Source: Flavobacteriales bacterium
Lineage (GTDB): Bacteria > Bacteroidota > Bacteroidia > M30B66
Direction: 5' to 3'
DNA: 64,000 bases
Assembly: GCA_046294625.1 (NCBI GenBank)
Contig: JBKBKN010000007.1
Coordinates: forward strand, 2,517-66,516
Shown here: piece after piece, positions 1 to 64,000 of the stretch
Numbering within the stretch: the stretch's first letter is position 1
How the letters are laid out: every line of letters begins with the position of its first letter
Notes under the pieces: model-generated
Database searches by the model: none
What the model saw: the letters and a program-made list of their open reading frames with translations, nothing else
Told to the model about the DNA's origin: nothing
Made by a program: the position numbers and the translations under genes

Positions 1-87
1 GGCAATGAAAAATTGATTGAGCAGTGGCGATTTGAACAATCACTCAAGAGAACAGCCGAAAGAAGACCCGGCCTGCTTGATCAATAA
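1..87 (+). CDS. trmD: tRNA (guanine37-N1)-methyltransferase TrmD, 3' partial (C-terminal 28 aa GNEKLIEQWRFEQSLKRTAERRPGLLDQ*)
   Basis: Translation of 1..87 in frame 1 matches the conserved TrmD C-terminus (GNH..I..WR...SL.RT..RRP.LL). Classic trmD-rplS synteny. Confidence 0.55.
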   Translation, partial: GNEKLIEQWRFEQSLKRTAERRPGLLDQ

Positions 88-250
88 TTGGCTGTAAATT
101 CAATAGATTTTATTGGATTAGAGAGCTTCAAACGACTCAAGATTATGCGAATTCTAAGTGGTTAAATAAATTTTTATTGATGCTTGATGTGTGTATGAAA
201 AATATCCGTAATATTGCAGTCCTTTTTAAAAACCCTTAATAAAGTATCAA

Positions 251-604
251 ATGGACTTTTTAAGCTCAGTTGCTGCGCAACTTGTAAATAAAAATGAACT
301 CCCGGAATTTAAAGCCGGCGACACGGTAACTGTTCACTTCAAAATCAAAGAAGGAGACAAAGAGCGGATTCAGCAGTTTCAGGGAGTTGTGATTCAACGT
401 AAGGGCACAGGAGTGACCAAAACATTTACAGTTAGAAAAATTTCAAATGGCGTAGGAGTAGAAAGAATTTTCCCTGACAACTCGCCATTTATTGAAAAAG
501 TAGATGTAAATAAGCGTGGCGTTGTTCGCAGGGCTCGTATTTATTACATCAAAGACCTCAAAGGAAAGAAAGCGAGAATCAAAGAAAAAATCATTAACAA
601 TTAA
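251..604 (+). CDS. rplS: 50S ribosomal protein L19
   Basis: 117 aa, ATG start. The sequence has L19 hallmarks (FKAGDTV.VH.KI.EG.KERIQ.F.GVVI...G...[16 protein letters not shown]) and lies downstream of trmD. Confidence 0.9.
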
Positions 605-796
605 TGTTAATCACAACTTATCTGCCCTGTCCGCCTATGCAGACAGGGCTTTTATATTTGATTCTTTGATCAAATTGTTGAAATCAATGGTTGTCTTAGC
701 GAAGGCAACAAAAATAGTCGGGAGAGAAGTAAGCCCTGCCATGCAGGAGTGTGATGAACGAGAATGGAACCACTGCCAAAAAGGTGATTCCATTCT

Positions 797-871
797 CGGG
801 ATGTAGCGCAGCCCGGTAGCGCACTTGCATGGGGTGCAAGGGGTCGTGGGTTCAAATCCCGCCATCCCGAC
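797..871 (+). tRNA. tRNA-Pro (anticodon GGG)
   Basis: Cloverleaf read by eye: acceptor CGGGATG/CATCCCG, U8, D-arm GCGC/GCGC, anticodon stem CTTGC/GCAAG with loop AUGGGGU (anticodon GGG), T-arm GTGGG-TTCAAAT-CCCGC. No encoded CCA. Confidence 0.8.
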
Positions 872-876
872 GGAGT

Positions 877-912
877 GAAAGCTTGTCAAATTGACAAGCT
901 TTTTCTTTTTAA
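877..912 (+). terminator. Rho-independent terminator after tRNA-Pro
   Basis: Inverted repeat AAAGCTTGTCAA-ATT-GACAAGCTTT followed by TTTCTTTTT. Confidence 0.6.
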
Positions 913-1085
913 ACTATATAGGACTTCCTCATCCAAGGCCAATTTGTCTTTTTCATTGAATATTCCATCATTTCTCCGAATGGGCATCGATTATTCAAAC
1001 TATGCTCTACCTTCTGAAATCTAATGTCCGGATTAAATAAAAATGATTTGGGCTAAGTGCTATTTGCGTTTATCTTTACGGCCTG

Positions 1086-1628
1086 ATGTCAACGGGTGAA
1101 ATTCAAATCGGACCTTATAGCTTTGAGCCATTTATCAGTGCTGAAGAGATTGACTCAGCTATAACTAAAGTAGCTCAAAAAATCAACAAAGAATACGTGG
1201 ACAAGACTCCCATGTTTATCTGTGTATTGAATGGTGCATTTATGTTTGCTTCAGATCTTCTGAAAAAAATTAATCTCCCATGCGAAATAGGTTTCATAAG
1301 GGTTTCGTCTTATGAAGGCATACAAAGCACCGGAACGATTAAGGAAATCGTTGGACTTACCGAACCTGTGGAAAATAGGCATATCATCATTATTGAAGAT
1401 ATAGTCGATACTGGACTCACAGTGAATAGGCTGATTGCCCAATTCATAAACCTAGGAGCATCAAGCGTTGAAGTAGCTACCATGTTGCAAAAACCAGAAG
1501 CACTAATGCACAATGTGAATGTAAAATATGCCTGTATTGAAATACCCAATAAATTTGTAATTGGCTATGGGCTTGACTTGGATGGACAAGCTCGAAATTT
1601 GCCTGAGATATATCAAATAAAACAATAA
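1086..1628 (+). CDS. hpt: hypoxanthine phosphoribosyltransferase
   Basis: 180 aa with PRTase motif IIIEDIVDTGLT and HGPRT-like N-terminal region. Confidence 0.85.
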   Translation: MSTGEIQIGPYSFEPFISAEEIDSAITKVAQKINKEYVDKTPMFICVLNGAFMFASDLLKKINLPCEIGFIRVSSYEGIQSTGTIKEIVGLTEPVENRHIIIIEDIVDTGLTVNRLIAQFINLGASSVEVATMLQKPEALMHNVNVKYACIEIPNKFVIGYGLDLDGQARNLPEIYQIKQ

Positions 1629-1630
1629 AC

Positions 1631-2200
1631 ATGCTGAATATCGTATTGTTTGGGCCTCCGGGCGCTGGAAAAGGAACACAATCTGAAAAATTGGTAGCCC
1701 ATTATGGTCTAATTCATCTGTCAACGGGCGATTTGCTTAGAAGTGAGATTGCCAACCAAACTGCTTTAGGCCTGGAAGCTAAAAAACTAATGGATGATGG
1801 CAAATTGGTGCCCGATGAAGTGGTGATAGGAATGATTGATGCCAAGCTGAAATCAAATCCTGATGCAAAAGGATTTATTTTTGATGGATTTCCACGCACA
1901 ATTCCACAGGCTGAAGCATTAGATAAGCTTCTTCATTCCAAAAATACAGACATAAAAGTAATGCTTGCTTTGCAAGTGGAAGAAGAAGAGCTCACCAAGC
2001 GCTTGCTAAATCGCGGTAAAGATTCCGGACGAAGCGATGATCAGGATCCTGATGTAATCAAAAAAAGAATTCAGGAGTACAATAACAAAACTGCTCCACT
2101 GGCAGGCTATTATCAAACGCAAGGAAAATTTAGCGGAATCAATGGAATCGGAAGCATAGATGAGATCTTCGCTGCATTGAAACAGGCGATTGAGCAATAA
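1631..2200 (+). CDS. adk: adenylate kinase
   Basis: P-loop GPPGAGKGTQ and LSTGDLLR near the N-terminus, typical short-LID adenylate kinase, 189 aa. Confidence 0.9.
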   Translation: MLNIVLFGPPGAGKGTQSEKLVAHYGLIHLSTGDLLRSEIANQTALGLEAKKLMDDGKLVPDEVVIGMIDAKLKSNPDAKGFIFDGFPRTIPQAEALDKLLHSKNTDIKVMLALQVEEEELTKRLLNRGKDSGRSDDQDPDVIKKRIQEYNNKTAPLAGYYQTQGKFSGINGIGSIDEIFAALKQAIEQ

Positions 2201-2208
2201 CAACCTGT

Positions 2209-3495
2209 TCAGTCTGCCCATAGTTTAACGTAAAGCCCATCAGGGTCGTACATTTCTGACTGTTTGCGAATATTAAAGTACCGGTCTTCACGTGGATCCG
2301 TGCCGATACCAGCCACATAATTCCAGTTGCACCAATTGCTGCTTACATCATAATCCATAAGCATTGACTCAAAATACCTTGCTCCCCACTGCCAATTTAC
2401 TTTTAAATCATTAACCAGATAACTGGCCACATTCTGACGGCCGCGATTGCTCATGAAGCCTGAAAGACGCAATTCGTTCATATTGGCATTGACAAATGGC
2501 TCCTTAGTTTTACCCTCCACCCATTGCATAAACTTGGCCTTGTTATTTTCCATTCGCTTATTGATGTGGCCTTTAAGTCCAAACTTCAGAAAAATTCGAT
2601 TACTATACTTCATCGCAATCATTCTGAAATAATCCCTCCAAAGCAATTCAAAAATCAACCAGTATGTTGATTGATTGGCAACGCGCTCCTTTTCATATTT
2701 TTTTACCTGTTTGTAAATATATCGTGGCGAAATGCAGCCCTGTGCCAGCCATGGGGAGAACTTCGAAGAATAATCGGCGCCAATCAAGCCATTGCGCGTT
2801 TCTTTATATACTTTAAGCAAGTCCTGCTGCCAGATGTAATTTTCTAATCGCAGCAAAGCTTCTTGTTCGCCACCCTTAAATGCAAGTACTGCATTTGGGT
2901 GCTGCGGAACAGTAATATCCCATTCAGGAACGTAATCATCGATTATATTGTGAGTAAGCTGCGATGGCAAAACATGTGGAGTAGGAATGGCTTCGGGAAA
3001 GGCAGCAAACTTTTCTGCTTTTTTCCTAAACTCTGTAAAAATATCCGGAAGGTTTTCAATTGCAAATGGTAAAGTATGTATGTCAATTAGAAAGTTATTG
3101 TGCATGCCATGCACCTGCTTGGCTTGCTTTTGAAGCTTATCCGTAAGCGCTTGAACCGTTTCCTGCTCATCATAACCCGGCTCGAAACTGCAATGCAATT
3201 CGCTGATATTCAGATTCTGCATCATTGCGGGAATCAATTCCATTGGGTCTCCGCGTTTGATTATCAAGTCGCTCCCTTTTTCGCGAAGAGCATCTTTAAG
3301 CGCATATACTGATTCCTTAATAAACTGGCGGCGAAACGGTCCAATACGCGAAAAGCCTAATTTATCGTCAGTATACTGCAAAGGATCTACAATGTAAATA
3401 AATAAAGTCGCATCGCTGTGATCAATGGCTTTTTGTAAGGCAGGGTGGTCGTGCAAACGAAGGTCGTTGCGAAACCAAAAGATAGATGTAGGCAT
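2209..3495 (-). CDS. cryptochrome DASH / deoxyribodipyrimidine photolyase family protein
   Basis: 428 aa. The N-terminus FWFRNDLRLHDHPAL and the FAD-binding C-terminal region (WRDYF, LSGFMSNRGRQNVASYL) are typical of cry-DASH/photolyase. Confidence 0.75.
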   Translation of the reverse strand: MPTSIFWFRNDLRLHDHPALQKAIDHSDATLFIYIVDPLQYTDDKLGFSRIGPFRRQFIKESVYALKDALREKGSDLIIKRGDPMELIPAMMQNLNISELHCSFEPGYDEQETVQALTDKLQKQAKQVHGMHNNFLIDIHTLPFAIENLPDIFTEFRKKAEKFAAFPEAIPTPHVLPSQLTHNIIDDYVPEWDITVPQHPNAVLAFKGGEQEALLRLENYIWQQDLLKVYKETRNGLIGADYSSKFSPWLAQGCISPRYIYKQVKKYEKERVANQSTYWLIFELLWRDYFRMIAMKYSNRIFLKFGLKGHINKRMENNKAKFMQWVEGKTKEPFVNANMNELRLSGFMSNRGRQNVASYLVNDLKVNWQWGARYFESMLMDYDVSSNWCNWNYVAGIGTDPREDRYFNIRKQSEMYDPDGLYVKLWAD

Positions 3496-3743
3496 ACTGT
3501 TTTATTCAGCCTAATACAATACCAATCAGCCTTAAATGTTTAACACTTCATCAAAATCTCCGTGCTTGACAGTTTGAGAATGAAGTATTCACAGCAGACG
3601 TTTGAAAACAAAATAAACATGTCGGTAAAAATCTTGTTTTAAGATTCGTAATTAACGCCAAGTTTATTTCCAAGTTATGCCTTATCATTTGCTGATTTAA
3701 CTTCATAATCAGGTTATAGCATGGAATAAAAAAATACGTAGGT

Positions 3744-4448
3744 TTGTCAAACTATATAAATCATCAATACATGTTTAACGAAAACGAATTCAGAAAGTAT
3801 GCCATCAAACATCGTGGCATCAATAGCGCCACTTTCGACGCTTATACTTCAATCACCTCTGATTATATTTCACCCACAATTATCGAAGAGCGCCAGCTCA
3901 ATATTGCGTCTATGGACGTTTTCTCGAGATTAATGATGGATCGAATAATATTTCTGGGTGTTGGCATCAATGATTATGTTGCCAATATTGTGCAAGCGCA
4001 ACTTTTATTCTTAGAATCCGTTGATGCCCGGAAAGACATTCAGATTTATATGAATTCACCAGGTGGTTCGGTTTATGCCGGATTAGGCATTTATGATACC
4101 ATGCAATACATTGCGCCAGATGTAGCCACTATTTGCACGGGAATGGCTGCTTCAATGGGAGCTGTTTTGCTATGTGCAGGTACCAAAGGCAAGCGCACCG
4201 CATTGAAACACAGCCGCGTGATGATTCATCAACCAATGGGAGGTGCACAGGGTCAGGCTACGGATATGGAAATCACCGTAAAAGAGATTCAAAAGCTGAA
4301 GAAAGAATTATATGACATCATTGCGAGTCACTCCGGGCAACCATTTGAAAAAGTAGAGAGAGACAGCGACCGCGACTACTGGATGACCGCCGATGAAGCC
4401 AAAGAATATGGCATGATTGACGAAGTGCTCACCAGAAAGAAAGACTAA
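3744..4448 (+). CDS. clpP: ATP-dependent Clp protease proteolytic subunit ClpP
   Basis: Ser-His-Asp protease core ([20 protein letters not shown]). The true start may be the internal Met at about 3771. Confidence 0.9.
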
Positions 4449-4457
4449 TTAAAATCA

Positions 4458-5696
4458 ATGGAAAGAAGTAGGGAAAAATGCTCGTTTTGTGGTAAAACCA
4501 AAAAGGAAGTCAATATACTGATTGCCGGACTGGACGGTTTTATTTGCGATGGCTGTGTGGAACAAGCTCATGTGATCGTAAGCGAAGAGCTTACAGAAAA
4601 AGAACGCGTAAAACTCAACAACGAGCTGAAGCTTCTAAAACCTACCGAAATCAAAAAGCATCTCGACGAATACATTATTGGTCAGGATGATGCCAAAAAA
4701 ACCCTTGCTGTTGCTGTTTACAATCATTACAAACGATTGATGCAAAAAAATCAATCTAAAGATGATGACACAGAAATTGAGAAATCAAACATCATCATGG
4801 TGGGTGAAACCGGCACCGGCAAAACATTGATTGCTCGCACGATTTCAAAAATCCTGAATGTACCTTTCTGCATTGCAGATGCCACTGTGCTAACAGAAGC
4901 CGGATATGTAGGCGAAGACGTGGAAAGTATTTTATCACGCTTATTGCAAGCGGCTGATTACAATGTAGAAGCGGCTCAAAGAGGTATTGTGTTTATTGAC
5001 GAAATCGACAAAATTGCCCGTAAAAGCGATAACCCTTCCATAACGCGCGATGTGTCGGGTGAAGGTGTGCAACAGGGTTTACTTAAACTACTCGAAGGAT
5101 CAGTTGTAAATGTTCCCCCCCAAGGTGGGCGTAAGCATCCGGAACAAAAAATGATTGCTCTGGATACGCGTAATATTCTTTTTGTGTGCGGTGGCGCCTT
5201 TGATGGCATTGAGAAAAAAATTGCATCGCGCTTACAAATGCAGTCGATCGGATACACCGGCAGCAAAGAACGTGAACACTTCGATAAAGAAAACCTGCTT
5301 AGTTACATCACTCCACAAGATTTAAAAAGCTTTGGACTAATCCCGGAATTGATCGGTCGTTTGCCGGTGCTCACGCATCTCAATCCATTGGATGGTGAAG
5401 CTCTAAAAGAAATATTGACGAAACCCAAAAATTCCCTGATTAAGCAATATACCAAGCTTTTTGCGATGGATGGGGTCATCTTAAAGGTGGATGATGATGC
5501 GCTAGACTTTATCGTAAGCAAAGCCATAGAATTTAAACTCGGCGCCAGAGGTCTTCGTTCGATTTGCGAAGCCATCATGACGGATATTATGTTTGAGCTG
5601 CCATCGGACAAAAACACGAAAGAGTTTCATCTCACGGCTGATTTTGCCCGTGAACACGCTGCTAAGATAAAATTGAACAAGCTGAAAGCTGCATAA
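4458..5696 (+). CDS. clpX: ATP-dependent Clp protease ATP-binding subunit ClpX
   Basis: N-terminal C4 zinc finger (CSFCGK...CDGC), Walker A GETGTGKT and the ClpX-specific IGF-like loop. It lies immediately downstream of clpP. Confidence 0.9.
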
Positions 5697-5701
5697 GTAT
5701 T

Positions 5702-5742
5702 AAATGGATACGGCCGCTGAAAGCGGCCGTATCCATTTAATA
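5702..5742. terminator. Bidirectional intrinsic terminator between convergent clpX and T9SS cargo gene
   Basis: Perfect 16-bp inverted repeat AAATGGATACGGCCGC-TGAAA-GCGGCCGTATCCATTT flanked by A/T on both sides. Confidence 0.6.
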
Positions 5743-5763
5743 CAAACACAAAAACTAAAAGGC

Positions 5764-7371
5764 TTAAGCCTTCACAAACTTTCCTCTTTTCACTCCCTGC
5801 GAAGTTTGCACTTCGATGAGATAAATGCCCGAAGCCAACTCTGGAATCGCGATTTGATAGATACCTTGGGCAGAAATCACTTCTTGCTTCATAACCTTTC
5901 CACTCAGGTCGAAAATCCGAACCTGACGAATAGCTTCATTCGCAGACTCGATAAAAAGCTGATTGCTAGCCGGATTGGGGTACCATAAAACATCTACAGC
6001 ATTCGTGGCAACGTTTGCGACATTGGTCACATCCTGATATTCCCATTTCGATACGATTACATCAGCAGTGCCGTCAGGTCCATTGTTGCTATGTGCCCAG
6101 CCATTCACAGAGCGTGTTCTCCCCACAGTGTATAAAAATGCATTATTGGGCGTGAATGCCGTTGCGTGACCAAAATCGGCATTGCTGCCTCCTTTACGAA
6201 TGGTATTAAGTGTGTCACCGTTAACGGCATTAATTTTTAAATACCAAGCGTCGAAACCTCCAAAAGCTTCAGCGACAGCTGTACCATTCGTGCTTCTTGT
6301 TACAGCGCTTATCCATAAATTACCTAATCCATCAACACTTAGGTCATAAGGATACTCCAAATCCGTGCCGCCATAAGATCTATCCCAAACTTTTGCACCA
6401 TTAAAGTCAAACGCAGCCAGCCAGCAGTCGGCCATACCTCCGTTGTATTGTGTCACATCAAGCCCGGTGGCACCAACTCTGGAAGAAACATAGATTCGAT
6501 TACCAATCAGGGCTAGCCCACCTGGAGCATCTTGTGTAGGGGAACCGGTTACTTTTTTCAACGTTTGTTCACCTGTGGCACTGTAGCGGCAAAGCAGAAT
6601 ATCATCTGTATTGAAGTCATTGAAATTGCCGCTTACACCCATTAGCCAGAATCCTTGATTGTTGGGTAGCTCCACTGCATTGAAAAAAGTTTCGATCCAA
6701 TCATCATTGTTAACCACGCCGCTCGTGATGCCTTGCCACTGGATAGCCCCTGCTGCATTGGTTTTTACTACCCATGCTTCACTGGAGCCGGCATGGCTGC
6801 TGGTGTTAATGTCGCCATCAATACTGGCCGTTTCACCATACATCAGATAACCTCCGTCTGAAACAGGAATGATACCAAAGAAAGCATCAATTAAAGAACC
6901 TCCGTATGTTCTAAGCCATAATACTTCTCCGGTTTGGGAATTAATTTTTGCTGCAAATGCATCGAATAAACCTCTGTTTGAAGGAAAAGCGCCAGTGCTG
7001 CTTGCTGTTCTTCCAGTAATCAACAGATTGTTGTCACTATCAAATACAATCCTGAAAGCCCTATCTGAGTCGTCTCCACCAATCACACGCGTCCAAAGTG
7101 TATCTCCCTGTGGATTAAGTTTAAATACCCACACATCGTCCGATCCGGCATTGCTGGTTAGAAACCCGTCGTTTGACGCAGAATAAGTGCAGACATACAA
7201 ATTAGCATTGGCATCGGCCACAGCTGAGACATGAGGTGCTCCGGGAAATCCGCTGCCAAATCCGGCAGGCTCATCGGCGCTTCCACCAAAACATCGTGTC
7301 CATAAACTATCGGTTTGGGCAGTTAAGCCAAGGTGGCTAAGTAACAAGATTGAAAAAACTATATGTCTCAT
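5764..7371 (-). CDS. T9SS type A sorting domain-containing secreted protein with SBBP-like beta-propeller repeats
   Basis: Signal peptide MRHIVFSILLLSHLGLTAQ. The ORF-track start at 7428 is a TTG; the ATG at 7371 is preferred. Body has repeated GG..D.a..i..D..GN motifs. C-terminal about 75 aa (VLWYPNPASNQLFIE...IYLIEVQT..G) is a Por_Secre_tail type A CTD. Confidence 0.7.
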   Translation of the reverse strand: MRHIVFSILLLSHLGLTAQTDSLWTRCFGGSADEPAGFGSGFPGAPHVSAVADANANLYVCTYSASNDGFLTSNAGSDDVWVFKLNPQGDTLWTRVIGGDDSDRAFRIVFDSDNNLLITGRTASSTGAFPSNRGLFDAFAAKINSQTGEVLWLRTYGGSLIDAFFGIIPVSDGGYLMYGETASIDGDINTSSHAGSSEAWVVKTNAAGAIQWQGITSGVVNNDDWIETFFNAVELPNNQGFWLMGVSGNFNDFNTDDILLCRYSATGEQTLKKVTGSPTQDAPGGLALIGNRIYVSSRVGATGLDVTQYNGGMADCWLAAFDFNGAKVWDRSYGGTDLEYPYDLSVDGLGNLWISAVTRSTNGTAVAEAFGGFDAWYLKINAVNGDTLNTIRKGGSNADFGHATAFTPNNAFLYTVGRTRSVNGWAHSNNGPDGTADVIVSKWEYQDVTNVANVATNAVDVLWYPNPASNQLFIESANEAIRQVRIFDLSGKVMKQEVISAQGIYQIAIPELASGIYLIEVQTSQGVKRGKFVKA

Positions 7372-7569
7372 AAGTGCGAAATTTTTATGCAAAGTTAAGC
7401 ATATCAATACATCGCGCCAAAAGGTCAATTTGCATCCTTCTTATTGAAGCTGTTTAGCAAGATGTAAATAGGTGAAGTCCATAGGAACTGAAAAATATAA
7501 CCTGAAAAAATCAACAGCTGTGTAACATTTAAAGTAGCAGACTATCTTACCTTTGTTTCGAATTCGATT

Positions 7570-8547
7570 ATGGCGAAGCTTTACTATATTTTGGTGATTT
7601 TGATCAGCATCGTAAATATGAGTGAAATTTCAGCGCAATCTGAAACAAAAGCTGATGATTTCATCCTTCAGTTTTACGGTCATGAGGCCTATCCACGACC
7701 AAAGCCCATTATCGAAGATAAAAGACTTTCCTTGCCTTTTAAAAGGGCCGGAAATTTGATTTTTATTGAAGCATTTATTGATGGAACCTATGGCGATTTC
7801 ATTCTCGATACCGGAGCACCTCATTTGGTGCTGAATAAAAAATATTTCCCCAATGCGCCATATTTGGCCAGCATTGAAGGGGCGGGAATTACGGGTGGCA
7901 TCAGCAAGGTGATACAATCAAAGGTGAAAGAGATCGACTTTGGCGGATTGCGCTTTGTAAATGTTCATACCGACTTAATCGACCTTTCGCATTTAGAAGA
8001 GCGTAAAGGCGAAAATATTTTCGGGTTACTGGGAATTAGCCTGTTCAGTAAATTTGAAATGATTATTGATTATCAGGCTGCAGTGATTATCTTGCATCCG
8101 CTTGGCAAGAAGGGTGTTAGAATGCTGGAAGATAGTCTGACTAACCACATTGACCTGCAGCCCAAAATACCCCTTGAAATCAATCATAAAGTAATCATTG
8201 TGGAAGGTGAAATCAATCAGAAAAAACTTAGGTTTTGTCTCGATACCGGGGCAGAATCGAATGTAATCAATGCCAACCTTTCCAGAAAAGTACTCGATGG
8301 AGTAGAGATCATTCGAAAAGTAAATGTGAGCGGTGCGGGTGCAAAACGCTCAGAAGCACTTTTAGGCAACATTAAAACATTGCGATTAGGTAATCGACAG
8401 TTTGATGATATGCGAACTACGGTGATGAACCTCAGTGGTCTTTCACAAATCTATGGCACTTATATTGATGGAATGCTTGGCTACGACTTTCTTGTGCAAT
8501 CTACGGTTTGTATAAACTTTTACAAAGAGGAGATGAGTATATGGTAG
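7570..8547 (+). CDS. secreted pepsin-like (tandem retropepsin-fold) aspartic protease
   Basis: Signal peptide. Two D-T-G-A motifs (FILDTGAPHLVL and FCLDTGAESNVI) about 140 aa apart give a pseudo-dimeric aspartyl protease architecture. Confidence 0.6.
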   Translation: MAKLYYILVILISIVNMSEISAQSETKADDFILQFYGHEAYPRPKPIIEDKRLSLPFKRAGNLIFIEAFIDGTYGDFILDTGAPHLVLNKKYFPNAPYLASIEGAGITGGISKVIQSKVKEIDFGGLRFVNVHTDLIDLSHLEERKGENIFGLLGISLFSKFEMIIDYQAAVIILHPLGKKGVRMLEDSLTNHIDLQPKIPLEINHKVIIVEGEINQKKLRFCLDTGAESNVINANLSRKVLDGVEIIRKVNVSGAGAKRSEALLGNIKTLRLGNRQFDDMRTTVMNLSGLSQIYGTYIDGMLGYDFLVQSTVCINFYKEEMSIW

Positions 8548-9986
8548 CAAGCATCAACATCAAATTCCTATCAGCTATCTTGTTCTTGCTCTGTGCCGGA
8601 AAAATTATCGGACAGCAGCAAAACAAAGTATTTGTGGAAGATGGTCGCATGTATTTGCGTGTAGATTTTGATATCAACAAAAAAAGCTTAGACTCGCTCA
8701 TCATAGAGTTTGACCTGCAACAATCAGGAATTATTCAAGCATTGAAATATGGCGACACTGACAGCCTTAAAAACTCAGGATGGACACTCTTTAGCATAAC
8801 ACCACAGTATCTTATTGTAAGCCGAAAACTGGAAGAATTGTCGAATGTGGAAGCATTCGAAAAAAAATTCTGGCTAAGCGAAAATGTATGGCCCGACAAA
8901 CCCGGCACAGTGAATGACTATTTTGTTAGATTTGGGTTCAACCGATTCAAAAATCGCACAGTATGGGATGGGAAAGGCAATGAGACTGTTTTTGTTTTGA
9001 AAGGAAATCAGCAGGCTAATCGGGTGTATCTCTCAGGAAGTTTTAACGAATGGAGCACACTGCGTAATGCAATGTCAAAGACCGATAGCGGATGGGTAGC
9101 GAAGGTGAATTTACAACCCGGCAAGCATCTGTATAAGTTTATCGTGGATGGGAAGTGGATCAATGACCCGATGAATGAACAAAAAGAGTCCGACGGATAC
9201 ATGGGTCGAAACTCTATTTTCTTTAAATGCAACCATGTATTTACCCTGCCGGGAAACCTGAATGCAAAAAGGGTATTAATAAGCGGGAGCTTCAATTATT
9301 GGAACGAAAAAGATGCCCGTCTTGATAAAATGGCTGATGGATGGTCGCTGCCCGTGTATTTGCAACAAGGAAGTTATGAGTATCGATTTATTGTCGATGG
9401 TCGTTGGATGACCGATCCCCTCAATCCCAAAACAGTGAAAAATGAATTTGGCGAAGACAATTCCTTTCTGAGTTTTGGCAAGAAAACCACTTTTTATTTA
9501 GATGGCTATCCGGATGCCAAACAGGTGTTTCTCGCTGGAGAATTCAACAATTGGCGCGCTAATATTGCCCTGCAACGACAAGGAAAAGGCTGGGCAGTGG
9601 ATTATGCAATCAAACCAGGCAATTATCATTTCAAATATCTGGTGGACGGCAATTGGATTTTTGACCCATTGGCCGATGATGTGGTGCAATATGGCACAAA
9701 CGACATTCAGTCCGTTAGATTCATTGAACCCAATTATACCTTCCGTTTAAATGACTATACTAATGCAAAAAAAGTGATCGTCACCGGCAGTTTTAATAAT
9801 TGGAACGAAAAAGCCTTTAGCATGCAACGCGATGCCCAAGGTTGGTTTCTCAACGTGTTTTTACCCCCGGGAAAGATACTCTATAAGTTTATAGTAGATG
9901 GCCAATGGATTACCGACCCTAAAGCCGTGCAAAATGAGAAAAATGAGCATGGTACCTATAATTCAGTGTTGCTGATGAAGAGATGA
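8541..9986 (+). CDS. secreted protein with four tandem CBM48/AMPK-beta glycogen-binding-like modules
   Basis: ATG at 8541 overlaps the stop of the protease gene by 7 nt (the ORF-track start at 8508 is a TTG). Four about 80-aa repeats each carry SGSFNxW...G(W)...Y(K/R)F(I/L)VDG.W..DP. Confidence 0.55.
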   Translation: MVASINIKFLSAILFLLCAGKIIGQQQNKVFVEDGRMYLRVDFDINKKSLDSLIIEFDLQQSGIIQALKYGDTDSLKNSGWTLFSITPQYLIVSRKLEELSNVEAFEKKFWLSENVWPDKPGTVNDYFVRFGFNRFKNRTVWDGKGNETVFVLKGNQQANRVYLSGSFNEWSTLRNAMSKTDSGWVAKVNLQPGKHLYKFIVDGKWINDPMNEQKESDGYMGRNSIFFKCNHVFTLPGNLNAKRVLISGSFNYWNEKDARLDKMADGWSLPVYLQQGSYEYRFIVDGRWMTDPLNPKTVKNEFGEDNSFLSFGKKTTFYLDGYPDAKQVFLAGEFNNWRANIALQRQGKGWAVDYAIKPGNYHFKYLVDGNWIFDPLADDVVQYGTNDIQSVRFIEPNYTFRLNDYTNAKKVIVTGSFNNWNEKAFSMQRDAQGWFLNVFLPPGKILYKFIVDGQWITDPKAVQNEKNEHGTYNSVLLMKR

Positions 9987-9994
9987 GAAAGTTA

Positions 9995-10624
9995 TTAAGA
10001 CCCTGATAAAACCTTCTCAAACCCTTCCCATACAAAACGGTATGGCAATTGGGCATCGGCTCCGGCATAATCCACGCCTATACGGGGCAATCGGGTAATA
10101 GACAAATCAGCATAGTGAAATTCGCTCTCTTGCACTTGAATCCAGGTGGGATCAAGCAATGACTTTCCACTCATGGAGGTGTGAAAACCTAATGTCTGTG
10201 CTGCTGCACCCGGCCCGATTCCAATTCTATGCGTCATTTTGTTTTTACCCCTTCTTTCTAAAACGCTTTCATAGCCACTGACAGGAATCACGCCGCGCAA
10301 GAGCACCGCCTTAGGATCACCTTCTTCCGAGGTCACAAAATTGAACAAGTGGTGAATGCCATAACACAAATAAATGTAAGCCACACCTCCCTGCTGATAC
10401 ATCACTTCATTGCGTGGAGTGCGCTTACCTCCAAAAGCATGGCACGCTCTGTCGTGCACACCATTGTAGGCTTCGGTTTCTACGATAATGACTTCCACCA
10501 CTCTGTCATCCACTATGCTAATGATTTTCTTGCCGATCAGCTCCTCGGCTATTTGGAGCACATCATTTCTTTGATAAAACGATTCAGGCAATGAATTATA
10601 CGCGGACAAATCGATGTTTTTCAT
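9995..10624 (-). CDS. DNA-3-methyladenine glycosylase (MPG/AAG family)
   Basis: ETEAYNGVHDRACHAFGGKRTPRNEVM matches the Pur_DNA_glyco signature (ETEAY...D.A.H...RT.R...M), 209 aa. Confidence 0.75.
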   Translation of the reverse strand: MKNIDLSAYNSLPESFYQRNDVLQIAEELIGKKIISIVDDRVVEVIIVETEAYNGVHDRACHAFGGKRTPRNEVMYQQGGVAYIYLCYGIHHLFNFVTSEEGDPKAVLLRGVIPVSGYESVLERRGKNKMTHRIGIGPGAAAQTLGFHTSMSGKSLLDPTWIQVQESEFHYADLSITRLPRIGVDYAGADAQLPYRFVWEGFEKVLSGS

Positions 10625-12515
10625 CTTCTTTAATCAGTTCCATATCAATTAATCTCCTGAGTGCCGGAAAGAGCAAAGCTTTGTCTATCCCGTTGATTTG
10701 CTTCAACTCATTCACTTCAAGGGCACGTTCTTTTAGGCTTTCCAATATAATCTCCATCGACTTGCTTACACGCTCATCGATTCCCTGCTTAGTTTGCTGC
10801 TCAATGCACACATCGCATTTGCCACAGGGTTTGGCATCATGCTCACCAAAATAGCTGACCAATTTCACACTTCGGCAGGTGCGCTGATCGTTCACATAAT
10901 CTAACATCGCGCTTACCCTTTGCTGAAAAGCATCTATTCTTTTCTTATATCGTGCTGATGAGATTGGCAAACGATCGGGATGTTGCCGCTCCATATTGAA
11001 ATAAATTTGAGGCTTCTCCACGGCGGGATAATAACGCGCCAAATCAATCTTGTGAAAATAAGCCAGCATCTGCTTCACTTTATCTTCGGTCAAGCCAAGT
11101 TTTTGCGCCAATTCACGCGGATGAATCACCGAAAAATCGGTAAATAATCCTGAATAAGACCTTAGCAATGTCTTAATCATGGGCTCAAAAGCGGGATTGA
11201 GCAATTCAAATTCATACACCTTCAAATGATCTAAGATGAACATAAACCGATGCTGACTTTCCGGATTCTCGATATAGGTAAACAGACCGTCCTGCTCAAT
11301 AAATTTGAGTGCATGATGACACTCTAAGGGGTTTATTTTAAATTTTTTACAAAAATCAAGCAAATCAAAAGAGTAAACAGCATCTTTCCCGGCATTTACC
11401 GGTAGCTGCAAATAATTGCAAACAAAATTGTAAATAGCCTTGATGCGGTCAAATGGTGGAAACTGCATGTTTGCCCTTTTCTCTAATTCGAGCATATCGG
11501 CTTCGTCGGTTAAAAGCACAGCATAGGCTCTCTTTTCATCTCGGCCTCCCCTACCCGCTTCCTGAAAATAGGCTTCGGGGGCATCTGGCAAATCGAGATG
11601 AATCACCGTGCGCACATCAGGTTTATCTATGCCCATGCCAAAAGCATTGGTGCACACCACCACACGTATTTTATTGTCAATCCACCATTCCTGACGGAGC
11701 TTACGGGTGATATTGTCAAGTCCTGCATGGTAAAAAGTTGCCGTGATTCCATTCTTCTCAAGTATGGCTGCGGTTTCTTCGGTCTTTTTTCGAATGCGCA
11801 CATACACAACTGATGAACCGGGTACTTTATTTAAAATTTCTACCAACTTTCTGGTTTTATCTGAACAATACCGAACTGCATAAGTCAGATTAGACCTAAC
11901 AAAACTCTTCCGAAACACTTTAGCTTGGTGATATTGCAGTTTTTCAATCAAATCTTCAGCTACTATTGGCGTGGCCGTTGCTGTCAAGGCAATGTGTTTA
12001 CTGTTTTTCAATAAGGGTTTAATTTCTGCTATTTTCAAATAGGCAGGTCTGAAATCGTATCCCCATTGCGAAATACAATGCGCTTCGTCTATTGCCAAAA
12101 GGCGAATATCCAAATTGGGCAGGTATTCTCTGAAATTTTCTGATGCAAGTCTTTCGGGCGATACATACAAAAACTGAATTTCTCCCTGAAGGCATTTTTC
12201 CATGGTATGTTCCACTTCATCGCGGCGCATCATAGACGAAATAGCTGCTGCCTTGACACCTCTTCGCTCGAGTTGATAAACCTGATCGTTCATTAATGCA
12301 ATCAGCGGTGAAATCACAAGAGATATTCCACCCAATGCCAATCCGGGCACTTGAAAGCAAACCGATTTGCCACCTCCGGTAGGCAATAAGGCCAAGGTAT
12401 CATGTCCATCTAGCACGGATTGAATAATATCCTGCTGCAAAGGCCTGAACTGATCATAGCCCCAGTATTGCTTTAAGATATGATGGATGTCTTGATTGGG
12501 CATAATATGATGCAA
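10596..12515 (-). CDS. recQ: ATP-dependent DNA helicase RecQ
   Basis: Helicase motifs I (LPTGGGKS) and II (DEAH), the RecQ zinc-binding region (CGKCDVC) and a C-terminal HRDC-like tail. 639 aa. The 3' end overlaps the mpg start by 29 nt. Confidence 0.9.
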   Translation of the reverse strand: MHHIMPNQDIHHILKQYWGYDQFRPLQQDIIQSVLDGHDTLALLPTGGGKSVCFQVPGLALGGISLVISPLIALMNDQVYQLERRGVKAAAISSMMRRDEVEHTMEKCLQGEIQFLYVSPERLASENFREYLPNLDIRLLAIDEAHCISQWGYDFRPAYLKIAEIKPLLKNSKHIALTATATPIVAEDLIEKLQYHQAKVFRKSFVRSNLTYAVRYCSDKTRKLVEILNKVPGSSVVYVRIRKKTEETAAILEKNGITATFYHAGLDNITRKLRQEWWIDNKIRVVVCTNAFGMGIDKPDVRTVIHLDLPDAPEAYFQEAGRGGRDEKRAYAVLLTDEADMLELEKRANMQFPPFDRIKAIYNFVCNYLQLPVNAGKDAVYSFDLLDFCKKFKINPLECHHALKFIEQDGLFTYIENPESQHRFMFILDHLKVYEFELLNPAFEPMIKTLLRSYSGLFTDFSVIHPRELAQKLGLTEDKVKQMLAYFHKIDLARYYPAVEKPQIYFNMERQHPDRLPISSARYKKRIDAFQQRVSAMLDYVNDQRTCRSVKLVSYFGEHDAKPCGKCDVCIEQQTKQGIDERVSKSMEIILESLKERALEVNELKQINGIDKALLFPALRRLIDMELIKEDEKHRFVRV

Positions 12516-12711
12516 ATATCCGCATAATATGCCCTTGAAGCCCGGACAAGTAGAGAAGAATTATAGATTAAACCCAAATTACGCATTAAAAAATGCGTAA
12601 TCGACAAAGTGTTTAGTAATCAATTCCAAAGGATTGGAATTGAAACAATCACCAGATCGGGGTTACTCAAACTAAATCAAATAGTTCGGCTCATTGTTCA
12701 CCTCCTATTGA

Positions 12712-13257
12712 TTAATTTGGGTTAAAAATACCTAATGCCTTGAGCACATAATCTGCTCTTGACTCGATACTCATCTTAGGCAACAAGAGCAAAGTGTATC
12801 CATAACGGCCATAGCTCTCCATAATCGCATCATGCACTTTCACAGCATAGTCAAACGATTGTGGTCTCGCTTCATCATTCACATAAATCTCTTTCCAGGG
12901 TGGAGTTATAAAAACCACCGTATGATAGCTCCTTTCCAAACAGGCCTGATGAATATTATCAGGAATTGGTTTGCCGTCAGCTATAAGAAATGCAGCAATA
13001 TCCGGAATGCCACGGTCAAAAAAACTCCATGCTCTCGGAAGGGCAATGTCGTAATGATCTGTGCGGCCTTCGAGCACCTGAAGACTAAAAATATCTACAT
13101 CATTCCAGGGTGTAGCCTGAGCATCTGTAGCCAATGCCCGATCGATAATTTGACGTGCCACTTCATGAAATACCCTGTAACCGCGACGCTCTAGCTCATC
13201 TATGATGCTCGACTTCCCGAATCCGGGGCCTCCGGTTATAACTACTCTTCTATTCAT
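12712..13257 (-). CDS. AAA_28-family P-loop ATPase/kinase (NadR RNK-domain-like)
   Basis: Walker A ITGGPGFGKSS directly after the ATG at 13257 (the ORF-track start at 13284 is a TTG). Size about 180 aa is typical of stand-alone AAA_28 proteins. Confidence 0.5.
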   Translation of the reverse strand: MNRRVVITGGPGFGKSSIIDELERRGYRVFHEVARQIIDRALATDAQATPWNDVDIFSLQVLEGRTDHYDIALPRAWSFFDRGIPDIAAFLIADGKPIPDNIHQACLERSYHTVVFITPPWKEIYVNDEARPQSFDYAVKVHDAIMESYGRYGYTLLLLPKMSIESRADYVLKALGIFNPN

Positions 13258-13382
13258 GAATTTAGGATCGCAAAGTAAATTCAAAATCGCTACAAAATTG
13301 GAAGAACTTAATTGGTCTTGGCAAATGTTTGAGCGCTTTGATATAATCAGGGTTCTCAGGCTTTTACCTATTTTTACCGATC

Positions 13383-15518
13383 ATGCAGCTGCTTCGATTC
13401 ATTAATTTAGGTCTTTGGGTCATCGCTTTCATGGGCTCAACTTTGGTTTCAGCTCAGCAAGTCCTGTCCGATTGCAATCCGGTATATTTATCAAAAAACG
13501 GATGGCATCTGCCCACTGAAGGCACATTGAGGGTGCTCATTGTTTATTGCGAAATCAAATACGAAAACCCGGAAGAAGATCCAACCAAAGGTGGAAATGA
13601 AACATGGCCTGCCGGAAAGCTGCCCATATGGGCCAACGAACTGGCTGATCCACATCCCCCTTCATCGGCATTCGCTGCCAAAGGTTTAACCAATTATTTT
13701 TTACATGCATCATCGGGCAAGCTTATTATTCTAGGCGATTATCTAAAACATCCTATTGATGGACAAATCTTTTCAGCATCAAAATTTGATATCAGAGAAC
13801 TAGTCAATAACATTAATGAAGCATTAGGCAGTCGCATCATTACACAATCCGGATTAAATGATATTCAACATTTTGACAACTGGACACTAGGCACACCGGA
13901 AACCGGCCCTGGATTGCCCAAAATAAGCCCAAGCACCGAAATTCCATCAAAATATGACCATGTGATGTTCATCTGGCGCAATCGCAAAGGAGCTGACAAC
14001 ACGGGAGCTTCCTACAATTCAGGCTTTGGTACAAAATTGCTAGGTCACGATGCAAATTCCTACAGCATCAATACTACTTATCGCGACCTGCCTTTTAAAC
14101 TCATTCGACATGAATTCAGTCATTTGATTTTGGGCGGAAATAACTTTCACTGCGGTGGTGGCGGACATGCTGCACCGGGTTATTTTCCACATTTAATGGG
14201 TGGATGGAGTATTCTTGGACTGCACGATTCATCCTTACAGACCTGGAATGCCTGGGATCGTCAACGCCTTGGATGGAAAACTACAGATAGCGAATTTGAA
14301 ATCACCGCCCGAAATGAAAGCAACACAAAATTCGTAAACGGCGATCTGGATGCCCTTAATGTAGCACAAGAAGGCATATACATCCTGCGCGATTTTGCCA
14401 CGCACGGCGATGCCATTCGCATCAAATTGCCTAATCCGGAAGCAGAACAGAGCTTTGCGCAATTTCTGTGGCTTGAATTTCATCAAGGACATCGAAAAAA
14501 TGGAATTGATTATGACCGCTGGCAATATGAGCATCCTGAACTGACTTGTGTATCGCCAATGATTTCGGGAATGATGGCTTATATGCAAATAGACCGCGAA
14601 AACCGATATGGATGCCGCTCTCAGGATGTTTTCGGCGGACATGCCGATTACCTCCGGCCTATGCCGGCGCATGGCTTCTGGGATCGTATGGTGAGCAACT
14701 TTGATGAAATGAACGATTGTGTGCAATATGATTATACCAAACCATTCAAGCTAATCGCTCCCAACCCGCTTTCAGGCAGCAGCGACCTCGATCGACTAAT
14801 TGATGACCTCAATAGCAATGGAAAAATTGAATTTAACGAACTAAGCTCATTATTCAATTATGTGCAGCAAACCGGAATGGGGTTTAAAAAGAACTTATTC
14901 GCACTTGGTCATTCTCGACATGTGTTTACGCAGAAAACAAGCAAACGAATCAGTATATCCACAAACCCTTCATCGGCAAATATGCTTACGATGGTTCGCA
15001 ATACAGATAGTTCGGTAAAAGGCGCTAAAAACAACCGCACGGTTTATCTCAATGGTATCAGTGTCACCATCATTGAGCAACAGGCAGATTTCATCAAATT
15101 AGATATTCGTTTTGCTGATTATCAAATAGATCAAAATGCGCGTTGGTGTGCAGATAAGATTGTTTTGCAAGCTTATGACAGCCTTAGTAACGTTGAACTA
15201 ATAATATCAAAAGGTAAGACTTTGCAAATCGACAGAAGCCTATCCAACAAACGCTTAGATAATCCGGAAGTTATTAATGGCAAACCATATTTCAACTCTG
15301 CTACACACTTTGTGGTCAAAAGTGGAAATGCCATCAGGCTTCAAAATAAATCCAAATTAATCGTAGATAATGGAAGTACTTTGGAGCTGGAATTGGGTGC
15401 GTCTATCATTTTAGAAGGAAAATCCAAGATTATTTTACGCAATGGGGGACAACTCCGTCTTCCAAAAGAGGAGTGTATAAAGTTCAATAGCCGTAAAGCG
15501 CGACTTATTAAGAAATGA
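13383..15518 (+). CDS. secreted hypothetical protein with atypical HExxH (zincin-like) motif
   Basis: Signal peptide (LVSAQQ). Single HEFSH motif followed by a Gly-rich stretch and further His (HEFSHLILGGNNFHCGGGGH). No gluzincin Glu, no canonical metzincin spacing, and no T9SS CTD. 711 aa. Confidence 0.45.
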   Translation: MQLLRFINLGLWVIAFMGSTLVSAQQVLSDCNPVYLSKNGWHLPTEGTLRVLIVYCEIKYENPEEDPTKGGNETWPAGKLPIWANELADPHPPSSAFAAKGLTNYFLHASSGKLIILGDYLKHPIDGQIFSASKFDIRELVNNINEALGSRIITQSGLNDIQHFDNWTLGTPETGPGLPKISPSTEIPSKYDHVMFIWRNRKGADNTGASYNSGFGTKLLGHDANSYSINTTYRDLPFKLIRHEFSHLILGGNNFHCGGGGHAAPGYFPHLMGGWSILGLHDSSLQTWNAWDRQRLGWKTTDSEFEITARNESNTKFVNGDLDALNVAQEGIYILRDFATHGDAIRIKLPNPEAEQSFAQFLWLEFHQGHRKNGIDYDRWQYEHPELTCVSPMISGMMAYMQIDRENRYGCRSQDVFGGHADYLRPMPAHGFWDRMVSNFDEMNDCVQYDYTKPFKLIAPNPLSGSSDLDRLIDDLNSNGKIEFNELSSLFNYVQQTGMGFKKNLFALGHSRHVFTQKTSKRISISTNPSSANMLTMVRNTDSSVKGAKNNRTVYLNGISVTIIEQQADFIKLDIRFADYQIDQNARWCADKIVLQAYDSLSNVELIISKGKTLQIDRSLSNKRLDNPEVINGKPYFNSATHFVVKSGNAIRLQNKSKLIVDNGSTLELELGASIILEGKSKIILRNGGQLRLPKEECIKFNSRKARLIKK

Positions 15519-15523
15519 GTTAA

Positions 15524-17965
15524 CTATTGTTTGATAATTCGTGCATGCGATACGCTATTGCCCGAAACAAAGCGAATGATATAAATTCCGGAAGCCAAGT
15601 CGATGAAATTAATTTGATGTTGCTGAAGACCAATGCCATTGAACAATTCTGCTTTCAGTTTTTTGCCCGAAATAGAATAGACTTCAAATAATAAATTCCC
15701 CGGACGGTCAAACTCCACAACCAAATTCAGGAAGTTTGAAACGGGATTGGGATATACTGCTATTTGTGCAATATTATCCAACTCTCCAATGCCAACAGCC
15801 GAAATTGAAACAATTTTGGTGATATCGTCGGTGCCACATAAATTGCTGGATGTAAGCGTAACATTGTAAATGCCGGTTGATGGGAAGGTGAATGATGGAT
15901 TATTAGCTGAGCTTGTTCCCAATCCGGCAAAATCCCATAAAAAGGTATTCGCATTTTGTGTGGTATTGTTAAAGTTAGCTGTAAATCCGCCGGTCTGTAA
16001 ATAATTAAAGTTGGAAATAGGGTTTTGACCAATGGATACACTAATGGGCGGTGAAACGCCATTGCAGCCACCAGGATCTACAGCTGTTACCGTGTAAATC
16101 CCGGGCTGACTAACCGTGATACTTGCTCCGACCTGTCCGTTAGACCATTCATAACTGGAAAATCCGGGAGCGGCGGTCAGGGTAACCGGCTGTCCGCTAC
16201 AAATGGCAGGATTGGGTGGATTAACATTCAAAACTACTGTGTTACCCACCTGCGCATTCACAGGCTCAGATGTGCTTGTGCACCCGTCTGCATCGGTTCC
16301 TGTTACGGTATAATTGCCCGGTTCAGTGACAACGACAGATGAACCTGTTGCACCATTGCTCCACAGGTAATTTACAAATCCCGGAGTAGCGCTAAGCGTT
16401 AAATTTCCATTACAAATAATCACATCACCGGGCGGGGTTATGCTGATTGGCTGCGGGTTACCCGGTGTAACTGTTACGCAATTGGCCACTACGGGGCAAC
16501 CGGAAACATCTGTTCCTTCACCGCAATACTGGCCCGGTTGACTTACTGTAATCGCATTACCTGTTTGCCCATTAGACCATGTAAAATTTGAAAAATTTCC
16601 GGTTACTGAAAGCTGTACTTGACCCGAACATAAACTACCCGAAGCCGGATTCATATTGATGTCGATCTGAATGGCATTGGCTATATTGATAATTACAGCG
16701 GCTGTTTCCACACTTCCACAAGCATTGCTGATCACAGCTCTAAAATGTGTGGTCTGCGTCAAAGGACCTGAAGTAAAAGTAGAATTGGTAGCACCGGGTA
16801 TATTGTTGAAATTAACGCCATTATCCGATTGTTGCCATTGTATATTACCTGATTGACCGGTGATGCTTAGGCTGGTAGTGCCATTGGGACAAACTGTAAG
16901 CGGATTGGCTGTGATTGTACCTGCCACAGGTGGACCAAGTATGGTGAAGTTCACCCCATTATCCGTTCCGGTTACCGCAGGGTTATTACTCACCACCCTA
17001 ATGCGATACTGTGTGCCCGCAGGGGTTCCCATTGGAATGGTCACGGTTATATTTCCTGCTGTGGTAGAAGCATTGGTGCCAATATTTACAGGCGCAGCAA
17101 ATGATCCGGTGGCATCTGATAACTGAGCTGTGAAAACATTGCCGGCATTGAACGTTCCATTGATGGTGTAAGGCACTTGAAATGTTGCGCCCGGGCAATG
17201 TGGGCCGGGAGGAACGGTTCCGGTTGCAATCGTGTTATTCGATAACGGCGATGCCGTGATGCGAACATCGTCAATACTAAACCCCGGATCGCTTGCCGTA
17301 GATGTCGTGTTGTTCACAAAGCGAAAACCAAATCTTAATGTTGCCTGATTGGCAAAAGCAGGCAGGGAAATGGTTTGCTGCTGCCATTGCGAAGTTAAAT
17401 TATACTGAGCTATAGGGGTAGTAATCAGGGTCCATGTTGTCCCGCCATTTGTACTATAATATACTTCACCAAAATTATTCGCGCTGCCATTGCACACCCA
17501 CCAAAAGGTGAAGTTTACATTATCAAAACCCACAGTTGAAACTTGACTTGACATGCAAGCGAAGATGTTTTCAGGGTTTGTACACAAACCATCAGCCGCC
17601 TGAAAACTGGAATTGGTAATGCCCGCACCAATAGCAAGATTACTTGCTGTATGCAGGTACCCACTTGTGGGACCTCCCGTAATTCCGCCTGGTTGTGTGG
17701 GGGTATTGTTGATGGTAAAATTTACAGGTAAGGGTACGCCAAAACAAATTACGTTGCCCGATCCTGAACCACCGGTGTAAGAATTATTTATCACCCAGAT
17801 ATTCGAACCGGTGGCCGTTGAGCTTACATCGGAAGTATTTAAGGTGAAAGTAGATGTTGCTGCATTAAAATCTTCAAAATACAATTCTGTTTGCGCCTGA
17901 TAAGCTTTGGGTATCAAGGTTGAAACTAATAGAAACAATAACCCTAATCTAGTGAAAATATGCAT
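15524..17965 (-). CDS. T9SS type A CTD surface protein with PKD/Ig-like repeats (paralog of 54015..55805)
   Basis: ATG at 17965 gives signal peptide MHIFTRLGLLFLLVSTL (the ORF-track start at 17989 is a GTG). Repeated Ig-like modules (CPG/CSG...TVT). C-terminal VYPNPVSNFLNL...GIYIIRF type A sorting domain. N-terminal about 180 aa domain is shared with 54015..55805. Confidence 0.7.
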   Translation of the reverse strand: MHIFTRLGLLFLLVSTLIPKAYQAQTELYFEDFNAATSTFTLNTSDVSSTATGSNIWVINNSYTGGSGSGNVICFGVPLPVNFTINNTPTQPGGITGGPTSGYLHTASNLAIGAGITNSSFQAADGLCTNPENIFACMSSQVSTVGFDNVNFTFWWVCNGSANNFGEVYYSTNGGTTWTLITTPIAQYNLTSQWQQQTISLPAFANQATLRFGFRFVNNTTSTASDPGFSIDDVRITASPLSNNTIATGTVPPGPHCPGATFQVPYTINGTFNAGNVFTAQLSDATGSFAAPVNIGTNASTTAGNITVTIPMGTPAGTQYRIRVVSNNPAVTGTDNGVNFTILGPPVAGTITANPLTVCPNGTTSLSITGQSGNIQWQQSDNGVNFNNIPGATNSTFTSGPLTQTTHFRAVISNACGSVETAAVIINIANAIQIDINMNPASGSLCSGQVQLSVTGNFSNFTWSNGQTGNAITVSQPGQYCGEGTDVSGCPVVANCVTVTPGNPQPISITPPGDVIICNGNLTLSATPGFVNYLWSNGATGSSVVVTEPGNYTVTGTDADGCTSTSEPVNAQVGNTVVLNVNPPNPAICSGQPVTLTAAPGFSSYEWSNGQVGASITVSQPGIYTVTAVDPGGCNGVSPPISVSIGQNPISNFNYLQTGGFTANFNNTTQNANTFLWDFAGLGTSSANNPSFTFPSTGIYNVTLTSSNLCGTDDITKIVSISAVGIGELDNIAQIAVYPNPVSNFLNLVVEFDRPGNLLFEVYSISGKKLKAELFNGIGLQQHQINFIDLASGIYIIRFVSGNSVSHARIIKQ

Positions 17966-18223
17966 TTCGCTTACATGTTTTATTTGCACAAATTTAATAG
18001 AAAAGCCGACCCTTTAAAAGGCCTGTCTGATTATTTATTTGATTTTGTCATAAATCGAACCAATTCACTCTTAGCTTCTATCTGATAAAATGCCATCTTA
18101 AAGCAATTTAACAATCATGTCATAATCTGATGATTTATGAGATAATTGAAATTTTAATGCCAATTCCGGAAGAAAATCCAATAATAATGCATATCTTGCC
18201 AAACATATTTCGAAAGCATAAAA

Positions 18224-19786
18224 ATGAGCGCAAACGAGAGCCACATCATTGGCCCCAATCACTTTCTCACCATACAAAAACTAGTTAAATTACTAGATAA
18301 TTACCACCTCGAAAAATTCAAGCTACATCTTGAAGACAACAATGCAAACCTACCACTGAAGCTCGTCAGCCTGATTGGCAAAGACCTCATGAGCGACCTG
18401 AGCAGTGATAGAATTTGTTATCTGATATATGGGAACACAGAAAAGAAAACTAAGCAAAGTTTTAGTCAGCTCGCATCTTATACTTTTAAGCTTAGTTCCT
18501 TTTTGAGTAGAAACTTCCCATCTTATCTATTTCACAATATTAACCGTATTCAAATCCTCATCAATGAGGGACAGCTCCAGGAAGCAAATGCTTTGGCGGA
18601 AATGCTCCTAGATATTGCTGATAAAATTGAAGACTTTGTTATCCAGGCTTCTGTTTATAAATTTCTCGCTCATCAAGCGCTGCTCTACAAAGATTATCAT
18701 GGCAACATCAGATATCACCGATTGGCAGATGAAGTACTGAGTTATGAGAAAACCCTGAACTTTATCTATTTGTATTTGAGAAGCAATTTTATCATCAATA
18801 TCAAGGACGACTCCAAGCTTGCCGAACTTGACAAGCATATTGAAGAGTTCGAACACTATTACGATCATCCCAAAAAAACTATTCAAATTGCCAGCCGATA
18901 TGCGGTTATTTTTATCTTATATTTTTATAAGTCGGCTGAATTTAAAACACCGGAAAATCGCGAAAAACTTGAGCTGCTGATGAATGAAATAGAACGAAGC
19001 AGTCAGGTGGTGTTTCCATTTCTCGATGATATACGAATCAAGACAAGCTATTTTATGCTTAACTTCCCGGGTATCAACCTCAACGATAAAGAAGTGAAAA
19101 AGCAATTTAAAGACCTGATCAACTATGGAAGTCAGGCTAACTTTTGGCAGAATTATGTAAATATTCCAGAGCTTCAAACCATTATCGTGAAGGCAACTCA
19201 CTATATTTCAAAATATCACTATCACACATTCAAACAAAATTACGCTGAAATACTAGACCCCAACGACAAAAAAGATATAGAGCAAATTATAGCCCGTTGT
19301 AAAGTTCTTATACAAAAAGATATATGGGAGCCTAATCATGTAAATGATCTGGTATCGTTGCGGATGGTACTTTCTGCCCATCTTTTTTGTCTTGACTCAT
19401 CTCACTATCAAGAAGGCATTAACAATCTGGAGAAGTTAATGATCACTTATCAGCAAGTTGCCTTTTCAGCGAGCATTGATTCTATAATTGCCATGTTAAT
19501 GGTAGGCTATTTCGCTTTAAAGCAATATGAAAAATGTGTTGAAACCTTCAAACGATATATTAAGCTGGCAAGCGGCCGAGTGCTTAATGCCGACAATGAT
19601 GCAACCATACACTTATACTACTATAGTGCACAATGGCTGATGTCGAAAAGAAATCAGTATATCGCTAAAATCAAAGAGCTGTACGACAAAATCAAGGACA
19701 ATGAATCGACTATAGGCTCGCGTAAAATGATCGAATCAGTAGCAGAATACTTTCGATTCCCCGAAGGAACAGGTATAAAATACTGA
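18224..19786 (+). CDS. hypothetical protein (orphan, all-alpha, AT-rich gene)
   Basis: 520-aa ORF with ATG start, rich in K/N/I/Y/F, with no recognisable catalytic or NTPase motifs. It is flanked by an AT-rich 258-bp upstream region and GC content is visibly lower than its neighbours. Confidence 0.5.
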   Translation: MSANESHIIGPNHFLTIQKLVKLLDNYHLEKFKLHLEDNNANLPLKLVSLIGKDLMSDLSSDRICYLIYGNTEKKTKQSFSQLASYTFKLSSFLSRNFPSYLFHNINRIQILINEGQLQEANALAEMLLDIADKIEDFVIQASVYKFLAHQALLYKDYHGNIRYHRLADEVLSYEKTLNFIYLYLRSNFIINIKDDSKLAELDKHIEEFEHYYDHPKKTIQIASRYAVIFILYFYKSAEFKTPENREKLELLMNEIERSSQVVFPFLDDIRIKTSYFMLNFPGINLNDKEVKKQFKDLINYGSQANFWQNYVNIPELQTIIVKATHYISKYHYHTFKQNYAEILDPNDKKDIEQIIARCKVLIQKDIWEPNHVNDLVSLRMVLSAHLFCLDSSHYQEGINNLEKLMITYQQVAFSASIDSIIAMLMVGYFALKQYEKCVETFKRYIKLASGRVLNADNDATIHLYYYSAQWLMSKRNQYIAKIKELYDKIKDNESTIGSRKMIESVAEYFRFPEGTGIKY

Positions 19787-19790
19787 TCAA

Positions 19791-20264
19791 TCAATGCAAC
19801 AGTTTGTCGGCGCAAACCGATGATGCAAAAGCATCAGGTTTAGATTTGAAAATGTAACCCATCCCCTTGGTGTAGCCCATTGCATCGGCATAGGCCTGAT
19901 GAGATTGAAATTTGGGATCAACATTGATATCAGCATGAATCTCTACTTCCACATTATAACTTTTGGTAACTTCTGAGATTTCATATGCTGTTTGAATAGA
20001 TGCATTCACTTCGGCCATCATTCTTTCGCGCATGGCCATCCGCTGTTTTAACTTTTGTTTGTTCACATACATGAACCCCCCATTTCCAATTACAAGAAAT
20101 AAAATCACCGTGACCATATCGATTGTGGTTCCCCGAACCTGCGAGTCTGTACCGATACATATTTTAATGGCTCGATTTTGCTCTCTAAAACTTTTCAAAA
20201 CCTTTTCTACCGCCTCTGATATTGGAGCATCAATCATTGCTCCTGAATATGTTTTCCATGCCAT
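19791..20264 (-). CDS. RNase H-like YkuK/DUF458 family protein
   Basis: 157 aa with an IGTDSQ motif recalled as characteristic of the DUF458 (YkuK) family. Assigned from memory only. Confidence 0.45.
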   Translation of the reverse strand: MAWKTYSGAMIDAPISEAVEKVLKSFREQNRAIKICIGTDSQVRGTTIDMVTVILFLVIGNGGFMYVNKQKLKQRMAMRERMMAEVNASIQTAYEISEVTKSYNVEVEIHADINVDPKFQSHQAYADAMGYTKGMGYIFKSKPDAFASSVCADKLLH

Positions 20265-20523
20265 ACAAGTCTTTTAATTAAGTAAAAAATATGCAGGTTA
20301 ATTTGTTTTGAAATCTACTCCCCAAAAACGGATTCCACTGCTATTTTCAAAACTAAGATAAACAGATTAAGAAATAGACATAAACCGTCGTCTAATTGTA
20401 AACAATTCATTAACAAATCATTGTAATTCCCATTGTGTAATATTCTTCCAGCAAGCAACTTCTTCCATACACAAGTGTTTATAGGCTTTAATTTCATTAG
20501 GTTTGCAGGTCAATTGAAGCTAC

Positions 20524-22080
20524 ATGCGTAAAAAAGTAGATTTTCTGGTGATTGGATCGGGCATTGCCGGTTTGAGTTTTGCACTCAAAATTGCCTCTTA
20601 TGGCAAGGTCATCATTATCACGAAAAGTGATCAGGATGAGTCCAATACCAAGTATGCTCAAGGAGGCATAGCTGCGGTGACTTATGCCCCTGACACTTTT
20701 AAGAAACATGTTCAAGACACCTTAATCGCCGGCGACGGGCTATGTGACGAAAACATTGTACACAAAGTGATCACCGAAGGTCCTGAACGTATTCAGGAGC
20801 TCATCGACTGGGGCACTCAGTTCGACACCAAAGATGATGGTAGTTTTCATCTTGGCAAAGAAGGCGGGCATTCTGAACATCGCATTCTGCATCATAAAGA
20901 TATTACAGGATATGAGATCGAAAGGGCACTCATTGCCCAGATCAAAGCCCACCCAAACATCGAAATTCTTGATCATCATTTTGCTATAGAAGTGATCACA
21001 CAGCACCACCAAGGCATGTATGTCAACAGTAAAACACCGGGCATAAAATGCTATGGAGCGTATGTTTTGGATCTTAAAACAGGCAAAACAGAAGTGATTC
21101 TCTCCCGAATAACCTTGATGGCAAGTGGTGGAATCGGTCAGGTATATGCCGCTACTACCAACCCGACTATTGCCACTGGCGATGGTATTGCTATGGTTTA
21201 TCGCGCCAAAGGAAGAGTGGAAGATATGGAGTTCATTCAGTTTCACCCAACGGCGCTCTATGAGCCCGGGAAACAGCCATCTTTTCTCATTACGGAAGCC
21301 ATGCGAGGTGCAGGCGCGGTCTTACGCAATGTTGATGGCGTGGCTTTTATGTATAAATATGATTCGCGGAAAGAACTTGCTCCCCGCGATATCGTAGCCC
21401 GTGCGATTGACCACGAATTGAAGTCCCGAGGCGATGACTATGTTTTACTGGATTGCAGACATATCAGCGAATCGGAAATTAAGCATCATTTTCCCAATAT
21501 TTATCAGAAGTGCAAAAGCATAGGCATTGAATTGCCCAAAAACATGATTCCCGTAGTACCGGCATGTCATTATTTGTGTGGTGGCATCAAAGTAGATGAG
21601 CACGGTCGAACCAGCATAGAAAATCTTCTTGCAGCAGGCGAATGCGCGCGAACAGGGCTTCATGGAGCCAACCGACTGGCATCTAACTCGCTGCTCGAAG
21701 CCCTATTTATATCACACAGGGCGTTTTTATTTGCAAAAGAAAATTTTAATAACATCCAAATCGAAGAGCAGATCCCTGAATGGAATATCGAAGGAACAGT
21801 GGACAATGAAGAAATGGTACTCATCACACAAAGCAGAAAAGAACTACAATCCATCATGAGCAATTATGTGGGAATTGTGCGAAGCAATGTGAGACTTCAG
21901 CGGGCGCATGACCGACTAATGATTTTAAACCGTGAAACTGAGGAGCTTTATCAGCGCAGCAAGCTCACTCCTGCACTTTGTGAACTACGAAATTTAATAC
22001 TCACCGGCTATCTAATCATCAAAGCGGCGCGATTGAGAAAAGAAAACAAAGGGCTACACTACTCTATCGATTTACTATAA
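20524..22080 (+). CDS. nadB: L-aspartate oxidase
   Basis: FAD-binding N-terminus (DFLVIGSGIAGLSFAL), the succinate dehydrogenase/fumarate reductase flavoprotein fold, and a NadB-typical C-terminus. 518 aa. Confidence 0.9.
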   Translation: MRKKVDFLVIGSGIAGLSFALKIASYGKVIIITKSDQDESNTKYAQGGIAAVTYAPDTFKKHVQDTLIAGDGLCDENIVHKVITEGPERIQELIDWGTQFDTKDDGSFHLGKEGGHSEHRILHHKDITGYEIERALIAQIKAHPNIEILDHHFAIEVITQHHQGMYVNSKTPGIKCYGAYVLDLKTGKTEVILSRITLMASGGIGQVYAATTNPTIATGDGIAMVYRAKGRVEDMEFIQFHPTALYEPGKQPSFLITEAMRGAGAVLRNVDGVAFMYKYDSRKELAPRDIVARAIDHELKSRGDDYVLLDCRHISESEIKHHFPNIYQKCKSIGIELPKNMIPVVPACHYLCGGIKVDEHGRTSIENLLAAGECARTGLHGANRLASNSLLEALFISHRAFLFAKENFNNIQIEEQIPEWNIEGTVDNEEMVLITQSRKELQSIMSNYVGIVRSNVRLQRAHDRLMILNRETEELYQRSKLTPALCELRNLILTGYLIIKAARLRKENKGLHYSIDLL

Positions 22081-22082
22081 AA

Positions 22083-23024
22083 TCAGCGTAATCTCAATAC
22101 GGCGCCTTCCCTGATTTCAACCCCGTCGTTAATTTGGTTGTATTTTCTTAAGTGCTTTTGCTTAATGCCATAACGTTGCGAAATATCGCGAAGCGATTCT
22201 CCTTTTTGCACTTGATGTGTTTTATCTTCGGCCTTTCTGCGTTTGGGTTGTAAGTAAATGATTTCACCGGATTGTATGGGCTGACCTTTCTCCAAATCAT
22301 TGTATTTCACAATTTGCCAGCTCATTACATCGAGCTCTTTTGCCAGACTCTCAGGGGTGTCGCCATCTTTTGCCACCACTGATTTAATGCGATTCCTAAG
22401 ACTTATGGGTCTGACAACTTTGCCTTTAAACTCCAATTCTTTAGGTTCGGTAACAGGTTTTTCCGGACGGGTTTTTATTTGTGTAACAGGTGGAGTTGAT
22501 ATGATTACATCCGGTTTATCAAACCAATGCAATTCATTGTCTTCTATCGTTTTTATTAAGAGCTCTGCATATTTAGGATTTGTTGCATATCCGGCTTTTT
22601 TCAATCCATGCGCCCATGCTTTGTAATCGGTAATGTCGAGCTCAAATAAGAAAGCATAACGCTGATTCTGCTTTAAAAACATGGAGTGGTCTTCATAAGA
22701 ATCCAGCACTTTCTCATACTTTCTGAAACACTCATCTTTAGCATCGTCGTCTTTATGGTAGGTTTTGCCGGTCCAGGTGCTCTTGCACTTAATGCCGAAG
22801 TGATTATTGGCATTTTTTGCCAACTCACTATTTCCTGAGCCTGATTCTAAGATACCCTGCCCCAACTTAATGCTTGCCGGTATCCCATAGCGTTGCATCT
22901 CGAGTATGGCAATGTCCTTATATTGTTCAATATATGCAGAAGTAGAAATCCTGTAATGCTGCTGAGCAGGAATATATGAACAAAGTGGCAACAAAAGCCA
23001 TATCAAGGCAAAGATTCTGAGCAT
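22083..23024 (-). CDS. peptidoglycan hydrolase: glucosaminidase (FlgJ-like) domain plus two LysM domains
   Basis: Signal peptide. Glucosaminidase motif region (ASIKLGQGILESGSG...NNHFGIK). Two C-terminal LysM-like repeats (GDTPESLAKELDVMSWQIVKYNDL; GESLRDISQRYGIKQKHLRKYNQI). Confidence 0.7.
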   Translation of the reverse strand: MLRIFALIWLLLPLCSYIPAQQHYRISTSAYIEQYKDIAILEMQRYGIPASIKLGQGILESGSGNSELAKNANNHFGIKCKSTWTGKTYHKDDDAKDECFRKYEKVLDSYEDHSMFLKQNQRYAFLFELDITDYKAWAHGLKKAGYATNPKYAELLIKTIEDNELHWFDKPDVIISTPPVTQIKTRPEKPVTEPKELEFKGKVVRPISLRNRIKSVVAKDGDTPESLAKELDVMSWQIVKYNDLEKGQPIQSGEIIYLQPKRRKAEDKTHQVQKGESLRDISQRYGIKQKHLRKYNQINDGVEIREGAVLRLR

Positions 23025-23529
23025 TTTACAAAATTAGCCGCAAAGCATGAGATAGTGCTTTTAAAATAACATCTACTTATAAACACATAAACGTTAATTG
23101 TTTGGGTTTATTCGATCATCAAGAACATCAGTAGGTTTTAATGTGAAACAAGCATCATAATTCAACTCCTAAGCCGGAAAGAATTCACCATCCCCACTAT
23201 GTGGTATTGCACATACATTTAACCTGAATTAGATTTGTTAGTGTATTTAATTGAGTCATTGTTGATTGCTAGACAGATTTGCCAACATATCCTATTTTAA
23301 CTCGTTGAATCTTAAACATTGAACATCAAAGGTGTCTTGCGCAACGATTCCAATTTTGTAATCGCGCACAGAATGCTCATTGATAGAAATGAATACCGAT
23401 TGATCAAAAACAGGTTTAATTAGATCACCTAAGCACTGAATGTTTATTTAAAAACACAATGGAAAAAACAATACCCTTACTTTTACCTCATTATCACAAT
23501 CATGCTCTTGTTAATTATGCTATTGGGCT

Positions 23530-24147
23530 TTGGTCCCAGGTTTTTTAAGGCCATTTTTTGAACAAACAAGCCATATTCAGATGGAAAGTTTACCACTGAA
23601 ATTTATCCTGCATGGTAGCGTAATGACCTTATGGTATATACTGCTCGTTGTGCAATCGGCCTTGATAAATGTGCGCAAGGTACAATTGCATATGCGCTTG
23701 GGATGGCTCTTAGCCGGGTTGGCATTATTTGTCGTGATATCTGCCTGGCCTGTGATGATGGGTTTTGCTCCTCGTGTGCTTTCATTGGGTTTTATTGATT
23801 TGGAAAAACCTTCGACTTTGGTACATCAGGCATGGATGTGGTATAATGACCTTATGGCTCTTTTTGCATTTACCATTATGGTGTCCATCGCTATCTGGAA
23901 GCGAAAAAAAGTGGCTTTGCACCGAAGTATGGTACTCATCGCATCAATGATGTTTATGGCTTCTGCTATAGCCCGTATGCTTGAGTGGATGACAAATGGG
24001 TTTTCCTTTATTAGCTTTATCATTACAAGCCTAGCAATCATGTTTGCATATCCCATTGCTTTGGTGGTGATTATTGGATTTGCTACAAGATGTTTCCATA
24101 CTATCCTTCTATCAGATTGGGTATTATGGCTATTGCAATTACCTTGA
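23530..24147 (+). CDS. hypothetical polytopic membrane protein (possibly damaged at 5' end)
   Basis: 4-5 hydrophobic segments. The upstream short ORF MEKTIPLLLPHYHNHALVNYAIGLW in another frame suggests a possible frameshifted N-terminus. Confidence 0.3.
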   Translation: MVPGFLRPFFEQTSHIQMESLPLKFILHGSVMTLWYILLVVQSALINVRKVQLHMRLGWLLAGLALFVVISAWPVMMGFAPRVLSLGFIDLEKPSTLVHQAWMWYNDLMALFAFTIMVSIAIWKRKKVALHRSMVLIASMMFMASAIARMLEWMTNGFSFISFIITSLAIMFAYPIALVVIIGFATRCFHTILLSDWVLWLLQLP

Positions 24148-24545
24148 ACTTTGTGATCCCCAATACAGAATGGGGAATGGCATTTTTTCTACAACACTTG
24201 AAATAATGAACTTAGCATCAATTAATCATAAACTCCGTACTGCGGTTCCGGGCTCTGCCTTCATTGGTATTATTGTCTGCTTCAGCTATTTTGGCTCCAT
24301 TGCTCTTGTGATTCCTGCCTTGGTGTGCACTTTATGCTGGATTGCTCCTGAGTATGCACTTCCTGACAGCAGCCTTTTCTTTGTGTTCTTTTCTCTATCA
24401 GTTCTGGTGCATGATTGGCTGAGTGGAAAGGATTCCCGATTATACCATCATTGTTTTTAAGACCATGCTCAAGGTGCTTATAGCCATTTTGGTGTTTCTA
24501 GAAACAAAGGTCTGGACATCAATATTTTTAAAACACGTAAATGGA

Positions 24546-25092
24546 TTTCAATATGAACGCTATTACACCCTCATACGGATCCGTGCCCGCAGGTCGCAAC
24601 CAGACTATCGACATCCTGCGCGGTGTGGCACTCCTCTTGATTCTGGTTGTAAACTGCGCATTCGATTTCACCGGCTGGGACTGAACCGTTCCCGATGAGC
24701 ATGTTCCAGAAAACACAATGGCGGCGCTCATTCCTTCGGTCAATGGCTTGGTTGACTTCTTCTTGCGGGACAAGGCTCGTGCCCTGTTCGTGCTGATGTT
24801 CGGAGTGTCCTTTGCCCTGCAGCTTGCCCGATCTGAGCAGAGCGGAAGATCCTTCAAACGCATATTCATGAAGCGCATAGCACTGCTTGCTATGATAGGA
24901 TTGGTTCACGGCCACTTGATTTACTACATTAAGATTCTGCGTCTGTAAGCGATGGCCGGATTGCTGATGCTGCTATTGTGGCGTCTGCCGAACAAAGCGC
25001 TTTTACCCTTGGTCGGCTTTCTCACCGTACTAGCACCATTACTGGGCTTCGGAATAAGAAGCTTATTTCTTTCTGAAGATCCCTATGAGTAA
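24546..25092 (+). pseudogene. DUF418/DUF1624 (YeiB-like acyltransferase-3 family) membrane protein remnant, two frameshifts and truncated
   Basis: The N-terminus MNAITPSYGSVPAGRNQTIDILRGVALLLILVVNC is the typical DUF418 start. It continues in frame +1 (24718..24948: FFLRDKARALFVLMFGVSFALQL...) and then in a third frame (24951..25092). Total length is under half a full-length homolog. The segment is about 50+% GC against about 39% around it. Confidence 0.5.
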
Positions 25093-25404
25093 TTCCAAAG
25101 GCTCGTATTAGAAAATAAGTATCAAGAAGCTTTTAAATATTTTGATCAATATAAAGATTTAATACTTGCCACAGATAGGCTTGAAGAGATAAAGTATAAA
25201 GACATTTGGTTCTGTCCGACCTATGTTTCGCAATATGGAGTTTTAAGACTATTTAAAGAGAAAATGGAAGCTGATCCAAGAAATGAATACGTATCCGTTA
25301 TTGAAAGATATCACGGTGGATCTTCTGTTGATTCTTGGTTGGAAATGCCGATGTATAATACATCCAAACCCAACAGTATCCAATTTCATGAAGATTAACT
25401 TTCT

Positions 25405-25827
25405 GTGTTTGAACAGGAAAACTACATAAAAATGTTGATCCAAACAGGAGCGAAAATATTGGCTGGAACAGATTACATCATTCCATGTGTCTATGCAGGA
25501 TTTAGTTTGCAGAAAGAGCTACAAGTTTTTGTCAGGTTGGGAATGACTCCCTTGCAAGCTTTACAAACTGCTACCATCAACCCCGCTCACTTTATGAAAA
25601 ATAACAAAATAGGGGAGGTAAAAGCAGGGAAATTGTCGAATTTATTAGTACTCAATTCCAATCCATTGGAAGATATCCATCATACGCAGGATATTTATGC
25701 GGTATTCTTAATAGGCAGGTATTTAGATCGGGATCATTTGGATGGTATGCTTCAAAAGGCAAAAAACTGGCGAATGCCGAACATATTCACGAATGGTTTG
25801 CACCTCGGATGTAAGCAGATAGTATAG
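25405..25827 (+). pseudogene. C-terminal fragment of an amidohydrolase-family metal-dependent hydrolase
   Basis: 140 aa matching only the C-terminal about third of amidohydrolases (GAKILAGTD...TPLQALQTATINPA...GKLSNLLVLNSNPLEDI). There is no N-terminal TIM-barrel metal-binding part. It is flanked by other start-less ORF fragments (25103..25400, 25830..26040, 26043..26210). Confidence 0.5.
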
Positions 25828-26354
25828 AGCGTACCATACAGACATTTCTGAAAAATCGAGAAAGTATTGAAGAAGAATTTCCCGTGAGATGGAATATGTT
25901 GCTTTCTACGGGGTGGAATTTTTTCAACGAAAGTAAAAAAGAAGAAGCGAAAACAATGGCTGCTCTTATCATAGACTTATATCCTGACTTTGTTTATGCA
26001 CTTGCTTTTGCAAGCGAGAACTTTAAATATTGTGGTGACAAATAACGGGCTAGAACTGCTTTTCAAAAAGCATTGAAGGTTTATACCTGCTATAATGTTT
26101 TAGAACGCTGGATCAAAGAACTGGATGAATCTTTGGCCTTTGGAAAAAAATACAAACAAAAGGAACCGATCTATTTGGCTGCCAGGATTCCATATATGTA
26201 TCATCATCATTGATTGCCCTTAACAAGATGTTTTCATCTTTCTCTCTGGCATTAAAACTTATTTAAAAGCAGGTTGCGATTCGATATCAGTAGCCAAAGA
26301 TATTATTTTCATATTTCGAACAAGGTTATTCTGACAAACAATAATAACCTAGCA

Positions 26355-28322
26355 TTAATTAATCTTAAATTCTGTTCTTCGGTTTTTAGCTCTGCCTTCT
26401 TCTGTATTATTATCTGCTACCGGAAATTTAGCTCCATAACCTTTGGCGGTCATTCTTGATGTTGCAATACCTTTCTTCTGAAGATAGTCCACTACACTTC
26501 TTGCTCTCTGTTCGGACAGTTGCTGATTGCTTTCTGCACTACCTATATTGTCGGTGTGTCCGCTGATCTCCACCCTGATATCCGGATTTTTTTCAAGCAA
26601 AGCTTTCAATCGGTCAAGCTCAATGTAGGATTCGGGAAGTAAGGTAGAAGATGCTGTTTCGAAAAAGATATTGTTCAACACTATACTCTCTCCCTTTTCA
26701 ATCGATTTCAGCTGAATGTCAAGTTCGAAAAACTTAGATGGATCCTGCTTGCCAGTCAAAGTAAAATTCTCTGAATGAAACAGATATCCATCAGCTTTGG
26801 CGTTAAAGGCAAATCTGCCTGATGAGGGTAAGCAGGAAAAATATACACCTGTGATATTGTCTGATGTCCCGCTGATTAAAATCTTGCCAGTTGCGAGGTC
26901 TACGAGTTCAAAAGTGGCGCCAATAGACTGATTGTTTTTTCCTCCTTTGATCATACCTTTGATATATGTTACCGGCAGTGGCATGATAGTTTCCGGTATC
27001 TCAAATGAATATATATCAATGCCTCCTAACCCATCTTTATAATTAGCTGAAATAAACCCGGTTTTGCCATTTGCATTGATAATCAAGTGTCGTTCATCAT
27101 CTTTGGTATTGATTGGATATCCAAGATTAACAGGCTTTCCCCAGGTTGCGTCACCCTGGAGCTCCGACTTAAATAAATCAAACCCACCCAGTCCGGGATG
27201 ACCTTTCGATGAGAAATAAAGTGTTCGTCCATCGGGATGCAAAAAAGGACTATTCTCATCATCTTCGGTGTTGATGGTTGCGCCAAGATTTTCGGCCGGT
27301 AACCACCTGCCCGAGGCATCTCTACGCGACATCCAAAGATCTGCCTTGCCCTGCCCTCCGGGTCTGGTGCTAGTAAAAATCAACATGTTGCCATCAGCAG
27401 AAAGCGTGGGTTGTGTTTCCCAACTTTTGGTGTTAATATTAGGCCCAAGATTTATTGGCTTCTGCCATTTACCACCCACATTTTCAGCTACATATAAATC
27501 GCAGGAACCAAATGAGTCATCTTTTTCGCATGCAGTAAATACAAAAGTTCTGCCATCGGGCGAAATGCTTTGCACGCCTTCATTGTAATGAGTATTTAAG
27601 GGTGGACCCAAGGGTCTAGCTTTTCCCCATTGACCATTATTTAATGTCGATACATAAAAGTCTTCTTCAAATGGGCTATTCGTCTGACTGAATGTGTCTG
27701 CTTTTCTCCTTCTGGTGAAATAGAGATTGTTGTTATCAACCGTCAAAGCCGGGTAGTATTCATCGAACTCTGAATTGACATTGTGCCCAAGGTTATTAGG
27801 ATTAAATGCGACGGGATTGCGAACGGCTTCCGCACCAAATCTGGCGCACTCTAAGCGAAATTTTGCTTTTTTGACAAGCTCCGGCTTTTGATTAGGATAA
27901 CTGAGAAATCGCTCAAGAAAGGGGATAGCTTCTTCATATTCTCCAGCCAGCAAGAGCGTGCCGGCTAGGTTGTTATAATATTGAGGATGCTTATCTGGTT
28001 TAATTTCAAGGGCTATTTTATAGTATTTGACCGCATCATCATACTCTTTTAAATCTGTCAATACATCTCCCAAAAGCATATTGGCTTCATAAAAATTCTT
28101 TTCGGCCTTAATGGCGTTTAACAAATGTTCTTTGGCCTTAGTCGGATTTTTATATTGGTAATTACGCAACCCTTCTTCAAATGCGGCAATCGCTTTTTTA
28201 TTTTTGATGTCATAAGATCCAACTGGCTGCGCAACACAGCTAATGCCAAAGCACATTGTTAGAAACATCAAAACTTTGCGGAGCAACTGCCGCATCATGA
28301 TACGATACTTAAATTGATTCAT
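26355..28322 (-). CDS. OmpA-family protein with N-terminal TPR and PD40/WD40-like beta-propeller repeats
   Basis: Signal peptide, TPR-like helices, several PD40-type repeats (SPDGRT..F, LSADGNMLIFTS, HPDGRTLYFSS). C-terminal OmpA/MotB peptidoglycan-binding domain (ISGHTDNIGS...NQQLSEQRA...NRRTEF). Confidence 0.75.
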   Translation of the reverse strand: MNQFKYRIMMRQLLRKVLMFLTMCFGISCVAQPVGSYDIKNKKAIAAFEEGLRNYQYKNPTKAKEHLLNAIKAEKNFYEANMLLGDVLTDLKEYDDAVKYYKIALEIKPDKHPQYYNNLAGTLLLAGEYEEAIPFLERFLSYPNQKPELVKKAKFRLECARFGAEAVRNPVAFNPNNLGHNVNSEFDEYYPALTVDNNNLYFTRRRKADTFSQTNSPFEEDFYVSTLNNGQWGKARPLGPPLNTHYNEGVQSISPDGRTFVFTACEKDDSFGSCDLYVAENVGGKWQKPINLGPNINTKSWETQPTLSADGNMLIFTSTRPGGQGKADLWMSRRDASGRWLPAENLGATINTEDDENSPFLHPDGRTLYFSSKGHPGLGGFDLFKSELQGDATWGKPVNLGYPINTKDDERHLIINANGKTGFISANYKDGLGGIDIYSFEIPETIMPLPVTYIKGMIKGGKNNQSIGATFELVDLATGKILISGTSDNITGVYFSCLPSSGRFAFNAKADGYLFHSENFTLTGKQDPSKFFELDIQLKSIEKGESIVLNNIFFETASSTLLPESYIELDRLKALLEKNPDIRVEISGHTDNIGSAESNQQLSEQRARSVVDYLQKKGIATSRMTAKGYGAKFPVADNNTEEGRAKNRRTEFKIN

Positions 28323-28393
28323 TACAGCAAGATTAAAACAAAAACGGCTGTCCGATGCAATTCGGTACAGCCGTCTGATTATTTTTTTACAAT

Positions 28394-31300
28394 TTATTTT
28401 CTCACTACGGTGATGTCGCCATTAAAGGTGTCGCCATTGCTTAACTCCAAAATGTAAAAGTAAACTCCATCAGGTTGATCGGTTGCAGCCCAATCGTTTT
28501 GATAAGCGGTGGTTGAAAATACCACATTGCCCCAACGGTTGTAAACAGATAGCTTGGAATTGGGAAATGCTTCTAAACCTGCAATCACAAACAAATCGTT
28601 AAATCCATCACCGTTGGGAGTAAATGAATTAGGAATTGCAAACTCTCCGGCTATTAAATATTGCGCCGATGTTTGATCTGAACAACCATTCTCATCTATT
28701 ACCAAAAGACTCACATTATAAGTTCCCGGAGTGGTAAAGGCAAAAGAAGGATTTTGACTTGCACTCGTGTTAAGATTGCCAAAGTTCCATGACCAGTTGT
28801 TGATTTGCCCATTGTTGGCCTGAGACTGATCTGTGAAGGCAATACTCACACCGGGCAAAGCAGTTGATGCCGGATTCGATGAAAACAGTGCAGTAGGTCC
28901 TGCGGAAATAATCGTGATGGTATCAGATGCTGTACATCCTGCAATAGTGCCTACAGTGATAATGTATGTTCCAGGGCCAACAGTGATGGCTTGCGTGTTA
29001 GCTCCATTCGACCATGAATAATTGAAAAAACCTGCACCGGCATCGATGGTGATGAGCGAATCGCTGCATACAATCTGATCGGCCGGAAGAGTAACCACCG
29101 GATTTTCATTTACAGTGATTCCTGTATTTATCACATCTGATAAACAATTCCCAATATTTCCAACCACGGTGTAGTTGCCGCTATTGCTTTCATCTATAGG
29201 GAAAATATTGATCGAGTTGCCTGTAGCTGCAAATCCTGCAGGCCCGGACCAAGTATACGTTACACCCGGTTGCTGGGCTACAGTGAGCGAAATGGATCCG
29301 CCTTCGCACACCACCGACTGACCCACAATAACCGGATTATCTGGAACTGGTGTAAATGTGATTGATACTGTGTCGCTTCTCGAACAACCAATGTCATTGC
29401 TTACGGTAACAGCAAATACTCCGGATGCAGTTACCGTGAATGTAGAATCTGTTGAATTATCTTGCCATAAGTAAACATTTCCGGGGCCACTATTTGGATT
29501 CAATACCACAGGCGTGTTTCCGCAAATCGTATCGTTTAATCCAAGATAAACTTCGGGAGATGGTTTGATTAAAATATCGATGGAGTCACTGAAGCTTTCG
29601 CAACCAGCCAAGATGTAGAAGCCATAATACCTGCCGGATTGAGCAGCTGTTAAACTAGAGAGATTTAGAGTTTGACCTGTAAATACCGTGTTGTTAGGCC
29701 CAAACCATCGGTATTGTGCGCCTTGCACTGTCGGACTCATAGTGAGCTGTACGTTTTCACCTTCACAAATTTCACTTGGCCCAGTAATAGATGGAGTCTC
29801 AGGTCTGGGGCTGGTTTCTACAATGATGGTATCTCGTGTTTTGCAACCCTGGAAGTCTGTAATTTCTACCCAATAGAGTCCGGCTTCTTCAACGAGAAAT
29901 GAGTTGCCCGTAGAACCATCCTGCCATTCATATAAAAACACTCCTGGAGGCGCTAATAAAAGCGAAGAACCTTCACAAATCGTATCTCTCCCACCGAGAT
30001 TGATTGGTGGCTCATAATAGCTAACATTGATCGTATCGGTTGCGAAACAGTCTGAACCGCTAAAAACCTGAACAAAGTACATTCCCGGTTGGAAAACGGT
30101 AATTCTCTGTGTGGTATCACCTGTGCTCCAGAGATAGCCTGTCTTTCCCGGACCTGCATCTAAGGTTACCGAATCTCCAATACACACCTGACGGTCGGTG
30201 CCAAGGTTCAAATAGCTAAAGTTTGAAAAGTATCCAAAATTAGCGCTAGCGCCGTTAGATCGTTGTGTAGTTCCAAGATGAAAAAGCTCTGTGCTGAAGT
30301 TTTGCAATAAACAAGTAGTTCCGGAAGGAATCTGCTGCGTATTAAATTGAATTCTTGCAAAAACATACTCCCCATTGCTTCCCGGAACTGGCTGGAATGC
30401 TGATGCCGGAACCAAATTAGGGTTTCCGTTTAATACAAAATTTCCTTCAGCTCCTGCTTTGATGGTAATGTTTAGATTAAAAGTATTACCAGAAGTCCTT
30501 ACAAAGCCAACTTGATTAGATCCGGTACATTCCAATGAAGGGATTAAAGCTCCGGCGATTTGATCACCAATCCCTGAAATTTGCCATACATAAATATTTT
30601 TGCTCCCCTCAATAAAAGCTGCATCTGAAGTAAAATCATAAACATATTGCTCTCCGGCATTAAGTGTTACAGCTGGAGTCACTTCTCCATTCACAAAAAT
30701 ATCGGTGTTGTCTTCTGTGGCCAAAATGAAAGCCTTATCATTTAGAGTTAGTGCACTTCGCACAGCAATATGCTTCTTACCGGTATTGTCTAATGAAATT
30801 AATTGATCAGCCGCCAAGTCGGCTCCACCCCATGAGTTGTCATAATCAATCATGTCGTCCTTTATGGTTACTGTGATTGGTTTGGTGGATGTGATTTTAG
30901 TTCCCGGTGCTCGAGAGTTAGGACTAAATCCGGCAGCTTCGCAATAGTATGTCTGCCCTCTATTCAAAGAAATAGTGAAAGGAATTCCTGCGGGATGCCC
31001 CACAAGATCATTGGTGGGTGTGATGGTTACATCTGTAGTGTCGTCGGTAGCCATTACGATGAAGCCTGAACGAGGCGGTGGATTGTATAAACCTTCGCTA
31101 CCGCCTTCTCCATTATCATTTCTCCAAAGTGTTTGAAAAGGAGTGAAGAAAAGAGTGCCATTGGCATTTTTCCCTTTCAAAGTCATAATGTCCGTATTAT
31201 TTGGACTTCTCACTTCGTAATAAGCCGTAATTGGCGCAGAGGAGCGAACCAATAAACCGGTCGTTCTGATTGTGTTGACTGGTCTTGTTTCTATCCTGTC

Positions 31301-31582
31301 CAGAAAATTGGTCAAATTAATTTGTCTTGTGCTATTAGGAGGTATATTCTCCAATATAGGTGCAAAGCTTAAATCAGCCGGCTGAAGGATTACAACGGCA
31401 GCTGGCTCATCTAAAGTAGAGATGACTAGAAAAATAGGTCTGTCGCGGAAAGGACCGCTACCACCGGCAGTAACATCAGGTGCAGCAAACCAGAATTCTG
31501 TATCGATCTGCGCATTTAATTTGACTTGTGTCAAAGCAATCAGCACTGTGACAAGTAAAAGTAATTTCTTCATCATATTCAT
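28394..31582 (-). CDS. large surface protein with PKD/Ig-like repeats and gliding-motility-associated (T9SS type B) C-terminal domain
   Basis: 1062 aa with a signal peptide and many Cys-containing Ig-like modules. The C-terminal NSFTPNGDGFNDLF...SVYNRWGNVVF...GVYFY is the TIGR04131/type B CTD signature. Confidence 0.75.
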   Translation of the reverse strand: MNMMKKLLLLVTVLIALTQVKLNAQIDTEFWFAAPDVTAGGSGPFRDRPIFLVISTLDEPAAVVILQPADLSFAPILENIPPNSTRQINLTNFLDRIETRPVNTIRTTGLLVRSSAPITAYYEVRSPNNTDIMTLKGKNANGTLFFTPFQTLWRNDNGEGGSEGLYNPPPRSGFIVMATDDTTDVTITPTNDLVGHPAGIPFTISLNRGQTYYCEAAGFSPNSRAPGTKITSTKPITVTIKDDMIDYDNSWGGADLAADQLISLDNTGKKHIAVRSALTLNDKAFILATEDNTDIFVNGEVTPAVTLNAGEQYVYDFTSDAAFIEGSKNIYVWQISGIGDQIAGALIPSLECTGSNQVGFVRTSGNTFNLNITIKAGAEGNFVLNGNPNLVPASAFQPVPGSNGEYVFARIQFNTQQIPSGTTCLLQNFSTELFHLGTTQRSNGASANFGYFSNFSYLNLGTDRQVCIGDSVTLDAGPGKTGYLWSTGDTTQRITVFQPGMYFVQVFSGSDCFATDTINVSYYEPPINLGGRDTICEGSSLLLAPPGVFLYEWQDGSTGNSFLVEEAGLYWVEITDFQGCKTRDTIIVETSPRPETPSITGPSEICEGENVQLTMSPTVQGAQYRWFGPNNTVFTGQTLNLSSLTAAQSGRYYGFYILAGCESFSDSIDILIKPSPEVYLGLNDTICGNTPVVLNPNSGPGNVYLWQDNSTDSTFTVTASGVFAVTVSNDIGCSRSDTVSITFTPVPDNPVIVGQSVVCEGGSISLTVAQQPGVTYTWSGPAGFAATGNSINIFPIDESNSGNYTVVGNIGNCLSDVINTGITVNENPVVTLPADQIVCSDSLITIDAGAGFFNYSWSNGANTQAITVGPGTYIITVGTIAGCTASDTITIISAGPTALFSSNPASTALPGVSIAFTDQSQANNGQINNWSWNFGNLNTSASQNPSFAFTTPGTYNVSLLVIDENGCSDQTSAQYLIAGEFAIPNSFTPNGDGFNDLFVIAGLEAFPNSKLSVYNRWGNVVFSTTAYQNDWAATDQPDGVYFYILELSNGDTFNGDITVVRK

Positions 31583-31767
31583 TTATGTTCAGGTTGATTT
31601 GTAGCAAAAGTATATGCAGCTGGATGCGAAAATGACACCAAAATGCATAACTTATTGATAATTGAATGTAGATAACTCTCGTGCAAGATTTAATCGTTTG
31701 GCTTAAATATAAAATCAAGCCATTGTACGCACGATTTTTTGAAAGGTTATAGATTTATCTTCCCGAT

Positions 31768-32229
31768 TTATAGTCTCACCAATTCTAAGCTTTCCGTATT
31801 TAGTGATTCTATTTTGCTTAACTCCAGCTCAAGTAGGTCTGCCCATGCATTTAAATAGATGGCAACATCAGATGACTTGTTGTAATTGAGATTAACCCCA
31901 TTGCCGATCGATCGGAGAATTTCTTTGTTTTCGAGACGTTCAAGCTCAATTAGTTCTGTCTGAGTAAATCCTTCGTCCAACATGAGATCTATAACGACAT
32001 CCATCGCCATTCCGCTTTGCGGACAATACTCCCTTAGTTGATCACGCCAATCTCCAGGCTTTTCCATTGCGAGCTGATGGATTTCCGAGTCACTAAGTGT
32101 GGTGAGCTCTCTGGCGAGAAAACCACAATTACATCGGCCCATATGACCCCACTCATATTTTCCATCATTTAATAATTTGGCAGCAGCCCTTCTCAAAGCT
32201 CTGACATTTTCTGCACTTGCTTTTGCCAT
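31768..32229 (-). CDS. hypothetical protein
   Basis: 153-aa ORF with ATG start and no recognised motifs (it contains HMGRCNCGF). It is divergent from the Lon N-domain gene. Confidence 0.4.
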   Translation of the reverse strand: MAKASAENVRALRRAAAKLLNDGKYEWGHMGRCNCGFLARELTTLSDSEIHQLAMEKPGDWRDQLREYCPQSGMAMDVVIDLMLDEGFTQTELIELERLENKEILRSIGNGVNLNYNKSSDVAIYLNAWADLLELELSKIESLNTESLELVRL

Positions 32230-32332
32230 AAGTTTTTAATGATAGGAACGCTAATGAACTAAAAAATGTTTTTATTTTCAATGAGCTTAAAAAACATTCG
32301 AACAAAAAACCTGCTCTAACTGTTTGATAATC

Positions 32333-32950
32333 ATGCAAAAAAAACATCAGCATATAGTCCCGATGTTTCCCCTCAATTCCATAGTCCTCCCGGGTGAAGA
32401 ATTACCGCTTTATATTTTCGAACCAAGGTATAAACAGCTGCTAAACGAAGTACTTGATAAGGGTATTGTGTTTGGGATACCATTTGTTAGGTATGGCAGG
32501 GTGTCCAAATTTGGTACTTTGGTCATGTTAAAGAAGGTGTTTGATACCAAAGATACCGGAGAAATGAATATAGCAGTTATTGGACTAAATACGTTCAAAA
32601 TAGCATCATTTTATGATGAATTTCCGGGTAAACTCTATCCGGGTGCTGAACTCATTCAAGATTTTCCGCATGATAGTCTTGCTGACCCAAAGGATTTAGA
32701 AAAAACCCAACTTGAACTGCTTAATTTTCAGCAAAAGCTCAATAAAGACTTGGAAAAAGACGCTCAAGTTGCTTTGAACAATAGCTTTGAGTTTGCCAAG
32801 CTTCTCGATTTATCAGTAGAGCATAAATACAACCTGATTATCAAACCAACAGAAGAAGAGAGACTTCGCTACATAAGAGAGTACCTTGTTTTAAATGCTG
32901 CCATAATTGCACAAGAAGAAAATCTGCAAAATAGATTTATCATGAATTAA
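32333..32950 (+). CDS. LON substrate-binding (Lon N-terminal) domain-containing protein, stand-alone
   Basis: MFPLNSIVLPGEELPLYIFEPRYKQLL matches the LON N-domain start motif. There is no AAA+ or S16 protease domain. ATG at 32333 (the ORF-track start at 32324 is a TTG). Confidence 0.65.
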   Translation: MQKKHQHIVPMFPLNSIVLPGEELPLYIFEPRYKQLLNEVLDKGIVFGIPFVRYGRVSKFGTLVMLKKVFDTKDTGEMNIAVIGLNTFKIASFYDEFPGKLYPGAELIQDFPHDSLADPKDLEKTQLELLNFQQKLNKDLEKDAQVALNNSFEFAKLLDLSVEHKYNLIIKPTEEERLRYIREYLVLNAAIIAQEENLQNRFIMN

Positions 32951-33019
32951 AAAAAGTTTGCACAGTCAAAATATTTTTCATTCCTTTGCAGCCCTCAAAA
33001 TTTAAGCATTCTTTAAGCC

Positions 33020-33253
33020 ATGTCAAAAGTTTGTCAACTTACCGGAAAGAAAACCATGATTGGAAACAGCGTTTCCTTTTCAAATAAGAAAACCAAGCGT
33101 AAATTTTTACCGAATTTAGTAAAAAAACGTTTCTACATCCCTGAAGAAGATGCGTGGATTACCTTGAAAGTATCTACATCTGCAATTAAAACTGTTAACA
33201 AAATCGGTATTTCAGAAGCAATTAAGCGCATTGAGAAGCGCGGTAGAATCTAA
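33020..33253 (+). CDS. rpmB: 50S ribosomal protein L28
   Basis: 77 aa with MSKVCQLTGKK...GN.VS.SN.KTKR.F.PNL consensus. Confidence 0.85.
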   Translation: MSKVCQLTGKKTMIGNSVSFSNKKTKRKFLPNLVKKRFYIPEEDAWITLKVSTSAIKTVNKIGISEAIKRIEKRGRI

Positions 33254-33276
33254 TCTACTTTATAATATTCACATTA

Positions 33277-33300
33277 AAGCCGCGCAAAGCGGCTTTTTTC
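33277..33300 (+). terminator. Rho-independent terminator after rpmB
   Basis: GCCGCGCAAAGCGGC hairpin followed by TTTTTT. Confidence 0.55.
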
Positions 33301-33349
33301 GTTTTATAATGTCTCATTAAGGCAGGATATTTGCTCCTGAACAAAAATT

Positions 33350-34948
33350 ATGCGCTTGCACAATCATCCTTTTCTGTTTGTTTTATTTTTAACGATTCTC
33401 AGCTCTCGTGGATTAGCTCAAAATCAAATCGTGAGCTACGACTTGCTGTTTGAGATTTTTCCTGAAGAAAAAAAAATCAAAGGTCATAATCGAATCACTT
33501 TCAAGGCCGCTCAAACTCAAAAAAAATTACAGCTTGCATTAAAGGAACCACTTGGAGTAGATTCAATTATCCTTTCAGGAATTAAAATTGATTTCAAAAG
33601 AAACAAAGACACGTTGCTAATTCCATTAGCAAAAATCGACAAAAGCAGGCCAAACTTGAATGTGGATATCTATTTTTCAGGCAAACCCCAAACGGCTGTG
33701 ATGCCTCCTTGGTCCGGAGGCTTCATCTGGGAAAAAGACAGTCTTGGCAGGCATTGGGTTAATGTAGCCTGTCAAAATGAAGGTGCGCAGCTGTGGTGGC
33801 CAGTTGATCCGGATTTGAGCAATGAGCCGCAGAGCGCTTCCATTAGCATCATCGCTCCGGCAACGCTTGAAGCGATTTCAAATGGTCGTTTGGCAAAAAA
33901 ACAATCATTGGCCGATGGGAAAACACTTAGCAAATGGGAAGTGAGTTACCCCATTAATACTTATAATATCAGCATTTATCTGGGTCATTATGTATTAATT
34001 ACAGACACCCTGCAGCGAAATGGAAAAACACTCGACCTTCACTATTATGTTCTGGATTACGAAAAAGAAAAAGCCAAAAGATGGTTCGGTGAAGAAGTCA
34101 AGCCGATGCTGCGATGCTACGAATCGGCCTTTGGAACATATCCTTTTGAAAACGATGGCTTCAAAATTGTGCAAAGCACTTATGCAGGCATGGAGCATCA
34201 AAGTGCTATTGCTTATGGAAATGGTTTTGCCCCCGGCTATAAAGGGGAAGACTACAGCGGTATAGGAATAGATTTTGACTTCATTCTCGTGCATGAAAGC
34301 GGACATGAATGGTGGGGAAATAGTGTAAGCAAAAAATCACGAGAAGACTTTTGGATTCATGAAGCATTTTGCACCTATGCAGAGAAGGTGTATGTCAACT
34401 GCCACTACGGGAATGAAATTGCTGAGGCATACATGCGCAACAAAAGAAGTATGGTAAAAAACAAATACCCCATTGCCGGACGACTCCAGCCCCTTCTTGA
34501 AACCACCGATCTTTACACTAAGGGAGCACTTTTTATAAGCAATCTGGAACATATCATAAGAAGAAACACGTCTTGGGAAGTTTTTTTAAAGTCTTTTGCA
34601 CAAGAAAACAAGCACAAAAATATCGAAACCCGAGATGTGATCACACAATTTAGTCAAGCAGCAGGATTTGACCTCAACCACATTTTTGAACAGTTTCTCT
34701 ACTATACCAATCTTCCCATATTAGAGTATCATTTCGAAAGTTTTGAAAAAAACGAATGGATACTCCACTATCGCTGGAATGCCGATGTGGCCAAATTCAA
34801 TATGCCTGTGACGGCACAAATCAATGATAGAAATGAATGGTTTTATCCTGGTGCCGAATGGAAAACCCAATTGATTTCGATTGAAAATCCTAAAGACTTT
34901 TCCTGGCGCGAAGATTTATTCTACGCCAAATTTAAAAAAGTCAGATAA
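33350..34948 (+). CDS. M1-family (gluzincin) metallopeptidase, secreted
   Basis: Signal peptide. HESGHEWWGN followed 18 residues after the second His by Glu in HEAFCTYAE gives HEXXH-X18-E, the M1 aminopeptidase zinc-binding signature. Confidence 0.75.
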   Translation: MRLHNHPFLFVLFLTILSSRGLAQNQIVSYDLLFEIFPEEKKIKGHNRITFKAAQTQKKLQLALKEPLGVDSIILSGIKIDFKRNKDTLLIPLAKIDKSRPNLNVDIYFSGKPQTAVMPPWSGGFIWEKDSLGRHWVNVACQNEGAQLWWPVDPDLSNEPQSASISIIAPATLEAISNGRLAKKQSLADGKTLSKWEVSYPINTYNISIYLGHYVLITDTLQRNGKTLDLHYYVLDYEKEKAKRWFGEEVKPMLRCYESAFGTYPFENDGFKIVQSTYAGMEHQSAIAYGNGFAPGYKGEDYSGIGIDFDFILVHESGHEWWGNSVSKKSREDFWIHEAFCTYAEKVYVNCHYGNEIAEAYMRNKRSMVKNKYPIAGRLQPLLETTDLYTKGALFISNLEHIIRRNTSWEVFLKSFAQENKHKNIETRDVITQFSQAAGFDLNHIFEQFLYYTNLPILEYHFESFEKNEWILHYRWNADVAKFNMPVTAQINDRNEWFYPGAEWKTQLISIENPKDFSWREDLFYAKFKKVR

Positions 34949-34997
34949 GCTGCTTTGAAACGGCTAAACAAAGTTTATTTGTGGTGGTTATCTTGCT

Positions 34998-35270
34998 ATG
35001 CTTCAAGATCATGAAATAGACCGCATCATCGAGATGGCCTGGGAAGATCGAACCCCTTTTGATGCTATTTACACCCAGTTTGGCCTTAAGGAAGATGATG
35101 TGAAAGCGCTAATGAAGCGGCATCTTCACCCTAACAATTGGCGAAAGTGGAGAGCACGCGTAGCCGGACGACACACCAAACATGCTAAACTTAGAAACGA
35201 CGAAGTGGATCGATTTAAGTGCAGTCGTCAAAAAGCTACAGGAAACCGAATAGCCAAGAAAAAATACTAA
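34998..35270 (+). CDS. TIGR03643/DUF2805-like small protein
   Basis: 90 aa. MAWEDRTPFDAI..QFGL.E..V..LMKR.L....WRKWRARV.GR.TKH resembles the DUF2805 consensus as I remember it. Confidence 0.45.
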   Translation: MLQDHEIDRIIEMAWEDRTPFDAIYTQFGLKEDDVKALMKRHLHPNNWRKWRARVAGRHTKHAKLRNDEVDRFKCSRQKATGNRIAKKKY

Positions 35271-37570
35271 TTCTTTCTTTCAAGCTTCACATTCAACTTG
35301 AGTAGGCCATACACACCAATAGCAGCTATGGAGAGCACAGTGATTTCAACCATGGTATCCAGCCCCCTGAAATCAACCAAAATTACATTAACCACATTCT
35401 TGCCCTTGGCTAACAGATAAGCGTTTTGCGCATAATACTCAGCTGTTTCCTTATTCATGGTCTCGTTAAGTACTTCGAGCACCAGCACGGTGATCAAACT
35501 GCCAAAGAGCAATGCTACCAGCCCATCTCGGATTCTTTGAACCACATTGGAATAAGTAAGATATCGAGGCAAACGATAGATAATAAGCACAAACATTACC
35601 ACAGTAAGGGTATCAATGGCAAACTGTGTCATAGCCAAATCGGGGGCGCTGTAAAACACAAATAACAAACATACTGAGAAACCTACCACCCCCATCGATG
35701 CGATTGCAGCTAATCTTGATTTGGAGAAAACGCTCATTATGATAGCTGCTAACATGATCACAATGATCATTGCTTCATACACAGTAATTTCCGACAAGGT
35801 ACTGAAATCAACATTAAAACTTATATCTGTGAGTAATTTATAGGCCAGTAGAGCAGACATGAAAACAAGTATGGTAAGCACATAGATACGCAGATATCCG
35901 TTCTGAACAGTCCGCGTAAATGCTTTAGCAAATGCACGAAAACCATCGCCGAAAGCATAAAGTAAGCTAATAGGAGCTATATTGTCAAATTTAGCGATGA
36001 ATTGCTCTTTTTGAGAATTGGGTTTAACCAATAAAAAAAGAGCGAACCCGGCTGCAAGCGTGAGCAAACTTAGCAATAGCACCGTATTGAAACCATGCCA
36101 TAACTTGAGTGGAGCAAAAGCGCCTTGCACATTCAAAGAATGTGCCGCTTGATTCAAAACGCCAACATCAGCCAAACTAGGCATGATACCAAAAAGTAAG
36201 CTCAACAGGCCAAGAATAAGAGGCGGCACCCATAGAAGCGGGGATGGAAGGTGCAATGAAGAAAACCGATCGGGAAGTTTTCCAATAAATGGCTTTACGC
36301 CTGCTTGAAAACCTGCGTAAAGCAAGAGTAAATTAGTGATAAATGCCGCTGTAATTAACCACACCGAATAATCCGGATGATGAAGTCCGGCTTCGTAAAT
36401 CAAATCTTTCCCCACGAAACCGAAAAAAGGCGGAAGGCCGGCATTAGACAAAGCGGCTAAAAACCCTGCTACGGCAACCGGCATCAACACTTTTCGTAAA
36501 CCCGAAAGCAGACTAACATCTCTGGTTCCGGTTTCATGGTCGATTATTCCGGTGATTAGGAAAAGTGCAGCTTTGTAAAGTGCGTGAACCAATATGAAAG
36601 TGACTGCCGCCATCAGTGCATCAGCAGTGCCGGCGCCAATCAGGAAAACGAGTATGCCAAGCGCTGAAATGGTAGAATAGGCCAAAATACCTTTCAGATC
36701 GGTGCGAAACAGTGTGTGAAAAGCAGCAAAAACCATGGTGATGCCACCAACAATCATGAGCGTATTGTTCCATAAATGATGGTCGCCGAGCAATGGATTG
36801 AAGCGAGCCAGGAGATAAATACCAGCTTTCACCATGGTAGCTGAATGCAGATAGGTAGAAACCGGTGTAGGTGCCTTCATCGCGCCCGGCAGCCAAAAGT
36901 GAAAAGGAAACTGAGCTGATTTAGTAAATGCTCCGGAAAAGACAAACAAAAGAACAAGTCCAAACCAAGCACTTGACTTAATCGAAGCTCCGTTTTGAAG
37001 CATTTCCTGAAAGGAATAAGTATCACTGATTCCGCCCATCAATAGAAAACCGGCAAGCAACATCAGCCCACCTCCTCCGGTAATTGACAAGGCAAGGAGC
37101 GACGATTTCCTCGATTCCGGATCTTCGTTATTGAAGCCAATCAAAAAGAAAGAGCTAATACTTGTTAACTCCCAAAAAACAAATAAAATAATCAAGTTGT
37201 CAGAAAGCACCAAGCCAAGCATGGCCGCCATGAACAGGCCGAGATAAGCAAAGAATCGGTCGAGATAGGGATGACCTTTCAGATAGTATGAAGCATAGAA
37301 AAAAACAAGTGTGCCTATACCCGTGATAAGCAACGAAAACAAAAGCGCAAGACCATCGAGATGAAAATCGAAGTTGATGCCAGCCGAAGGAATCCAAGAA
37401 TAATGAAAATGAAAAGCCTGCTCATTGACTTTACCAATAAACAGGGAAAAGTAAATGAATAGACTCAGCGGAACGAACCCTGCAATCCATGCATATTTGC
37501 TCTTGAGCAAAGGCCCAAAAGGAATCGCACTCAATGCAAAAAGTATTCCTGTGAAAACGGCTAAAAGCAT
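35267..37570 (-). CDS. Na+/H+ antiporter subunit A (MrpA/MnhA; NuoL-like proton-conducting membrane subunit with fused MrpB-like C-terminal domain)
   Basis: 767 aa and highly hydrophobic. NuoL/MrpA conserved core (WLP.AM.APTPVS.LHSATMV.AG), and a C-terminal extension typical of fused MrpA-MrpB. Confidence 0.8.
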   Translation of the reverse strand: MLLAVFTGILFALSAIPFGPLLKSKYAWIAGFVPLSLFIYFSLFIGKVNEQAFHFHYSWIPSAGINFDFHLDGLALLFSLLITGIGTLVFFYASYYLKGHPYLDRFFAYLGLFMAAMLGLVLSDNLIILFVFWELTSISSFFLIGFNNEDPESRKSSLLALSITGGGGLMLLAGFLLMGGISDTYSFQEMLQNGASIKSSAWFGLVLLFVFSGAFTKSAQFPFHFWLPGAMKAPTPVSTYLHSATMVKAGIYLLARFNPLLGDHHLWNNTLMIVGGITMVFAAFHTLFRTDLKGILAYSTISALGILVFLIGAGTADALMAAVTFILVHALYKAALFLITGIIDHETGTRDVSLLSGLRKVLMPVAVAGFLAALSNAGLPPFFGFVGKDLIYEAGLHHPDYSVWLITAAFITNLLLLYAGFQAGVKPFIGKLPDRFSSLHLPSPLLWVPPLILGLLSLLFGIMPSLADVGVLNQAAHSLNVQGAFAPLKLWHGFNTVLLLSLLTLAAGFALFLLVKPNSQKEQFIAKFDNIAPISLLYAFGDGFRAFAKAFTRTVQNGYLRIYVLTILVFMSALLAYKLLTDISFNVDFSTLSEITVYEAMIIVIMLAAIIMSVFSKSRLAAIASMGVVGFSVCLLFVFYSAPDLAMTQFAIDTLTVVMFVLIIYRLPRYLTYSNVVQRIRDGLVALLFGSLITVLVLEVLNETMNKETAEYYAQNAYLLAKGKNVVNVILVDFRGLDTMVEITVLSIAAIGVYGLLKLNVKLERKN

Positions 37571-37668
37571 ATTTTGATGTGGGCTAAATTAGCATAATTG
37601 CCATTGTGAGCTGGCTATTTAACGAGAATTAATAAGTGATGAGAAAAATTAAACCATGCTATTCATCA

Positions 37669-38004
37669 TCAAGGAACATTGCCATCTAACAAAATTGTTC
37701 CAAAAGGAATATTGCTGGTTTCTGTGCGAAACAATTCCTTATCGATATAAATGCTGGCCGTAGCACTTGAAAAATTACCTGTGGGGGTTACAGATAAAAA
37801 ATAGGGACTTCCATGATCCACTCTGAAGTTTCGTCTCCAATTTCCAGTTCGGTTTTCATAGGAAGGGAAATTGCCATTCACCGCAAACACAATGTCGCAA
37901 AAGCCTGTGCAGCTGACGCTAAATCTAACCCTAACCCGATCGCTATTGCAATTCAAAAAAAGAAAACAAATGGAGACCAATAATAAACTTTTGAGCATGC
38001 CCAA
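37669..38004 (-). CDS. small hypothetical secreted/lipoprotein-like protein
   Basis: Hydrophobic N-terminus MLKSLLLVSICFLFLNC (Cys lipobox-like). The start is probably the internal ATG two codons into the ORF-track TTG start. Confidence 0.3.
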   Translation of the reverse strand: MGMLKSLLLVSICFLFLNCNSDRVRVRFSVSCTGFCDIVFAVNGNFPSYENRTGNWRRNFRVDHGSPYFLSVTPTGNFSSATASIYIDKELFRTETSNIPFGTILLDGNVP

Positions 38005-38136
38005 AATTATAGAAATATCAAAAGGCCGTGATGAGAACCTTGCATGAGGATTTTATAAAATACGTTAATGGATAATTGGTTAAAATCTAAACTAAAATGG
38101 CCGCTGTTCAATCATGGCTTTTGCTAATTTTGCACC

Positions 38137-39498
38137 ATGTATTTTAACAATATCCTTGAAACCATCGGTAACACACCGTTGGTTAAAATCAACACACTCG
38201 CCAAAGACATTCCGGCGCTCGTATTAGCTAAAATAGAAACCACTAATCCGGGTAATTCCATTAAAGACCGAATGGCACTTAAAATGATAGAAGATGCTGA
38301 AAAGTCGGGCGTTTTGAAACCAGGAGGCACCATCATTGAGGGAACGAGTGGCAATACCGGAATGGGTCTTGCCATTGCGGCCATCATCAAAGGCTACAAG
38401 TGCATTTTTACTACCACCGACAAGCAATCAAAAGAAAAGGTTGACGCACTTCGCGCATTTGGTGCCGAAGTGATCGTATGTCCAACAAATGTTGAACCGG
38501 AAGACCCAAGATCATACTATTCTGTTTCATCTCGGCTTGAAAAAGAAGTGCTAAACGCATGGAAACCCAATCAATATGACAACCCTTCGAATAGTAGTGC
38601 GCACTACGAACAAACAGGTCCTGAAATTTGGGAACAAACCAATGGCAAAATCACTCATCTTGTAGTGGGTGTAGGCACCGGCGGCACGATCTGTGGCACA
38701 GGTAAATTTCTAAAGGAAAAGAACCCCAACATTCAAATTTTAGGCGTTGACACTTATGGTTCTGTTTTCAAGAAATACAAAGAAACCGGGGTGTTCGATA
38801 AAAATGAAATTTATCCCTACATCACGGAGGGTATCGGAGAAGACTTTTTACCGAAGAATGTAGATTTTAATATTATCGACCATTTCGAAAAAGTGACGGA
38901 TAAAGATGCGGCTATATTCACCCGAGAGCTGGCACGAAAAGAAGGTATTTTCGTTGGCAATTCAGCCGGTGCAGCTATGGCTGGGCTACTGCAAATGAAA
39001 GACCGATTTAAGGAAGGAGATTGTGTTGTCTTAATTTTTCACGATCATGGCAGCCGCTATTTGGGTAAAATGTTTAACGATGACTGGATGCGCGAACGTG
39101 GATTTTTGGAAGTAAGAAAACCTAAAGCCATTGACCTCATCGAAAAACATAAAAACCGTCCTTTAATCACACTTGATGCTGAAAGCACCCTTGCCGAAGC
39201 ATTTGAATTGATGCAGAAATATGACATATCTCAAATTCCTGTTAAGTCAGGTGAAGATTTTGTTGGCTCCCTTTCGGACAATCACCTTTACGCCAAAATG
39301 ATCGCTAACCCTGAATTGAAAGGTGAAAAAATCAGGGCTATTATGCAAACGCCTTTCCCTTTCGTGAGTGCTCAGGCTCCCTTAGAAGAGGTTACACGAC
39401 TTATCAATAGAGAAAATTCAGCTGTGCTGGTCAAAGACATGCTTGGTGATGTTCACATCATCACCAAATTTGACATTATTGAGTCAATCGGATTATAA
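38137..39498 (+). CDS. cystathionine beta-synthase-like PLP enzyme (cysteine synthase domain plus C-terminal CBS pair)
   Basis: PLP-binding region (NPGNSIKDRMA, GTSGNTG). The C-terminal about 130 aa holds two CBS domains. 453 aa. Confidence 0.8.
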   Translation: MYFNNILETIGNTPLVKINTLAKDIPALVLAKIETTNPGNSIKDRMALKMIEDAEKSGVLKPGGTIIEGTSGNTGMGLAIAAIIKGYKCIFTTTDKQSKEKVDALRAFGAEVIVCPTNVEPEDPRSYYSVSSRLEKEVLNAWKPNQYDNPSNSSAHYEQTGPEIWEQTNGKITHLVVGVGTGGTICGTGKFLKEKNPNIQILGVDTYGSVFKKYKETGVFDKNEIYPYITEGIGEDFLPKNVDFNIIDHFEKVTDKDAAIFTRELARKEGIFVGNSAGAAMAGLLQMKDRFKEGDCVVLIFHDHGSRYLGKMFNDDWMRERGFLEVRKPKAIDLIEKHKNRPLITLDAESTLAEAFELMQKYDISQIPVKSGEDFVGSLSDNHLYAKMIANPELKGEKIRAIMQTPFPFVSAQAPLEEVTRLINRENSAVLVKDMLGDVHIITKFDIIESIGL

Positions 39499-39513
39499 AT
39501 AGTGAAAAAAATG

Positions 39514-39543
39514 AAAAAGGCTCCCGAAAAGGAGCCTTTTTTG
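39514..39543. terminator. intrinsic terminator (hairpin with T-run) between cbs and tRNA-Ala
   Basis: AGGCTCC-CGAAAA-GGAGCCT followed by TTTTTT. Confidence 0.55.
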
Positions 39544-39617
39544 TGGAGAATACCGGATTCGAACCGGTCACCTCTTGCCTGCCAGGCAAGCGCTCTAGCC
39601 AAATGAGCTAATTCCCC
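39544..39617 (-). tRNA. tRNA-Ala (anticodon GGC)
   Basis: The reverse complement folds as acceptor GGGGAAT/ATTCTCC with G3:U70 (the Ala identity element), D-arm GCTC/GAGC, anticodon loop CUGGCAG (GGC), T-arm ACCGG-TTCGAAT-CCGGT. Confidence 0.8.
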
Positions 39618-39698
39618 CTTTAGATATTTACCAATACTTTTGTTAAATGGCCTGCAAAATTAAAAAAAATGTAATTTGAGCCAATTAAAAAATTAATT

Positions 39699-40574
39699 GT
39701 GAACGATCCGGCAAAAGCAATACAATCCTTTCATGATCAATATCTTATGCATTTGGGCGATATCATCAACCTCATGCCGATAGGAGGTGGAAGCATTAAT
39801 CAGACCTTCAAACTGGTTACCTTACATCAAACATTCTTTGTGAAAGTAAACGATGCGGAGCAATTTCCCGACTTGTTTGACTGTGAATTTCGTGGACTCC
39901 ACGAAATTGCCGCAGTGATTCCCGATTATGTGCCCAATGTAATCTGTTTTGGAGAAGAAGATGATAGTCAGCTGTTGTTTATGGAGTGGATAGAACCGGG
40001 AGGCAGCACTGAGTATAGCAGTCAGGAAGCCGGAAGAGTATTGGCAACATTGCATCGGCACAGTAGAGAAAAATTCGGACTCGAGTACGATAACTATATG
40101 GGCTCACTAAGACAAATCAACAAAGAGTGTAACTCATTTGCAGAGTTCTACACCGAAAACAGAATTCTGCCGCAGGTGAAAATGTCGGTTGACAAGGGCC
40201 TGATAAACAAAGATAAGATCAAAGCCTTTGAAAAATTTTGTTCCAAAATTGATGAGCTTATCCCGAAAGAGCCTGCAAGCCTGATTCACGGCGATTTGTG
40301 GAGAGGCAATTTACTGCATAGCCGCGACGAAAAACCTTATTTGATCGACCCTGCTATTTCCTACTCACATCGTGAAACCGATCTTGCTATGCTCCGTCTT
40401 TTTGGAAGACCATCTGATGCGCTTTTTGAGATGTATGAGGATGAGTTCCCAACTGCTCCGGGGAGATTAGATCGTGAACGTTATTTTCAGCTCTATCCCC
40501 TTCTTATCCATCTCAATCTTTTTGGCATGGGCTATTACGACGATGTAATTAATATTGTGAAACCTTTCAATTGA
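39699..40574 (+). CDS. fructosamine/ketosamine-3-kinase family protein (APH-like kinase fold)
   Basis: GTG start. Has GGSINQTFKL, and catalytic region LIHGDLWRGNLL with DPA following. Confidence 0.75.
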   Translation: MNDPAKAIQSFHDQYLMHLGDIINLMPIGGGSINQTFKLVTLHQTFFVKVNDAEQFPDLFDCEFRGLHEIAAVIPDYVPNVICFGEEDDSQLLFMEWIEPGGSTEYSSQEAGRVLATLHRHSREKFGLEYDNYMGSLRQINKECNSFAEFYTENRILPQVKMSVDKGLINKDKIKAFEKFCSKIDELIPKEPASLIHGDLWRGNLLHSRDEKPYLIDPAISYSHRETDLAMLRLFGRPSDALFEMYEDEFPTAPGRLDRERYFQLYPLLIHLNLFGMGYYDDVINIVKPFN

Positions 40575-40580
40575 TAAATC

Positions 40581-40997
40581 ATGTCCACCACGTTTAATTC
40601 CGAACGCGCACCCGAACCCGTTGGTTTATATCCACATGCCCGAAGAGTGGGTAACTTGCTTTTTCTATCAGGTGTTGGACCGCGGGAAAGAGGAATTAAA
40701 AAAATTCCGGGTGTAGAGCTTGATGATCAGGGCAATATCATTAGTTACGATATTGAAAAACAATGTCATTCTGTGTTTAACAACATTAAATTAATACTTG
40801 AGGATGCTGGCTCATCGTGGGATAAAATCGTAGATGTTACTGTTTTTCTCACCAACATGAAGGATGATTTTAAAACATACAATCGAATTTATGCTGAATA
40901 TTTCAAGGAAAATCAGCCTTGCAGAACCACTATTGAAATCAACTGCCTCCCTACTCCCATTGCCATTGAGCTGAAAGTGATTGCGACGATTGATTAG
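40581..40997 (+). CDS. RidA/YjgF family reactive-intermediate deaminase
   Basis: 138 aa of YjgF/chorismate-mutase-like size and motifs (PARR..VGNLLFLSG, RTTIEI..LP). Confidence 0.8.
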   Translation: MSTTFNSERAPEPVGLYPHARRVGNLLFLSGVGPRERGIKKIPGVELDDQGNIISYDIEKQCHSVFNNIKLILEDAGSSWDKIVDVTVFLTNMKDDFKTYNRIYAEYFKENQPCRTTIEINCLPTPIAIELKVIATID

Positions 40998-42370
40998 CCA
41001 AACAAGTATCTGAACACCTCTTCAATTTTGCTCATACTAACTATCTCGGTCTGGAAAGATTTTGTATCCAGATTCTTAAGGTTGTAAGAAGAGATGATCA
41101 CTTTATCAAATCCGAGCTTATCTGCTTCCGCAATGCGTGTATCAATTCTACTCACTGGCCTGATTTCGCCGGATAGACCCACTTCAGCTGCAAAGCAGAT
41201 TTTGGAACTGATTGGGATATCCTCATTCGAAGAAAGAATTGCACAAACCACGCCTAAATCAACTGCCGGATCGTCTATTCTGATACCCCCTGTTATGTTA
41301 AGAAACACATCTTTAGCTCCCAACCGGAATCCACATCGCTTTTCAATAACTGCCAACAGCATATTGAGCCTACGAAGATCAAAACCGGTGGATGAACGTT
41401 GTGGTGTGCCATACACGGCAGAGCTCACCAATGCCTGAGATTCTACCAACATGGGCCTGGCTCCTTCAAGTGTAGCCGAAATGGTGATTCCACTATGCGC
41501 ACCGTCTAGTTCGGACAAAAGCACTTCTGATGGATTATTCACTTCTCTCAAACCAGAACCTACCATTTCATAAATACCAATTTCGGAAGTGGAACCAAAT
41601 CTGTTTTTAGTAGCCCTCACCAAGCGATAGACATGGTTTCGGTCGCCTTCGAACTGCAATACACAATCCACCATATGCTCCAATACTTTGGGTCCGGCTA
41701 TCTGTCCGTCTTTTGTGATATGTCCAATTAAAATAACCGGCGTATTTGTTTCTTTAGCAAATCGCATCAACTCAGCTGTGCATTCTCTGATTTGCGAAAC
41801 ACTCCCGGGCGATGATTCGATCTTGTCGGTATAAAGTGTTTGAATGGAATCTATGATCAATAAAGCAGGCTCTACATCTGAAATATGGCGAAAAATATGA
41901 TCGATTGATGTTTCTGCCATCACATAACACAGCTCATTACCGATGCCAATGCGTTGTGCGCGCATCTTAATCTGTTGTTCGCTTTCCTCACCCGAAACGT
42001 AAAGCACTTTATGATTTTTCAGCTTTGTAGCTAATTGCAAAAGCAAAGTGGATTTTCCAATACCTGGCTCTCCACCCAGTAAAATCAATGAGCCAGGCAC
42101 CACGCCCCCGCCCAATACGCGATTGAATTCTTTTCCGGGCATAATAAGCCTGGAAAGTTGACTTTCTTCAACTTCGGTGAGTAAAACAGGTCGGTTCTCT
42201 TTTCTTTTAACCAATGTTTCTTTATCCCACGCAGGCTGTCTGTCTGCCTTCGTCACACGCTCTTCTGCAAATGAATTCCATGCATTGCACGATGGACACT
42301 TCCCTAACCACTTTGGACTCTGAAAGCCACAGGATTGGCAATAAAAAAGGGTTTTGTTCTTAACGGACAT
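40994..42370 (-). CDS. radA: DNA repair protein RadA/Sms
   Basis: N-terminal C4 zinc finger (CQSCG...CPSC), Walker A GEPGIGKST, KNRFG motif, and a C-terminal Lon-like domain. 458 aa. Confidence 0.9.
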   Translation of the reverse strand: MSVKNKTLFYCQSCGFQSPKWLGKCPSCNAWNSFAEERVTKADRQPAWDKETLVKRKENRPVLLTEVEESQLSRLIMPGKEFNRVLGGGVVPGSLILLGGEPGIGKSTLLLQLATKLKNHKVLYVSGEESEQQIKMRAQRIGIGNELCYVMAETSIDHIFRHISDVEPALLIIDSIQTLYTDKIESSPGSVSQIRECTAELMRFAKETNTPVILIGHITKDGQIAGPKVLEHMVDCVLQFEGDRNHVYRLVRATKNRFGSTSEIGIYEMVGSGLREVNNPSEVLLSELDGAHSGITISATLEGARPMLVESQALVSSAVYGTPQRSSTGFDLRRLNMLLAVIEKRCGFRLGAKDVFLNITGGIRIDDPAVDLGVVCAILSSNEDIPISSKICFAAEVGLSGEIRPVSRIDTRIAEADKLGFDKVIISSYNLKNLDTKSFQTEIVSMSKIEEVFRYLFG

Positions 42371-42409
42371 ATTGGAAATTAAAAACCCTCATCGCTGAGG
42401 GTTCCAAAA

Positions 42410-42814
42410 TTAAAATAGTTTCTTAAATTCCAGCAGGGTTTGACCCGCAGGTTTGTCGTCAATAATTCGCTTGAGCACGATGCGAAGCACACCTTTTCTC
42501 AGCACCACAATTTCCCATTCTCCATTATAATCTTGTTCAAACTTAATAATTTCGAATCGACCACTTTTAGTGAATGAATATTGTCCTTCAGTTCTTAGTT
42601 TGCGAATATTGTTCTCAGGAAGATCATAGCTTCTAATTTTATTATCCGCTGTGAATTCCCATTGTCTTCTTGGCAATGTCATCGGAAGACGATCCATGAA
42701 AGTCATTTCCCAAACACCTACAATATTAGATCGCTGAGCCCCGGTACAAGAAGGCATAACTAGCATGCTAATCGCTGCTATTATCAATAAAAAGACTGTA
42801 ATAATTCTTGCCAT
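42410..42814 (-). CDS. hypothetical lipoprotein
   Basis: The ATG at 42814 gives MARIITVFLLIIAAISMLVMPSC (lipobox). The ORF-track start upstream is less likely. Confidence 0.35.
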   Translation of the reverse strand: MARIITVFLLIIAAISMLVMPSCTGAQRSNIVGVWEMTFMDRLPMTLPRRQWEFTADNKIRSYDLPENNIRKLRTEGQYSFTKSGRFEIIKFEQDYNGEWEIVVLRKGVLRIVLKRIIDDKPAGQTLLEFKKLF

Positions 42815-42866
42815 CGGGGTAATTCTCACGCGCAAATATATGAAATAACATGTTTTGTCAACAAAA

Positions 42867-43367
42867 TCATTGCATTTTATTCGATTTTTCGATAATGCCG
42901 GTGGTGGAATATCCATTCACAAAAGGAATGATGACCACCTGACCACCATGCGATTTCACAAAATCTGCACCAACGATTTCGTGTTCACTGTAGTCTCCAC
43001 CCTTCACCAGAATATCGGGTTTGATTGCAGAAATCAAATCAGCAGGTGTATCTTCCTGAAACAAAACAATACCATCGGTTTGTAGTAAGGAAGCTAATAA
43101 GAAAGATCGATCTTTTTCTTTGTTGACAGGTCTTTCAGCTCCCTTGAGTCGTTTAACTGACAAGTCGCTGTTGAGACCAATGATGAGTCTGTTACCTAAC
43201 GAACGGGCTTCTGCCAAGTACTTTGCATGGCCTAAATGCAGAATATCAAAACAACCATTGGTAAAAACAATTTTATCCCCTTTCAATCGCCATGCCGCAA
43301 TCTGTTTGACCAAACGATCTAATTCATATATCTTATTCTCAATAAATTGGTCAAAAACTGGCATCAT
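42867..43367 (-). CDS. D-glycero-beta-D-manno-heptose 1-phosphate adenylyltransferase (RfaE domain II / cytidylyltransferase-like)
   Basis: FTNGCFDILHLGH nucleotidyltransferase motif. 166 aa. Confidence 0.7.
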   Translation of the reverse strand: MMPVFDQFIENKIYELDRLVKQIAAWRLKGDKIVFTNGCFDILHLGHAKYLAEARSLGNRLIIGLNSDLSVKRLKGAERPVNKEKDRSFLLASLLQTDGIVLFQEDTPADLISAIKPDILVKGGDYSEHEIVGADFVKSHGGQVVIIPFVNGYSTTGIIEKSNKMQ

Positions 43368-44395
43368 GATTTATTTTTAATGATGTAAAATCCAATAAGA
43401 GAGATTGTTCCAACAGCAAGCACCATGATAAACTGCGAAGTATGAACAATCGTGGCGAATACAAGTCCCGGACTGAATTTCTCTCCGGTCACATAATCTG
43501 TGATCGGCACAATATTGTAAAGCATCAATGCTTTTTCAACTAAAAAGTGAAAGGTTCCGAAACCGCCCTGCACCGGAGCCGACATGCCCAAACCACCAAC
43601 CACTGTCATAAACAGACCATCGATTTTAGAAAGCAAAGCTGTGTGCTCATAGGAGAAAAAGCAAATCCAAGTCATCAGAAAATACATAGACCAAATAAGC
43701 AAAGTGTGACCTATGAATGCCCACTTTTTCTTCATTCTGAACAAAGCTCTGAAGCCAGAAGCGATTTCCTGAGCAAAGCTGCGTGTTTTAATCACAACCT
43801 TATTATCAGGATTCTTGCTGATGTATCTCCATGAAAAAAATAAAAGTGCAGACAAGATAACTACGGCAGAAAGTATAAACATAACACCACTTAGGCTATT
43901 GAAATTGAGCAAGGGTTTTAACTTTTCAGAGAAAAAATCAATGAAGAAACTTCCGAAAAAATTAATTTTGTAGAGAAACACAAACCCAATAAGCGAAAAG
44001 AGCATGACAAGATCTATCACTCTTTCAAGGATTACAGTGCCAATGAGTTTGGTGACCGGTGCGCCATTCATTCGATAAAGAATGGTGCATCTAACTATCT
44101 CGCCGATTCTCGGAAAAGCAATATTTGCAAAATAACCTAAATTTACTGCAATCATGCTATGCATGAGGTGCGTTTTATGACCGAGTGGTTCCAATACAAT
44201 AAGCCATCTAGCAGCGCGACTCCACAATGCGATGATGCCAAAAATGATGGATAGTGCTATGTAGCGCATATCTGCTGCTTTTATTTCACTATACATTCTA
44301 TTCAAGTCCACTTCTTTGAATACCATGAAAAGCAACACCGCACCGATGCCTAGGAAAAAAAGATATTTAACAAAAGAAATGAGCTTCTTTTTCAC
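43364..44395 (-). CDS. flippase-like (UPF0104 / lysylphosphatidylglycerol synthase TM region) membrane protein
   Basis: GTG start. About 8 TM segments, with an N-terminal region FLGIGAVLLFMVFKEVDL...AARW typical of the TIGR00374 family. Confidence 0.6.
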   Translation of the reverse strand: MKKKLISFVKYLFFLGIGAVLLFMVFKEVDLNRMYSEIKAADMRYIALSIIFGIIALWSRAARWLIVLEPLGHKTHLMHSMIAVNLGYFANIAFPRIGEIVRCTILYRMNGAPVTKLIGTVILERVIDLVMLFSLIGFVFLYKINFFGSFFIDFFSEKLKPLLNFNSLSGVMFILSAVVILSALLFFSWRYISKNPDNKVVIKTRSFAQEIASGFRALFRMKKKWAFIGHTLLIWSMYFLMTWICFFSYEHTALLSKIDGLFMTVVGGLGMSAPVQGGFGTFHFLVEKALMLYNIVPITDYVTGEKFSPGLVFATIVHTSQFIMVLAVGTISLIGFYIIKNKS

Positions 44396-44746
44396 TTATC
44401 TAAGTCTATTGCTGATAGTATCAGGGAATACCAAAGATGGTTTAAATGATTTGGCCTCATCAAAATCCATCGATGCATAGGAAATAATAATGATTATATC
44501 TCCGACCTGAGCTTTGCGTGCTGCAGGACCATTCATGCAAATCACTCCAGACCCTCTTTCGCCTTTTATTACGTAAGTTTCCAAGCGTTCTCCATTGTTA
44601 ATATTAACCACCTGCACCTTTTCGTTTTCTATAATATTGGCTGCATCCATCAAGTCTTCGTCTATGGTGATGCTTCCTATATAATTGATGTCAGCCTGTG
44701 TGATGGTGACTCTGTGAATTTTTGACTTAACTACCTGTATGTGCAT
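44396..44746 (-). CDS. panD: aspartate 1-decarboxylase
   Basis: [23 protein letters not shown], with self-processing Gly-Ser site. 116 aa. Confidence 0.9.
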
Positions 44747-44768
44747 TTTGGTTGCAAAATTAATGATA

Positions 44769-45614
44769 TTAATTTAATTGCATATTATCAATTAAACGTA
44801 TGCCTTCATGTCTAACTGCAATGAAAGCAATGGCACGAGTACCTTCTGCCATTTGATCTAAACTACGCAAGGTATCTTCCTCGGCTATTTCGAAATATTC
44901 CAGCTGAATATGATGAACCTGCAAGAGTTCGTTTACTTTTTCTGCAATTTTAGTTTTATCAGCACCTTCATTCCACTGTTGTCGGGCTTCTGTCAATGCC
45001 TTGTAAATCGATGATGCCTTAATTCTTCCTTGTGCAGAGAGCAAGCTGTTTCGTGAGCTTAGCGCCAGTCCGCTCGAATCCCTTGATGTGTCTTGGGCTA
45101 CAATGGTAATTTTTTTAAAAAGTTGATTAGCCAAAAGTTTTATCACCATTAATTGCTGATAATCTTTTTTACCGAAATAGGCCTTATCCGGGCTAACCAT
45201 TTGAAAAAGTATGCCTACAATATTGACCACTCCCTTGAAGTGACCAGGCCTCAACTTTCCTTCCATCACTTGGTCTAAATGACCCAAATCAATCTCATAA
45301 ACATGCTGTCCTTCGAAATAAATATCATCTGTAGATGGCATGAAAACAATGTCAGCACCTTCTTTCTGTAGCAAAACTAAATCATTATCTGGTGTTTTGG
45401 GATAATTCTGAAAATCCTTTGCTTCATTGAACTGTTTCGGATTCACGAATATGCTGCATACTGTTACATCATTCTCTTTCTTTGCTCTTCTGATAAGGGA
45501 AAGATGACCTTCATGCAAAGCTCCCATCGTAGGGACAAATCCTATAGACTTGCCTTCGTCTTTTAAGGATGAGATGAGACTGCTAAGTTCGGAGGGTTTC
45601 CTGATTACTTTCAT
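44769..45614 (-). CDS. panC: pantoate--beta-alanine ligase
   Basis: [17 protein letters not shown]-class motif and pantothenate synthetase length. Lies upstream of panD. Confidence 0.9.
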
Positions 45615-45924
45615 CGATTAGAGTGTATCAGAAAATAATTTCGCATTCAAATGCTTGAGAATTAGACATGTTACGCCAAAAGGGCTGCAAAGCTAAAAGA
45701 TAATACTTGAAAAAGTTCATTTTTTTTTATTAATTTTGCAGACGGAATTCGATGGAAGATTTTTGTTCTAAACATATTCATCTGCAAACATTAACCCTGT
45801 TTGAATTACTCATAAATCAATCTCCGATTTTCAGTAATGAAAAAATTGGCCAAGAAGGCGCGTCACCCATAGCCCGAATGAATTCCATGAAATCAATACC
45901 ATATCTAACTTAAAACAATAATTT

Positions 45925-46761
45925 ATGAAAAAGACGAGAGTATTGTTCGTGTCTCAAGAAATTACCCCTTATTTACCGGAGTCGCACATATCCAAAATAG
46001 CCCGCGAGCTTCCTCAAGCTATTCAGGAAAAAGGGAAAGAAATAAGAACCTTCATGCCGCGTTTCGGCTGCATTAACGAGAGAAGAAATCAATTGCACGA
46101 AGTAATACGCTTGTCTGGAATGAACCTTATTATCGATGACAACGACCAGCCGCTCATCATTAAGGTTGCATCCATTCAACCGGCCAGAATGCAAGTTTAT
46201 TTCATTGACAACGATGAATACTTTCAAAGAAAAGCAGTATTTGGCGACACGAAAACTGACTTTTTTGAAGACAACGACGAGCGCATGCTATTCTTCTGCA
46301 AGGGCGTTCTTGAAACCGTTAAGAAACTTGGTTGGTCTCCTGATGTGATTCATTGCCAAGGATGGATGACATCGTTGATTCCTTTACTCATCAAAACCAA
46401 TTACAGAGACGAGCCGCTGTTTAGCGAAACAAAAATTGTTTATTCGCTTTACAACGACACTTTCAGTGAAACGCTCAACCACCGCCTACCGGAAAAACTA
46501 ATTATGGATGGTGTAGATGCAAAAAATGTGGAGCTTATCAAGACCCCTACACACACTTCGCTTACCAAGCTTGCTGTTAAGTTTTCTGACGGTTTGGTTT
46601 ATGGTGACCAAGCTTTGCCAAAAGAACTGGTTAAAATTGCTGAAGATTCGTCAAAACCATCTATCGTACTCGATCAGAATGAAGAAGGTTATGCGGAACG
46701 CTTTTCTGTCTTTTATGATGAAGTTGCTCTGGGGGAGCCCGTGGCCGAGCTAGCTAATTAA
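45925..46761 (+). CDS. glycogen/starch synthase N-terminal (GT5) domain-only protein
   Basis: MKKTRVLFVSQEITPY..ES.IS..AR.LP and the rest of the Glyco_transf_5 catalytic-domain N-half. Only 278 aa, so no C-terminal GT1 half. Confidence 0.6.
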   Translation: MKKTRVLFVSQEITPYLPESHISKIARELPQAIQEKGKEIRTFMPRFGCINERRNQLHEVIRLSGMNLIIDDNDQPLIIKVASIQPARMQVYFIDNDEYFQRKAVFGDTKTDFFEDNDERMLFFCKGVLETVKKLGWSPDVIHCQGWMTSLIPLLIKTNYRDEPLFSETKIVYSLYNDTFSETLNHRLPEKLIMDGVDAKNVELIKTPTHTSLTKLAVKFSDGLVYGDQALPKELVKIAEDSSKPSIVLDQNEEGYAERFSVFYDEVALGEPVAELAN

Positions 46762-46786
46762 TCTTATTAATTTTGTCTAAAAGGCC

Positions 46787-48112
46787 TTGAAAAAATTGCT
46801 GAACAATAAATGCCCGAAATGCTTTCGGGCATTTCATATTTTTGGAACCTTAATACTGGCTTTACTTTATTCCTGCACTAAGCCGGAGTTTACCCGCTCG
46901 CTACAGCCAGAATCTGATGATTTGATGCTCGGCAGCACCTTCGAAGTTGTTCCGGTCTGTATGACCGAACGAGTAGATTCGTTAGCGTCTTCTCAAGTCT
47001 TGCAAAACTGCGCCGGTTCATACATAGATCCGATACTCGGCAAGGTGAATGCTTCATTTGCAGCTCAACTTCGCCTTCAACTTAACAACATCAGCTTTGG
47101 AACAAATCCGGTAGTTGACTCCATCATTCTTGCATTACCTTATGCAGGTGCATATGGCGATGTACTCAAGTTGAATGGTCTTCAACGATTTGTAGTCTAT
47201 GAGCTGGATAGCTCCTTAAACACACAACAGGTTTACTACACCAACAAAAATTTCCCTGTAAAACCAGATCCTATAGGGGTTTCGCCTTATCTAATACCAC
47301 GCTTAAACACCAATGTACCAGTAGCAGGCACCAGCAGCTTTCCTCAGTTAAGAATCCGATTGAATCAAAGTCTGGGAGAAAGGTTTGTTGATCCGGAGAA
47401 TCAAAGCAATTTTCAGAATACCGATGTCTTTCTTAACTTTTTCAAAGGGATCAAAATAGAAGCCGAACTATTCAGAGAACAAGCAGGAGATGGCAGCATC
47501 GTCTATTTTGACTTACTTAGAGGGGCGAGAATCGAATTATATTACAAGAACGACACCCAAGATTCACTCCGAGCTAATTTCGTGATTAATGAACTCAGTT
47601 CCAGAGTGAATACATTCTCTCATCAGTATTCTCCAGAAGTGCTCAATTCGTTAAACAATACAGAGGCAGGAAAGCAACGTTTGTTCAATCAATCAACCGC
47701 GGGCTTAAGAACAGTAATGCATTTTCCCGATCTTCAGCAATGGAAAGCCGGGCGACGAATTCTTGTAAATAAGGCGGAACTTGAAGTTTATGCCGATGAG
47801 AATACCATCGGAATATATAGTCCGCCATTGCGAATAGATGCAGTGACCCGAGATGCCGAAGGCAGATTGTTAAATTTGCCGGACTTTGCCATCAGGCAAG
47901 TAAGACCGCTGGGGGGAGATTTTTTATTGAACCAAAAATTATATAGATTTACAGTAACAAAATATATTCAGGAACTCTTGGATGGAGCAGAAGATAGAGG
48001 GCTGATTTTGGTTAACACTGCAGCAGTAATTTCTGCCAACAGGGTTGTTTTCCATGGACCGGAATCCCAAATAAATCCACTTAGACTTAAAATAATTTAC
48101 AAAGAACTTTAA
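46787..48112 (+). CDS. DUF4270-family lipoprotein
   Basis: Signal/lipobox (LLYSC). Its position between the GT5-like gene and glmS matches the conserved Bacteroidota synteny. Confidence 0.45.
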   Translation: MKKLLNNKCPKCFRAFHIFGTLILALLYSCTKPEFTRSLQPESDDLMLGSTFEVVPVCMTERVDSLASSQVLQNCAGSYIDPILGKVNASFAAQLRLQLNNISFGTNPVVDSIILALPYAGAYGDVLKLNGLQRFVVYELDSSLNTQQVYYTNKNFPVKPDPIGVSPYLIPRLNTNVPVAGTSSFPQLRIRLNQSLGERFVDPENQSNFQNTDVFLNFFKGIKIEAELFREQAGDGSIVYFDLLRGARIELYYKNDTQDSLRANFVINELSSRVNTFSHQYSPEVLNSLNNTEAGKQRLFNQSTAGLRTVMHFPDLQQWKAGRRILVNKAELEVYADENTIGIYSPPLRIDAVTRDAEGRLLNLPDFAIRQVRPLGGDFLLNQKLYRFTVTKYIQELLDGAEDRGLILVNTAAVISANRVVFHGPESQINPLRLKIIYKEL

Positions 48113-48125
48113 CCCATTAAAAACA

Positions 48126-49973
48126 ATGTGTGGAATCGTAGCATATATAGGAGAAAAGCAGGCATACCCCATTCTTATCAAAGGCCTCCAACGTTTAGAA
48201 TATCGTGGTTATGATAGCGCTGGAGTTGCGCTACTCAATGAAAATACCCCAATCAGGCTCTTTAAACGAAAAGGCAAGGTGAGTGATTTGATTGAGTATA
48301 CAAAAGACAAAGACACATCAGGAAAACTCGGAGTTGGTCACACCAGATGGGCAACTCATGGTGTTCCGAATGATGTAAATGCACACCCCCATTTCAGTGA
48401 ATCAGAAGAACTTGTCATCATTCACAATGGCATCATTGAAAACTACGCATCGCTTAAGAAAGAGCTTCAGAATAGAGGTCACGTATTCAAAAGTGATACA
48501 GATACAGAAGTACTGATCTACTTAATTGAAAACATTATCAAGAATGAAAATGTTGATTTAATAAAGGCAATACAAATGGCATTAGGTCAGGTAGTAGGGG
48601 CTTATGCAATTGTCATTTTGTCGAAGCAAAATCCGGATTTACTTATTGGTGCCAAAAAGGGCAGCCCAATGGTGGTAGGCATCGGAGGCGATGATGAATA
48701 CTTTATTGCGTCTGACGCCACACCAATAATTGAATACACAAAAAATGTTGTTTACCTTGATGATGAAGAGATTGTGATCTTAGAAAGAGGCAAACCACTA
48801 AAAATCAAAACCATAAAAGACCAGGATAAAACTCCTTACATCCAGGAACTTGAGATGCACCTTGAAGCAATTGAAAAGGGAGGTTTTGATCATTTTATGC
48901 TCAAGGAGATATACGAACAACCCAGATCGGTGCGTGACAACATGCGCGGGAGACTAAATTTAGAAAAGGGTGAGCTTACCTTAGGGGGCATTATTGATTA
49001 CCATTCCAAAATGGTGAATGCCAATAGAATTATTATTGTAGCATGCGGAACATCGTGGCATGCAGGCTTGGTGGGTGAATATCTTTTCGAAGACCTTGCA
49101 AGAATCCCTGTAGAAGTTGAATATGCATCTGAATTTAGATACCGTAACCCGATCATTACAGAAAATGATATCGTAATCGGAATCAGTCAGTCGGGCGAAA
49201 CGGCCGATACGCTTGCTGCAATAGAGCTAGCCAAATCTAAAGGAGCTACTATTTTTGGCATTTGTAACGTAGTGGGATCAAGCATTCCGCGCGTGACACA
49301 TGCCGGATCTTACACTCATGCCGGCCCCGAAATAGGCGTTGCCTCCACAAAGGCGTTCACCGCTCAACTCACTGTTTTAACCTTGATGGCACTTGTGCTT
49401 GCTCACAAAAAAGGTACCATCACCGAGGTAAAATACCGTCAAATGTTATATGAACTCGATGCAATTCCGGCAAAAATTGAAGAAACCCTGAAGCTTGATG
49501 CGCAGATTAAATACATTTCTGGTATTTACAAAGATGCCAGAAACTTCTTGTACTTGGGTCGCAGCTATAACTTCCCGCTCGCACTCGAAGGCGCTTTGAA
49601 GCTTAAAGAAATCTCCTACATACATGCCGAAGGATATCCTGCTGCGGAAATGAAGCATGGGCCTATTGCATTGATAGACGAAGAAATGCCTGTGGTAGTA
49701 ATTGCACCAAACAAAGGAAGCTATGAGAAAATTGTAAGCAATGTGCAAGAAGTAAAAGCCCGTGGCGGCAAAGTGATCTCCATCGTTACCCAGGGAGATA
49801 TAGAAGTAAAAGCACTGTCGGACCATTGCATTGAAATTCCTGAAGTAGCTGAAGAATTGACACCTTTGATTTCAGTTATTCCACTGCAGCTGCTTGCTTA
49901 CCATATAGCAATATTGCGAGGTTGTAATGTGGATCAACCTCGAAACCTAGCAAAATCGGTGACTGTAGAGTAA
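48126..49973 (+). CDS. glmS: glutamine--fructose-6-phosphate aminotransferase
   Basis: N-terminal MCGIVAYIG (Ntn Cys), two SIS domains, C-terminal ...SVTVE. 615 aa. Confidence 0.95.
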   Translation: MCGIVAYIGEKQAYPILIKGLQRLEYRGYDSAGVALLNENTPIRLFKRKGKVSDLIEYTKDKDTSGKLGVGHTRWATHGVPNDVNAHPHFSESEELVIIHNGIIENYASLKKELQNRGHVFKSDTDTEVLIYLIENIIKNENVDLIKAIQMALGQVVGAYAIVILSKQNPDLLIGAKKGSPMVVGIGGDDEYFIASDATPIIEYTKNVVYLDDEEIVILERGKPLKIKTIKDQDKTPYIQELEMHLEAIEKGGFDHFMLKEIYEQPRSVRDNMRGRLNLEKGELTLGGIIDYHSKMVNANRIIIVACGTSWHAGLVGEYLFEDLARIPVEVEYASEFRYRNPIITENDIVIGISQSGETADTLAAIELAKSKGATIFGICNVVGSSIPRVTHAGSYTHAGPEIGVASTKAFTAQLTVLTLMALVLAHKKGTITEVKYRQMLYELDAIPAKIEETLKLDAQIKYISGIYKDARNFLYLGRSYNFPLALEGALKLKEISYIHAEGYPAAEMKHGPIALIDEEMPVVVIAPNKGSYEKIVSNVQEVKARGGKVISIVTQGDIEVKALSDHCIEIPEVAEELTPLISVIPLQLLAYHIAILRGCNVDQPRNLAKSVTVE

Positions 49974-49996
49974 TATTTTTTCCTGATAAACAAATT

Positions 49997-50039
49997 AATC
50001 AATAGTTCGTTTATAACCAATCAACAGTTCGTTTATATT
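49997..50039 (+). promoter_or_regulatory. tandem 21-bp direct repeats upstream of the carH-like gene (candidate operator)
   Basis: AATCAATAGTTCGTTTATAAC and AATCAACAGTTCGTTTATATT match at 19 of 21 positions with a 22-bp period, and end about 30 nt before the regulator ATG. Confidence 0.35.
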
Positions 50040-50069
50040 AGACTAACAGATTTGCGGGGAAGCCAAATT

Positions 50070-51002
50070 ATGAAAATAGGGCAGGGAAAATATTCAATCA
50101 AAGACCTGGAGAGGTTATCCGGAATTAAGGCGCATACAATCAGAATTTGGGAGCAACGCTATAACATATTAGCGCCTGAACGAACTAATACCAATATCCG
50201 TTTATACAACGATAGGGAATTAAAGCAGCTGCTCAATATTGCCTTGCTCATCAGTCAGGGATCTAAAATATCTCACATCAGCAAATTGTCTGAAGAAGAA
50301 ATCTGCAACAAGATTCACCATATCAGTCTTAATCCAGAGCATCAAGACCAATTTTTTCAGGTGCAGATCAATGAGCTTGTACTGGCCATGATTGAATTTA
50401 AAGACAGTAAATTTGATAAAGTCATTTCTACTTGTACTTTGAAATATGGATTCGAGTCAACCATGATCAACGTATTGATTCCCTTTTTGCATAAGGTGGG
50501 TGTGATGTGGCGAACAGGTGAAGCCAATATCGTGCAGGAGCATTTTATCAGCAATTTGATAAGAAGAAAAATCATTGTAGCTATAGATGGTTATGTAGGA
50601 ACAGAATCTGATGACTCTGATACCTATCTTCTTTTCCTCCCTGAGAACGAACTACATGAATTGGGATTGCTATTTGGAAAATATTTACTCAAAGTAAGAG
50701 GTAAAAATGTGATTTATCTTGGGCAGAATGTTCCCTTCGAAGATGTAGTTCATTTTTGCAAGAATTTCAATCCAATCTATTTATTAACCTTCTTCACTGC
50801 CGCATATTCTGCAGATAGCATTAAGAGTTATATCCAAAGCCTTTCCGAACAGGTTGGGAAGACCAAAATACTCATTGCAGGGCCTCAGATCTGCCAATTA
50901 GGCGAACACTACCCATCCAATGTTCAGCCTTTATTTTGTATTCAAGATCTAATTGACCTCGCAGAAGGCAAAACCAATCTGTTTAACATTTCAAAAAATT
51001 AA
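50070..51002 (+). CDS. CarH/LitR-type MerR-family transcriptional regulator with AdoB12-binding photoreceptor domain
   Basis: ATG at 50070 (the ORF-track start at 50052 is a TTG). MerR HTH (IKDLERLSGIKAHTIRIWEQRY). Wx9EH motif (WRTGEANIVQEH) and ExHxxG cobalamin-binding motif (ENELHELG). Confidence 0.7.
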   Translation: MKIGQGKYSIKDLERLSGIKAHTIRIWEQRYNILAPERTNTNIRLYNDRELKQLLNIALLISQGSKISHISKLSEEEICNKIHHISLNPEHQDQFFQVQINELVLAMIEFKDSKFDKVISTCTLKYGFESTMINVLIPFLHKVGVMWRTGEANIVQEHFISNLIRRKIIVAIDGYVGTESDDSDTYLLFLPENELHELGLLFGKYLLKVRGKNVIYLGQNVPFEDVVHFCKNFNPIYLLTFFTAAYSADSIKSYIQSLSEQVGKTKILIAGPQICQLGEHYPSNVQPLFCIQDLIDLAEGKTNLFNISKN

Positions 51003-51106
51003 TTTAACAATTATTCAAAACAGCCTTGCAAGTCTTGTCTGACAAAGGTTATGTGCAATTGAAATAGTTGTACATACAAATATTTTTTTGTTTAATGATA
51101 AATTAA

Positions 51107-51163
51107 TTTGGTTAAACAGATTTTGTTTAACTATATTTGCTCCATCGTTAAACAAATTAAACT
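51107..51163 (+). promoter_or_regulatory. candidate promoter plus operator of the ECF sigma gene: TTTG (-33-like), TATATTTG (-7 box) embedded between inverted repeat TTTGTTTAAC / GTTAAACAAA
   Basis: A 10-bp perfect inverted repeat (51122..51131 and 51147..51156) flanks a TAnnTTTG element (51133..51140). Extra GTTAAAC half-sites sit at 51111 and in TTGTTTAAT at about 51088. Confidence 0.4.
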
Positions 51164-51670
51164 ATGTCAACAATCGAATTTAATGAAAGTGTACTAAGCT
51201 ACGAGAAGCCGCTTAAGTATTTTGCGCTCAATTTGACATCCAACGATGAGGAGGCAAAGGACCTGTTGCAGGAAACGCTCTTAAAAGCAATGAGCAATAA
51301 GCATCGCTTTGTAGAGAAAACTAATTTGAAGGCCTGGCTTTATACCATCATGAAGAATATCTTCATCAATAACTATCGCAGAGCCATCAAAACAAACACC
51401 ATTCTTGACAATACTAAAGATTTGTATTTCATGAATATACCGCAACATGGTAATGGAAATGCGCCGGAGTCGAAATATTCCGAAAGAGAAATCATCAAGA
51501 AGATTGAGATTCTACAAGACGAATACAAAGTACCATTCACTATGTATTTTAATGGCTACAAGTACAAAGAAATAGCAGATTACTTGGATTTACCTATTGG
51601 CACTGTGAAAAGCCGTATTTTTCTTGCCCGCAGACAGCTGATGGCCATGTTGAAAGATTATCGCAGATAA
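51164..51670 (+). CDS. ECF-type RNA polymerase sigma-70 family factor (LitS-like position)
   Basis: 168 aa with region-2-like LLQETLLKA...KAWLYTIMKNIFINNYRR and a region-4 HTH (YKEIADYLDLPIGTVKSRI). Confidence 0.7.
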   Translation: MSTIEFNESVLSYEKPLKYFALNLTSNDEEAKDLLQETLLKAMSNKHRFVEKTNLKAWLYTIMKNIFINNYRRAIKTNTILDNTKDLYFMNIPQHGNGNAPESKYSEREIIKKIEILQDEYKVPFTMYFNGYKYKEIADYLDLPIGTVKSRIFLARRQLMAMLKDYRR

Positions 51671-51703
51671 TCAAGCAACAAACACTCAAATCCGCTACAA
51701 CTT

Positions 51704-52549
51704 ATGATACGAGGAAATAACCTTTACGACGAAACTTGCCTAAAGTGCAGTAAAATCACTACAGTGAATTACAGTACGTCTTTTTCACTGGGAATAAAAA
51801 CACTCGCCAAACAATATCATAAGCCTATTTATGCAATTTACGGTTTTGTGCGCTTTGCTGACGAAATTGTTGACACCTTCCACCATCAGGATAAAAAAAT
51901 GATGCTGGAATCATTCAAGCAACAAACACACGAATCGATTACCAATAAACATTCTCTCAATCCAATCTTGCACGCTTTTCAATTGGTTGTAAATGAATAC
52001 AATATTGAAATTGAATTGATAGACACTTTTCTGCATAGTATGGAGATGGACTTGCATGACATCAAATACGATCAGGCAGCCTATGAAACTTATATTCTTG
52101 GATCAGCCGAAGTCGTAGGACTAATGTGTCTTAGAGTGTTTTGTCAGAAGAATGATGAACAATATGAAAAATTGAAACCATACGCCATGAAGCTTGGTTC
52201 TGCTTTTCAAAAAATTAATTTTTTGAGAGACTTAAACAACGATTATTTTAATCTTGGGAGGGTTTATTTTCCGCACCTTGATATTCAAAAATTCGATTTA
52301 CAATCGAAGCAAGCAATTGAAGCAGATATCGAAAAAGATTTCGCTGCCGGACTTGAAGGAATCAAGATGCTTCCCGATGGCGCTCGTTTTGGGGTGTATG
52401 TGGCTTATGTTTACTATTATGCCCTCTTCAAAAAAATCATCAATACCCCACCAAAGGTTATTCTGAAAGAAAGGGTAAGAATACCTAATTTCAGAAAGTA
52501 TATGCTTATTTTAAGCTCATACCTTAAACACTCTTTTGGTCTGATTTAA
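51704..52549 (+). CDS. crtB: phytoene synthase
   Basis: Squalene/phytoene synthase fold: YAIYGFVRFADEIVD (first Asp-rich motif) and YILGSAEVVG...LRDL..D second motif region. 281 aa. Confidence 0.8.
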   Translation: MIRGNNLYDETCLKCSKITTVNYSTSFSLGIKTLAKQYHKPIYAIYGFVRFADEIVDTFHHQDKKMMLESFKQQTHESITNKHSLNPILHAFQLVVNEYNIEIELIDTFLHSMEMDLHDIKYDQAAYETYILGSAEVVGLMCLRVFCQKNDEQYEKLKPYAMKLGSAFQKINFLRDLNNDYFNLGRVYFPHLDIQKFDLQSKQAIEADIEKDFAAGLEGIKMLPDGARFGVYVAYVYYYALFKKIINTPPKVILKERVRIPNFRKYMLILSSYLKHSFGLI

Positions 52550-52593
52550 ACAAATCGGCATCTAAAAAGTTAAACAAAATAAACCCATTATCG

Positions 52594-53439
52594 ATGCTCA
52601 ATTTAAAAGTAACGATTGATCAAAACTCCGGATTTTGCTTCGGTGTTGTATATGCTATTGAAATGGCAGAAGAAGTGCTCCACGAGCAGGGTTATCTTTA
52701 TTGTCTTGGCGATATTGTTCACAACGATGAAGAGGTTAATCGATTAAAGTCTATGGGATTAATCATTATTGACCATGCCCAATTCAACGAATTGAAAAAC
52801 GAGAAAGTTCTTATTAGGGCACATGGTGAGCCCCCATCAACTTATCAGAAAGCAATTGAAAATAACATCACCCTAATAGACGCCACCTGTCCGGTAGTGT
52901 TGAAACTTCAAAATAGAATTAGAAACTCTTACGACAAAAAAGAAACCATCTTTCTGATGGGGAAAAAGGGTCATGCCGAAGTGACCGGCTTAATGGGTCA
53001 AATTAACAATGAAGGAGTGGTATTTACTGATATTGAAGAGTTAGAAGGATCCAATTTGCCTGCAGAAGTTACGCTTTACACGCAAACCACTAAGAGTAAG
53101 CAGAAATTTCACGAAACAAAGCGTGCGTTGGAAAGTAAGGGAATAAAGGTAAATGCTCATGATACCATTTGTAGTCAGGTATCTGACCGAGATGTAGAGC
53201 TCAGGGAATTTTCTAAAGCTTTCGACAAAATTGTTTTTGTGTCAGGTACAAAATCTTCGAACGGCAAAGTGCTTTATAACGTTTGCAAAGAGCAAAACCC
53301 GAACACCTATTTTATTAGTACCCCCGAAGAGCTAAATAAGGAATGGTTCAAAGCCAATGACTCCGTTGGTATTTGCGGTGCTACTTCCACACCAATGTGG
53401 CTGATGGAGAATGTCCAAAAGGCGATTGAAAACTTCTGA
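52594..53439 (+). CDS. ispH: 4-hydroxy-3-methylbut-2-enyl diphosphate reductase
   Basis: GFCFGV, HN and ATCP Cys-containing motifs of IspH/LytB. 281 aa. Confidence 0.9.
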   Translation: MLNLKVTIDQNSGFCFGVVYAIEMAEEVLHEQGYLYCLGDIVHNDEEVNRLKSMGLIIIDHAQFNELKNEKVLIRAHGEPPSTYQKAIENNITLIDATCPVVLKLQNRIRNSYDKKETIFLMGKKGHAEVTGLMGQINNEGVVFTDIEELEGSNLPAEVTLYTQTTKSKQKFHETKRALESKGIKVNAHDTICSQVSDRDVELREFSKAFDKIVFVSGTKSSNGKVLYNVCKEQNPNTYFISTPEELNKEWFKANDSVGICGATSTPMWLMENVQKAIENF

Positions 53440-53896
53440 ATCCTACTTCGGCTTGAAAATCAAAATTAAAACAGCCATTGATGGAAAATCTCCGGAAGCA
53501 GCACTAAGTGCATTTGATAAAAATCTTTTTTCTGCTCTAGCGCCAATCTTTCCTAAGCTTGAGATTAATAGATTCGATGGTAGTGAGCCGGGATGTACAG
53601 TTGACATTACACTCAATGCCGGACTGTTTAAACAAAGATGGGTAAGCAAAATCACAGAACGTGAAACCACACCGCAAGATGCCTGGTTTGTAGATGAAGG
53701 TGTTAAACTTCCTTTTTTTCTAAAATTCTGGCGGCATAAGCATCACATCATGCTAGATAAGGATCAGCTTTATATTATCGATGATATTTATTTCAAATCG
53801 CATACACTCCTCTTTTCACTATTGCTCTATCCCATTTTGTATTTACAGTTTAGGGCAAGAAAACCGATTTATAAGCGGTGGTTCAAAAGTCTATAA
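53411..53896 (+). CDS. hypothetical protein (possibly SRPBCC-like with C-terminal hydrophobic tail); start uncertain
   Basis: The ORF overlaps the ispH 3' end, and no internal ATG lies near the 5' end. A TTG at about 53451 is a possible start. No firm motifs. Confidence 0.25.
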   Translation: MSKRRLKTSESYFGLKIKIKTAIDGKSPEAALSAFDKNLFSALAPIFPKLEINRFDGSEPGCTVDITLNAGLFKQRWVSKITERETTPQDAWFVDEGVKLPFFLKFWRHKHHIMLDKDQLYIIDDIYFKSHTLLFSLLLYPILYLQFRARKPIYKRWFKSL

Positions 53897-54014
53897 AATC
53901 AATAATTAACAAATAAAATAGGGGGATCGCAGTAAGCTATCCCCCTATTTTGTATTGTTAACTACCCAGTAAACGATATCTATTTTAAGTCACCGTTCCA
54001 TATTGGTATCGGAT

Positions 54015-55805
54015 TTATTGCAAAATTAGTTTTTTGCTGAGTCTCGCTTTATGGCTGCTTAAGCTAATATTGTAGATGCCCTTTGCCAATCCTGAAACGG
54101 AAATTGTTTTTGTCCAGGCGCCAAATACGTTGAAACTTTCTCTACTAATTACTTGACCCAGCATGTTTTGAATTTCTAATACATACAACTCCGGTTTAGT
54201 TGTTTCGCCTTGAAGCATGGTGATATCGTTTGCAGGGTTAGGGAACATATAAACCCTTGCCAATTCAGGGTCGATTTCAAAGATGCTCAACTTTTCTACC
54301 ACCACATTAATGGTAATTTGATTGGTGCCGCAGGCATTGGTTACGGTGAGAGTTACAGGGTAAGTGCCATCGAATGGGAAGGTGAATGATGGATTCTCTT
54401 GGGTACTCGTGTTTCCTCCTCCAAAGTTCCATAGAAAACTTGCACCATCCTGAGAAGTGTTGGTAAATGACACAGTGTATGAATCATTCACCTGGCTGTA
54501 AGAGAAATTAGCAACCGGAACACTGATTTCATTTACAATTATTGGCTCTGAACTTGCAGTTCCGCAGCCATCGCTTGACTGTGCGGTTACGCTGTAGGTT
54601 CCGGCTGCACTTACCGTAATGGATGTTCCGGTGGCGCCTGTTGACCACACATAATTGGTAAAGCCTGTTGCAGCGGTCAAGGTAACAGAAGTGCCTTCGC
54701 AGAAAGATACCGGCGACGGAGGAGTAACCCCAATCGTCTGCGCCTGACCATCAGTGATGGTGATGTTGGCTGTGTTTTGTTCTCCAATGGTGGCAGGGTC
54801 TGAACTGATTACACGAATTCTGTAGCCCGTACCCGTAGGAGTTCCTGTTGGGATTGTTCCTGAAATTGTTCCACTGGTGGTAGAAGCCAAAGTACCTATG
54901 TTAACCGGATTGGCAAAACTACCTGCGGCATTTGATAATTGGGCCGTAAACACATTGCCGGCGGTGTAGTTTCCGGTGGCAGTAAATGGAATATTCACTG
55001 TTTGTCCTGTGCAATAGGATAGCGGGCTGATATTTCCCGTGTTAATCGCATTTGGTTGAGCAGATGATGAACCAATAATGCTGATATCATCTATACTGTA
55101 TCCGATGCTAGGACCAGGGAAAGCAGTATTATTGGCGCCGTTGGCTAATCTAAAACCAAAACGAAGATTGGCTTGATTGGCAAATTCAGGTCTGGTCACA
55201 GTTTCCTCTACCCATTGTGCATTCTGGGTAAAGTGCGTAGCTGTTGCAAATTGAACCTGCGTCCATGTTGCACCTTGATTGGTGCTAAAAAATAACTGCA
55301 TGAAAGAATTATTGGCTCCGGTGCCCATCCACCAAAACTTAAGACTTACTTCATCAAATCCAGTTGTGCTAACATCGCTGCTCATTCGTGTGAAGTGGTT
55401 CATAGCCGCAACACACAATCCATCTGGACCTAAATAGCCGGCATTCATTGGGCCATCAGTAGCAGTAATGTGTAAGTAATTACTCGTTGGCCCTCCAGCT
55501 ATTGCTGCTGGCTGTGTGGGCGTATTTGCAAAAGTATAATTACCAGGAAGCGGAAGTCCAAATACCGTACAATTGATAGTGCCTTGACCGCCCTGATAGA
55601 TATTGTTCACTATCCAATAGTTAAATATATTCTGTGGAACATTAGGACCCACCGTTGACTGAGCGTCGGTGGTGTTTAATGTCCAGGTGTTGGTTGCTCC
55701 GTTAAAATTTTCGCTGTAAAGGATTGTTTGTGCCGAAAGAGCGCATGGTCCAATGATACAGAGTAAATAAAGAAGGGATTTAATCCTTGAGTAAATTGTT
55801 TGCAT
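54015..55805 (-). CDS. T9SS type A CTD surface protein with PKD domain (paralog of 15524..17965)
   Basis: Signal peptide. The N-terminal domain aligns with that of the 15524 gene (LYSENFNGATNTWTLNTTD... against LYFEDFNAATSTFTLNTSD...). PKD-like region. C-terminal VYMFPNPAND...GIYNISL sorting domain. Confidence 0.7.
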   Translation of the reverse strand: MQTIYSRIKSLLYLLCIIGPCALSAQTILYSENFNGATNTWTLNTTDAQSTVGPNVPQNIFNYWIVNNIYQGGQGTINCTVFGLPLPGNYTFANTPTQPAAIAGGPTSNYLHITATDGPMNAGYLGPDGLCVAAMNHFTRMSSDVSTTGFDEVSLKFWWMGTGANNSFMQLFFSTNQGATWTQVQFATATHFTQNAQWVEETVTRPEFANQANLRFGFRLANGANNTAFPGPSIGYSIDDISIIGSSSAQPNAINTGNISPLSYCTGQTVNIPFTATGNYTAGNVFTAQLSNAAGSFANPVNIGTLASTTSGTISGTIPTGTPTGTGYRIRVISSDPATIGEQNTANITITDGQAQTIGVTPPSPVSFCEGTSVTLTAATGFTNYVWSTGATGTSITVSAAGTYSVTAQSSDGCGTASSEPIIVNEISVPVANFSYSQVNDSYTVSFTNTSQDGASFLWNFGGGNTSTQENPSFTFPFDGTYPVTLTVTNACGTNQITINVVVEKLSIFEIDPELARVYMFPNPANDITMLQGETTKPELYVLEIQNMLGQVISRESFNVFGAWTKTISVSGLAKGIYNISLSSHKARLSKKLILQ

Positions 55806-56312
55806 AGTTGTTTGTGTAGTTTTTTCAATCTAACAAATTTACAAATAGAATCGAATGTTTATGCAATATCTGAAATCCAACAAATCATGCTGTTAAAAAG
55901 GATGAAAATAATGGATTAAAGCAAAAGGTTTCTGGAAACAAGTTAAGCATTCAACGAACGATTTTACCCACATCGGGTATGTTTGTTAAGATGAGATTGG
56001 GATAGCATCGATGCGCTTTTTGCGAAGCCGATTAGATCAATTCTTTTCATACTAACATCGTTAAGTCGGTTTCATGTTATTTTGTTTCTTGCGAATTGGC
56101 TGAATTCGGCAAGTTTCATTGCCATTATGGGCGATCATAATTCGATAGGCTTTATCTGAAAAACACATGATACTGATGAAAAAAATCTTCAGAAGTTCAC
56201 ATATTCAGATTACATCGCCATTTATTAACCTGAACTATGCAACAATTTCTAAATCAGTCTTATTTTTGCTTAGCATTGCGAAATAATTAAAACACATACT
56301 TAATCAAAACAA

Positions 56313-59300
56313 ATGAACAAAATGAAAAAACTGTTTGTACTTTTTTTATTTTACCTTGGCATTCAGCTTCATCAGCTGGGTGCCCAACAGCCAGGTGACA
56401 TAGATAACACTTTTAACTCAATTGACCAAGGATTTTCCTTCGGAGAAGGTTTCAACGGAGCTATTCACAACATAGTAGTTGAGCCGGATGGCAAATACAT
56501 AGTTGCGGGAGATTTTACCATTTATAATGGCCAGTCAAGAAACAGAATCATCCGATTGAACGCTGATGGCTCAATCGACAACACTTTCAATCCCGGGTCA
56601 GGTTTCAATAGCTCGGTTTTCGCTTTAGCATTACAGAGTGATGGTAAAATTGTAGCAGGAGGGTCCTTCACTTCTTACAATGGAACAGCACGAAACAGAA
56701 TAGCAAGACTTAACAGCAATGGGACAATCGACACTGACTTCAACCCGGGTACAGGATTTAACAGCACGGTGAATGCGATTGCTATCCAAGCGGATCAAAA
56801 AATCTTAGTTGGAGGGCAATTTGCAACCTTCAATGGCGGCGCAAGAGCATTTATCGCCCGACTTGAATCCAATGGAACATTAGACAACTCTATCGATTTT
56901 GGAACAGGGTTTAGCGCTTCTGCCAACATTCGTACTATTGCCATTCAATCGGACAATAAAATATTAATAGGTGGAGCTTTTACTACATATAATAGCACAA
57001 CTTCCAATAGAATCGTGCGTATCGAAGCGAATGGTACCATTGATGGAGCATTTAATATTGGAACAGGTGCACAAAATACAGTTGAAGACATCAAAATTCT
57101 TCAAGATGGTAAGATTTACTTGGCTGGATCATTTACCAACTACAATGGAATTGGCAGAAACAGAATTGTAAGAATTGAAGCCAATGGCGCAATTGACAAC
57201 ACATTCAACCCGGGTTCAGGTTTCTCTACTACAGTAAACAGCATTGCCATTCAGGCTGATGGGAAAATTGTAGCCGGTGGCGGGTTTACTTCATTTAATG
57301 GTGTGAATGCCAGCAGAATTGCCAGAATCCTTCCTTCAGGAGCATTGGATACTGAATTCAACATTGGAACAGGCTTCAATTCAACAATAAACATTATTCG
57401 CTTTCAAGCTGATGGAAAAATCATGACCGGAGGTAATCAGACCAACTATAATAGTAATTCGATGGCCTATCTCGGTCGTTTAAATGCTGACGGTACAAGA
57501 GATTTCAGCTTCAATTCAGGAAGCGGATTTAATGGTCCAGTGCAAACAATCAAAGTTGCTTCTGACTCAAGAATTTGGGTAGGAGGGACTTTTACCCGTT
57601 ATTTTAATGACAATACAAATAATATTGTAAGACTTAACACAGATGGTAGCCGTGATGCAACGTTTAACGCGGCAGGAACTGGTTTCAATAATAATGTTTT
57701 TGCAATTGAAGAGTTGAATGACGGAATCACGCTTATTGGAGGGCAATTTTCGACATACAATGGTGCTACGCATAACAGAATTGTTGCTTTAAACCAGAAT
57801 GGTACAATAAACACTTCCATCAATTTTGGCTCTGGATTTAACGGCGTAGTAAGGGCTATTGTGAAGCAGCCTGATGGAAAGATTCTGATTGGTGGTTCTT
57901 TTAATACCTACAGCGGCAACACCATAAACCGCATTGTTCGCTTAAATACTGACGGGTCAATTGATGCAGGGTTCAATATTGGCACCGGTTTTTCAGGCAC
58001 AGTTAGATGCATTGCTTTACAATCTGATGGGAAAATAATTGTGGGCGGAGAGTTCACATCCTACGACGGGAACACCGCTAGAAACAGAATAGTAAGATTG
58101 AATACCGATGGTACATTAGACAATGGCTTTCAAGTTGGAACAGCATTCAGTAATTCCGTGACTAAAATTGTCATAGATAATAATGACAGAATTTATGCGG
58201 TTGGTGAGTTTATCACTTTCAACTCTGTAAACAGAAACAGAATTGTTCGCTTAAACAATGATGGATCATTAGATGGCAACTTTAACCCGGGCACCGGATT
58301 TAATAATTCTACCAATGACATTGCTCTCCAACAAGATGGTAAAGTGATTGTGGGTGGCTTATTTACTTCTTATGGTGGTCAAACCAGGAACTTCATCGCC
58401 CGTTTGAACAATGATGGTCTCCTAGACCTTGCCTACAACGTGGGTACCGGATTTAATAATACTGTAAATACAGTTGCTATCCAAAGCGATGGCAAAGCGC
58501 TTGTAGGAGGTTTATTTGTTTCTTATCGTGAAGTGGGACGAAACCGTATTGCCAGATTGCTGAATCCGTCGGAAGATATTGTGATTACATCTGTAAACCC
58601 GAATCCGGTATGTCGTGGCAATGAAGTGACCGTAAACTTCAACGCAACTTTATTCATCCCTACCGGAAATCTGGTGCTCGAGTTGAGCAACTCGAATGGC
58701 AACTTCTCAAATCCTGTAGTATTGTCAACTATTTCAGCGGTGACATCAGGGTCATTTACGGCTACTATTCCTGAAAGCACACCAATAGGTGAAGGTTACC
58801 GTTTTAGAATTGTAAGTTCTGCTCCTGCCCTAACTGGTTCTGACAATGGCAACGATGTAAGTGTAGTAGAAAATATTTCGGTAACCATCAATGGACCGGC
58901 TACTACTAATGTGAATACTGCAACTACTTTCCAAGCGAGTGTAGTTGGTACTGCTACAACAATTAGCTGGGATATGGGTGATGGAACAACTTATGAAAAC
59001 CAAGCTACCGTACAACATACGTTCACGGCCACAGGTAGCTATACTGTGACACTCACAGTGGATAACGGCGTTTGTTCTTCTACTATTAGTCAAGCAATCG
59101 AAGTTGGGACAACCAGCGTCTCGAATTTTGACAGCGATACTTTTATAAAAGTTTTCACTGCCGGCGACCAACTACAAATCATCAACGAAGGACAAGTGGA
59201 CAAAGCTGAAGTAGCTATTTTCAACTTAGCAGGACAAATGGTGAAACAGTGGAATCAAATTTCACTAAACGCCGGAAGCATGTTGAGCTTGCCAACAGAT

Positions 59301-59378
59301 TTAAAAGAAGGTGTTTACATTGTAAAGCTTCAAAGTCAACAAGGTTTGATTTCGAAGCGCATTTACATTTCGAAATAA
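56313..59378 (+). CDS. delta-60 repeat protein with PKD domain and T9SS type A CTD
   Basis: 1021 aa with a signal peptide. About 14 tandem roughly 50-aa repeats (NRIVRLN.DGS.D..FN.GTGFN..V..IA.Q.DGKI.VGG.FT.YNG), then Ig/PKD-like modules. C-terminal KVFTAGDQLQIIN...GVYIVKLQ sorting domain. Confidence 0.7.
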   Translation: MNKMKKLFVLFLFYLGIQLHQLGAQQPGDIDNTFNSIDQGFSFGEGFNGAIHNIVVEPDGKYIVAGDFTIYNGQSRNRIIRLNADGSIDNTFNPGSGFNSSVFALALQSDGKIVAGGSFTSYNGTARNRIARLNSNGTIDTDFNPGTGFNSTVNAIAIQADQKILVGGQFATFNGGARAFIARLESNGTLDNSIDFGTGFSASANIRTIAIQSDNKILIGGAFTTYNSTTSNRIVRIEANGTIDGAFNIGTGAQNTVEDIKILQDGKIYLAGSFTNYNGIGRNRIVRIEANGAIDNTFNPGSGFSTTVNSIAIQADGKIVAGGGFTSFNGVNASRIARILPSGALDTEFNIGTGFNSTINIIRFQADGKIMTGGNQTNYNSNSMAYLGRLNADGTRDFSFNSGSGFNGPVQTIKVASDSRIWVGGTFTRYFNDNTNNIVRLNTDGSRDATFNAAGTGFNNNVFAIEELNDGITLIGGQFSTYNGATHNRIVALNQNGTINTSINFGSGFNGVVRAIVKQPDGKILIGGSFNTYSGNTINRIVRLNTDGSIDAGFNIGTGFSGTVRCIALQSDGKIIVGGEFTSYDGNTARNRIVRLNTDGTLDNGFQVGTAFSNSVTKIVIDNNDRIYAVGEFITFNSVNRNRIVRLNNDGSLDGNFNPGTGFNNSTNDIALQQDGKVIVGGLFTSYGGQTRNFIARLNNDGLLDLAYNVGTGFNNTVNTVAIQSDGKALVGGLFVSYREVGRNRIARLLNPSEDIVITSVNPNPVCRGNEVTVNFNATLFIPTGNLVLELSNSNGNFSNPVVLSTISAVTSGSFTATIPESTPIGEGYRFRIVSSAPALTGSDNGNDVSVVENISVTINGPATTNVNTATTFQASVVGTATTISWDMGDGTTYENQATVQHTFTATGSYTVTLTVDNGVCSSTISQAIEVGTTSVSNFDSDTFIKVFTAGDQLQIINEGQVDKAEVAIFNLAGQMVKQWNQISLNAGSMLSLPTDLKEGVYIVKLQSQQGLISKRIYISK
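56400..58565 (+). repeat. intragenic tandem repeat array (about 150-nt period, about 14 units) encoding delta-60 repeats
   Basis: Protein-level periodicity is clear, and the DNA units are diverged but recognisable (recurring ...aacagaat.gt.agattgaa...gatgg...). Confidence 0.55.
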
Positions 59379-59402
59379 CCTAACAGAATAGATAATAACT
59401 AT

Positions 59403-59441
59403 AAGGGCGGAGCGCATAGCGCTCCGCCCTTATTATTTTTT
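59403..59441. terminator. bidirectional intrinsic terminator between delta-60 gene and atl-like gene
   Basis: AAGGGCGGAGCGC-ATA-GCGCTCCGCCCTT with a T-run to the right and A/T to the left. Confidence 0.6.
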
Positions 59442-59450
59442 AGAGCATCT

Positions 59451-59798
59451 TTACAGCTCTAGCTCTTTCATCGGATCCCAAAAATGTTTTTCGAAATCCA
59501 CCACACAATCGTTCACCACTTTCACACCTTCCTGTTCAAGCAGCAACTGCATGGTTTCAGGGGTTTCAAAATGAAACTTTCCGGTGAGCATGCCATTTCG
59601 ATTTACTACACGTTGCGCGGGAACAGGCGGATTTACCTTGTGCGATAAATTCATGGCCCAACCTACCGTTCGCCCGCTGCCACCTGAGCCGATATATTTA
59701 GCTATAGCTCCATAAGATGTGACCCTTCCCTTGGGAATGAGTCTTACGACCTGAAAAACCATATCAAAAAAATCCTGCTTTGGATGACGTTCACTCAT
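59451..59798 (-). CDS. alkyltransferase-like (ATL) protein: MGMT-fold DNA-binding protein lacking the acceptor cysteine
   Basis: 115 aa. MGMT HTH (TSYGAIAKYIG...GRTVGWAMN) is present, but the active-site PCHRV is replaced by PAQRV (Cys to Ala, His to Gln). Confidence 0.65.
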   Translation of the reverse strand: MSERHPKQDFFDMVFQVVRLIPKGRVTSYGAIAKYIGSGGSGRTVGWAMNLSHKVNPPVPAQRVVNRNGMLTGKFHFETPETMQLLLEQEGVKVVNDCVVDFEKHFWDPMKELEL

Positions 59799-60454
59799 GG
59801 CTTAAAATTAAGATACTTAATTGGAATTCCCTTTTTTCGAAATTTACTTTCGTAATAGGTCTCAATCGCCAAAAGTTCATCGTTAGGAAAATCTTTGTTG
59901 ATGTCAAAGCTGTGGCGAAGTAGCTCAAGTTTGTTCTCCCTGATGATTTCCAACGTGTACATAAAAAAATCATGGTTGTCTGTTTTCAGATGAATAAGAC
60001 CATCGGGTTTCAAAACTCGACGATATCGATAAAGAAAGTTGGGCGATGTCAACCTTTTACGTTCCCTTGTTTTTTGGGACTGGGGATCAGGAAATGTAAT
60101 CCAGATTTCACTTACTTCATTGGGACTGAAAAAATTATATATGCGATCAACCTGAGTTCTTATGAAAGCTACATTTTGAAGATTTTCTTCAAGCGCTGTT
60201 TTTGCTCCACGCCAAATCCTTGCGCCTTTAATGTCTATTCCGATGAAATTTTTTTCCGGATATTTTCTTGCCAAACCGACCGTGTATTCTCCTTTACCGC
60301 AACCAAGTTCCAACACAATCGGATTGTTATTTTCAAAATAATCATGCCACTTACCTTTTCGCGGATGATCGAAGTCTTCTGCCTGAAACACTCGCTGTAT
60401 CACATTGGAGAAGGTCTCCAACTCCTCAAAGCTTTTTAATTTTCTTTTTGCCAT
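59795..60454 (-). CDS. trmB: tRNA (guanine46-N7)-methyltransferase
   Basis: SAM-binding LELGCGKGE and the TrmB-typical FPDPW-like region (ITFPDPQ). 219 aa. Confidence 0.85.
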   Translation of the reverse strand: MAKRKLKSFEELETFSNVIQRVFQAEDFDHPRKGKWHDYFENNNPIVLELGCGKGEYTVGLARKYPEKNFIGIDIKGARIWRGAKTALEENLQNVAFIRTQVDRIYNFFSPNEVSEIWITFPDPQSQKTRERKRLTSPNFLYRYRRVLKPDGLIHLKTDNHDFFMYTLEIIRENKLELLRHSFDINKDFPNDELLAIETYYESKFRKKGIPIKYLNFKP

Positions 60455-60464
60455 TCTGGTTGGT

Positions 60465-61166
60465 TTAAATACCTTTTCGCATTGGGCGCAAAGTTATTTT
60501 TTCCATCCATGTTTCCTTACTCATTTGCAAAGCATTTTGCACCACTAAGGCAATATCCTCAGGCTGCACAAAAAAGTCTTTTTGTGCATCTTCTTCATCC
60601 CAACTGGGTGTGTTGACAGAACCCGGTGCAATTAAAGTCATTCTCACACCCAATTCACGCAATTCATCTGCCATCAGCCTACAATAATTTTCCTGAGCCG
60701 CTTTGGCGATGCTATAATGAGCTGCTGATGGCCTTAAATGCGTGGAAGCTACGCTACCAATTACAATGACCATATTTCCTTCATATTTTGTCAATGCAGG
60801 CAAGAGCCCATTTAAGAGTTGATGCAATGCGAAAACCTGCGATTGCATTTGTTTTTCCAATAAACCATCATGCCCTTCAAGCAATGAACCGATATCATAA
60901 TCAGCAGCTGCATGCACAAGAATGTTAACCTTGTAGGCTTTAAAGCGGATAATTTGGATGGCATTTTCTACTTCTTCAACAGAATAGAGATCTGCTGAAA
61001 TGGCATTAACTTGTGCAGCCGGAAATTCCTTTGTTATTTCCTTTTTGGTACTTTCGAGCTTGTTTAGATCACGTGCTATAAGATGCAAATGATAGCCGGC
61101 TTCGGCAAGTTTGCGTGCAATAGCTTTTCCAATTCCTGAAGATCCACCGGTGATAACTGCTTCCAT
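60465..61166 (-). CDS. SDR-family short-chain dehydrogenase/reductase
   Basis: Start chosen at the ATG giving MEAVITGGSSGIGKAIA (Rossmann TGxxxGIG). The ORF-track start at 61244 is a TTG. A catalytic Y..AK-type region is present (YSIAKAA). Confidence 0.75.
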   Translation of the reverse strand: MEAVITGGSSGIGKAIARKLAEAGYHLHLIARDLNKLESTKKEITKEFPAAQVNAISADLYSVEEVENAIQIIRFKAYKVNILVHAAADYDIGSLLEGHDGLLEKQMQSQVFALHQLLNGLLPALTKYEGNMVIVIGSVASTHLRPSAAHYSIAKAAQENYCRLMADELRELGVRMTLIAPGSVNTPSWDEEDAQKDFFVQPEDIALVVQNALQMSKETWMEKITLRPMRKGI

Positions 61167-61249
61167 AACACAAATATATTTGATTTGATGATGGACGTCG
61201 CCCGGCATTAAGGTTGTTTCATTATTTATTACATAATTTGGCAAATTAA

Positions 61250-62365
61250 ATGAGCAGCCCCGGAATCAGGAAAATTTTGTTGTGCCCGCTTGATTGGGGC
61301 CTGGGTCACACCACCCGATTGTGGGCGCTATCCATGAAAATAAGAAAAGTTGAAAATGTACGATTTTTTTGGGCCGTTAATGGGAAACCCAAACAATGGC
61401 TGCTTGCACAACAAAAGGATTTCCCTACCAACGATTTACTCATTGACATTCCTTTTGATGCAGTGAAACATGATGGGAGTTTTTGGGGCTTTGCAAAGCA
61501 AATGCCCGGATTTATTATTCGGTCACACCGTCTCAGAAAGTTTATTGGAAAACTGGTAACGGAGCATGATATACACGGAATCATCTCCGATCATCAGTTA
61601 GGGGCTTGGCATAAGGATATTCCCTGCATTCTTATTGCCCATCAATTGCGGCTGCCTGTGTTTCAGAAATTTACTTGGCTTTCAAGTATTATTGATCGAT
61701 TTCATTCAGGCTACATCAACCAGTTTAAGGAAGTTTGGATTCCGGATGTGGAGGGTAAACACAACCTAAGTGGAAAATTGTCAAATGCGTCGCTGCTTAA
61801 AATACCTCATCGCCATATTGGCTGGTTAAGTCATTTGGCTGAAGTGAAATTAGAACAGCCAACATCTGAAAATAAATATGAGTTGTTGGGAATGGTTTCC
61901 GGGCCTGAACCTTTTCGAAACATTCTTGCGAAAGAATTAATGAATATCCTTAAGAAACAAGGGAAAAAGAATGCCTTGATTAGTGGAGACTATTTGAATG
62001 AAAGCAACAAAAACAACAATAGTAATCTCACTTATTATTACGCAGTTAACAGCGAAGAAATAAAACATCTTATACGAGAATCATCTTTAATCATAGCGAC
62101 GGGTGGTTACAGCACTTTGATGGACTTAATGATAATGAGAAAACCTGCCATTTTAATTCCCACACCCGGACAACCCGAACAAGCCTATTTGGCAAAGTAT
62201 TTACAAGATTACACTATGTTTCATTTTACTACGTTGGAAGAACTAAAGCAATTGGATTTTGACAAAATCAAGTCAAAACTCACAGACCCACTTGAAATTG
62301 ATGAGACAAAACCAATTGAAAAAGAAGCACTATTAGGCGTATTCAATAAGCTTATGGCTGTTTGA
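61250..62365 (+). CDS. glycosyltransferase (MurG-like / GT28-GT1-related fold)
   Basis: N-terminal ILLCPLDWGLGHTTR (G-rich loop with His as in MurG-like glycosyltransferases). The C-terminal half has a nucleotide-sugar-binding-like segment. 371 aa. Confidence 0.5.
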   Translation: MSSPGIRKILLCPLDWGLGHTTRLWALSMKIRKVENVRFFWAVNGKPKQWLLAQQKDFPTNDLLIDIPFDAVKHDGSFWGFAKQMPGFIIRSHRLRKFIGKLVTEHDIHGIISDHQLGAWHKDIPCILIAHQLRLPVFQKFTWLSSIIDRFHSGYINQFKEVWIPDVEGKHNLSGKLSNASLLKIPHRHIGWLSHLAEVKLEQPTSENKYELLGMVSGPEPFRNILAKELMNILKKQGKKNALISGDYLNESNKNNNSNLTYYYAVNSEEIKHLIRESSLIIATGGYSTLMDLMIMRKPAILIPTPGQPEQAYLAKYLQDYTMFHFTTLEELKQLDFDKIKSKLTDPLEIDETKPIEKEALLGVFNKLMAV

Positions 62366-62870
62366 GCCACGATGCATACATCACATAATTATCTGCAATT
62401 CGATCAATCTGGCCTTTAGTAAGCTCCGCACTTACTTTTTTGACTGGTTTTGCAGGAATACCTGCCCAAATCCAGCCTGCTTCAACATGCGAGTTTTCCA
62501 GAACCACAGATCCGGCAGCAATAATGCTTCCACTTTCCACCACTGCATGATCCATGATAATGGCTCCCATGCCGACAAGCACATTGTCGTGCAAAGTGCA
62601 GCCATGCACAATAGCTCTGTGACCAATGGAAACACGGTTACCGATATTAAGAGGAGCCTTCTGATAAGTGCAATGCAAAACAGCAGCATCCTGAATATTA
62701 ACCTTATTGCCCATGCGGATGTAATGCACATCGCCGCGAATCACAGCATTGAACCAAATGCTGCAATCATCACCAGTAACAACATCCCCTACAATCGTAG
62801 CATTTTCGGCTATAAAACAATTATTTCCAAATTGCGGAGTGTGATTATGAACCGACAGGATCGTAGGCAT
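62352..62870 (-). CDS. gamma-class carbonic anhydrase family protein (hexapeptide-repeat, YrdA/PaaY-like)
   Basis: Left-handed beta-helix hexapeptide repeats with His ligands (IRGDV, LHCT, VHGCT). 172 aa. Confidence 0.8.
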   Translation of the reverse strand: MPTILSVHNHTPQFGNNCFIAENATIVGDVVTGDDCSIWFNAVIRGDVHYIRMGNKVNIQDAAVLHCTYQKAPLNIGNRVSIGHRAIVHGCTLHDNVLVGMGAIIMDHAVVESGSIIAAGSVVLENSHVEAGWIWAGIPAKPVKKVSAELTKGQIDRIADNYVMYASWLKQP

Positions 62871-63121
62871 ATTAAATTATTTAATTTTGCTAAGATAAAA
62901 TTTGTTTGCACATCCTATAGGACGAAATCAAATGGATGTAGGTTAATACAGCTTTAGAGACAAATTGATTGAAATATTTGTATTGGCAGCATAAATTTAA
63001 CGCAATGTAGGCTTGGCATAGCCTCTGCACCACCCGCACTTTGCATTAGAAATTGTGCAACACATCTTGTCAAATATTTTTATTTTAATAAAAAATCTAT
63101 AAACAGATTTATCAACCTTTT

Positions 63122-64000
63122 TTAGACCACCACATTCACAATCCTTCCCGGAACAACGATCACTTTTTTAGGTGCTTTACCATCGAGCCATTTGGCGGCA
63201 TCTTTATGTGCAAGTGCAAGTTGCTCCACTTCGGCGGGAGGAAGTTCTGCTGCAGCTTCGATGTTGAAACGGGTTTTTCCATTGAATGAAACCGGATAAT
63301 TCACAGTGCTTGCTTTCAGGTAGGCTTCATTAAATGCAGGCCAGTTGGCTTGCACCACAAAACCTTCAAAACCGCAACGATGCCAAAGCTCTTCGCAAAT
63401 GTGAGGAGCATATGGTGAAAGCACAATCAATAAGTCATGTAAAATTGCTCGCTTGTTACATTTCAATTCACTTAGCTCATTGACACATATCATAAAACTG
63501 CTCACCGAAGTATTGAAGGAGTAGTTAGCCATATCTTCTTCCACCTTCTTTATGAGCTTGTGCAGCGCGCGTAGATCTTTCTCTCCAGGGGCATCGTCGC
63601 TGAGAGTAACTTCACCTTGCACAGTGTGAAACAAACGCCACAGCTTGAGCAAGAAACGATGCACCCCTTCTATACCATTGGTATTCCAGGGTTTGGCCTG
63701 TTCCAGAGGTCCAAGAAACATTTCGTAAAGTCGCAGGGTATCCGCTCCGTATTGCGCCACAATATCATCCGGATTCACGACATTGTACTTGGACTTGGAC
63801 ATTTTTTCTATTTCTACTCCACAGACATACTGTCCCTGTTCGTTTAACTCAAATTCTGCAAGGTTATACTCGCTACGCCATGCCTTGAAACGCTTTATGT
63901 CTAAAACATCATTATTCACCAAGTTTACATCCACATGAAGTGCAGTATAGTTTTGTTGCTTATCTAATTTGTCAAACGACACAAAGTTGTTTGTACCAGG
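63122..64000 (-). CDS. leuS: leucine--tRNA ligase, C-terminal part (gene continues beyond window end)
   Basis: KMSKSKYN class I aaRS motif and a LeuS-type anticodon-binding/C-terminal domain. The ORF is open to the window edge. Confidence 0.85.

Follow-up and report, generated by a model that had tools for sequence, protein, structure and literature searches.

Prokaryotic genomes can contain clusters of pseudogenes left by horizontally transferred genes that failed or became obsolete (Liu et al. 2004, Genome Biol 5:R64, PMC522871). The DNA analyzed here, a 64-kb stretch from a Flavobacteriales bacterium (hereafter "the window"), holds between a LysM-domain glucosaminidase gene and an OmpA-family gene a zone that resembles such clusters in several respects. 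Its genes are disabled versions of ones found intact elsewhere, their phyletic distribution is patchy, they are missing at this locus in the nearest relatives, their composition is atypical, and truncation, frameshifts and nonsense codons have built up before deletion. The zone differs from the clusters of PMC522871, however, in that several adjacent genes decay jointly as one block, and in that the block holds a scar of a resident gene, which points to assembly at the locus followed by export and not to simple import.

A second known system is the genomic island or integrative element that enters a gene at its 3' end and duplicates that end (attL and attR). As in such islands, the last ~92 nt of the target are repeated around foreign genes, the resident gene is intact, and neighboring genomes hold different cargo at the site. 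Unlike them, the window harbors neither an integrase or excisionase nor an identical core, and identity between the repeats is 77%. Some of the foreign block extends beyond the repeats, and in other genomes the left copy is carried along with the cargo.

The third comparison is with the "peptide/amide-processing" clusters of Cyclobacteriaceae metagenome-assembled genomes (MAGs; loci L081, L162, L163 and L174), which hold beta-lactamase-fold proteins, DUF418, amidohydrolase-TPR and 245-aa membrane proteins. Order and orientation are kept in the window (a gene here called X, then a membrane-protein gene; DUF418, then amidohydrolase), with 85–87% nucleotide identity for the latter pair. Those clusters are larger, mostly intact and of putative function, whereas the window keeps a truncated four-gene stretch with all genes disabled. 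Judged from its sequence, the zone is a case of ordinary gene decay of a known kind: horizontally exchanged cargo decaying in a variable slot.

Layout and limits of the zone

The zone (23025–26354) is the largest ORF-free stretch of the window, the runner-up internal gap being 539 nt. In an ORF scan, open frames stayed below 215 codons throughout 23034–26354 and below 150 codons in 24148–26354. The collapse of coding density reported in the initial annotation is real, and it is found unchanged in a second, independent Logan assembly (L165), which is 100% identical across window positions 12691–32080 (19.4 kb). From left to right, the features are as follows:

22083–23024, minus strand: LysM-domain glucosaminidase gene, 313 aa, intact left flank (Pfam Glucosaminidase, E 2e-38; LysM, E 2.9e-12)
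23025–23249, no strand: host intergenic DNA upstream of the LysM gene, conserved with L166
23250–23447, plus strand: X' remnant, last ~66 codons (tblastn and nucleotide alignment to L171)
23459–24204, plus strand: membrane-protein pseudogene, 249 aa (85% aa identity to P0241)
24209–24400, minus strand: ompA' scar, right end approximate (repeat search; BLASTP against resident OmpA)
24401–24540, plus strand: spacer and DUF418 upstream region (blastn and alignments to L081 and L171)
24541–25052, plus strand: DUF418' remnant, codons 1 to ~171 (Pfam HGSNAT_cat, E 2.6e-6)
25048–25056, plus strand: deletion junction (ends of DUF418 and amidohydrolase homology; breakpoints in intact relatives)
25053–26213, plus strand: amidohydrolase-TPR remnant, codons ~223–610 (homologue P0001, Pfam, L081 alignment)
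26214–26345, no strand: 132 nt separating the stops of amidohydrolase and OmpA, containing the right junction of the block
26355–28322, minus strand: TPR/PD40 beta-propeller/OmpA-domain protein gene, 655 aa, intact right flank (Pfam PD40, OmpA, TPR)

The dead gene block thus listed spans ~23250–26213 and is made of four collinear genes on the plus strand. Its limits were examined against L166 and L168, the two nearest relatives found, which were reached via NadB homologues. The LysM gene has syntenic orthologues in both (63.5% aa identity to that of L168), and the DNA upstream of it shares long identical runs with L166 10088–10320 until the alignment collapses at window ~23250–23254; host homology stops at ~23250, the left limit of the block. 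This upstream DNA (23025–23249) has a fold z-score of 0.17 and no Rfam match. The "about 500 bp" with no ORF in the initial annotation fall into two parts, ~225 nt of host LysM-upstream DNA and ~200 nt of the 3' end of X.

On the right side, the resident OmpA-family protein is 64.6% identical to its syntenic orthologue in L168, and its C-terminus is no less similar. A joint import of block and resident ompA 3' end was ruled out, as identity to the L168 orthologue holds toward the C-terminus. For the 132 nt of the right junction, similarity was found neither to the DNA that follows the amidohydrolase gene in L081, L162 and L163 nor to the DNA that follows ompA in L168, and no locus compared gave a match.

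The source of the window is a MAG, and two indels in the membrane-protein gene adjoin short A or T runs. One might therefore think of a sequencing, assembly or binning artefact, either frameshift errors in genes that are actually intact or a two-organism chimeric contig in which the block does not really belong. Besides the identity of the independent assembly over 19.4 kb, however, the lesions include ten stop-creating base substitutions and a 1.5-kb deletion, which are not homopolymer errors, and both flanks are host genes that are syntenic in L168 on a single contig. Furthermore, the block is at most 81–87% identical to any sequence found and so was not co-assembled from those organisms. 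We regard an artefact as extremely improbable.

Lesions in the four genes

Each lesion was placed against the intact codons of relatives by alignment. Intact homologues were found for all four genes, including those of a Cecembia MAG. Relevant observations can be listed gene by gene:

(i). In relatives, X is a 453–487-aa gene without a Pfam family, located upstream of the membrane gene. Its remnant has lost the 5' ~390 codons (~85% of the gene) and carries four in-frame stops (three TAA, two of them at 23298 and 23313, and one TAG) plus a 3-nt deletion. In tblastn searches it matched L162 4311–4508 (62% aa identity), L171 1–171 (65%), and L081 and L174 (33–36%).

(ii). The membrane gene encodes a multi-pass protein of an uncharacterized family with no Pfam match. 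Compared with L171, the pseudogene has three frameshifts, +1 (G) at 23461, −2 (CC) at ~23546 and −1 (C) at ~24070, and no in-frame stop at all. The N-terminal frameshift suspected initially does exist, and there is one near the C-terminus too. Once the frame is corrected, the protein aligns along its entire length (100%) with intact P0241 (249 aa), at 85% identity, and is 52.6% identical to a Cecembia paralogue.

(iii). A DUF418 remnant is present, as the initial annotation stated, but it is not split over three frames: its pieces (24541–24681, 24685–24945 and 24949–25052) share one frame, cut by two nonsense codons that a codon-level comparison traces to TGG>TGA at 24682 and TAC>TAA at 24946. 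The intact DUF418/HGSNAT-like membrane protein has 407–411 aa. In the window the 3' ~240 codons are deleted, and with them the PF04235 part present in orthologues, so that no full-length multi-pass protein is left. Identity of the remnant to the Cecembia DUF418 gene is 83% (aa) and 86.8% (nt), blastn giving the same 86.8% for window 24479–25052 against L081 6516–7089. The last ~60 nt of the upstream region are conserved in L171 and L081.

(iv). The amidohydrolase-TPR remnant is 73% identical to the 610-aa protein P0001 (99% query coverage, E 5e-179), and 25165–26209 has 84.6% nucleotide identity to L081. It bears TAA at 25090, CAA>TAA at 25396, GAA>TAA at 25812, GAA>TAA at 26043 and a 1-nt deletion at ~25760. 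Pfam detects positions 235–339 of the 345 of Amidohydro_1 (PF01979) only, plus TPR_6. The HAHYH motif of P0001 lies near residue 85; since homology in the window starts at residue ~223, the N-terminal metal-binding His motif is deleted. The absence of the N-terminal part had been recognized from the start. What had been taken for a separate C-terminal third is, however, codons ~223–610 of one gene, and the three "further" start-less fragments (25103–25400, 25830–26040 and 26043–26210) all belong to it as well.

The last two genes meet at a deletion joint. DUF418 homology stops at ~25052–25056 and amidohydrolase homology begins at 25048; the two genes are fused in frame at a TAYGG microhomology, which encodes Tyr-Gly in both. 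Some 1.5–1.6 kb have been lost there: the 3' part of DUF418, the intergenic region, and amidohydrolase codons 1–222.

Altogether, the block has accumulated 10 nonsense codons, 4 frameshifts, the ~1.5-kb internal deletion and the 5' truncation of X. For seven of the 10 nonsense codons an intact relative offers an aligned sense codon, and G/C>A/T changes alone gave rise to every one of these. Substitutions relative to L081 are likewise more often GC>AT (109) than AT>GC (71). Differences from L081 still fall mostly on third codon positions (67/27/126), and non-synonymous changes make up roughly half of the altered codons. The combination is consistent with genes that were once functional and recently came under relaxed selection.

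Could the short ORFs be functional small genes, or the stops be recoded under an alternative genetic code? One stop, TGG>TGA, would be read as Trp under genetic code 4, and the MAG annotation lists several fragments as hypothetical proteins. Against this view, 8 of the 10 premature stops are TAA, and among 41 normal genes of the window TAA ends 26 and TGA 11, with TAG also terminating some. In the amidohydrolase fragment the first 222 residues are missing, and the counterpart DNA in L171 codes for full-length genes. An antisense ORF of 84 codons (24207–24460) was ruled out as a gene because its frame is not open in L171. The chances of functional or recoded ORFs are, in our opinion, minimal. 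At least four "hypothetical protein" calls in the MAG (for instance, the 188-aa ACK4GL_04295) are fragments of the four pseudogenes, and the locus should be annotated as pseudogenes.

Intact relatives and the variable slot

The metagenome contig L171 carries the block in an intact form: positions 1–1757 match window 23277–25055 (81.3% nucleotide identity), positions 3331–3810 match 25103–25583, and its genes encode proteins of 249 aa, 407 aa and, for the amidohydrolase, at least 400 aa. The contig stops before the right flank. In L081, the locus of the Cecembia (Cytophagia) MAG, the DUF418 and amidohydrolase genes are adjacent, with 85–87% nucleotide identity to the window. By alignment to these relatives, the zone is a single collinear block with one internal deletion, so the idea of a patchwork of many unrelated fragments had to be abandoned.

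The mosaic base composition noted initially was borne out by measurement: GC content is 51.6% in the DUF418 part, 36.0% in the amidohydrolase part, 39.9% in the membrane gene and 32.6% in 23025–23459, compared with a window mean of 40.8%. In the Cecembia locus the values are 55.6% for DUF418 and 41.5% for the amidohydrolase gene, and DUF418, at 52–56%, is atypical both for the host (41%) and for the Cecembia locus (43%). Because the mosaic already exists in the intact genes, it does not argue for several separate origins.

The slot between the LysM and OmpA genes has other occupants in the nearest relatives, namely a methyltransferase gene and a GT2 glycosyltransferase gene in L168 and an unrelated membrane-protein gene in L166. 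Neither relative shows any trace of the block. Conversely, the zone was considered as possible remnants of the L168 methyltransferase/GT2 genes or of the L166 membrane gene, and none of these was detected in it. The interval fits a variable or recombination-prone slot, in line with one of the two interpretations offered initially, and it is not an ordinary intergenic region: what it contains are eroded genes of acquired or exchanged origin.

The host is distant from its relatives: NadB is at most 84% identical in aa sequence to that of the nearest ones, and the host flanks have 66–76% nucleotide identity to L166 and L168. No Cecembia was found among the 120 best NadB matches, all of which have at least 66% aa identity; judged by these matches, NadB identity to anything named from outside the host's clade is below 66%. 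Identity between the Cecembia block and the window is thus far above that of host housekeeping or flank genes, which indicates that the block moved horizontally. As no close host relative with the block, intact or decayed, was found, it is from the 92-nt scar alone, described below, that we infer the time and direction of transfer. Searches with the resident OmpA protein gave no record on exact look-up; genome and metagenome scans yielded best matches of 40–48% aa identity without synteny on the side of the zone, and among those matches the CHU_C+OmpA pair was common to L029 only.

Signs of a self-mobile element, the other initial interpretation, were not encountered. Pfam scans of all zone fragments gave no integrase, recombinase or transposase, nor remnants of them, and by gene content the intact blocks of L171 and L081 have no integrase or recombinase inside either. 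There are no terminal inverted repeats at the block ends (those found are short, imperfect and elsewhere), no identical att core in the only flanking direct repeat, the 92-nt ompA 3' end described below, and no tRNA or tmRNA in 20000–30000 (ARAGORN). An Rfam scan by E-value of 22000–27000 returned a chance snoRNA (E 0.39) as sole match. A scan of the zone for sigma-70 promoters and terminators was at chance level, the model being unsuited to Bacteroidota promoters.

The ompA-derived scar and the history of the block

A feature that escaped the initial annotation is the scar of an OmpA 3' end at 24209 to ~24400 (minus strand). A repeat search detected a 92-nt direct repeat, 77% identical, between copy A (24209–24300) and copy B (26346–26437), the latter being the 3' end of the resident ompA including 9 nt past its stop. 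The scar contains the last ~40–60 codons with one frameshift, plus 9 nt past the end of the gene. The longest exact run of the repeat is ~11 nt, and the repeat pair does not bound the whole foreign block. In BLASTP, the conceptual translation of the scar matched the resident OmpA C-terminus with E 4e-12, and that of the L171 scar with E 3e-15; the Pfam OmpA model gave no match to the translation of the scar, which is too short and degenerate for it.

The scar is also found at the equivalent position in L171 and L081. Over the 92 nt, copy B matches the L171 scar at 78 positions and copy A at 71, whereas the best of 158 other OmpA-family 3' ends matches the scar at 56. On this comparison, the scar represents a copy, now diverged, of the resident ompA's own 3' end, and the difference (71–78/92 versus at most 56/92) suggests that the block was assembled beside the resident ompA and then spread. 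In Cecembia, copy A travels with DUF418 and no ompA adjoins it.

The zone is thus very probably a non-functional, decaying remnant of a block with the order X, membrane protein, ompA scar, DUF418 and amidohydrolase-TPR, lodged in the variable LysM-ompA slot. We propose that the ompA'-DUF418 junction was created next to the resident ompA, in the host lineage or a close relative, by an insertion or rearrangement that duplicated the ompA 3' end and left the scar. The block would then have spread to other Bacteroidota. In the host genome, its selective value would have been lost, with inactivation and AT-biased erosion preceding eventual deletion. The copy in the window could be the original resident, or a re-import from a close relative via ompA-anchored recombination. 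A Campbell-type single crossover at the ompA repeat was rejected: it predicts the order ompA'-DUF418-amidohydrolase-X-membrane gene, but in the window X and the membrane gene are found left of copy A, in collinearity with L171.

Other histories were considered. One is a failed one-way import: a block from a Cyclobacteriaceae-like (Cytophagales) donor would have arrived recently, with a scar from the donor genome, landed beside ompA by chance or illegitimate recombination, and decayed without ever being useful. The nearest named intact homologues of DUF418 and amidohydrolase are indeed those of Cecembia and Mongoliitalea MAGs, the gene families are multi-copy in loci of that type, L166 and L168 have no block, and the pattern resembles the "failed horizontal transfers" of PMC522871. 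Moreover, paralogues of X, the membrane protein, DUF418 and amidohydrolase are numerous in Cyclobacteriaceae-type loci, so that a Cyclobacteriaceae origin of the genes themselves would be the more natural assumption, a point that, like the atypical GC content of DUF418, counts against the history proposed above. The scar tells otherwise: it fits the host ompA at 71–78 of 92 positions, including the 9 nt past the stop, while the 158 other 3' ends do not exceed 56, and the block directly adjoins that very ompA, an unlikely coincidence. In addition, the 80 best genome matches include no Cyclobacteriaceae orthologue of the resident ompA, and the Cecembia scar is not beside any ompA. We therefore deem one-way import improbable, albeit worth keeping in mind.

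A site-specific integrative element at the ompA 3' end, supplying a replacement 3' end and with the 92-nt repeats as degenerate attL and attR, would account for the direct repeats that flank DUF418-amidohydrolase, as expected for 3'-end integration, and for the varying slot content among relatives. The bounded element would measure 2.1 kb, or ~3.7 kb before the deletion. This explanation conflicts, however, with the lack of integrase, recombinase, transposase or their remnants in the zone and in the blocks of the intact relatives, and with repeats that are just 77% identical and have no long identical core. It also leaves X' and the membrane gene outside the repeats, even though they are collinear in L171 and equally decayed, and copy A moves with DUF418 in Cecembia with no ompA after it. 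Such an element seems very unlikely.

Scarcely more credible is a dedicated cargo-exchange site, in which modules would enter the ompA 3' end, duplicating or replacing its last ~90 nt with no recognizable integrase in cis; in the same speculative scheme, the displaced 3' end would be carried as a "barcode" to other classes of Bacteroidota. If true, the interval would represent a new kind of mobilizable module that targets gene 3' ends, and embedded scars would trace the donor lineage of transferred genes.

Under the favored history, of block assembly beside ompA followed by export and decay, the mechanism belongs to a well-known class, in which exchanged accessory genes decay within a variable slot, and opens no new question. 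The zone provides a clean, small case of a multi-gene cargo caught in mid-erosion, with one microhomology deletion followed by AT-biased point decay. The ~90-nt scar suggests that DNA built beside a Flavobacteriales-type ompA is now in a Cytophagia genome at 85–87% identity, and that embedded scars of resident genes can point to the direction of transfer between classes.

The gap between the LysM and OmpA genes

The interval between two minus-strand genes is the largest coding gap of the window:

22083-23024, minus strand, LysM-glucosaminidase gene, left flank
26355-28322, minus strand, TPR/PD40/OmpA gene, right flank

Its 3.3 kb lack an open frame of 215 codons or more, and 2.2 kb lack one of 150 codons or more; no other internal gap of the 64-kb window exceeds 539 nt, and the remainder consists of ordinary, densely coding genes. 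The collapse of coding density described in the initial annotation is thus borne out, while its patchwork of fragments gives way to one collinear block. An assembler artefact is ruled out, as the independent Logan assembly L165 (run SRR31360865) is 100% identical to window 12691-32080, including the entire zone. The NadB encoded in the window has a 100% identical counterpart in an NCBI MAG labelled ‘Flavobacteriales bacterium’. Normal genes of the window end in TAA, TGA and TAG alike, and therefore the genetic code is standard.

Searches of the zone for tRNA and tmRNA genes found none, and Rfam gave no meaningful match. Promoter- and terminator-like sites were at chance level in a sigma-70 scan, a method ill-suited to Bacteroidota promoters. 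The 132 nt between the amidohydrolase and ompA stops match nothing among the retrieved loci, and an antisense ORF of 84 codons (24207-24460) is closed in L171, a metagenome contig. Public gene calls for this MAG and in L165 (10891-11457, 11863-11994, 12028-12258 and 12742-13137; window 23530-24147 and 25405-25827) present the fragments as ordinary small proteins, not pseudogenes; examples are ACK4GL_04295, a 188-aa ‘hypothetical protein’, and a 131-aa Amidohydro_1 protein.

Gene content of the block and its lesions

Six-frame translation revealed five plus-strand pieces (24541-24681, 24685-24945, 24949-25089, 25093-25395 and 25399-25824) that share one frame and are separated by single stop codons only. 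Hence, the DUF418 remnant, previously read as split over three frames, lies in a single frame interrupted by lone stops. Translation of 25093-26210 matches full-length amidohydrolase-TPR proteins of 607-617 aa with 98-100% query coverage, the best being P0001 from a Cecembia sp. MAG (73% identity, E 5e-179). Because of this coverage, the amidohydrolase third and the three further start-less fragments, formerly listed as separate items, are one gene (codons ~223-610).

In L081, the Cecembia contig, a 411-aa DUF418 gene lies directly upstream of the amidohydrolase gene, and DNA identity to the window is 86.8% (24479-25052 vs L081 6516-7089) and 84.6% (25165-26209 vs L081 8784-9829). Once three frameshifts are corrected, the membrane ORF encodes 249 aa, 85% identical over its full length to intact P0241. 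The contig that encodes P0241, L171 (3.8 kb), carries in order the 3' end of a gene X, the 249-aa membrane gene, a 320-nt gap, DUF418 (407 aa) and amidohydrolase (at least 400 aa), and its positions 1-1757 align with window 23277-25055 as a single piece (81.3%). The product of gene X, 453-487 aa long, belongs to no Pfam family; the gene is also found upstream of a membrane-gene paralogue in L081 and in two Cyclobacteriaceae-type loci, L162 and L174; X homology in the window begins at ~23250. As the homologues of the fragments are collinear in L171 and L081, the zone is one collinear block. About nine ‘fragments’ are reduced in this way to four genes and one scar, with an exact list of lesions.

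Lesions of the decayed genes, read against intact codons in relatives
X' (23250-23447): all but the final ~66 codons lost; one 3-nt deletion; four stops (TAA for GAG, TAA for CTT, TAG for TGG, TAA for GAA)
Membrane gene: +1 G right after ATG (23461); -2 (CC) at ~23546; -1 (C) at ~24070
DUF418': TGG>TGA at 24682; TAC>TAA at 24946
Amidohydrolase': TAA at 25090; CAA>TAA at 25396; 1-nt deletion at ~25760; GAA>TAA at 25812; GAA>TAA at 26043

DUF418 homology ends at ~25052 and amidohydrolase homology begins at 25048, with ~1.5-1.6 kb gone. The deletion takes away the first 222 residues of the amidohydrolase, among them a His-rich metal site (HAHYH, around residue 85 in P0001), and was probably microhomology-mediated since TAYGG (Tyr-Gly) occurs at both breakpoints in intact relatives. 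At the joint (25048-25056) both genes are in the same frame, so that four point-mutation stops are all that interrupts a single frame from 24541 to 25824. The shared frame is probably a coincidence (a one in three chance), and a fusion protein may have existed transiently.

For seven of the ten nonsense codons an intact relative has an alignable sense codon, and all seven arose by G/C>A/T changes only. Alignable DNA shows 109 GC>AT against 71 AT>GC differences from L081, and the window copies lie 4-5.5 GC points below the Cecembia genes. Differences by codon position (67/27/126) are dominated by the third position, yet roughly half of the codon changes are non-synonymous, which suggests that most divergence accumulated under function and was followed by a shorter neutral phase.

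The GC content of DUF418 is 51.6% in the window (24541-25052) and 55.6% in Cecembia (L081 6578-7813), while the surrounding genomes have 41% and 43%; the gene may be foreign to both lineages. Elsewhere, the amidohydrolase of a Mongoliitalea MAG (L163 8001-9835) is annotated as a 502-aa protein and a separate 95-aa ORF, with DNA homology to the window continuous to 9831, and the membrane-gene homologue of L174 (6649-7398) is broken into 146 and 92 aa. Accessory genes of the block seem to be pseudogenised repeatedly across genomes.

A scar of the neighbouring ompA gene

A repeat search detected a 92-nt direct repeat of 77% identity. Copy B (26346-26437) comprises the last 27 codons of the resident OmpA-family gene and 9 downstream nt; copy A (24209-24300) reads GAKIAEADNNTNEGRARNRSTEFMIN and a stop on the minus strand. 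If one frameshift is allowed, this scar resembles the resident protein along 40-60 codons (BLASTP E 4e-12 and 3e-15). The scar occupies an equal position upstream of DUF418 in L171, and is shortened in L081.

Nucleotide matches among scars and ompA 3' ends
Copy B vs L171 scar: 78/92
Copy A vs L171 scar: 75/92
Copy A vs copy B: 71/92
L081 scar vs copy B: 60/87
Syntenic orthologue of the relative L168 vs copy B: 58/92
Best of 158 other OmpA-family 3' ends vs copy B: 56/92

The resident ompA is ~65% identical to the L168 orthologue throughout, and its 3' end shows no anomaly. Together with the closeness of the match, this argues for the ompA of this lineage as the source of the scar and against a generic OmpA C-terminus. 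Straightforward one-way import from Cyclobacteriaceae would fit the abundance there of the block's gene families but leaves the specific match to the adjoining resident gene unexplained. Alternatively, the 92-nt repeats might bound a site-specific element. This is unlikely, as no recombinase was found, the repeats share only 77% identity, the block extends beyond them to X' and the membrane gene, and a Campbell-type crossover at the repeat would give a gene order other than the observed one.

In L081 (6516-6530), ~190 nt between scar and DUF418 that are present in the window and L171 are absent. In the window they are flanked by an 11-nt direct repeat (24282-24292, AGCTATTTTGG; 24482-24492, AGCCATTTTGG), and their loss in the Cecembia lineage looks like a repeat-mediated deletion; the Cecembia scar would therefore be derived, not ancestral. 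Three imperfect direct repeats with 162-nt spacing inside the OmpA-family gene (27094-27453) are PD40 beta-propeller repeats, an ordinary internal protein repeat.

The locus in relatives and the history of the block

The nearest relatives of the host, located via NadB, hold other genes between LysM and OmpA. L168 (NadB 78% identical) shares the gene order of both flanks, with a methyltransferase and a GT2 glycosyltransferase in between; L166 (NadB 84% identical) is collinear with the window to ~23250 and continues with an unrelated plus-strand membrane-protein gene. No trace of these genes was found in the window. The interval thus appears to be a variable slot. Host flanks are 66-76% identical in nucleotides to both relatives, whereas the block reaches 81-87% with L171 and Cecembia (class Cytophagia), and Cecembia NadB is not among the 120 best matches, all at least 66%. 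These values indicate that the block has travelled horizontally among distantly related Bacteroidota.

Upstream of the LysM-glucosaminidase gene, ~230 nt (23025-23254 vs L166 10088-10322) contain long identical runs, for example CTACTTATAAACACAT.AACGTTAATTG.TTGGGTTTATTCGATCAT, while neighbouring genes are 71-76% identical in nucleotides. This stretch, probably a leader or regulatory region, has no Rfam match and its fold is not unusual (z-score 0.17); L168 has only 81 nt at that position. L029 (6216-11971), a MAG labelled ‘Chitinophaga pinensis’, encodes, like the window, a CHU_C-type giant protein and OmpA pair (49% and 45% aa identity), followed downstream of OmpA by a different gene for a 400-aa membrane protein. 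This fits a synteny breakpoint on the ompA 3' side across Bacteroidota.

The block is dead and collinear, has horizontal relatives, sits in a variable slot and bears a scar akin to the neighbouring gene. We infer that the 3' end of ompA was duplicated, and the ompA'-DUF418 junction formed, when DNA was inserted or rearranged next to that gene in this lineage, and that the block, scar included, then spread to other Bacteroidota. Here the block would have lost its value; a deletion, indels and substitutions biased toward AT would have disabled it, with removal still pending. The window copy may be the original resident or a re-import from a close relative; a re-import could have been anchored by ompA homology on the right and an illegitimate joint inside X (~23250) on the left.

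Decay of horizontally exchanged accessory genes is a known kind of prokaryotic gene decay (PMC522871), and the zone, a decaying block of such genes, is a specific instance of it. The scar adds a hint on where the block was assembled.

What the first reader, a model, noticed from the sequence alone, without database searches (positions are those of the whole stretch)
50070..53439. AdoB12 photoreceptor regulator (CarH/LitR type) - ECF sigma - crtB - ispH: a compact light-response module
The regulator carries an N-terminal MerR HTH together with both diagnostic photoreceptor signatures. These are Wx9EH (WRTGEANIVQEH) in the four-helix bundle and ExHxxG (ENELHELG) in the Rossmann B12-binding domain. 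Next come an ECF sigma factor, phytoene synthase and IspH, all on the same strand with short gaps. This mirrors the Streptomyces LitR-LitS-crt logic, in which a MerR/B12 regulator controls an ECF sigma that drives carotenoid genes. Here the only carotenoid enzyme present is CrtB, joined to an isoprenoid-precursor enzyme; no crtI or crtY is in the window. A cry-DASH/photolyase gene (2209..3495) is also in the window, so two independent light sensors are encoded. Either the sigma factor controls distal crt genes, or the locus is a minimal light-inducible precursor-supply unit.
Basis: partly seen in the sequence, partly recalled or inferred. Interest (0 to 1): 0.55.

Follow-up and report, generated by a model that had tools for sequence, protein, structure and literature searches.

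The report
B12 light-switch operon, carotenoid genes trimmed
This is a vitamin-B12-dependent light-sensor regulator next to an operon for a sigma factor, phytoene synthase, IspH and a lipid-binding protein; it is a cut-down version of a carotenoid cluster common in Bacteroidota, and its likely DNA operator can now be named.

Summary
50070-51002 encodes a CarH/LitR-type regulator (MerR HTH, Wx9EH, ExHxxG); its model matches T. thermophilus CarH. An ECF sigma, crtB and ispH follow on the same strand.

The interpretation needs three corrections.
1. The unit is longer. A fifth gene, an SRPBCC-fold protein (53453-53896), follows, and a strong terminator lies at 53921-53945.
2. It is not a special minimal design. 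It is a reduced form of a widespread Bacteroidota cluster (cruF-crtZ-REG-SIG-crtI-crtB-crtYcd-ispH-crtW in Algoriphagus). Only a small clade (window, L001, L002, L004, L005, L090) lacks crtI between sigma and crtB, and crtB there is still under purifying selection.
3. The layout does not mirror LitR-LitS-crt. Sigma, crtB and ispH are 33-44 nt apart, behind one sigmaA-type promoter.

That promoter lies inside a conserved operator, TGTTTAA-N16/17-TTAAACA. The window has two perfect units (51089-51118, 51124-51154) and a third at the regulator's stop codon. Across 80 genome loci, 75 of 94 units lie in REG-SIG spacers.

Most likely the regulator represses this operon directly in the dark and light relieves it. 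The sigma's own targets are unknown. Where crtI lies could not be determined. Ordinary in kind, useful in detail.

The parts
50070..51002 (+). REG: CarH/LitR-type MerR regulator with a cobalamin-binding domain (310 aa; an alternative TTG start is at 50052)
   Evidence: Pfam MerR_1 and B12-binding_2. RIWEQRY, GVMW, Wx9EH, ELHELG and GQNVP are present. Key residues are invariant in the family. Best PDB sequence hit is TtCarH, 3e-18. The fold matches TtCarH at 1.6e-15, with CBD TM 0.76-0.80.
50980..51009 (.). Upstream operator unit TGTTTAA-N16-TTTAACA (1 mismatch), overlapping the REG stop codon
   Evidence: Units lie in a comparable position, within about 50 nt after the end of the REG match, in L011, L015, L036, L049, L050, L059, L072, L074 and L079.
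51050..51088 (+). Terminator-like hairpin (51050-51076) plus T-run (51082-51088) ending the REG transcript
   Evidence: RNA fold. Clear hairpin plus T-run terminators sit at the same place in L001, L012, L015 and L040 (read from the sequences).
51089..51118 (.). Distal operator unit TGTTTAA-N16-TTAAACA (perfect); it contains the -33 TTTG at 51107-51110
51124..51154 (.). Proximal operator unit TGTTTAA-N17-TTAAACA (perfect); it contains the -7 box TATATTTG at 51132-51139. Predicted TSS is about 51144
   Evidence: The -7 box sits at -12 to -5 according to PMC9723704. A proximal unit with at most 1 mismatch is present in 39 of 51 REG-SIG loci.
51164..51670 (+). SIG: ECF-type sigma factor (168 aa, sigma2 and sigma4 only); no anti-sigma gene is adjacent
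   Evidence: Pfam Sigma70_r2 9.6e-14 and r4_2 4.5e-13. Only the general TIGR02937 model passes its cut-off. It is 82-85% identical within the reduced clade.
51704..52549 (+). crtB: phytoene synthase-type SQS_PSY enzyme
   Evidence: Pfam 1e-45. It is 57% identical to the crtB of the Algoriphagus carotenoid cluster. DEIVD and DLNND motifs are present and the gene is under purifying selection in the clade.
52594..53439 (+). ispH: HMBPP reductase, last step of the MEP pathway
   Evidence: NF002187 362.8 bits against a cut-off of 276; Pfam LYTB 2e-86. It is linked to crt genes in most REG-SIG-crt loci.
53453..53896 (+). SRPBCC/START-fold ligand-binding protein (147 aa from TTG 53453; the longest ORF starts at ATG 53411)
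   Evidence: No Pfam or PDB sequence hit. Sources name its homologs SRPBCC, and P0121 is 99% identical. The AF2 model has pLDDT 96.4 and Foldseek matches Bet v 1, PR-10, ZhuI and PYL at probability 1.0. Orthologs sit at the same place in L001, L004, L005 and L090.
53921..53952 (.). Intrinsic terminator: GGGGGAT...ATCCCCC stem (-19.7 kcal/mol with flanks), then TATTTTG; it lies between convergent genes

Best explanation
This is a light-controlled operon of the CarH type. It is a trimmed version of the standard Bacteroidota carotenoid cluster.

Proposed mechanism:
1. REG is transcribed on its own and ends at its own terminator.
2. In the dark, AdoCbl-bound REG oligomers occupy tandem inverted-repeat units (TGTTTAA-N16/17-TTAAACA). 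These units cover the -33 and -7 elements and the start site of the single sigmaA-type promoter upstream of the sigma gene, and so block RNA polymerase.
3. Light photolyses the cofactor and REG leaves the DNA.
4. One transcript is then made for the ECF sigma, phytoene synthase, IspH and an SRPBCC lipid-binding protein, ending at the terminator at 53921-53945.
5. CrtB and IspH thus rise together with light, giving the committed carotenoid step plus more C5 precursor.
6. The sigma has no anti-sigma partner and is controlled by its abundance. It then switches on further, unlinked promoters, most plausibly including the missing crtI and cyclase genes.

Shown here: the gene identities, the regulator's fold and motifs, the operator's existence, conservation and position over the promoter, the operon boundaries, the ancestry from the full cluster, and selection on crtB.

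Inferred: AdoCbl binding, the light response, repression rather than activation, co-transcription, and any role of the sigma.
For: Regulator:
- CarH motifs and fold, judged against the criteria in PMC9304148 and PMC11796333.

Operator:
- Three units in the window, all in the REG-SIG spacer, against 0.2 expected in 64 kb.
- Across 80 genome loci there are 94 units; block shuffles give 0-5. Of these, 75 lie in 13.6 kb of REG-SIG spacer, where shuffles average 0.085.
- A proximal unit with at most 1 mismatch is present in 39 of 51 loci and ends 2-38 nt before the sigma ATG (the one exception, L042, overlaps it). TAnnTTTG lies inside its spacer in 28 of 51.
- The half-site TTAAACA contains the CarH repeat core TnnACA (PMC9304148).
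- Units also occur next to REG in loci that lack the sigma (L025, L041, L044, L056). The motif therefore tracks REG, not SIG.

Promoter and operon:
- Only one TAnnTTTG with a -33 TTTG lies on the + strand in 49900-54000, and it is inside the operator.
- Gaps are 33 and 44 nt, and the SRPBCC gene starts 13 nt after ispH. Terminators sit after REG and after the SRPBCC gene.

Light theme:
- In other lineages REG-SIG is followed by crtI-crtB-crtY-ispH-crtW, or by folE-photolyase-DPRP.
- L071 has an extra unit directly before folE.

crtB function:
- Catalytic motifs are kept. L004 and L005 are 95% identical in protein while synonymous sites are saturated.
Against: - Nothing here is experimental. 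I found no paper that tests a Bacteroidota REG-SIG pair.
- The operator is made of inverted repeats, whereas characterised CarH operators are tandem 11-bp direct repeats (PMC9304148).
- Streptomyces LitR is proposed to activate litS in the light as well as repress it in the dark (PMC11519972), so pure repression is an assumption.
- The GxxH signature reads NELH in this protein. SxT reads TFFT and GG reads AG.
- ispH is normally essential, yet it has no recognisable promoter of its own. That fits badly with tight dark repression.
- No sigma-dependent promoter motif could be defined.
- crtI was not located.
Confidence: 0.65

Rival explanations
1. A true LitR-LitS cascade. REG controls only the sigma gene. 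The sigma then transcribes crtB, ispH and the SRPBCC gene from an ECF-type promoter hidden in the 3' end of the sigma gene or in the 33-nt gap.
For: REG next to an ECF sigma next to crt genes is the Streptomyces arrangement, and sigma-LitS drives crtEp there (PMC11519972). The sigma is the most conserved protein of the operon within the clade, at 82-85%. It is almost always the first gene after the operator.
Against: The gaps are 33 nt here and mostly under 35 nt (about 1-100) before crtI in relatives, which usually leaves little room for an intergenic promoter. No conserved ECF-like motif was found; the candidate seen upstream of cruF occurs at chance level elsewhere. There is no terminator between sigma and crtB.
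Confidence: 0.15
2. REG acts as a MerR-style activator in the light, remodelling the promoter, rather than as a simple dark repressor.
For: It has a MerR-family DNA-binding domain. One half-site (51124-51130) lies between the -33 and -7 elements, as activator sites do in MerR promoters (established knowledge of the family). Streptomyces LitR is proposed to activate litS after illumination (PMC11519972).
Against: The other half-sites cover the -33 flank and +5 to +11, which suits occlusion. The three biochemically studied CarH proteins are all dark repressors (PMC9304148). The -33/-7 spacing of 21 nt is within my recollection of the normal range for the phylum and is not overlong.
Confidence: 0.12
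3. REG senses B12 supply, or needs a partner photoreceptor, and is not itself a light sensor (CarA-like or class II LitR-like).
For: B12-independent and LOV-partnered LitR classes exist (PMC9304148, PMC9758184). The Pfam B12-binding score is below threshold, and GxxH, SxT and GG are imperfect.
Against: Wx9EH is intact, and that motif separates CarH from CarA (PMC9304148). GxxW, EH and GxxxP are present, and the His ligand is invariant. A complete Rossmann module superposes on CarH cobalamin-binding domains. No LOV or BLUF gene is adjacent.
Confidence: 0.08

Closest known systems
CarH of Thermus thermophilus, Bacillus megaterium and Myxococcus (AdoCbl photoreceptor repressors)
   Same: MerR-type DNA-binding domain, Wx9EH four-helix bundle and His-on Rossmann B12 domain. 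It is the best PDB match by both sequence and fold. The operator overlaps a primary-sigma promoter in front of carotenoid genes. The half-site carries the TnnACA core.
   Different: Operator half-sites are arranged as inverted pairs 23-24 bp apart in two or three units, not as three or four tandem 11-bp direct repeats. The recognition helix reads RIWEQRY rather than RxWERRY. There is no His after the Trp (WR, against WH in TtCarH as seen in the alignment). The first gene controlled is a sigma factor.
Streptomyces LitR-LitS light switch (PMC11519972)
   Same: A B12-type MerR regulator sits next to an ECF sigma gene, with the regulator acting at the sigma promoter. Carotenoid genes are nearby.
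   Different: In Streptomyces litR and litS have bidirectional promoters (PMC11519972), and the crt genes have their own sigma-LitS promoter (GCATCCR-N15-CVGAAD). Here REG and SIG are in tandem, and crtB and ispH are fused to the sigma transcript with no separate promoter detected. The phylum and promoter grammar also differ (-33/-7).
Algoriphagus-type carotenoid cluster (Tao et al. 2006, pmid 16625353; layout verified here in L027 and about 30 other loci)
   Same: Orthologous REG, SIG, crtB and ispH in the same order and on the same strand, with the same operator before the sigma. ispH is embedded among crt genes.
   Different: The window clade lacks cruF and crtZ upstream, crtI between sigma and crtB, the crtYcd cyclase and crtW. 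It has gained an SRPBCC gene after ispH. The distal and proximal units are 35-36 bp apart rather than 44 bp.

Membership tests
CarH/LitR class I (AdoCbl-dependent photoreceptor regulators) | N-terminal MerR-type HTH with the RxWERRY recognition helix (PMC9304148) | tested here: met
   Pfam MerR_1 1.4e-15. The motif reads RIWEQRY (R25-Y31), with one R-to-Q change; R25, W27, E28, Q29, R30 and Y31 are invariant in the family, so Q is the family's own residue.
CarH/LitR class I (AdoCbl-dependent photoreceptor regulators) | Intact Wx9EH in the four-helix bundle, which separates CarH from the B12-independent CarA | tested here: met
   W147-x9-E157-H158, invariant in 26 relatives. Pfam B12-binding_2 scores 35.8 bits against a cut-off of 23.
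CarH/LitR class I (AdoCbl-dependent photoreceptor regulators) | Classic B12 motif D/ExHx2G/P-x41-SxT/V-x22-27-GG | tested here: inconclusive
   E194-L-H196-E-L-G199 is present, and E194 and H196 are invariant. The next element reads T240-F-F-T243 (T243 invariant, Ser position not kept). The last reads A270-G271 (G271 invariant). Pfam B12-binding scores 17.1 bits, below the cut-off of 32.1.
CarH/LitR class I (AdoCbl-dependent photoreceptor regulators) | Light-response signature GxxW, EH, GxxH, GxxxP (PMC11796333) | tested here: inconclusive
   GVMW, EH and GQNVP are present. GxxH reads NELH in this protein and its nearest relatives, while the family consensus has G.
CarH/LitR class I (AdoCbl-dependent photoreceptor regulators) | CarH fold: HTH, four-helix bundle and five-stranded Rossmann module | tested here: met
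   AF2 pLDDT 87.4, pTM 0.83. The top 12 Foldseek PDB hits are all TtCarH (E 1.6e-15 to 5e-12). Cobalamin-binding domains align at TM 0.76-0.80 and rmsd about 3.5 A over about 210 columns.
CarH/LitR class I (AdoCbl-dependent photoreceptor regulators) | Operator of TnnACA repeats overlapping the promoter of the regulated genes | tested here: met
   The half-site TTAAACA contains TAAACA. The units cover -33, -7 and +5 to +11. The arrangement is inverted, not tandem direct; PMC9304148 reports that operator design is plastic.
CarH/LitR class I (AdoCbl-dependent photoreceptor regulators) | AdoCbl binding, and light-dependent loss of oligomer and of DNA binding | not testable with these tools
   Needs purified protein, spectroscopy, size-exclusion chromatography and EMSA.
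LitR-LitS type cascade (Streptomyces) | The regulator's site lies at the promoter of an adjacent ECF sigma gene | tested here: met
   The operator units end 9 nt before the sigma ATG here, and 2-38 nt before it in relatives.
LitR-LitS type cascade (Streptomyces) | Carotenoid genes are transcribed from a separate sigma-dependent promoter | tested here: not met
   The gap before crtB is 33 nt, and mostly under 35 nt before crtI in relatives. No second promoter or conserved ECF-type motif was found. This is sequence evidence only.
ECF (group 4) sigma factors | Sigma2 and sigma4 regions only, about 170-200 aa | tested here: met
   168 aa. Sigma70_r2 and Sigma70_r4_2 match, and TIGR02937 scores 72 bits against a cut-off of 42.9. 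No curated subgroup model reaches its cut-off.
ECF (group 4) sigma factors | Co-encoded anti-sigma factor (typical, not universal) | tested here: not met
   The next gene is crtB here and crtI, folE or another gene in relatives. No gene matching a known anti-sigma family was recognised among the downstream genes examined.
Phytoene synthase CrtB | SQS_PSY fold with two Asp-rich motifs, and orthology to a crtB inside a carotenoid cluster | tested here: met
   Pfam 1e-45. DEIVD and DLNND are present. It is 57% identical and syntenic with the Algoriphagus cluster crtB. NCBIfam equivalog cut-offs are not reached (82 bits against 550), and enzyme activity was not tested.
IspH (LytB) | Curated equivalog model above its cut-off | tested here: met
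   NF002187 362.8 bits against 276; TIGR00216 237 bits against 188.
SRPBCC / START / Bet v 1 superfamily | Helix-grip fold with a ligand pocket | tested here: met
   pLDDT 96.4. The predicted order is strand, two short helices, six strands, then C-terminal helices. Foldseek gives probability 1.0 to PR-10, Bet v 1, ZhuI and PYL2, with TM 0.5-0.64. The ligand is unknown.

The most novel reading that the evidence does not exclude
The reduced clade really has no phytoene desaturase. Light would then switch on only phytoene synthesis, together with extra IspH and an SRPBCC carrier. The product would be colourless, UV-absorbing phytoene (or another C30/C40 head-to-head product) held by a dedicated lipid-binding protein. 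That would be a new kind of minimal photoprotective unit, while the ECF sigma runs a separate light regulon.
Probability: 0.1. Interest if true: 0.65.

Novelty: new variant of a known kind. Interest (0 to 1): 0.4.

Why it matters
CarH-type B12 photoreceptors have been studied biochemically in only a few bacteria, and I found no tested case in Bacteroidota.

This analysis gives a concrete, phylum-wide prediction that can be tested with one EMSA and one dark/light RNA experiment. It names a defined operator (TGTTTAA-N16-TTAAACA in tandem units) wrapped around a -33/-7 promoter.

It would add an inverted-repeat design to the known range of CarH operators. It also offers a native green-light switch for Bacteroidota, where genetic tools are scarce.

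Two real questions are raised:
- What does an ECF sigma do when it is co-transcribed with the genes it was thought to control?
- How does a cell tolerate its essential ispH sitting in a light-gated operon?

The window's own version, without crtI and with an added SRPBCC gene, is a local rearrangement of modest interest unless crtI proves to be absent from the genome.

Tried and rejected
1. Locating crtI in the source genome. tblastn of Algoriphagus crtI, crtY, crtZ, crtW and cruF against the window and against the +/-7-10 kb loci of the clade found nothing. The weak hit at 20527 lies in an NadB/SdhA-type flavoprotein ORF. Searching 5.8 billion proteins with an outgroup crtI, and looking for hits on contigs already tied to clade members (lengths 4,200,666, 146,155 or 78,351 bp), failed: the 120 listed hits were all at least 70% identical to the query, and the named ones were Brumimicrobium, Lishizhenia or unclassified Bacteroidota MAGs. 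That is uninformative, not negative.

2. Extending the window. The exact sigma protein is on record only on a 4.8 kb Logan contig. The 99%-identical NCBI protein MFN4122537.1 (146 kb contig) is not indexed for context.

3. Defining the sigma's promoter. GCCAACAA-N15-AAGTTAG upstream of cruF in Algoriphagus-type loci looked ECF-like. It occurs at chance level in the window (2 hits against 2.25 expected) and inconsistently elsewhere.

4. Operator upstream of cry-DASH or elsewhere in the window. No unit with at most 1 mismatch was found.

5. Autoregulation of REG by the same operator in the window. No unit with at most 2 mismatches lies upstream of REG. Some relatives do have one upstream of REG or crtZ.

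6. ORF161 by sequence. No Pfam or PDB sequence hit even at E 10. It was solved by structure instead.

7. Rfam. Only two tRNAs were found, and no riboswitch.

8. The sigma-70 consensus scan was set aside, because Bacteroidota use -33/-7 promoters.

Full report
**Observation**

The ORFs are where the finding says, all on the + strand:
- regulator (REG), 50070-51002
- ECF sigma (SIG), 51164-51670
- crtB, 51704-52549
- ispH, 52594-53439

The gaps between them are 161, 33 and 44 nt.

Profile searches support each call:
- REG: MerR_1 1.4e-15 and B12-binding_2 9.4e-9.
- SIG: Sigma70_r2 and r4_2.
- crtB: SQS_PSY 1e-45.
- ispH: NF002187 362.8 bits against a cut-off of 276.

W147, E157, H158, E194 and H196 are invariant across 26 family members that are 46-94% identical to the window protein.

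The one weak point was the Pfam Rossmann B12-binding model, at 17.1 bits against a cut-off of 32.1. I checked it by structure:
- The AlphaFold model (pLDDT 87.4) has a five-stranded alpha/beta module.
- Its 12 best PDB matches are all full-length Thermus thermophilus CarH (E 1.6e-15 and weaker).
- Isolated CarH and CtMerR cobalamin-binding domains align at TM 0.76-0.80 over about 210 columns.
- By sequence, the best solved relative is also TtCarH, at 3e-18.

The cry-DASH gene is real (TIGR02765 518 bits) but lies on the minus strand.

No crtI, crtY, crtZ, crtW or cruF is in the window. The only faint hit lies in an ORF whose top Pfam domain is FAD_binding_2 with a fumarate-reductase C-terminal domain, which I read as an NadB/SdhA-type flavoprotein.

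**The unit is longer than reported**

A fifth gene follows ispH. The longest ORF is 53411-53896. Homologs, including one that is 99% identical (MFN4122537.1, MAG: Flavobacteriales bacterium), start at the TTG at 53453, 13 nt after the ispH stop.

It has no Pfam or PDB sequence match. Its model (pLDDT 96.4) has the helix-grip SRPBCC/START/Bet v 1 fold, at Foldseek probability 1.0.

A strong hairpin plus T-run at 53921-53952 closes the unit. REG has its own terminator-like hairpin and T-run at 51050-51088.

The layout is therefore REG | SIG-crtB-ispH-SRPBCC.

**Where it comes from**

REG belongs to a large Bacteroidota family. A scan of one genome per species gave at least 591 relatives, and I kept 80 loci.
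- In 50 of the 80, an ECF sigma follows REG on the same strand (one search lists these 50 plus the window).
- In about 35 of those, the order continues as SIG, crtI, crtB, usually then a cyclase and ispH.

In Algoriphagus mannitolivorans (L027) the full order is cruF, crtZ, REG, SIG, crtI, crtB, crtYcd, ispH, crtW. This corresponds to the carotenoid cluster published for Algoriphagus by Tao et al. 2006 (pmid 16625353). I saw only that paper's title, through reference lists. My memory is that it already notes ispH among the crt genes.

Among 80 metagenomic relatives of the window's crtB, most (about 70) have crtI directly upstream of crtB.

Only six loci share the reduced order REG-SIG-crtB-ispH-SRPBCC: the window, L001, L002, L004, L005 and L090. 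L002 ends inside ispH. Within this group SIG is 82-85% identical to the window protein and ispH 80-82%, against at most 59% and 71% outside it.

So one small lineage lost crtI, the cyclase, crtZ, crtW and cruF from the locus and gained the SRPBCC gene.

crtB is not decaying there. DEIVD and DLxxD are kept and there are no stop codons. L004 and L005 are 95% identical in protein while their synonymous sites are saturated.

**The operator**

The spacer between REG and SIG holds an inverted repeat, TGTTTAA-N16/17-TTAAACA. The window has two perfect units, at 51089-51118 and 51124-51154. A third unit with one mismatch lies at 50980-51009, across the REG stop codon.

There is no other unit with at most one mismatch in the 64 kb, where shuffles give 0.2.

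Across the 80 genome loci (1.05 Mb):
- There are 94 such units, against 0-5 in block shuffles.
- 75 of them lie in the 13.6 kb of REG-SIG spacers, where shuffles average 0.085.
- A promoter-proximal unit with at most one mismatch is present in 39 of 51 REG-SIG loci, and with at most two mismatches in 48 of 51. It ends 2-38 nt before the sigma ATG; the one exception, L042, overlaps it.
- A second unit usually lies 44 bp upstream, or 35-36 bp in the window's clade.
- In nine other loci a further unit lies close to the REG stop, in a position comparable to the window's third unit.

The unit also occurs beside REG in loci with no sigma (L025, L041, L044, L056) and before crtZ-REG in Pontibacter. 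It therefore follows REG, not SIG.

The half-site TTAAACA contains TnnACA, the core of the repeats bound by characterised CarH proteins (PMC9304148). Here the cores are arranged as inverted pairs rather than as tandem 11-bp direct repeats.

**Promoter**

Flavobacterial sigmaA promoters carry TAnnTTTG at -12 to -5 (PMC9723704). The -33 TTTG element is from my own knowledge of the phylum.

In 49900-54000 only one + strand TAnnTTTG has a TTTG 17-23 nt upstream. It is TATATTTG at 51132-51139, with TTTG at 51107-51110.
- Both elements lie inside the spacers of the operator units.
- The predicted start is near 51144.
- The four half-sites then fall at about -55, -32, -20 and +5.
- The -7 box lies inside the proximal spacer in 28 of 51 loci.

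This is the geometry of a repressor that blocks polymerase.

No comparable promoter precedes crtB or ispH.

**Mechanism**

I therefore read the locus as follows. AdoCbl-REG binds the tandem units in the dark and shuts the single promoter. Light releases it, and one mRNA for SIG, CrtB, IspH and the SRPBCC protein is made.

Several steps are inferred from family behaviour (PMC9304148, PMC11519972), not shown here: cofactor binding, the light response, the direction of control and co-transcription.

The sigma has no neighbouring anti-sigma gene in any locus examined. It is probably governed by its own abundance and probably acts on unlinked promoters.

REG-SIG is a general light module rather than a crt-specific one. 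In other lineages the pair is followed by different genes:
- L019: folE, a short-chain dehydrogenase, a photolyase, a distant SRPBCC relative and a DPRP protein.
- L071: folE and a photolyase, with an extra operator unit directly before folE.
- L054: folE. L014: a NUDIX protein, a PTPS enzyme and a folE-cluster protein.

The Streptomyces scheme has the crt genes behind their own sigma-LitS promoter (PMC11519972). That feature is not met here by sequence evidence, so the locus works like CarH at its own operon.

A LitS-like second tier is possible but unproven. I tried to define a sigma-type promoter from regions upstream of cruF and did not succeed.

**Open points**

1. Where crtI is, or whether it exists, in this lineage could not be settled.
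2. ispH is normally essential, yet it has no visible promoter of its own.
3. The GxxH signature of PMC11796333 reads NELH in this protein.
4. A 19-nt direct repeat upstream of REG is unexplained.

**Verdict**

The kind of system is known: a CarH/LitR regulator with an ECF partner and carotenoid genes. The window's version is a lineage-specific reduction of a widespread Bacteroidota cluster.

The conserved inverted-repeat operator and the sigma-first operon make it a variant worth a bench test, not a new class. I found no experimental paper on it in the searchable library, though subscription journals are not covered.

Noticed in passing
window 49997-50015 and 50019-50037: A 19-nt direct repeat, AATCAA[T/C]AGTTCGTTTATA, occurs twice, 22 nt apart, just upstream of the regulator gene. 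It is not the operator motif, and no counterpart is seen upstream of REG in L001-L005.
   Followed up: partly
window 2209-3495 (minus strand): A cry-DASH gene (TIGR02765 518 bits) lies 47 kb from the module. No operator unit precedes it, so there is no sign of direct control by the B12 regulator.
   Followed up: partly
window 52594-53439, with 51700-52593 upstream: ispH is normally an essential MEP-pathway gene, yet it has no canonical -33/-7 promoter of its own and sits inside the putative light-gated operon. The same embedding recurs across Cytophagales loci. How it is expressed in the dark is unexplained.
   Followed up: partly
window 52546-52554 and 52570-52578: TTAAACAAA occurs twice in the crtB-ispH gap. 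It resembles the right half of the operator but has no left partner.
   Followed up: no
L019 8591-13390; L071 8588-10613; L014 7047-8670; L054 8989-9516: In other Bacteroidota the same REG-SIG pair is followed by folE, photolyase/cryptochrome, DPRP, PTPS and NUDIX genes instead of crt genes. L071 has an extra perfect operator unit (8588-8617) directly before folE.
   Followed up: partly
L027 5761-5787 and the equivalent sites in L012, L015, L037, L059: GCCAACAA-N15-AAGTTAGGAATCCC is conserved upstream of cruF in Algoriphagus-type loci. It could be an ECF-type promoter, but it did not generalise.
   Followed up: partly
window clade: L001, L002, L004, L005, L090: Within the reduced clade the sigma is far better conserved (82-85% identical to the window) than the regulator (54-61%) or crtB (64-66%). 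crtB is hardly closer within the clade than to outgroups (up to 64%).
   Followed up: partly
window 50646-50657 (REG residues 193-196): The GxxH light-response signature reads NELH in this regulator and its nearest relatives, whereas the family consensus keeps Gly.
   Followed up: no
window 797-870 (+) and 39544-39617 (-): Two tRNA genes are the only Rfam matches in the window. No cobalamin riboswitch is present.
   Followed up: no
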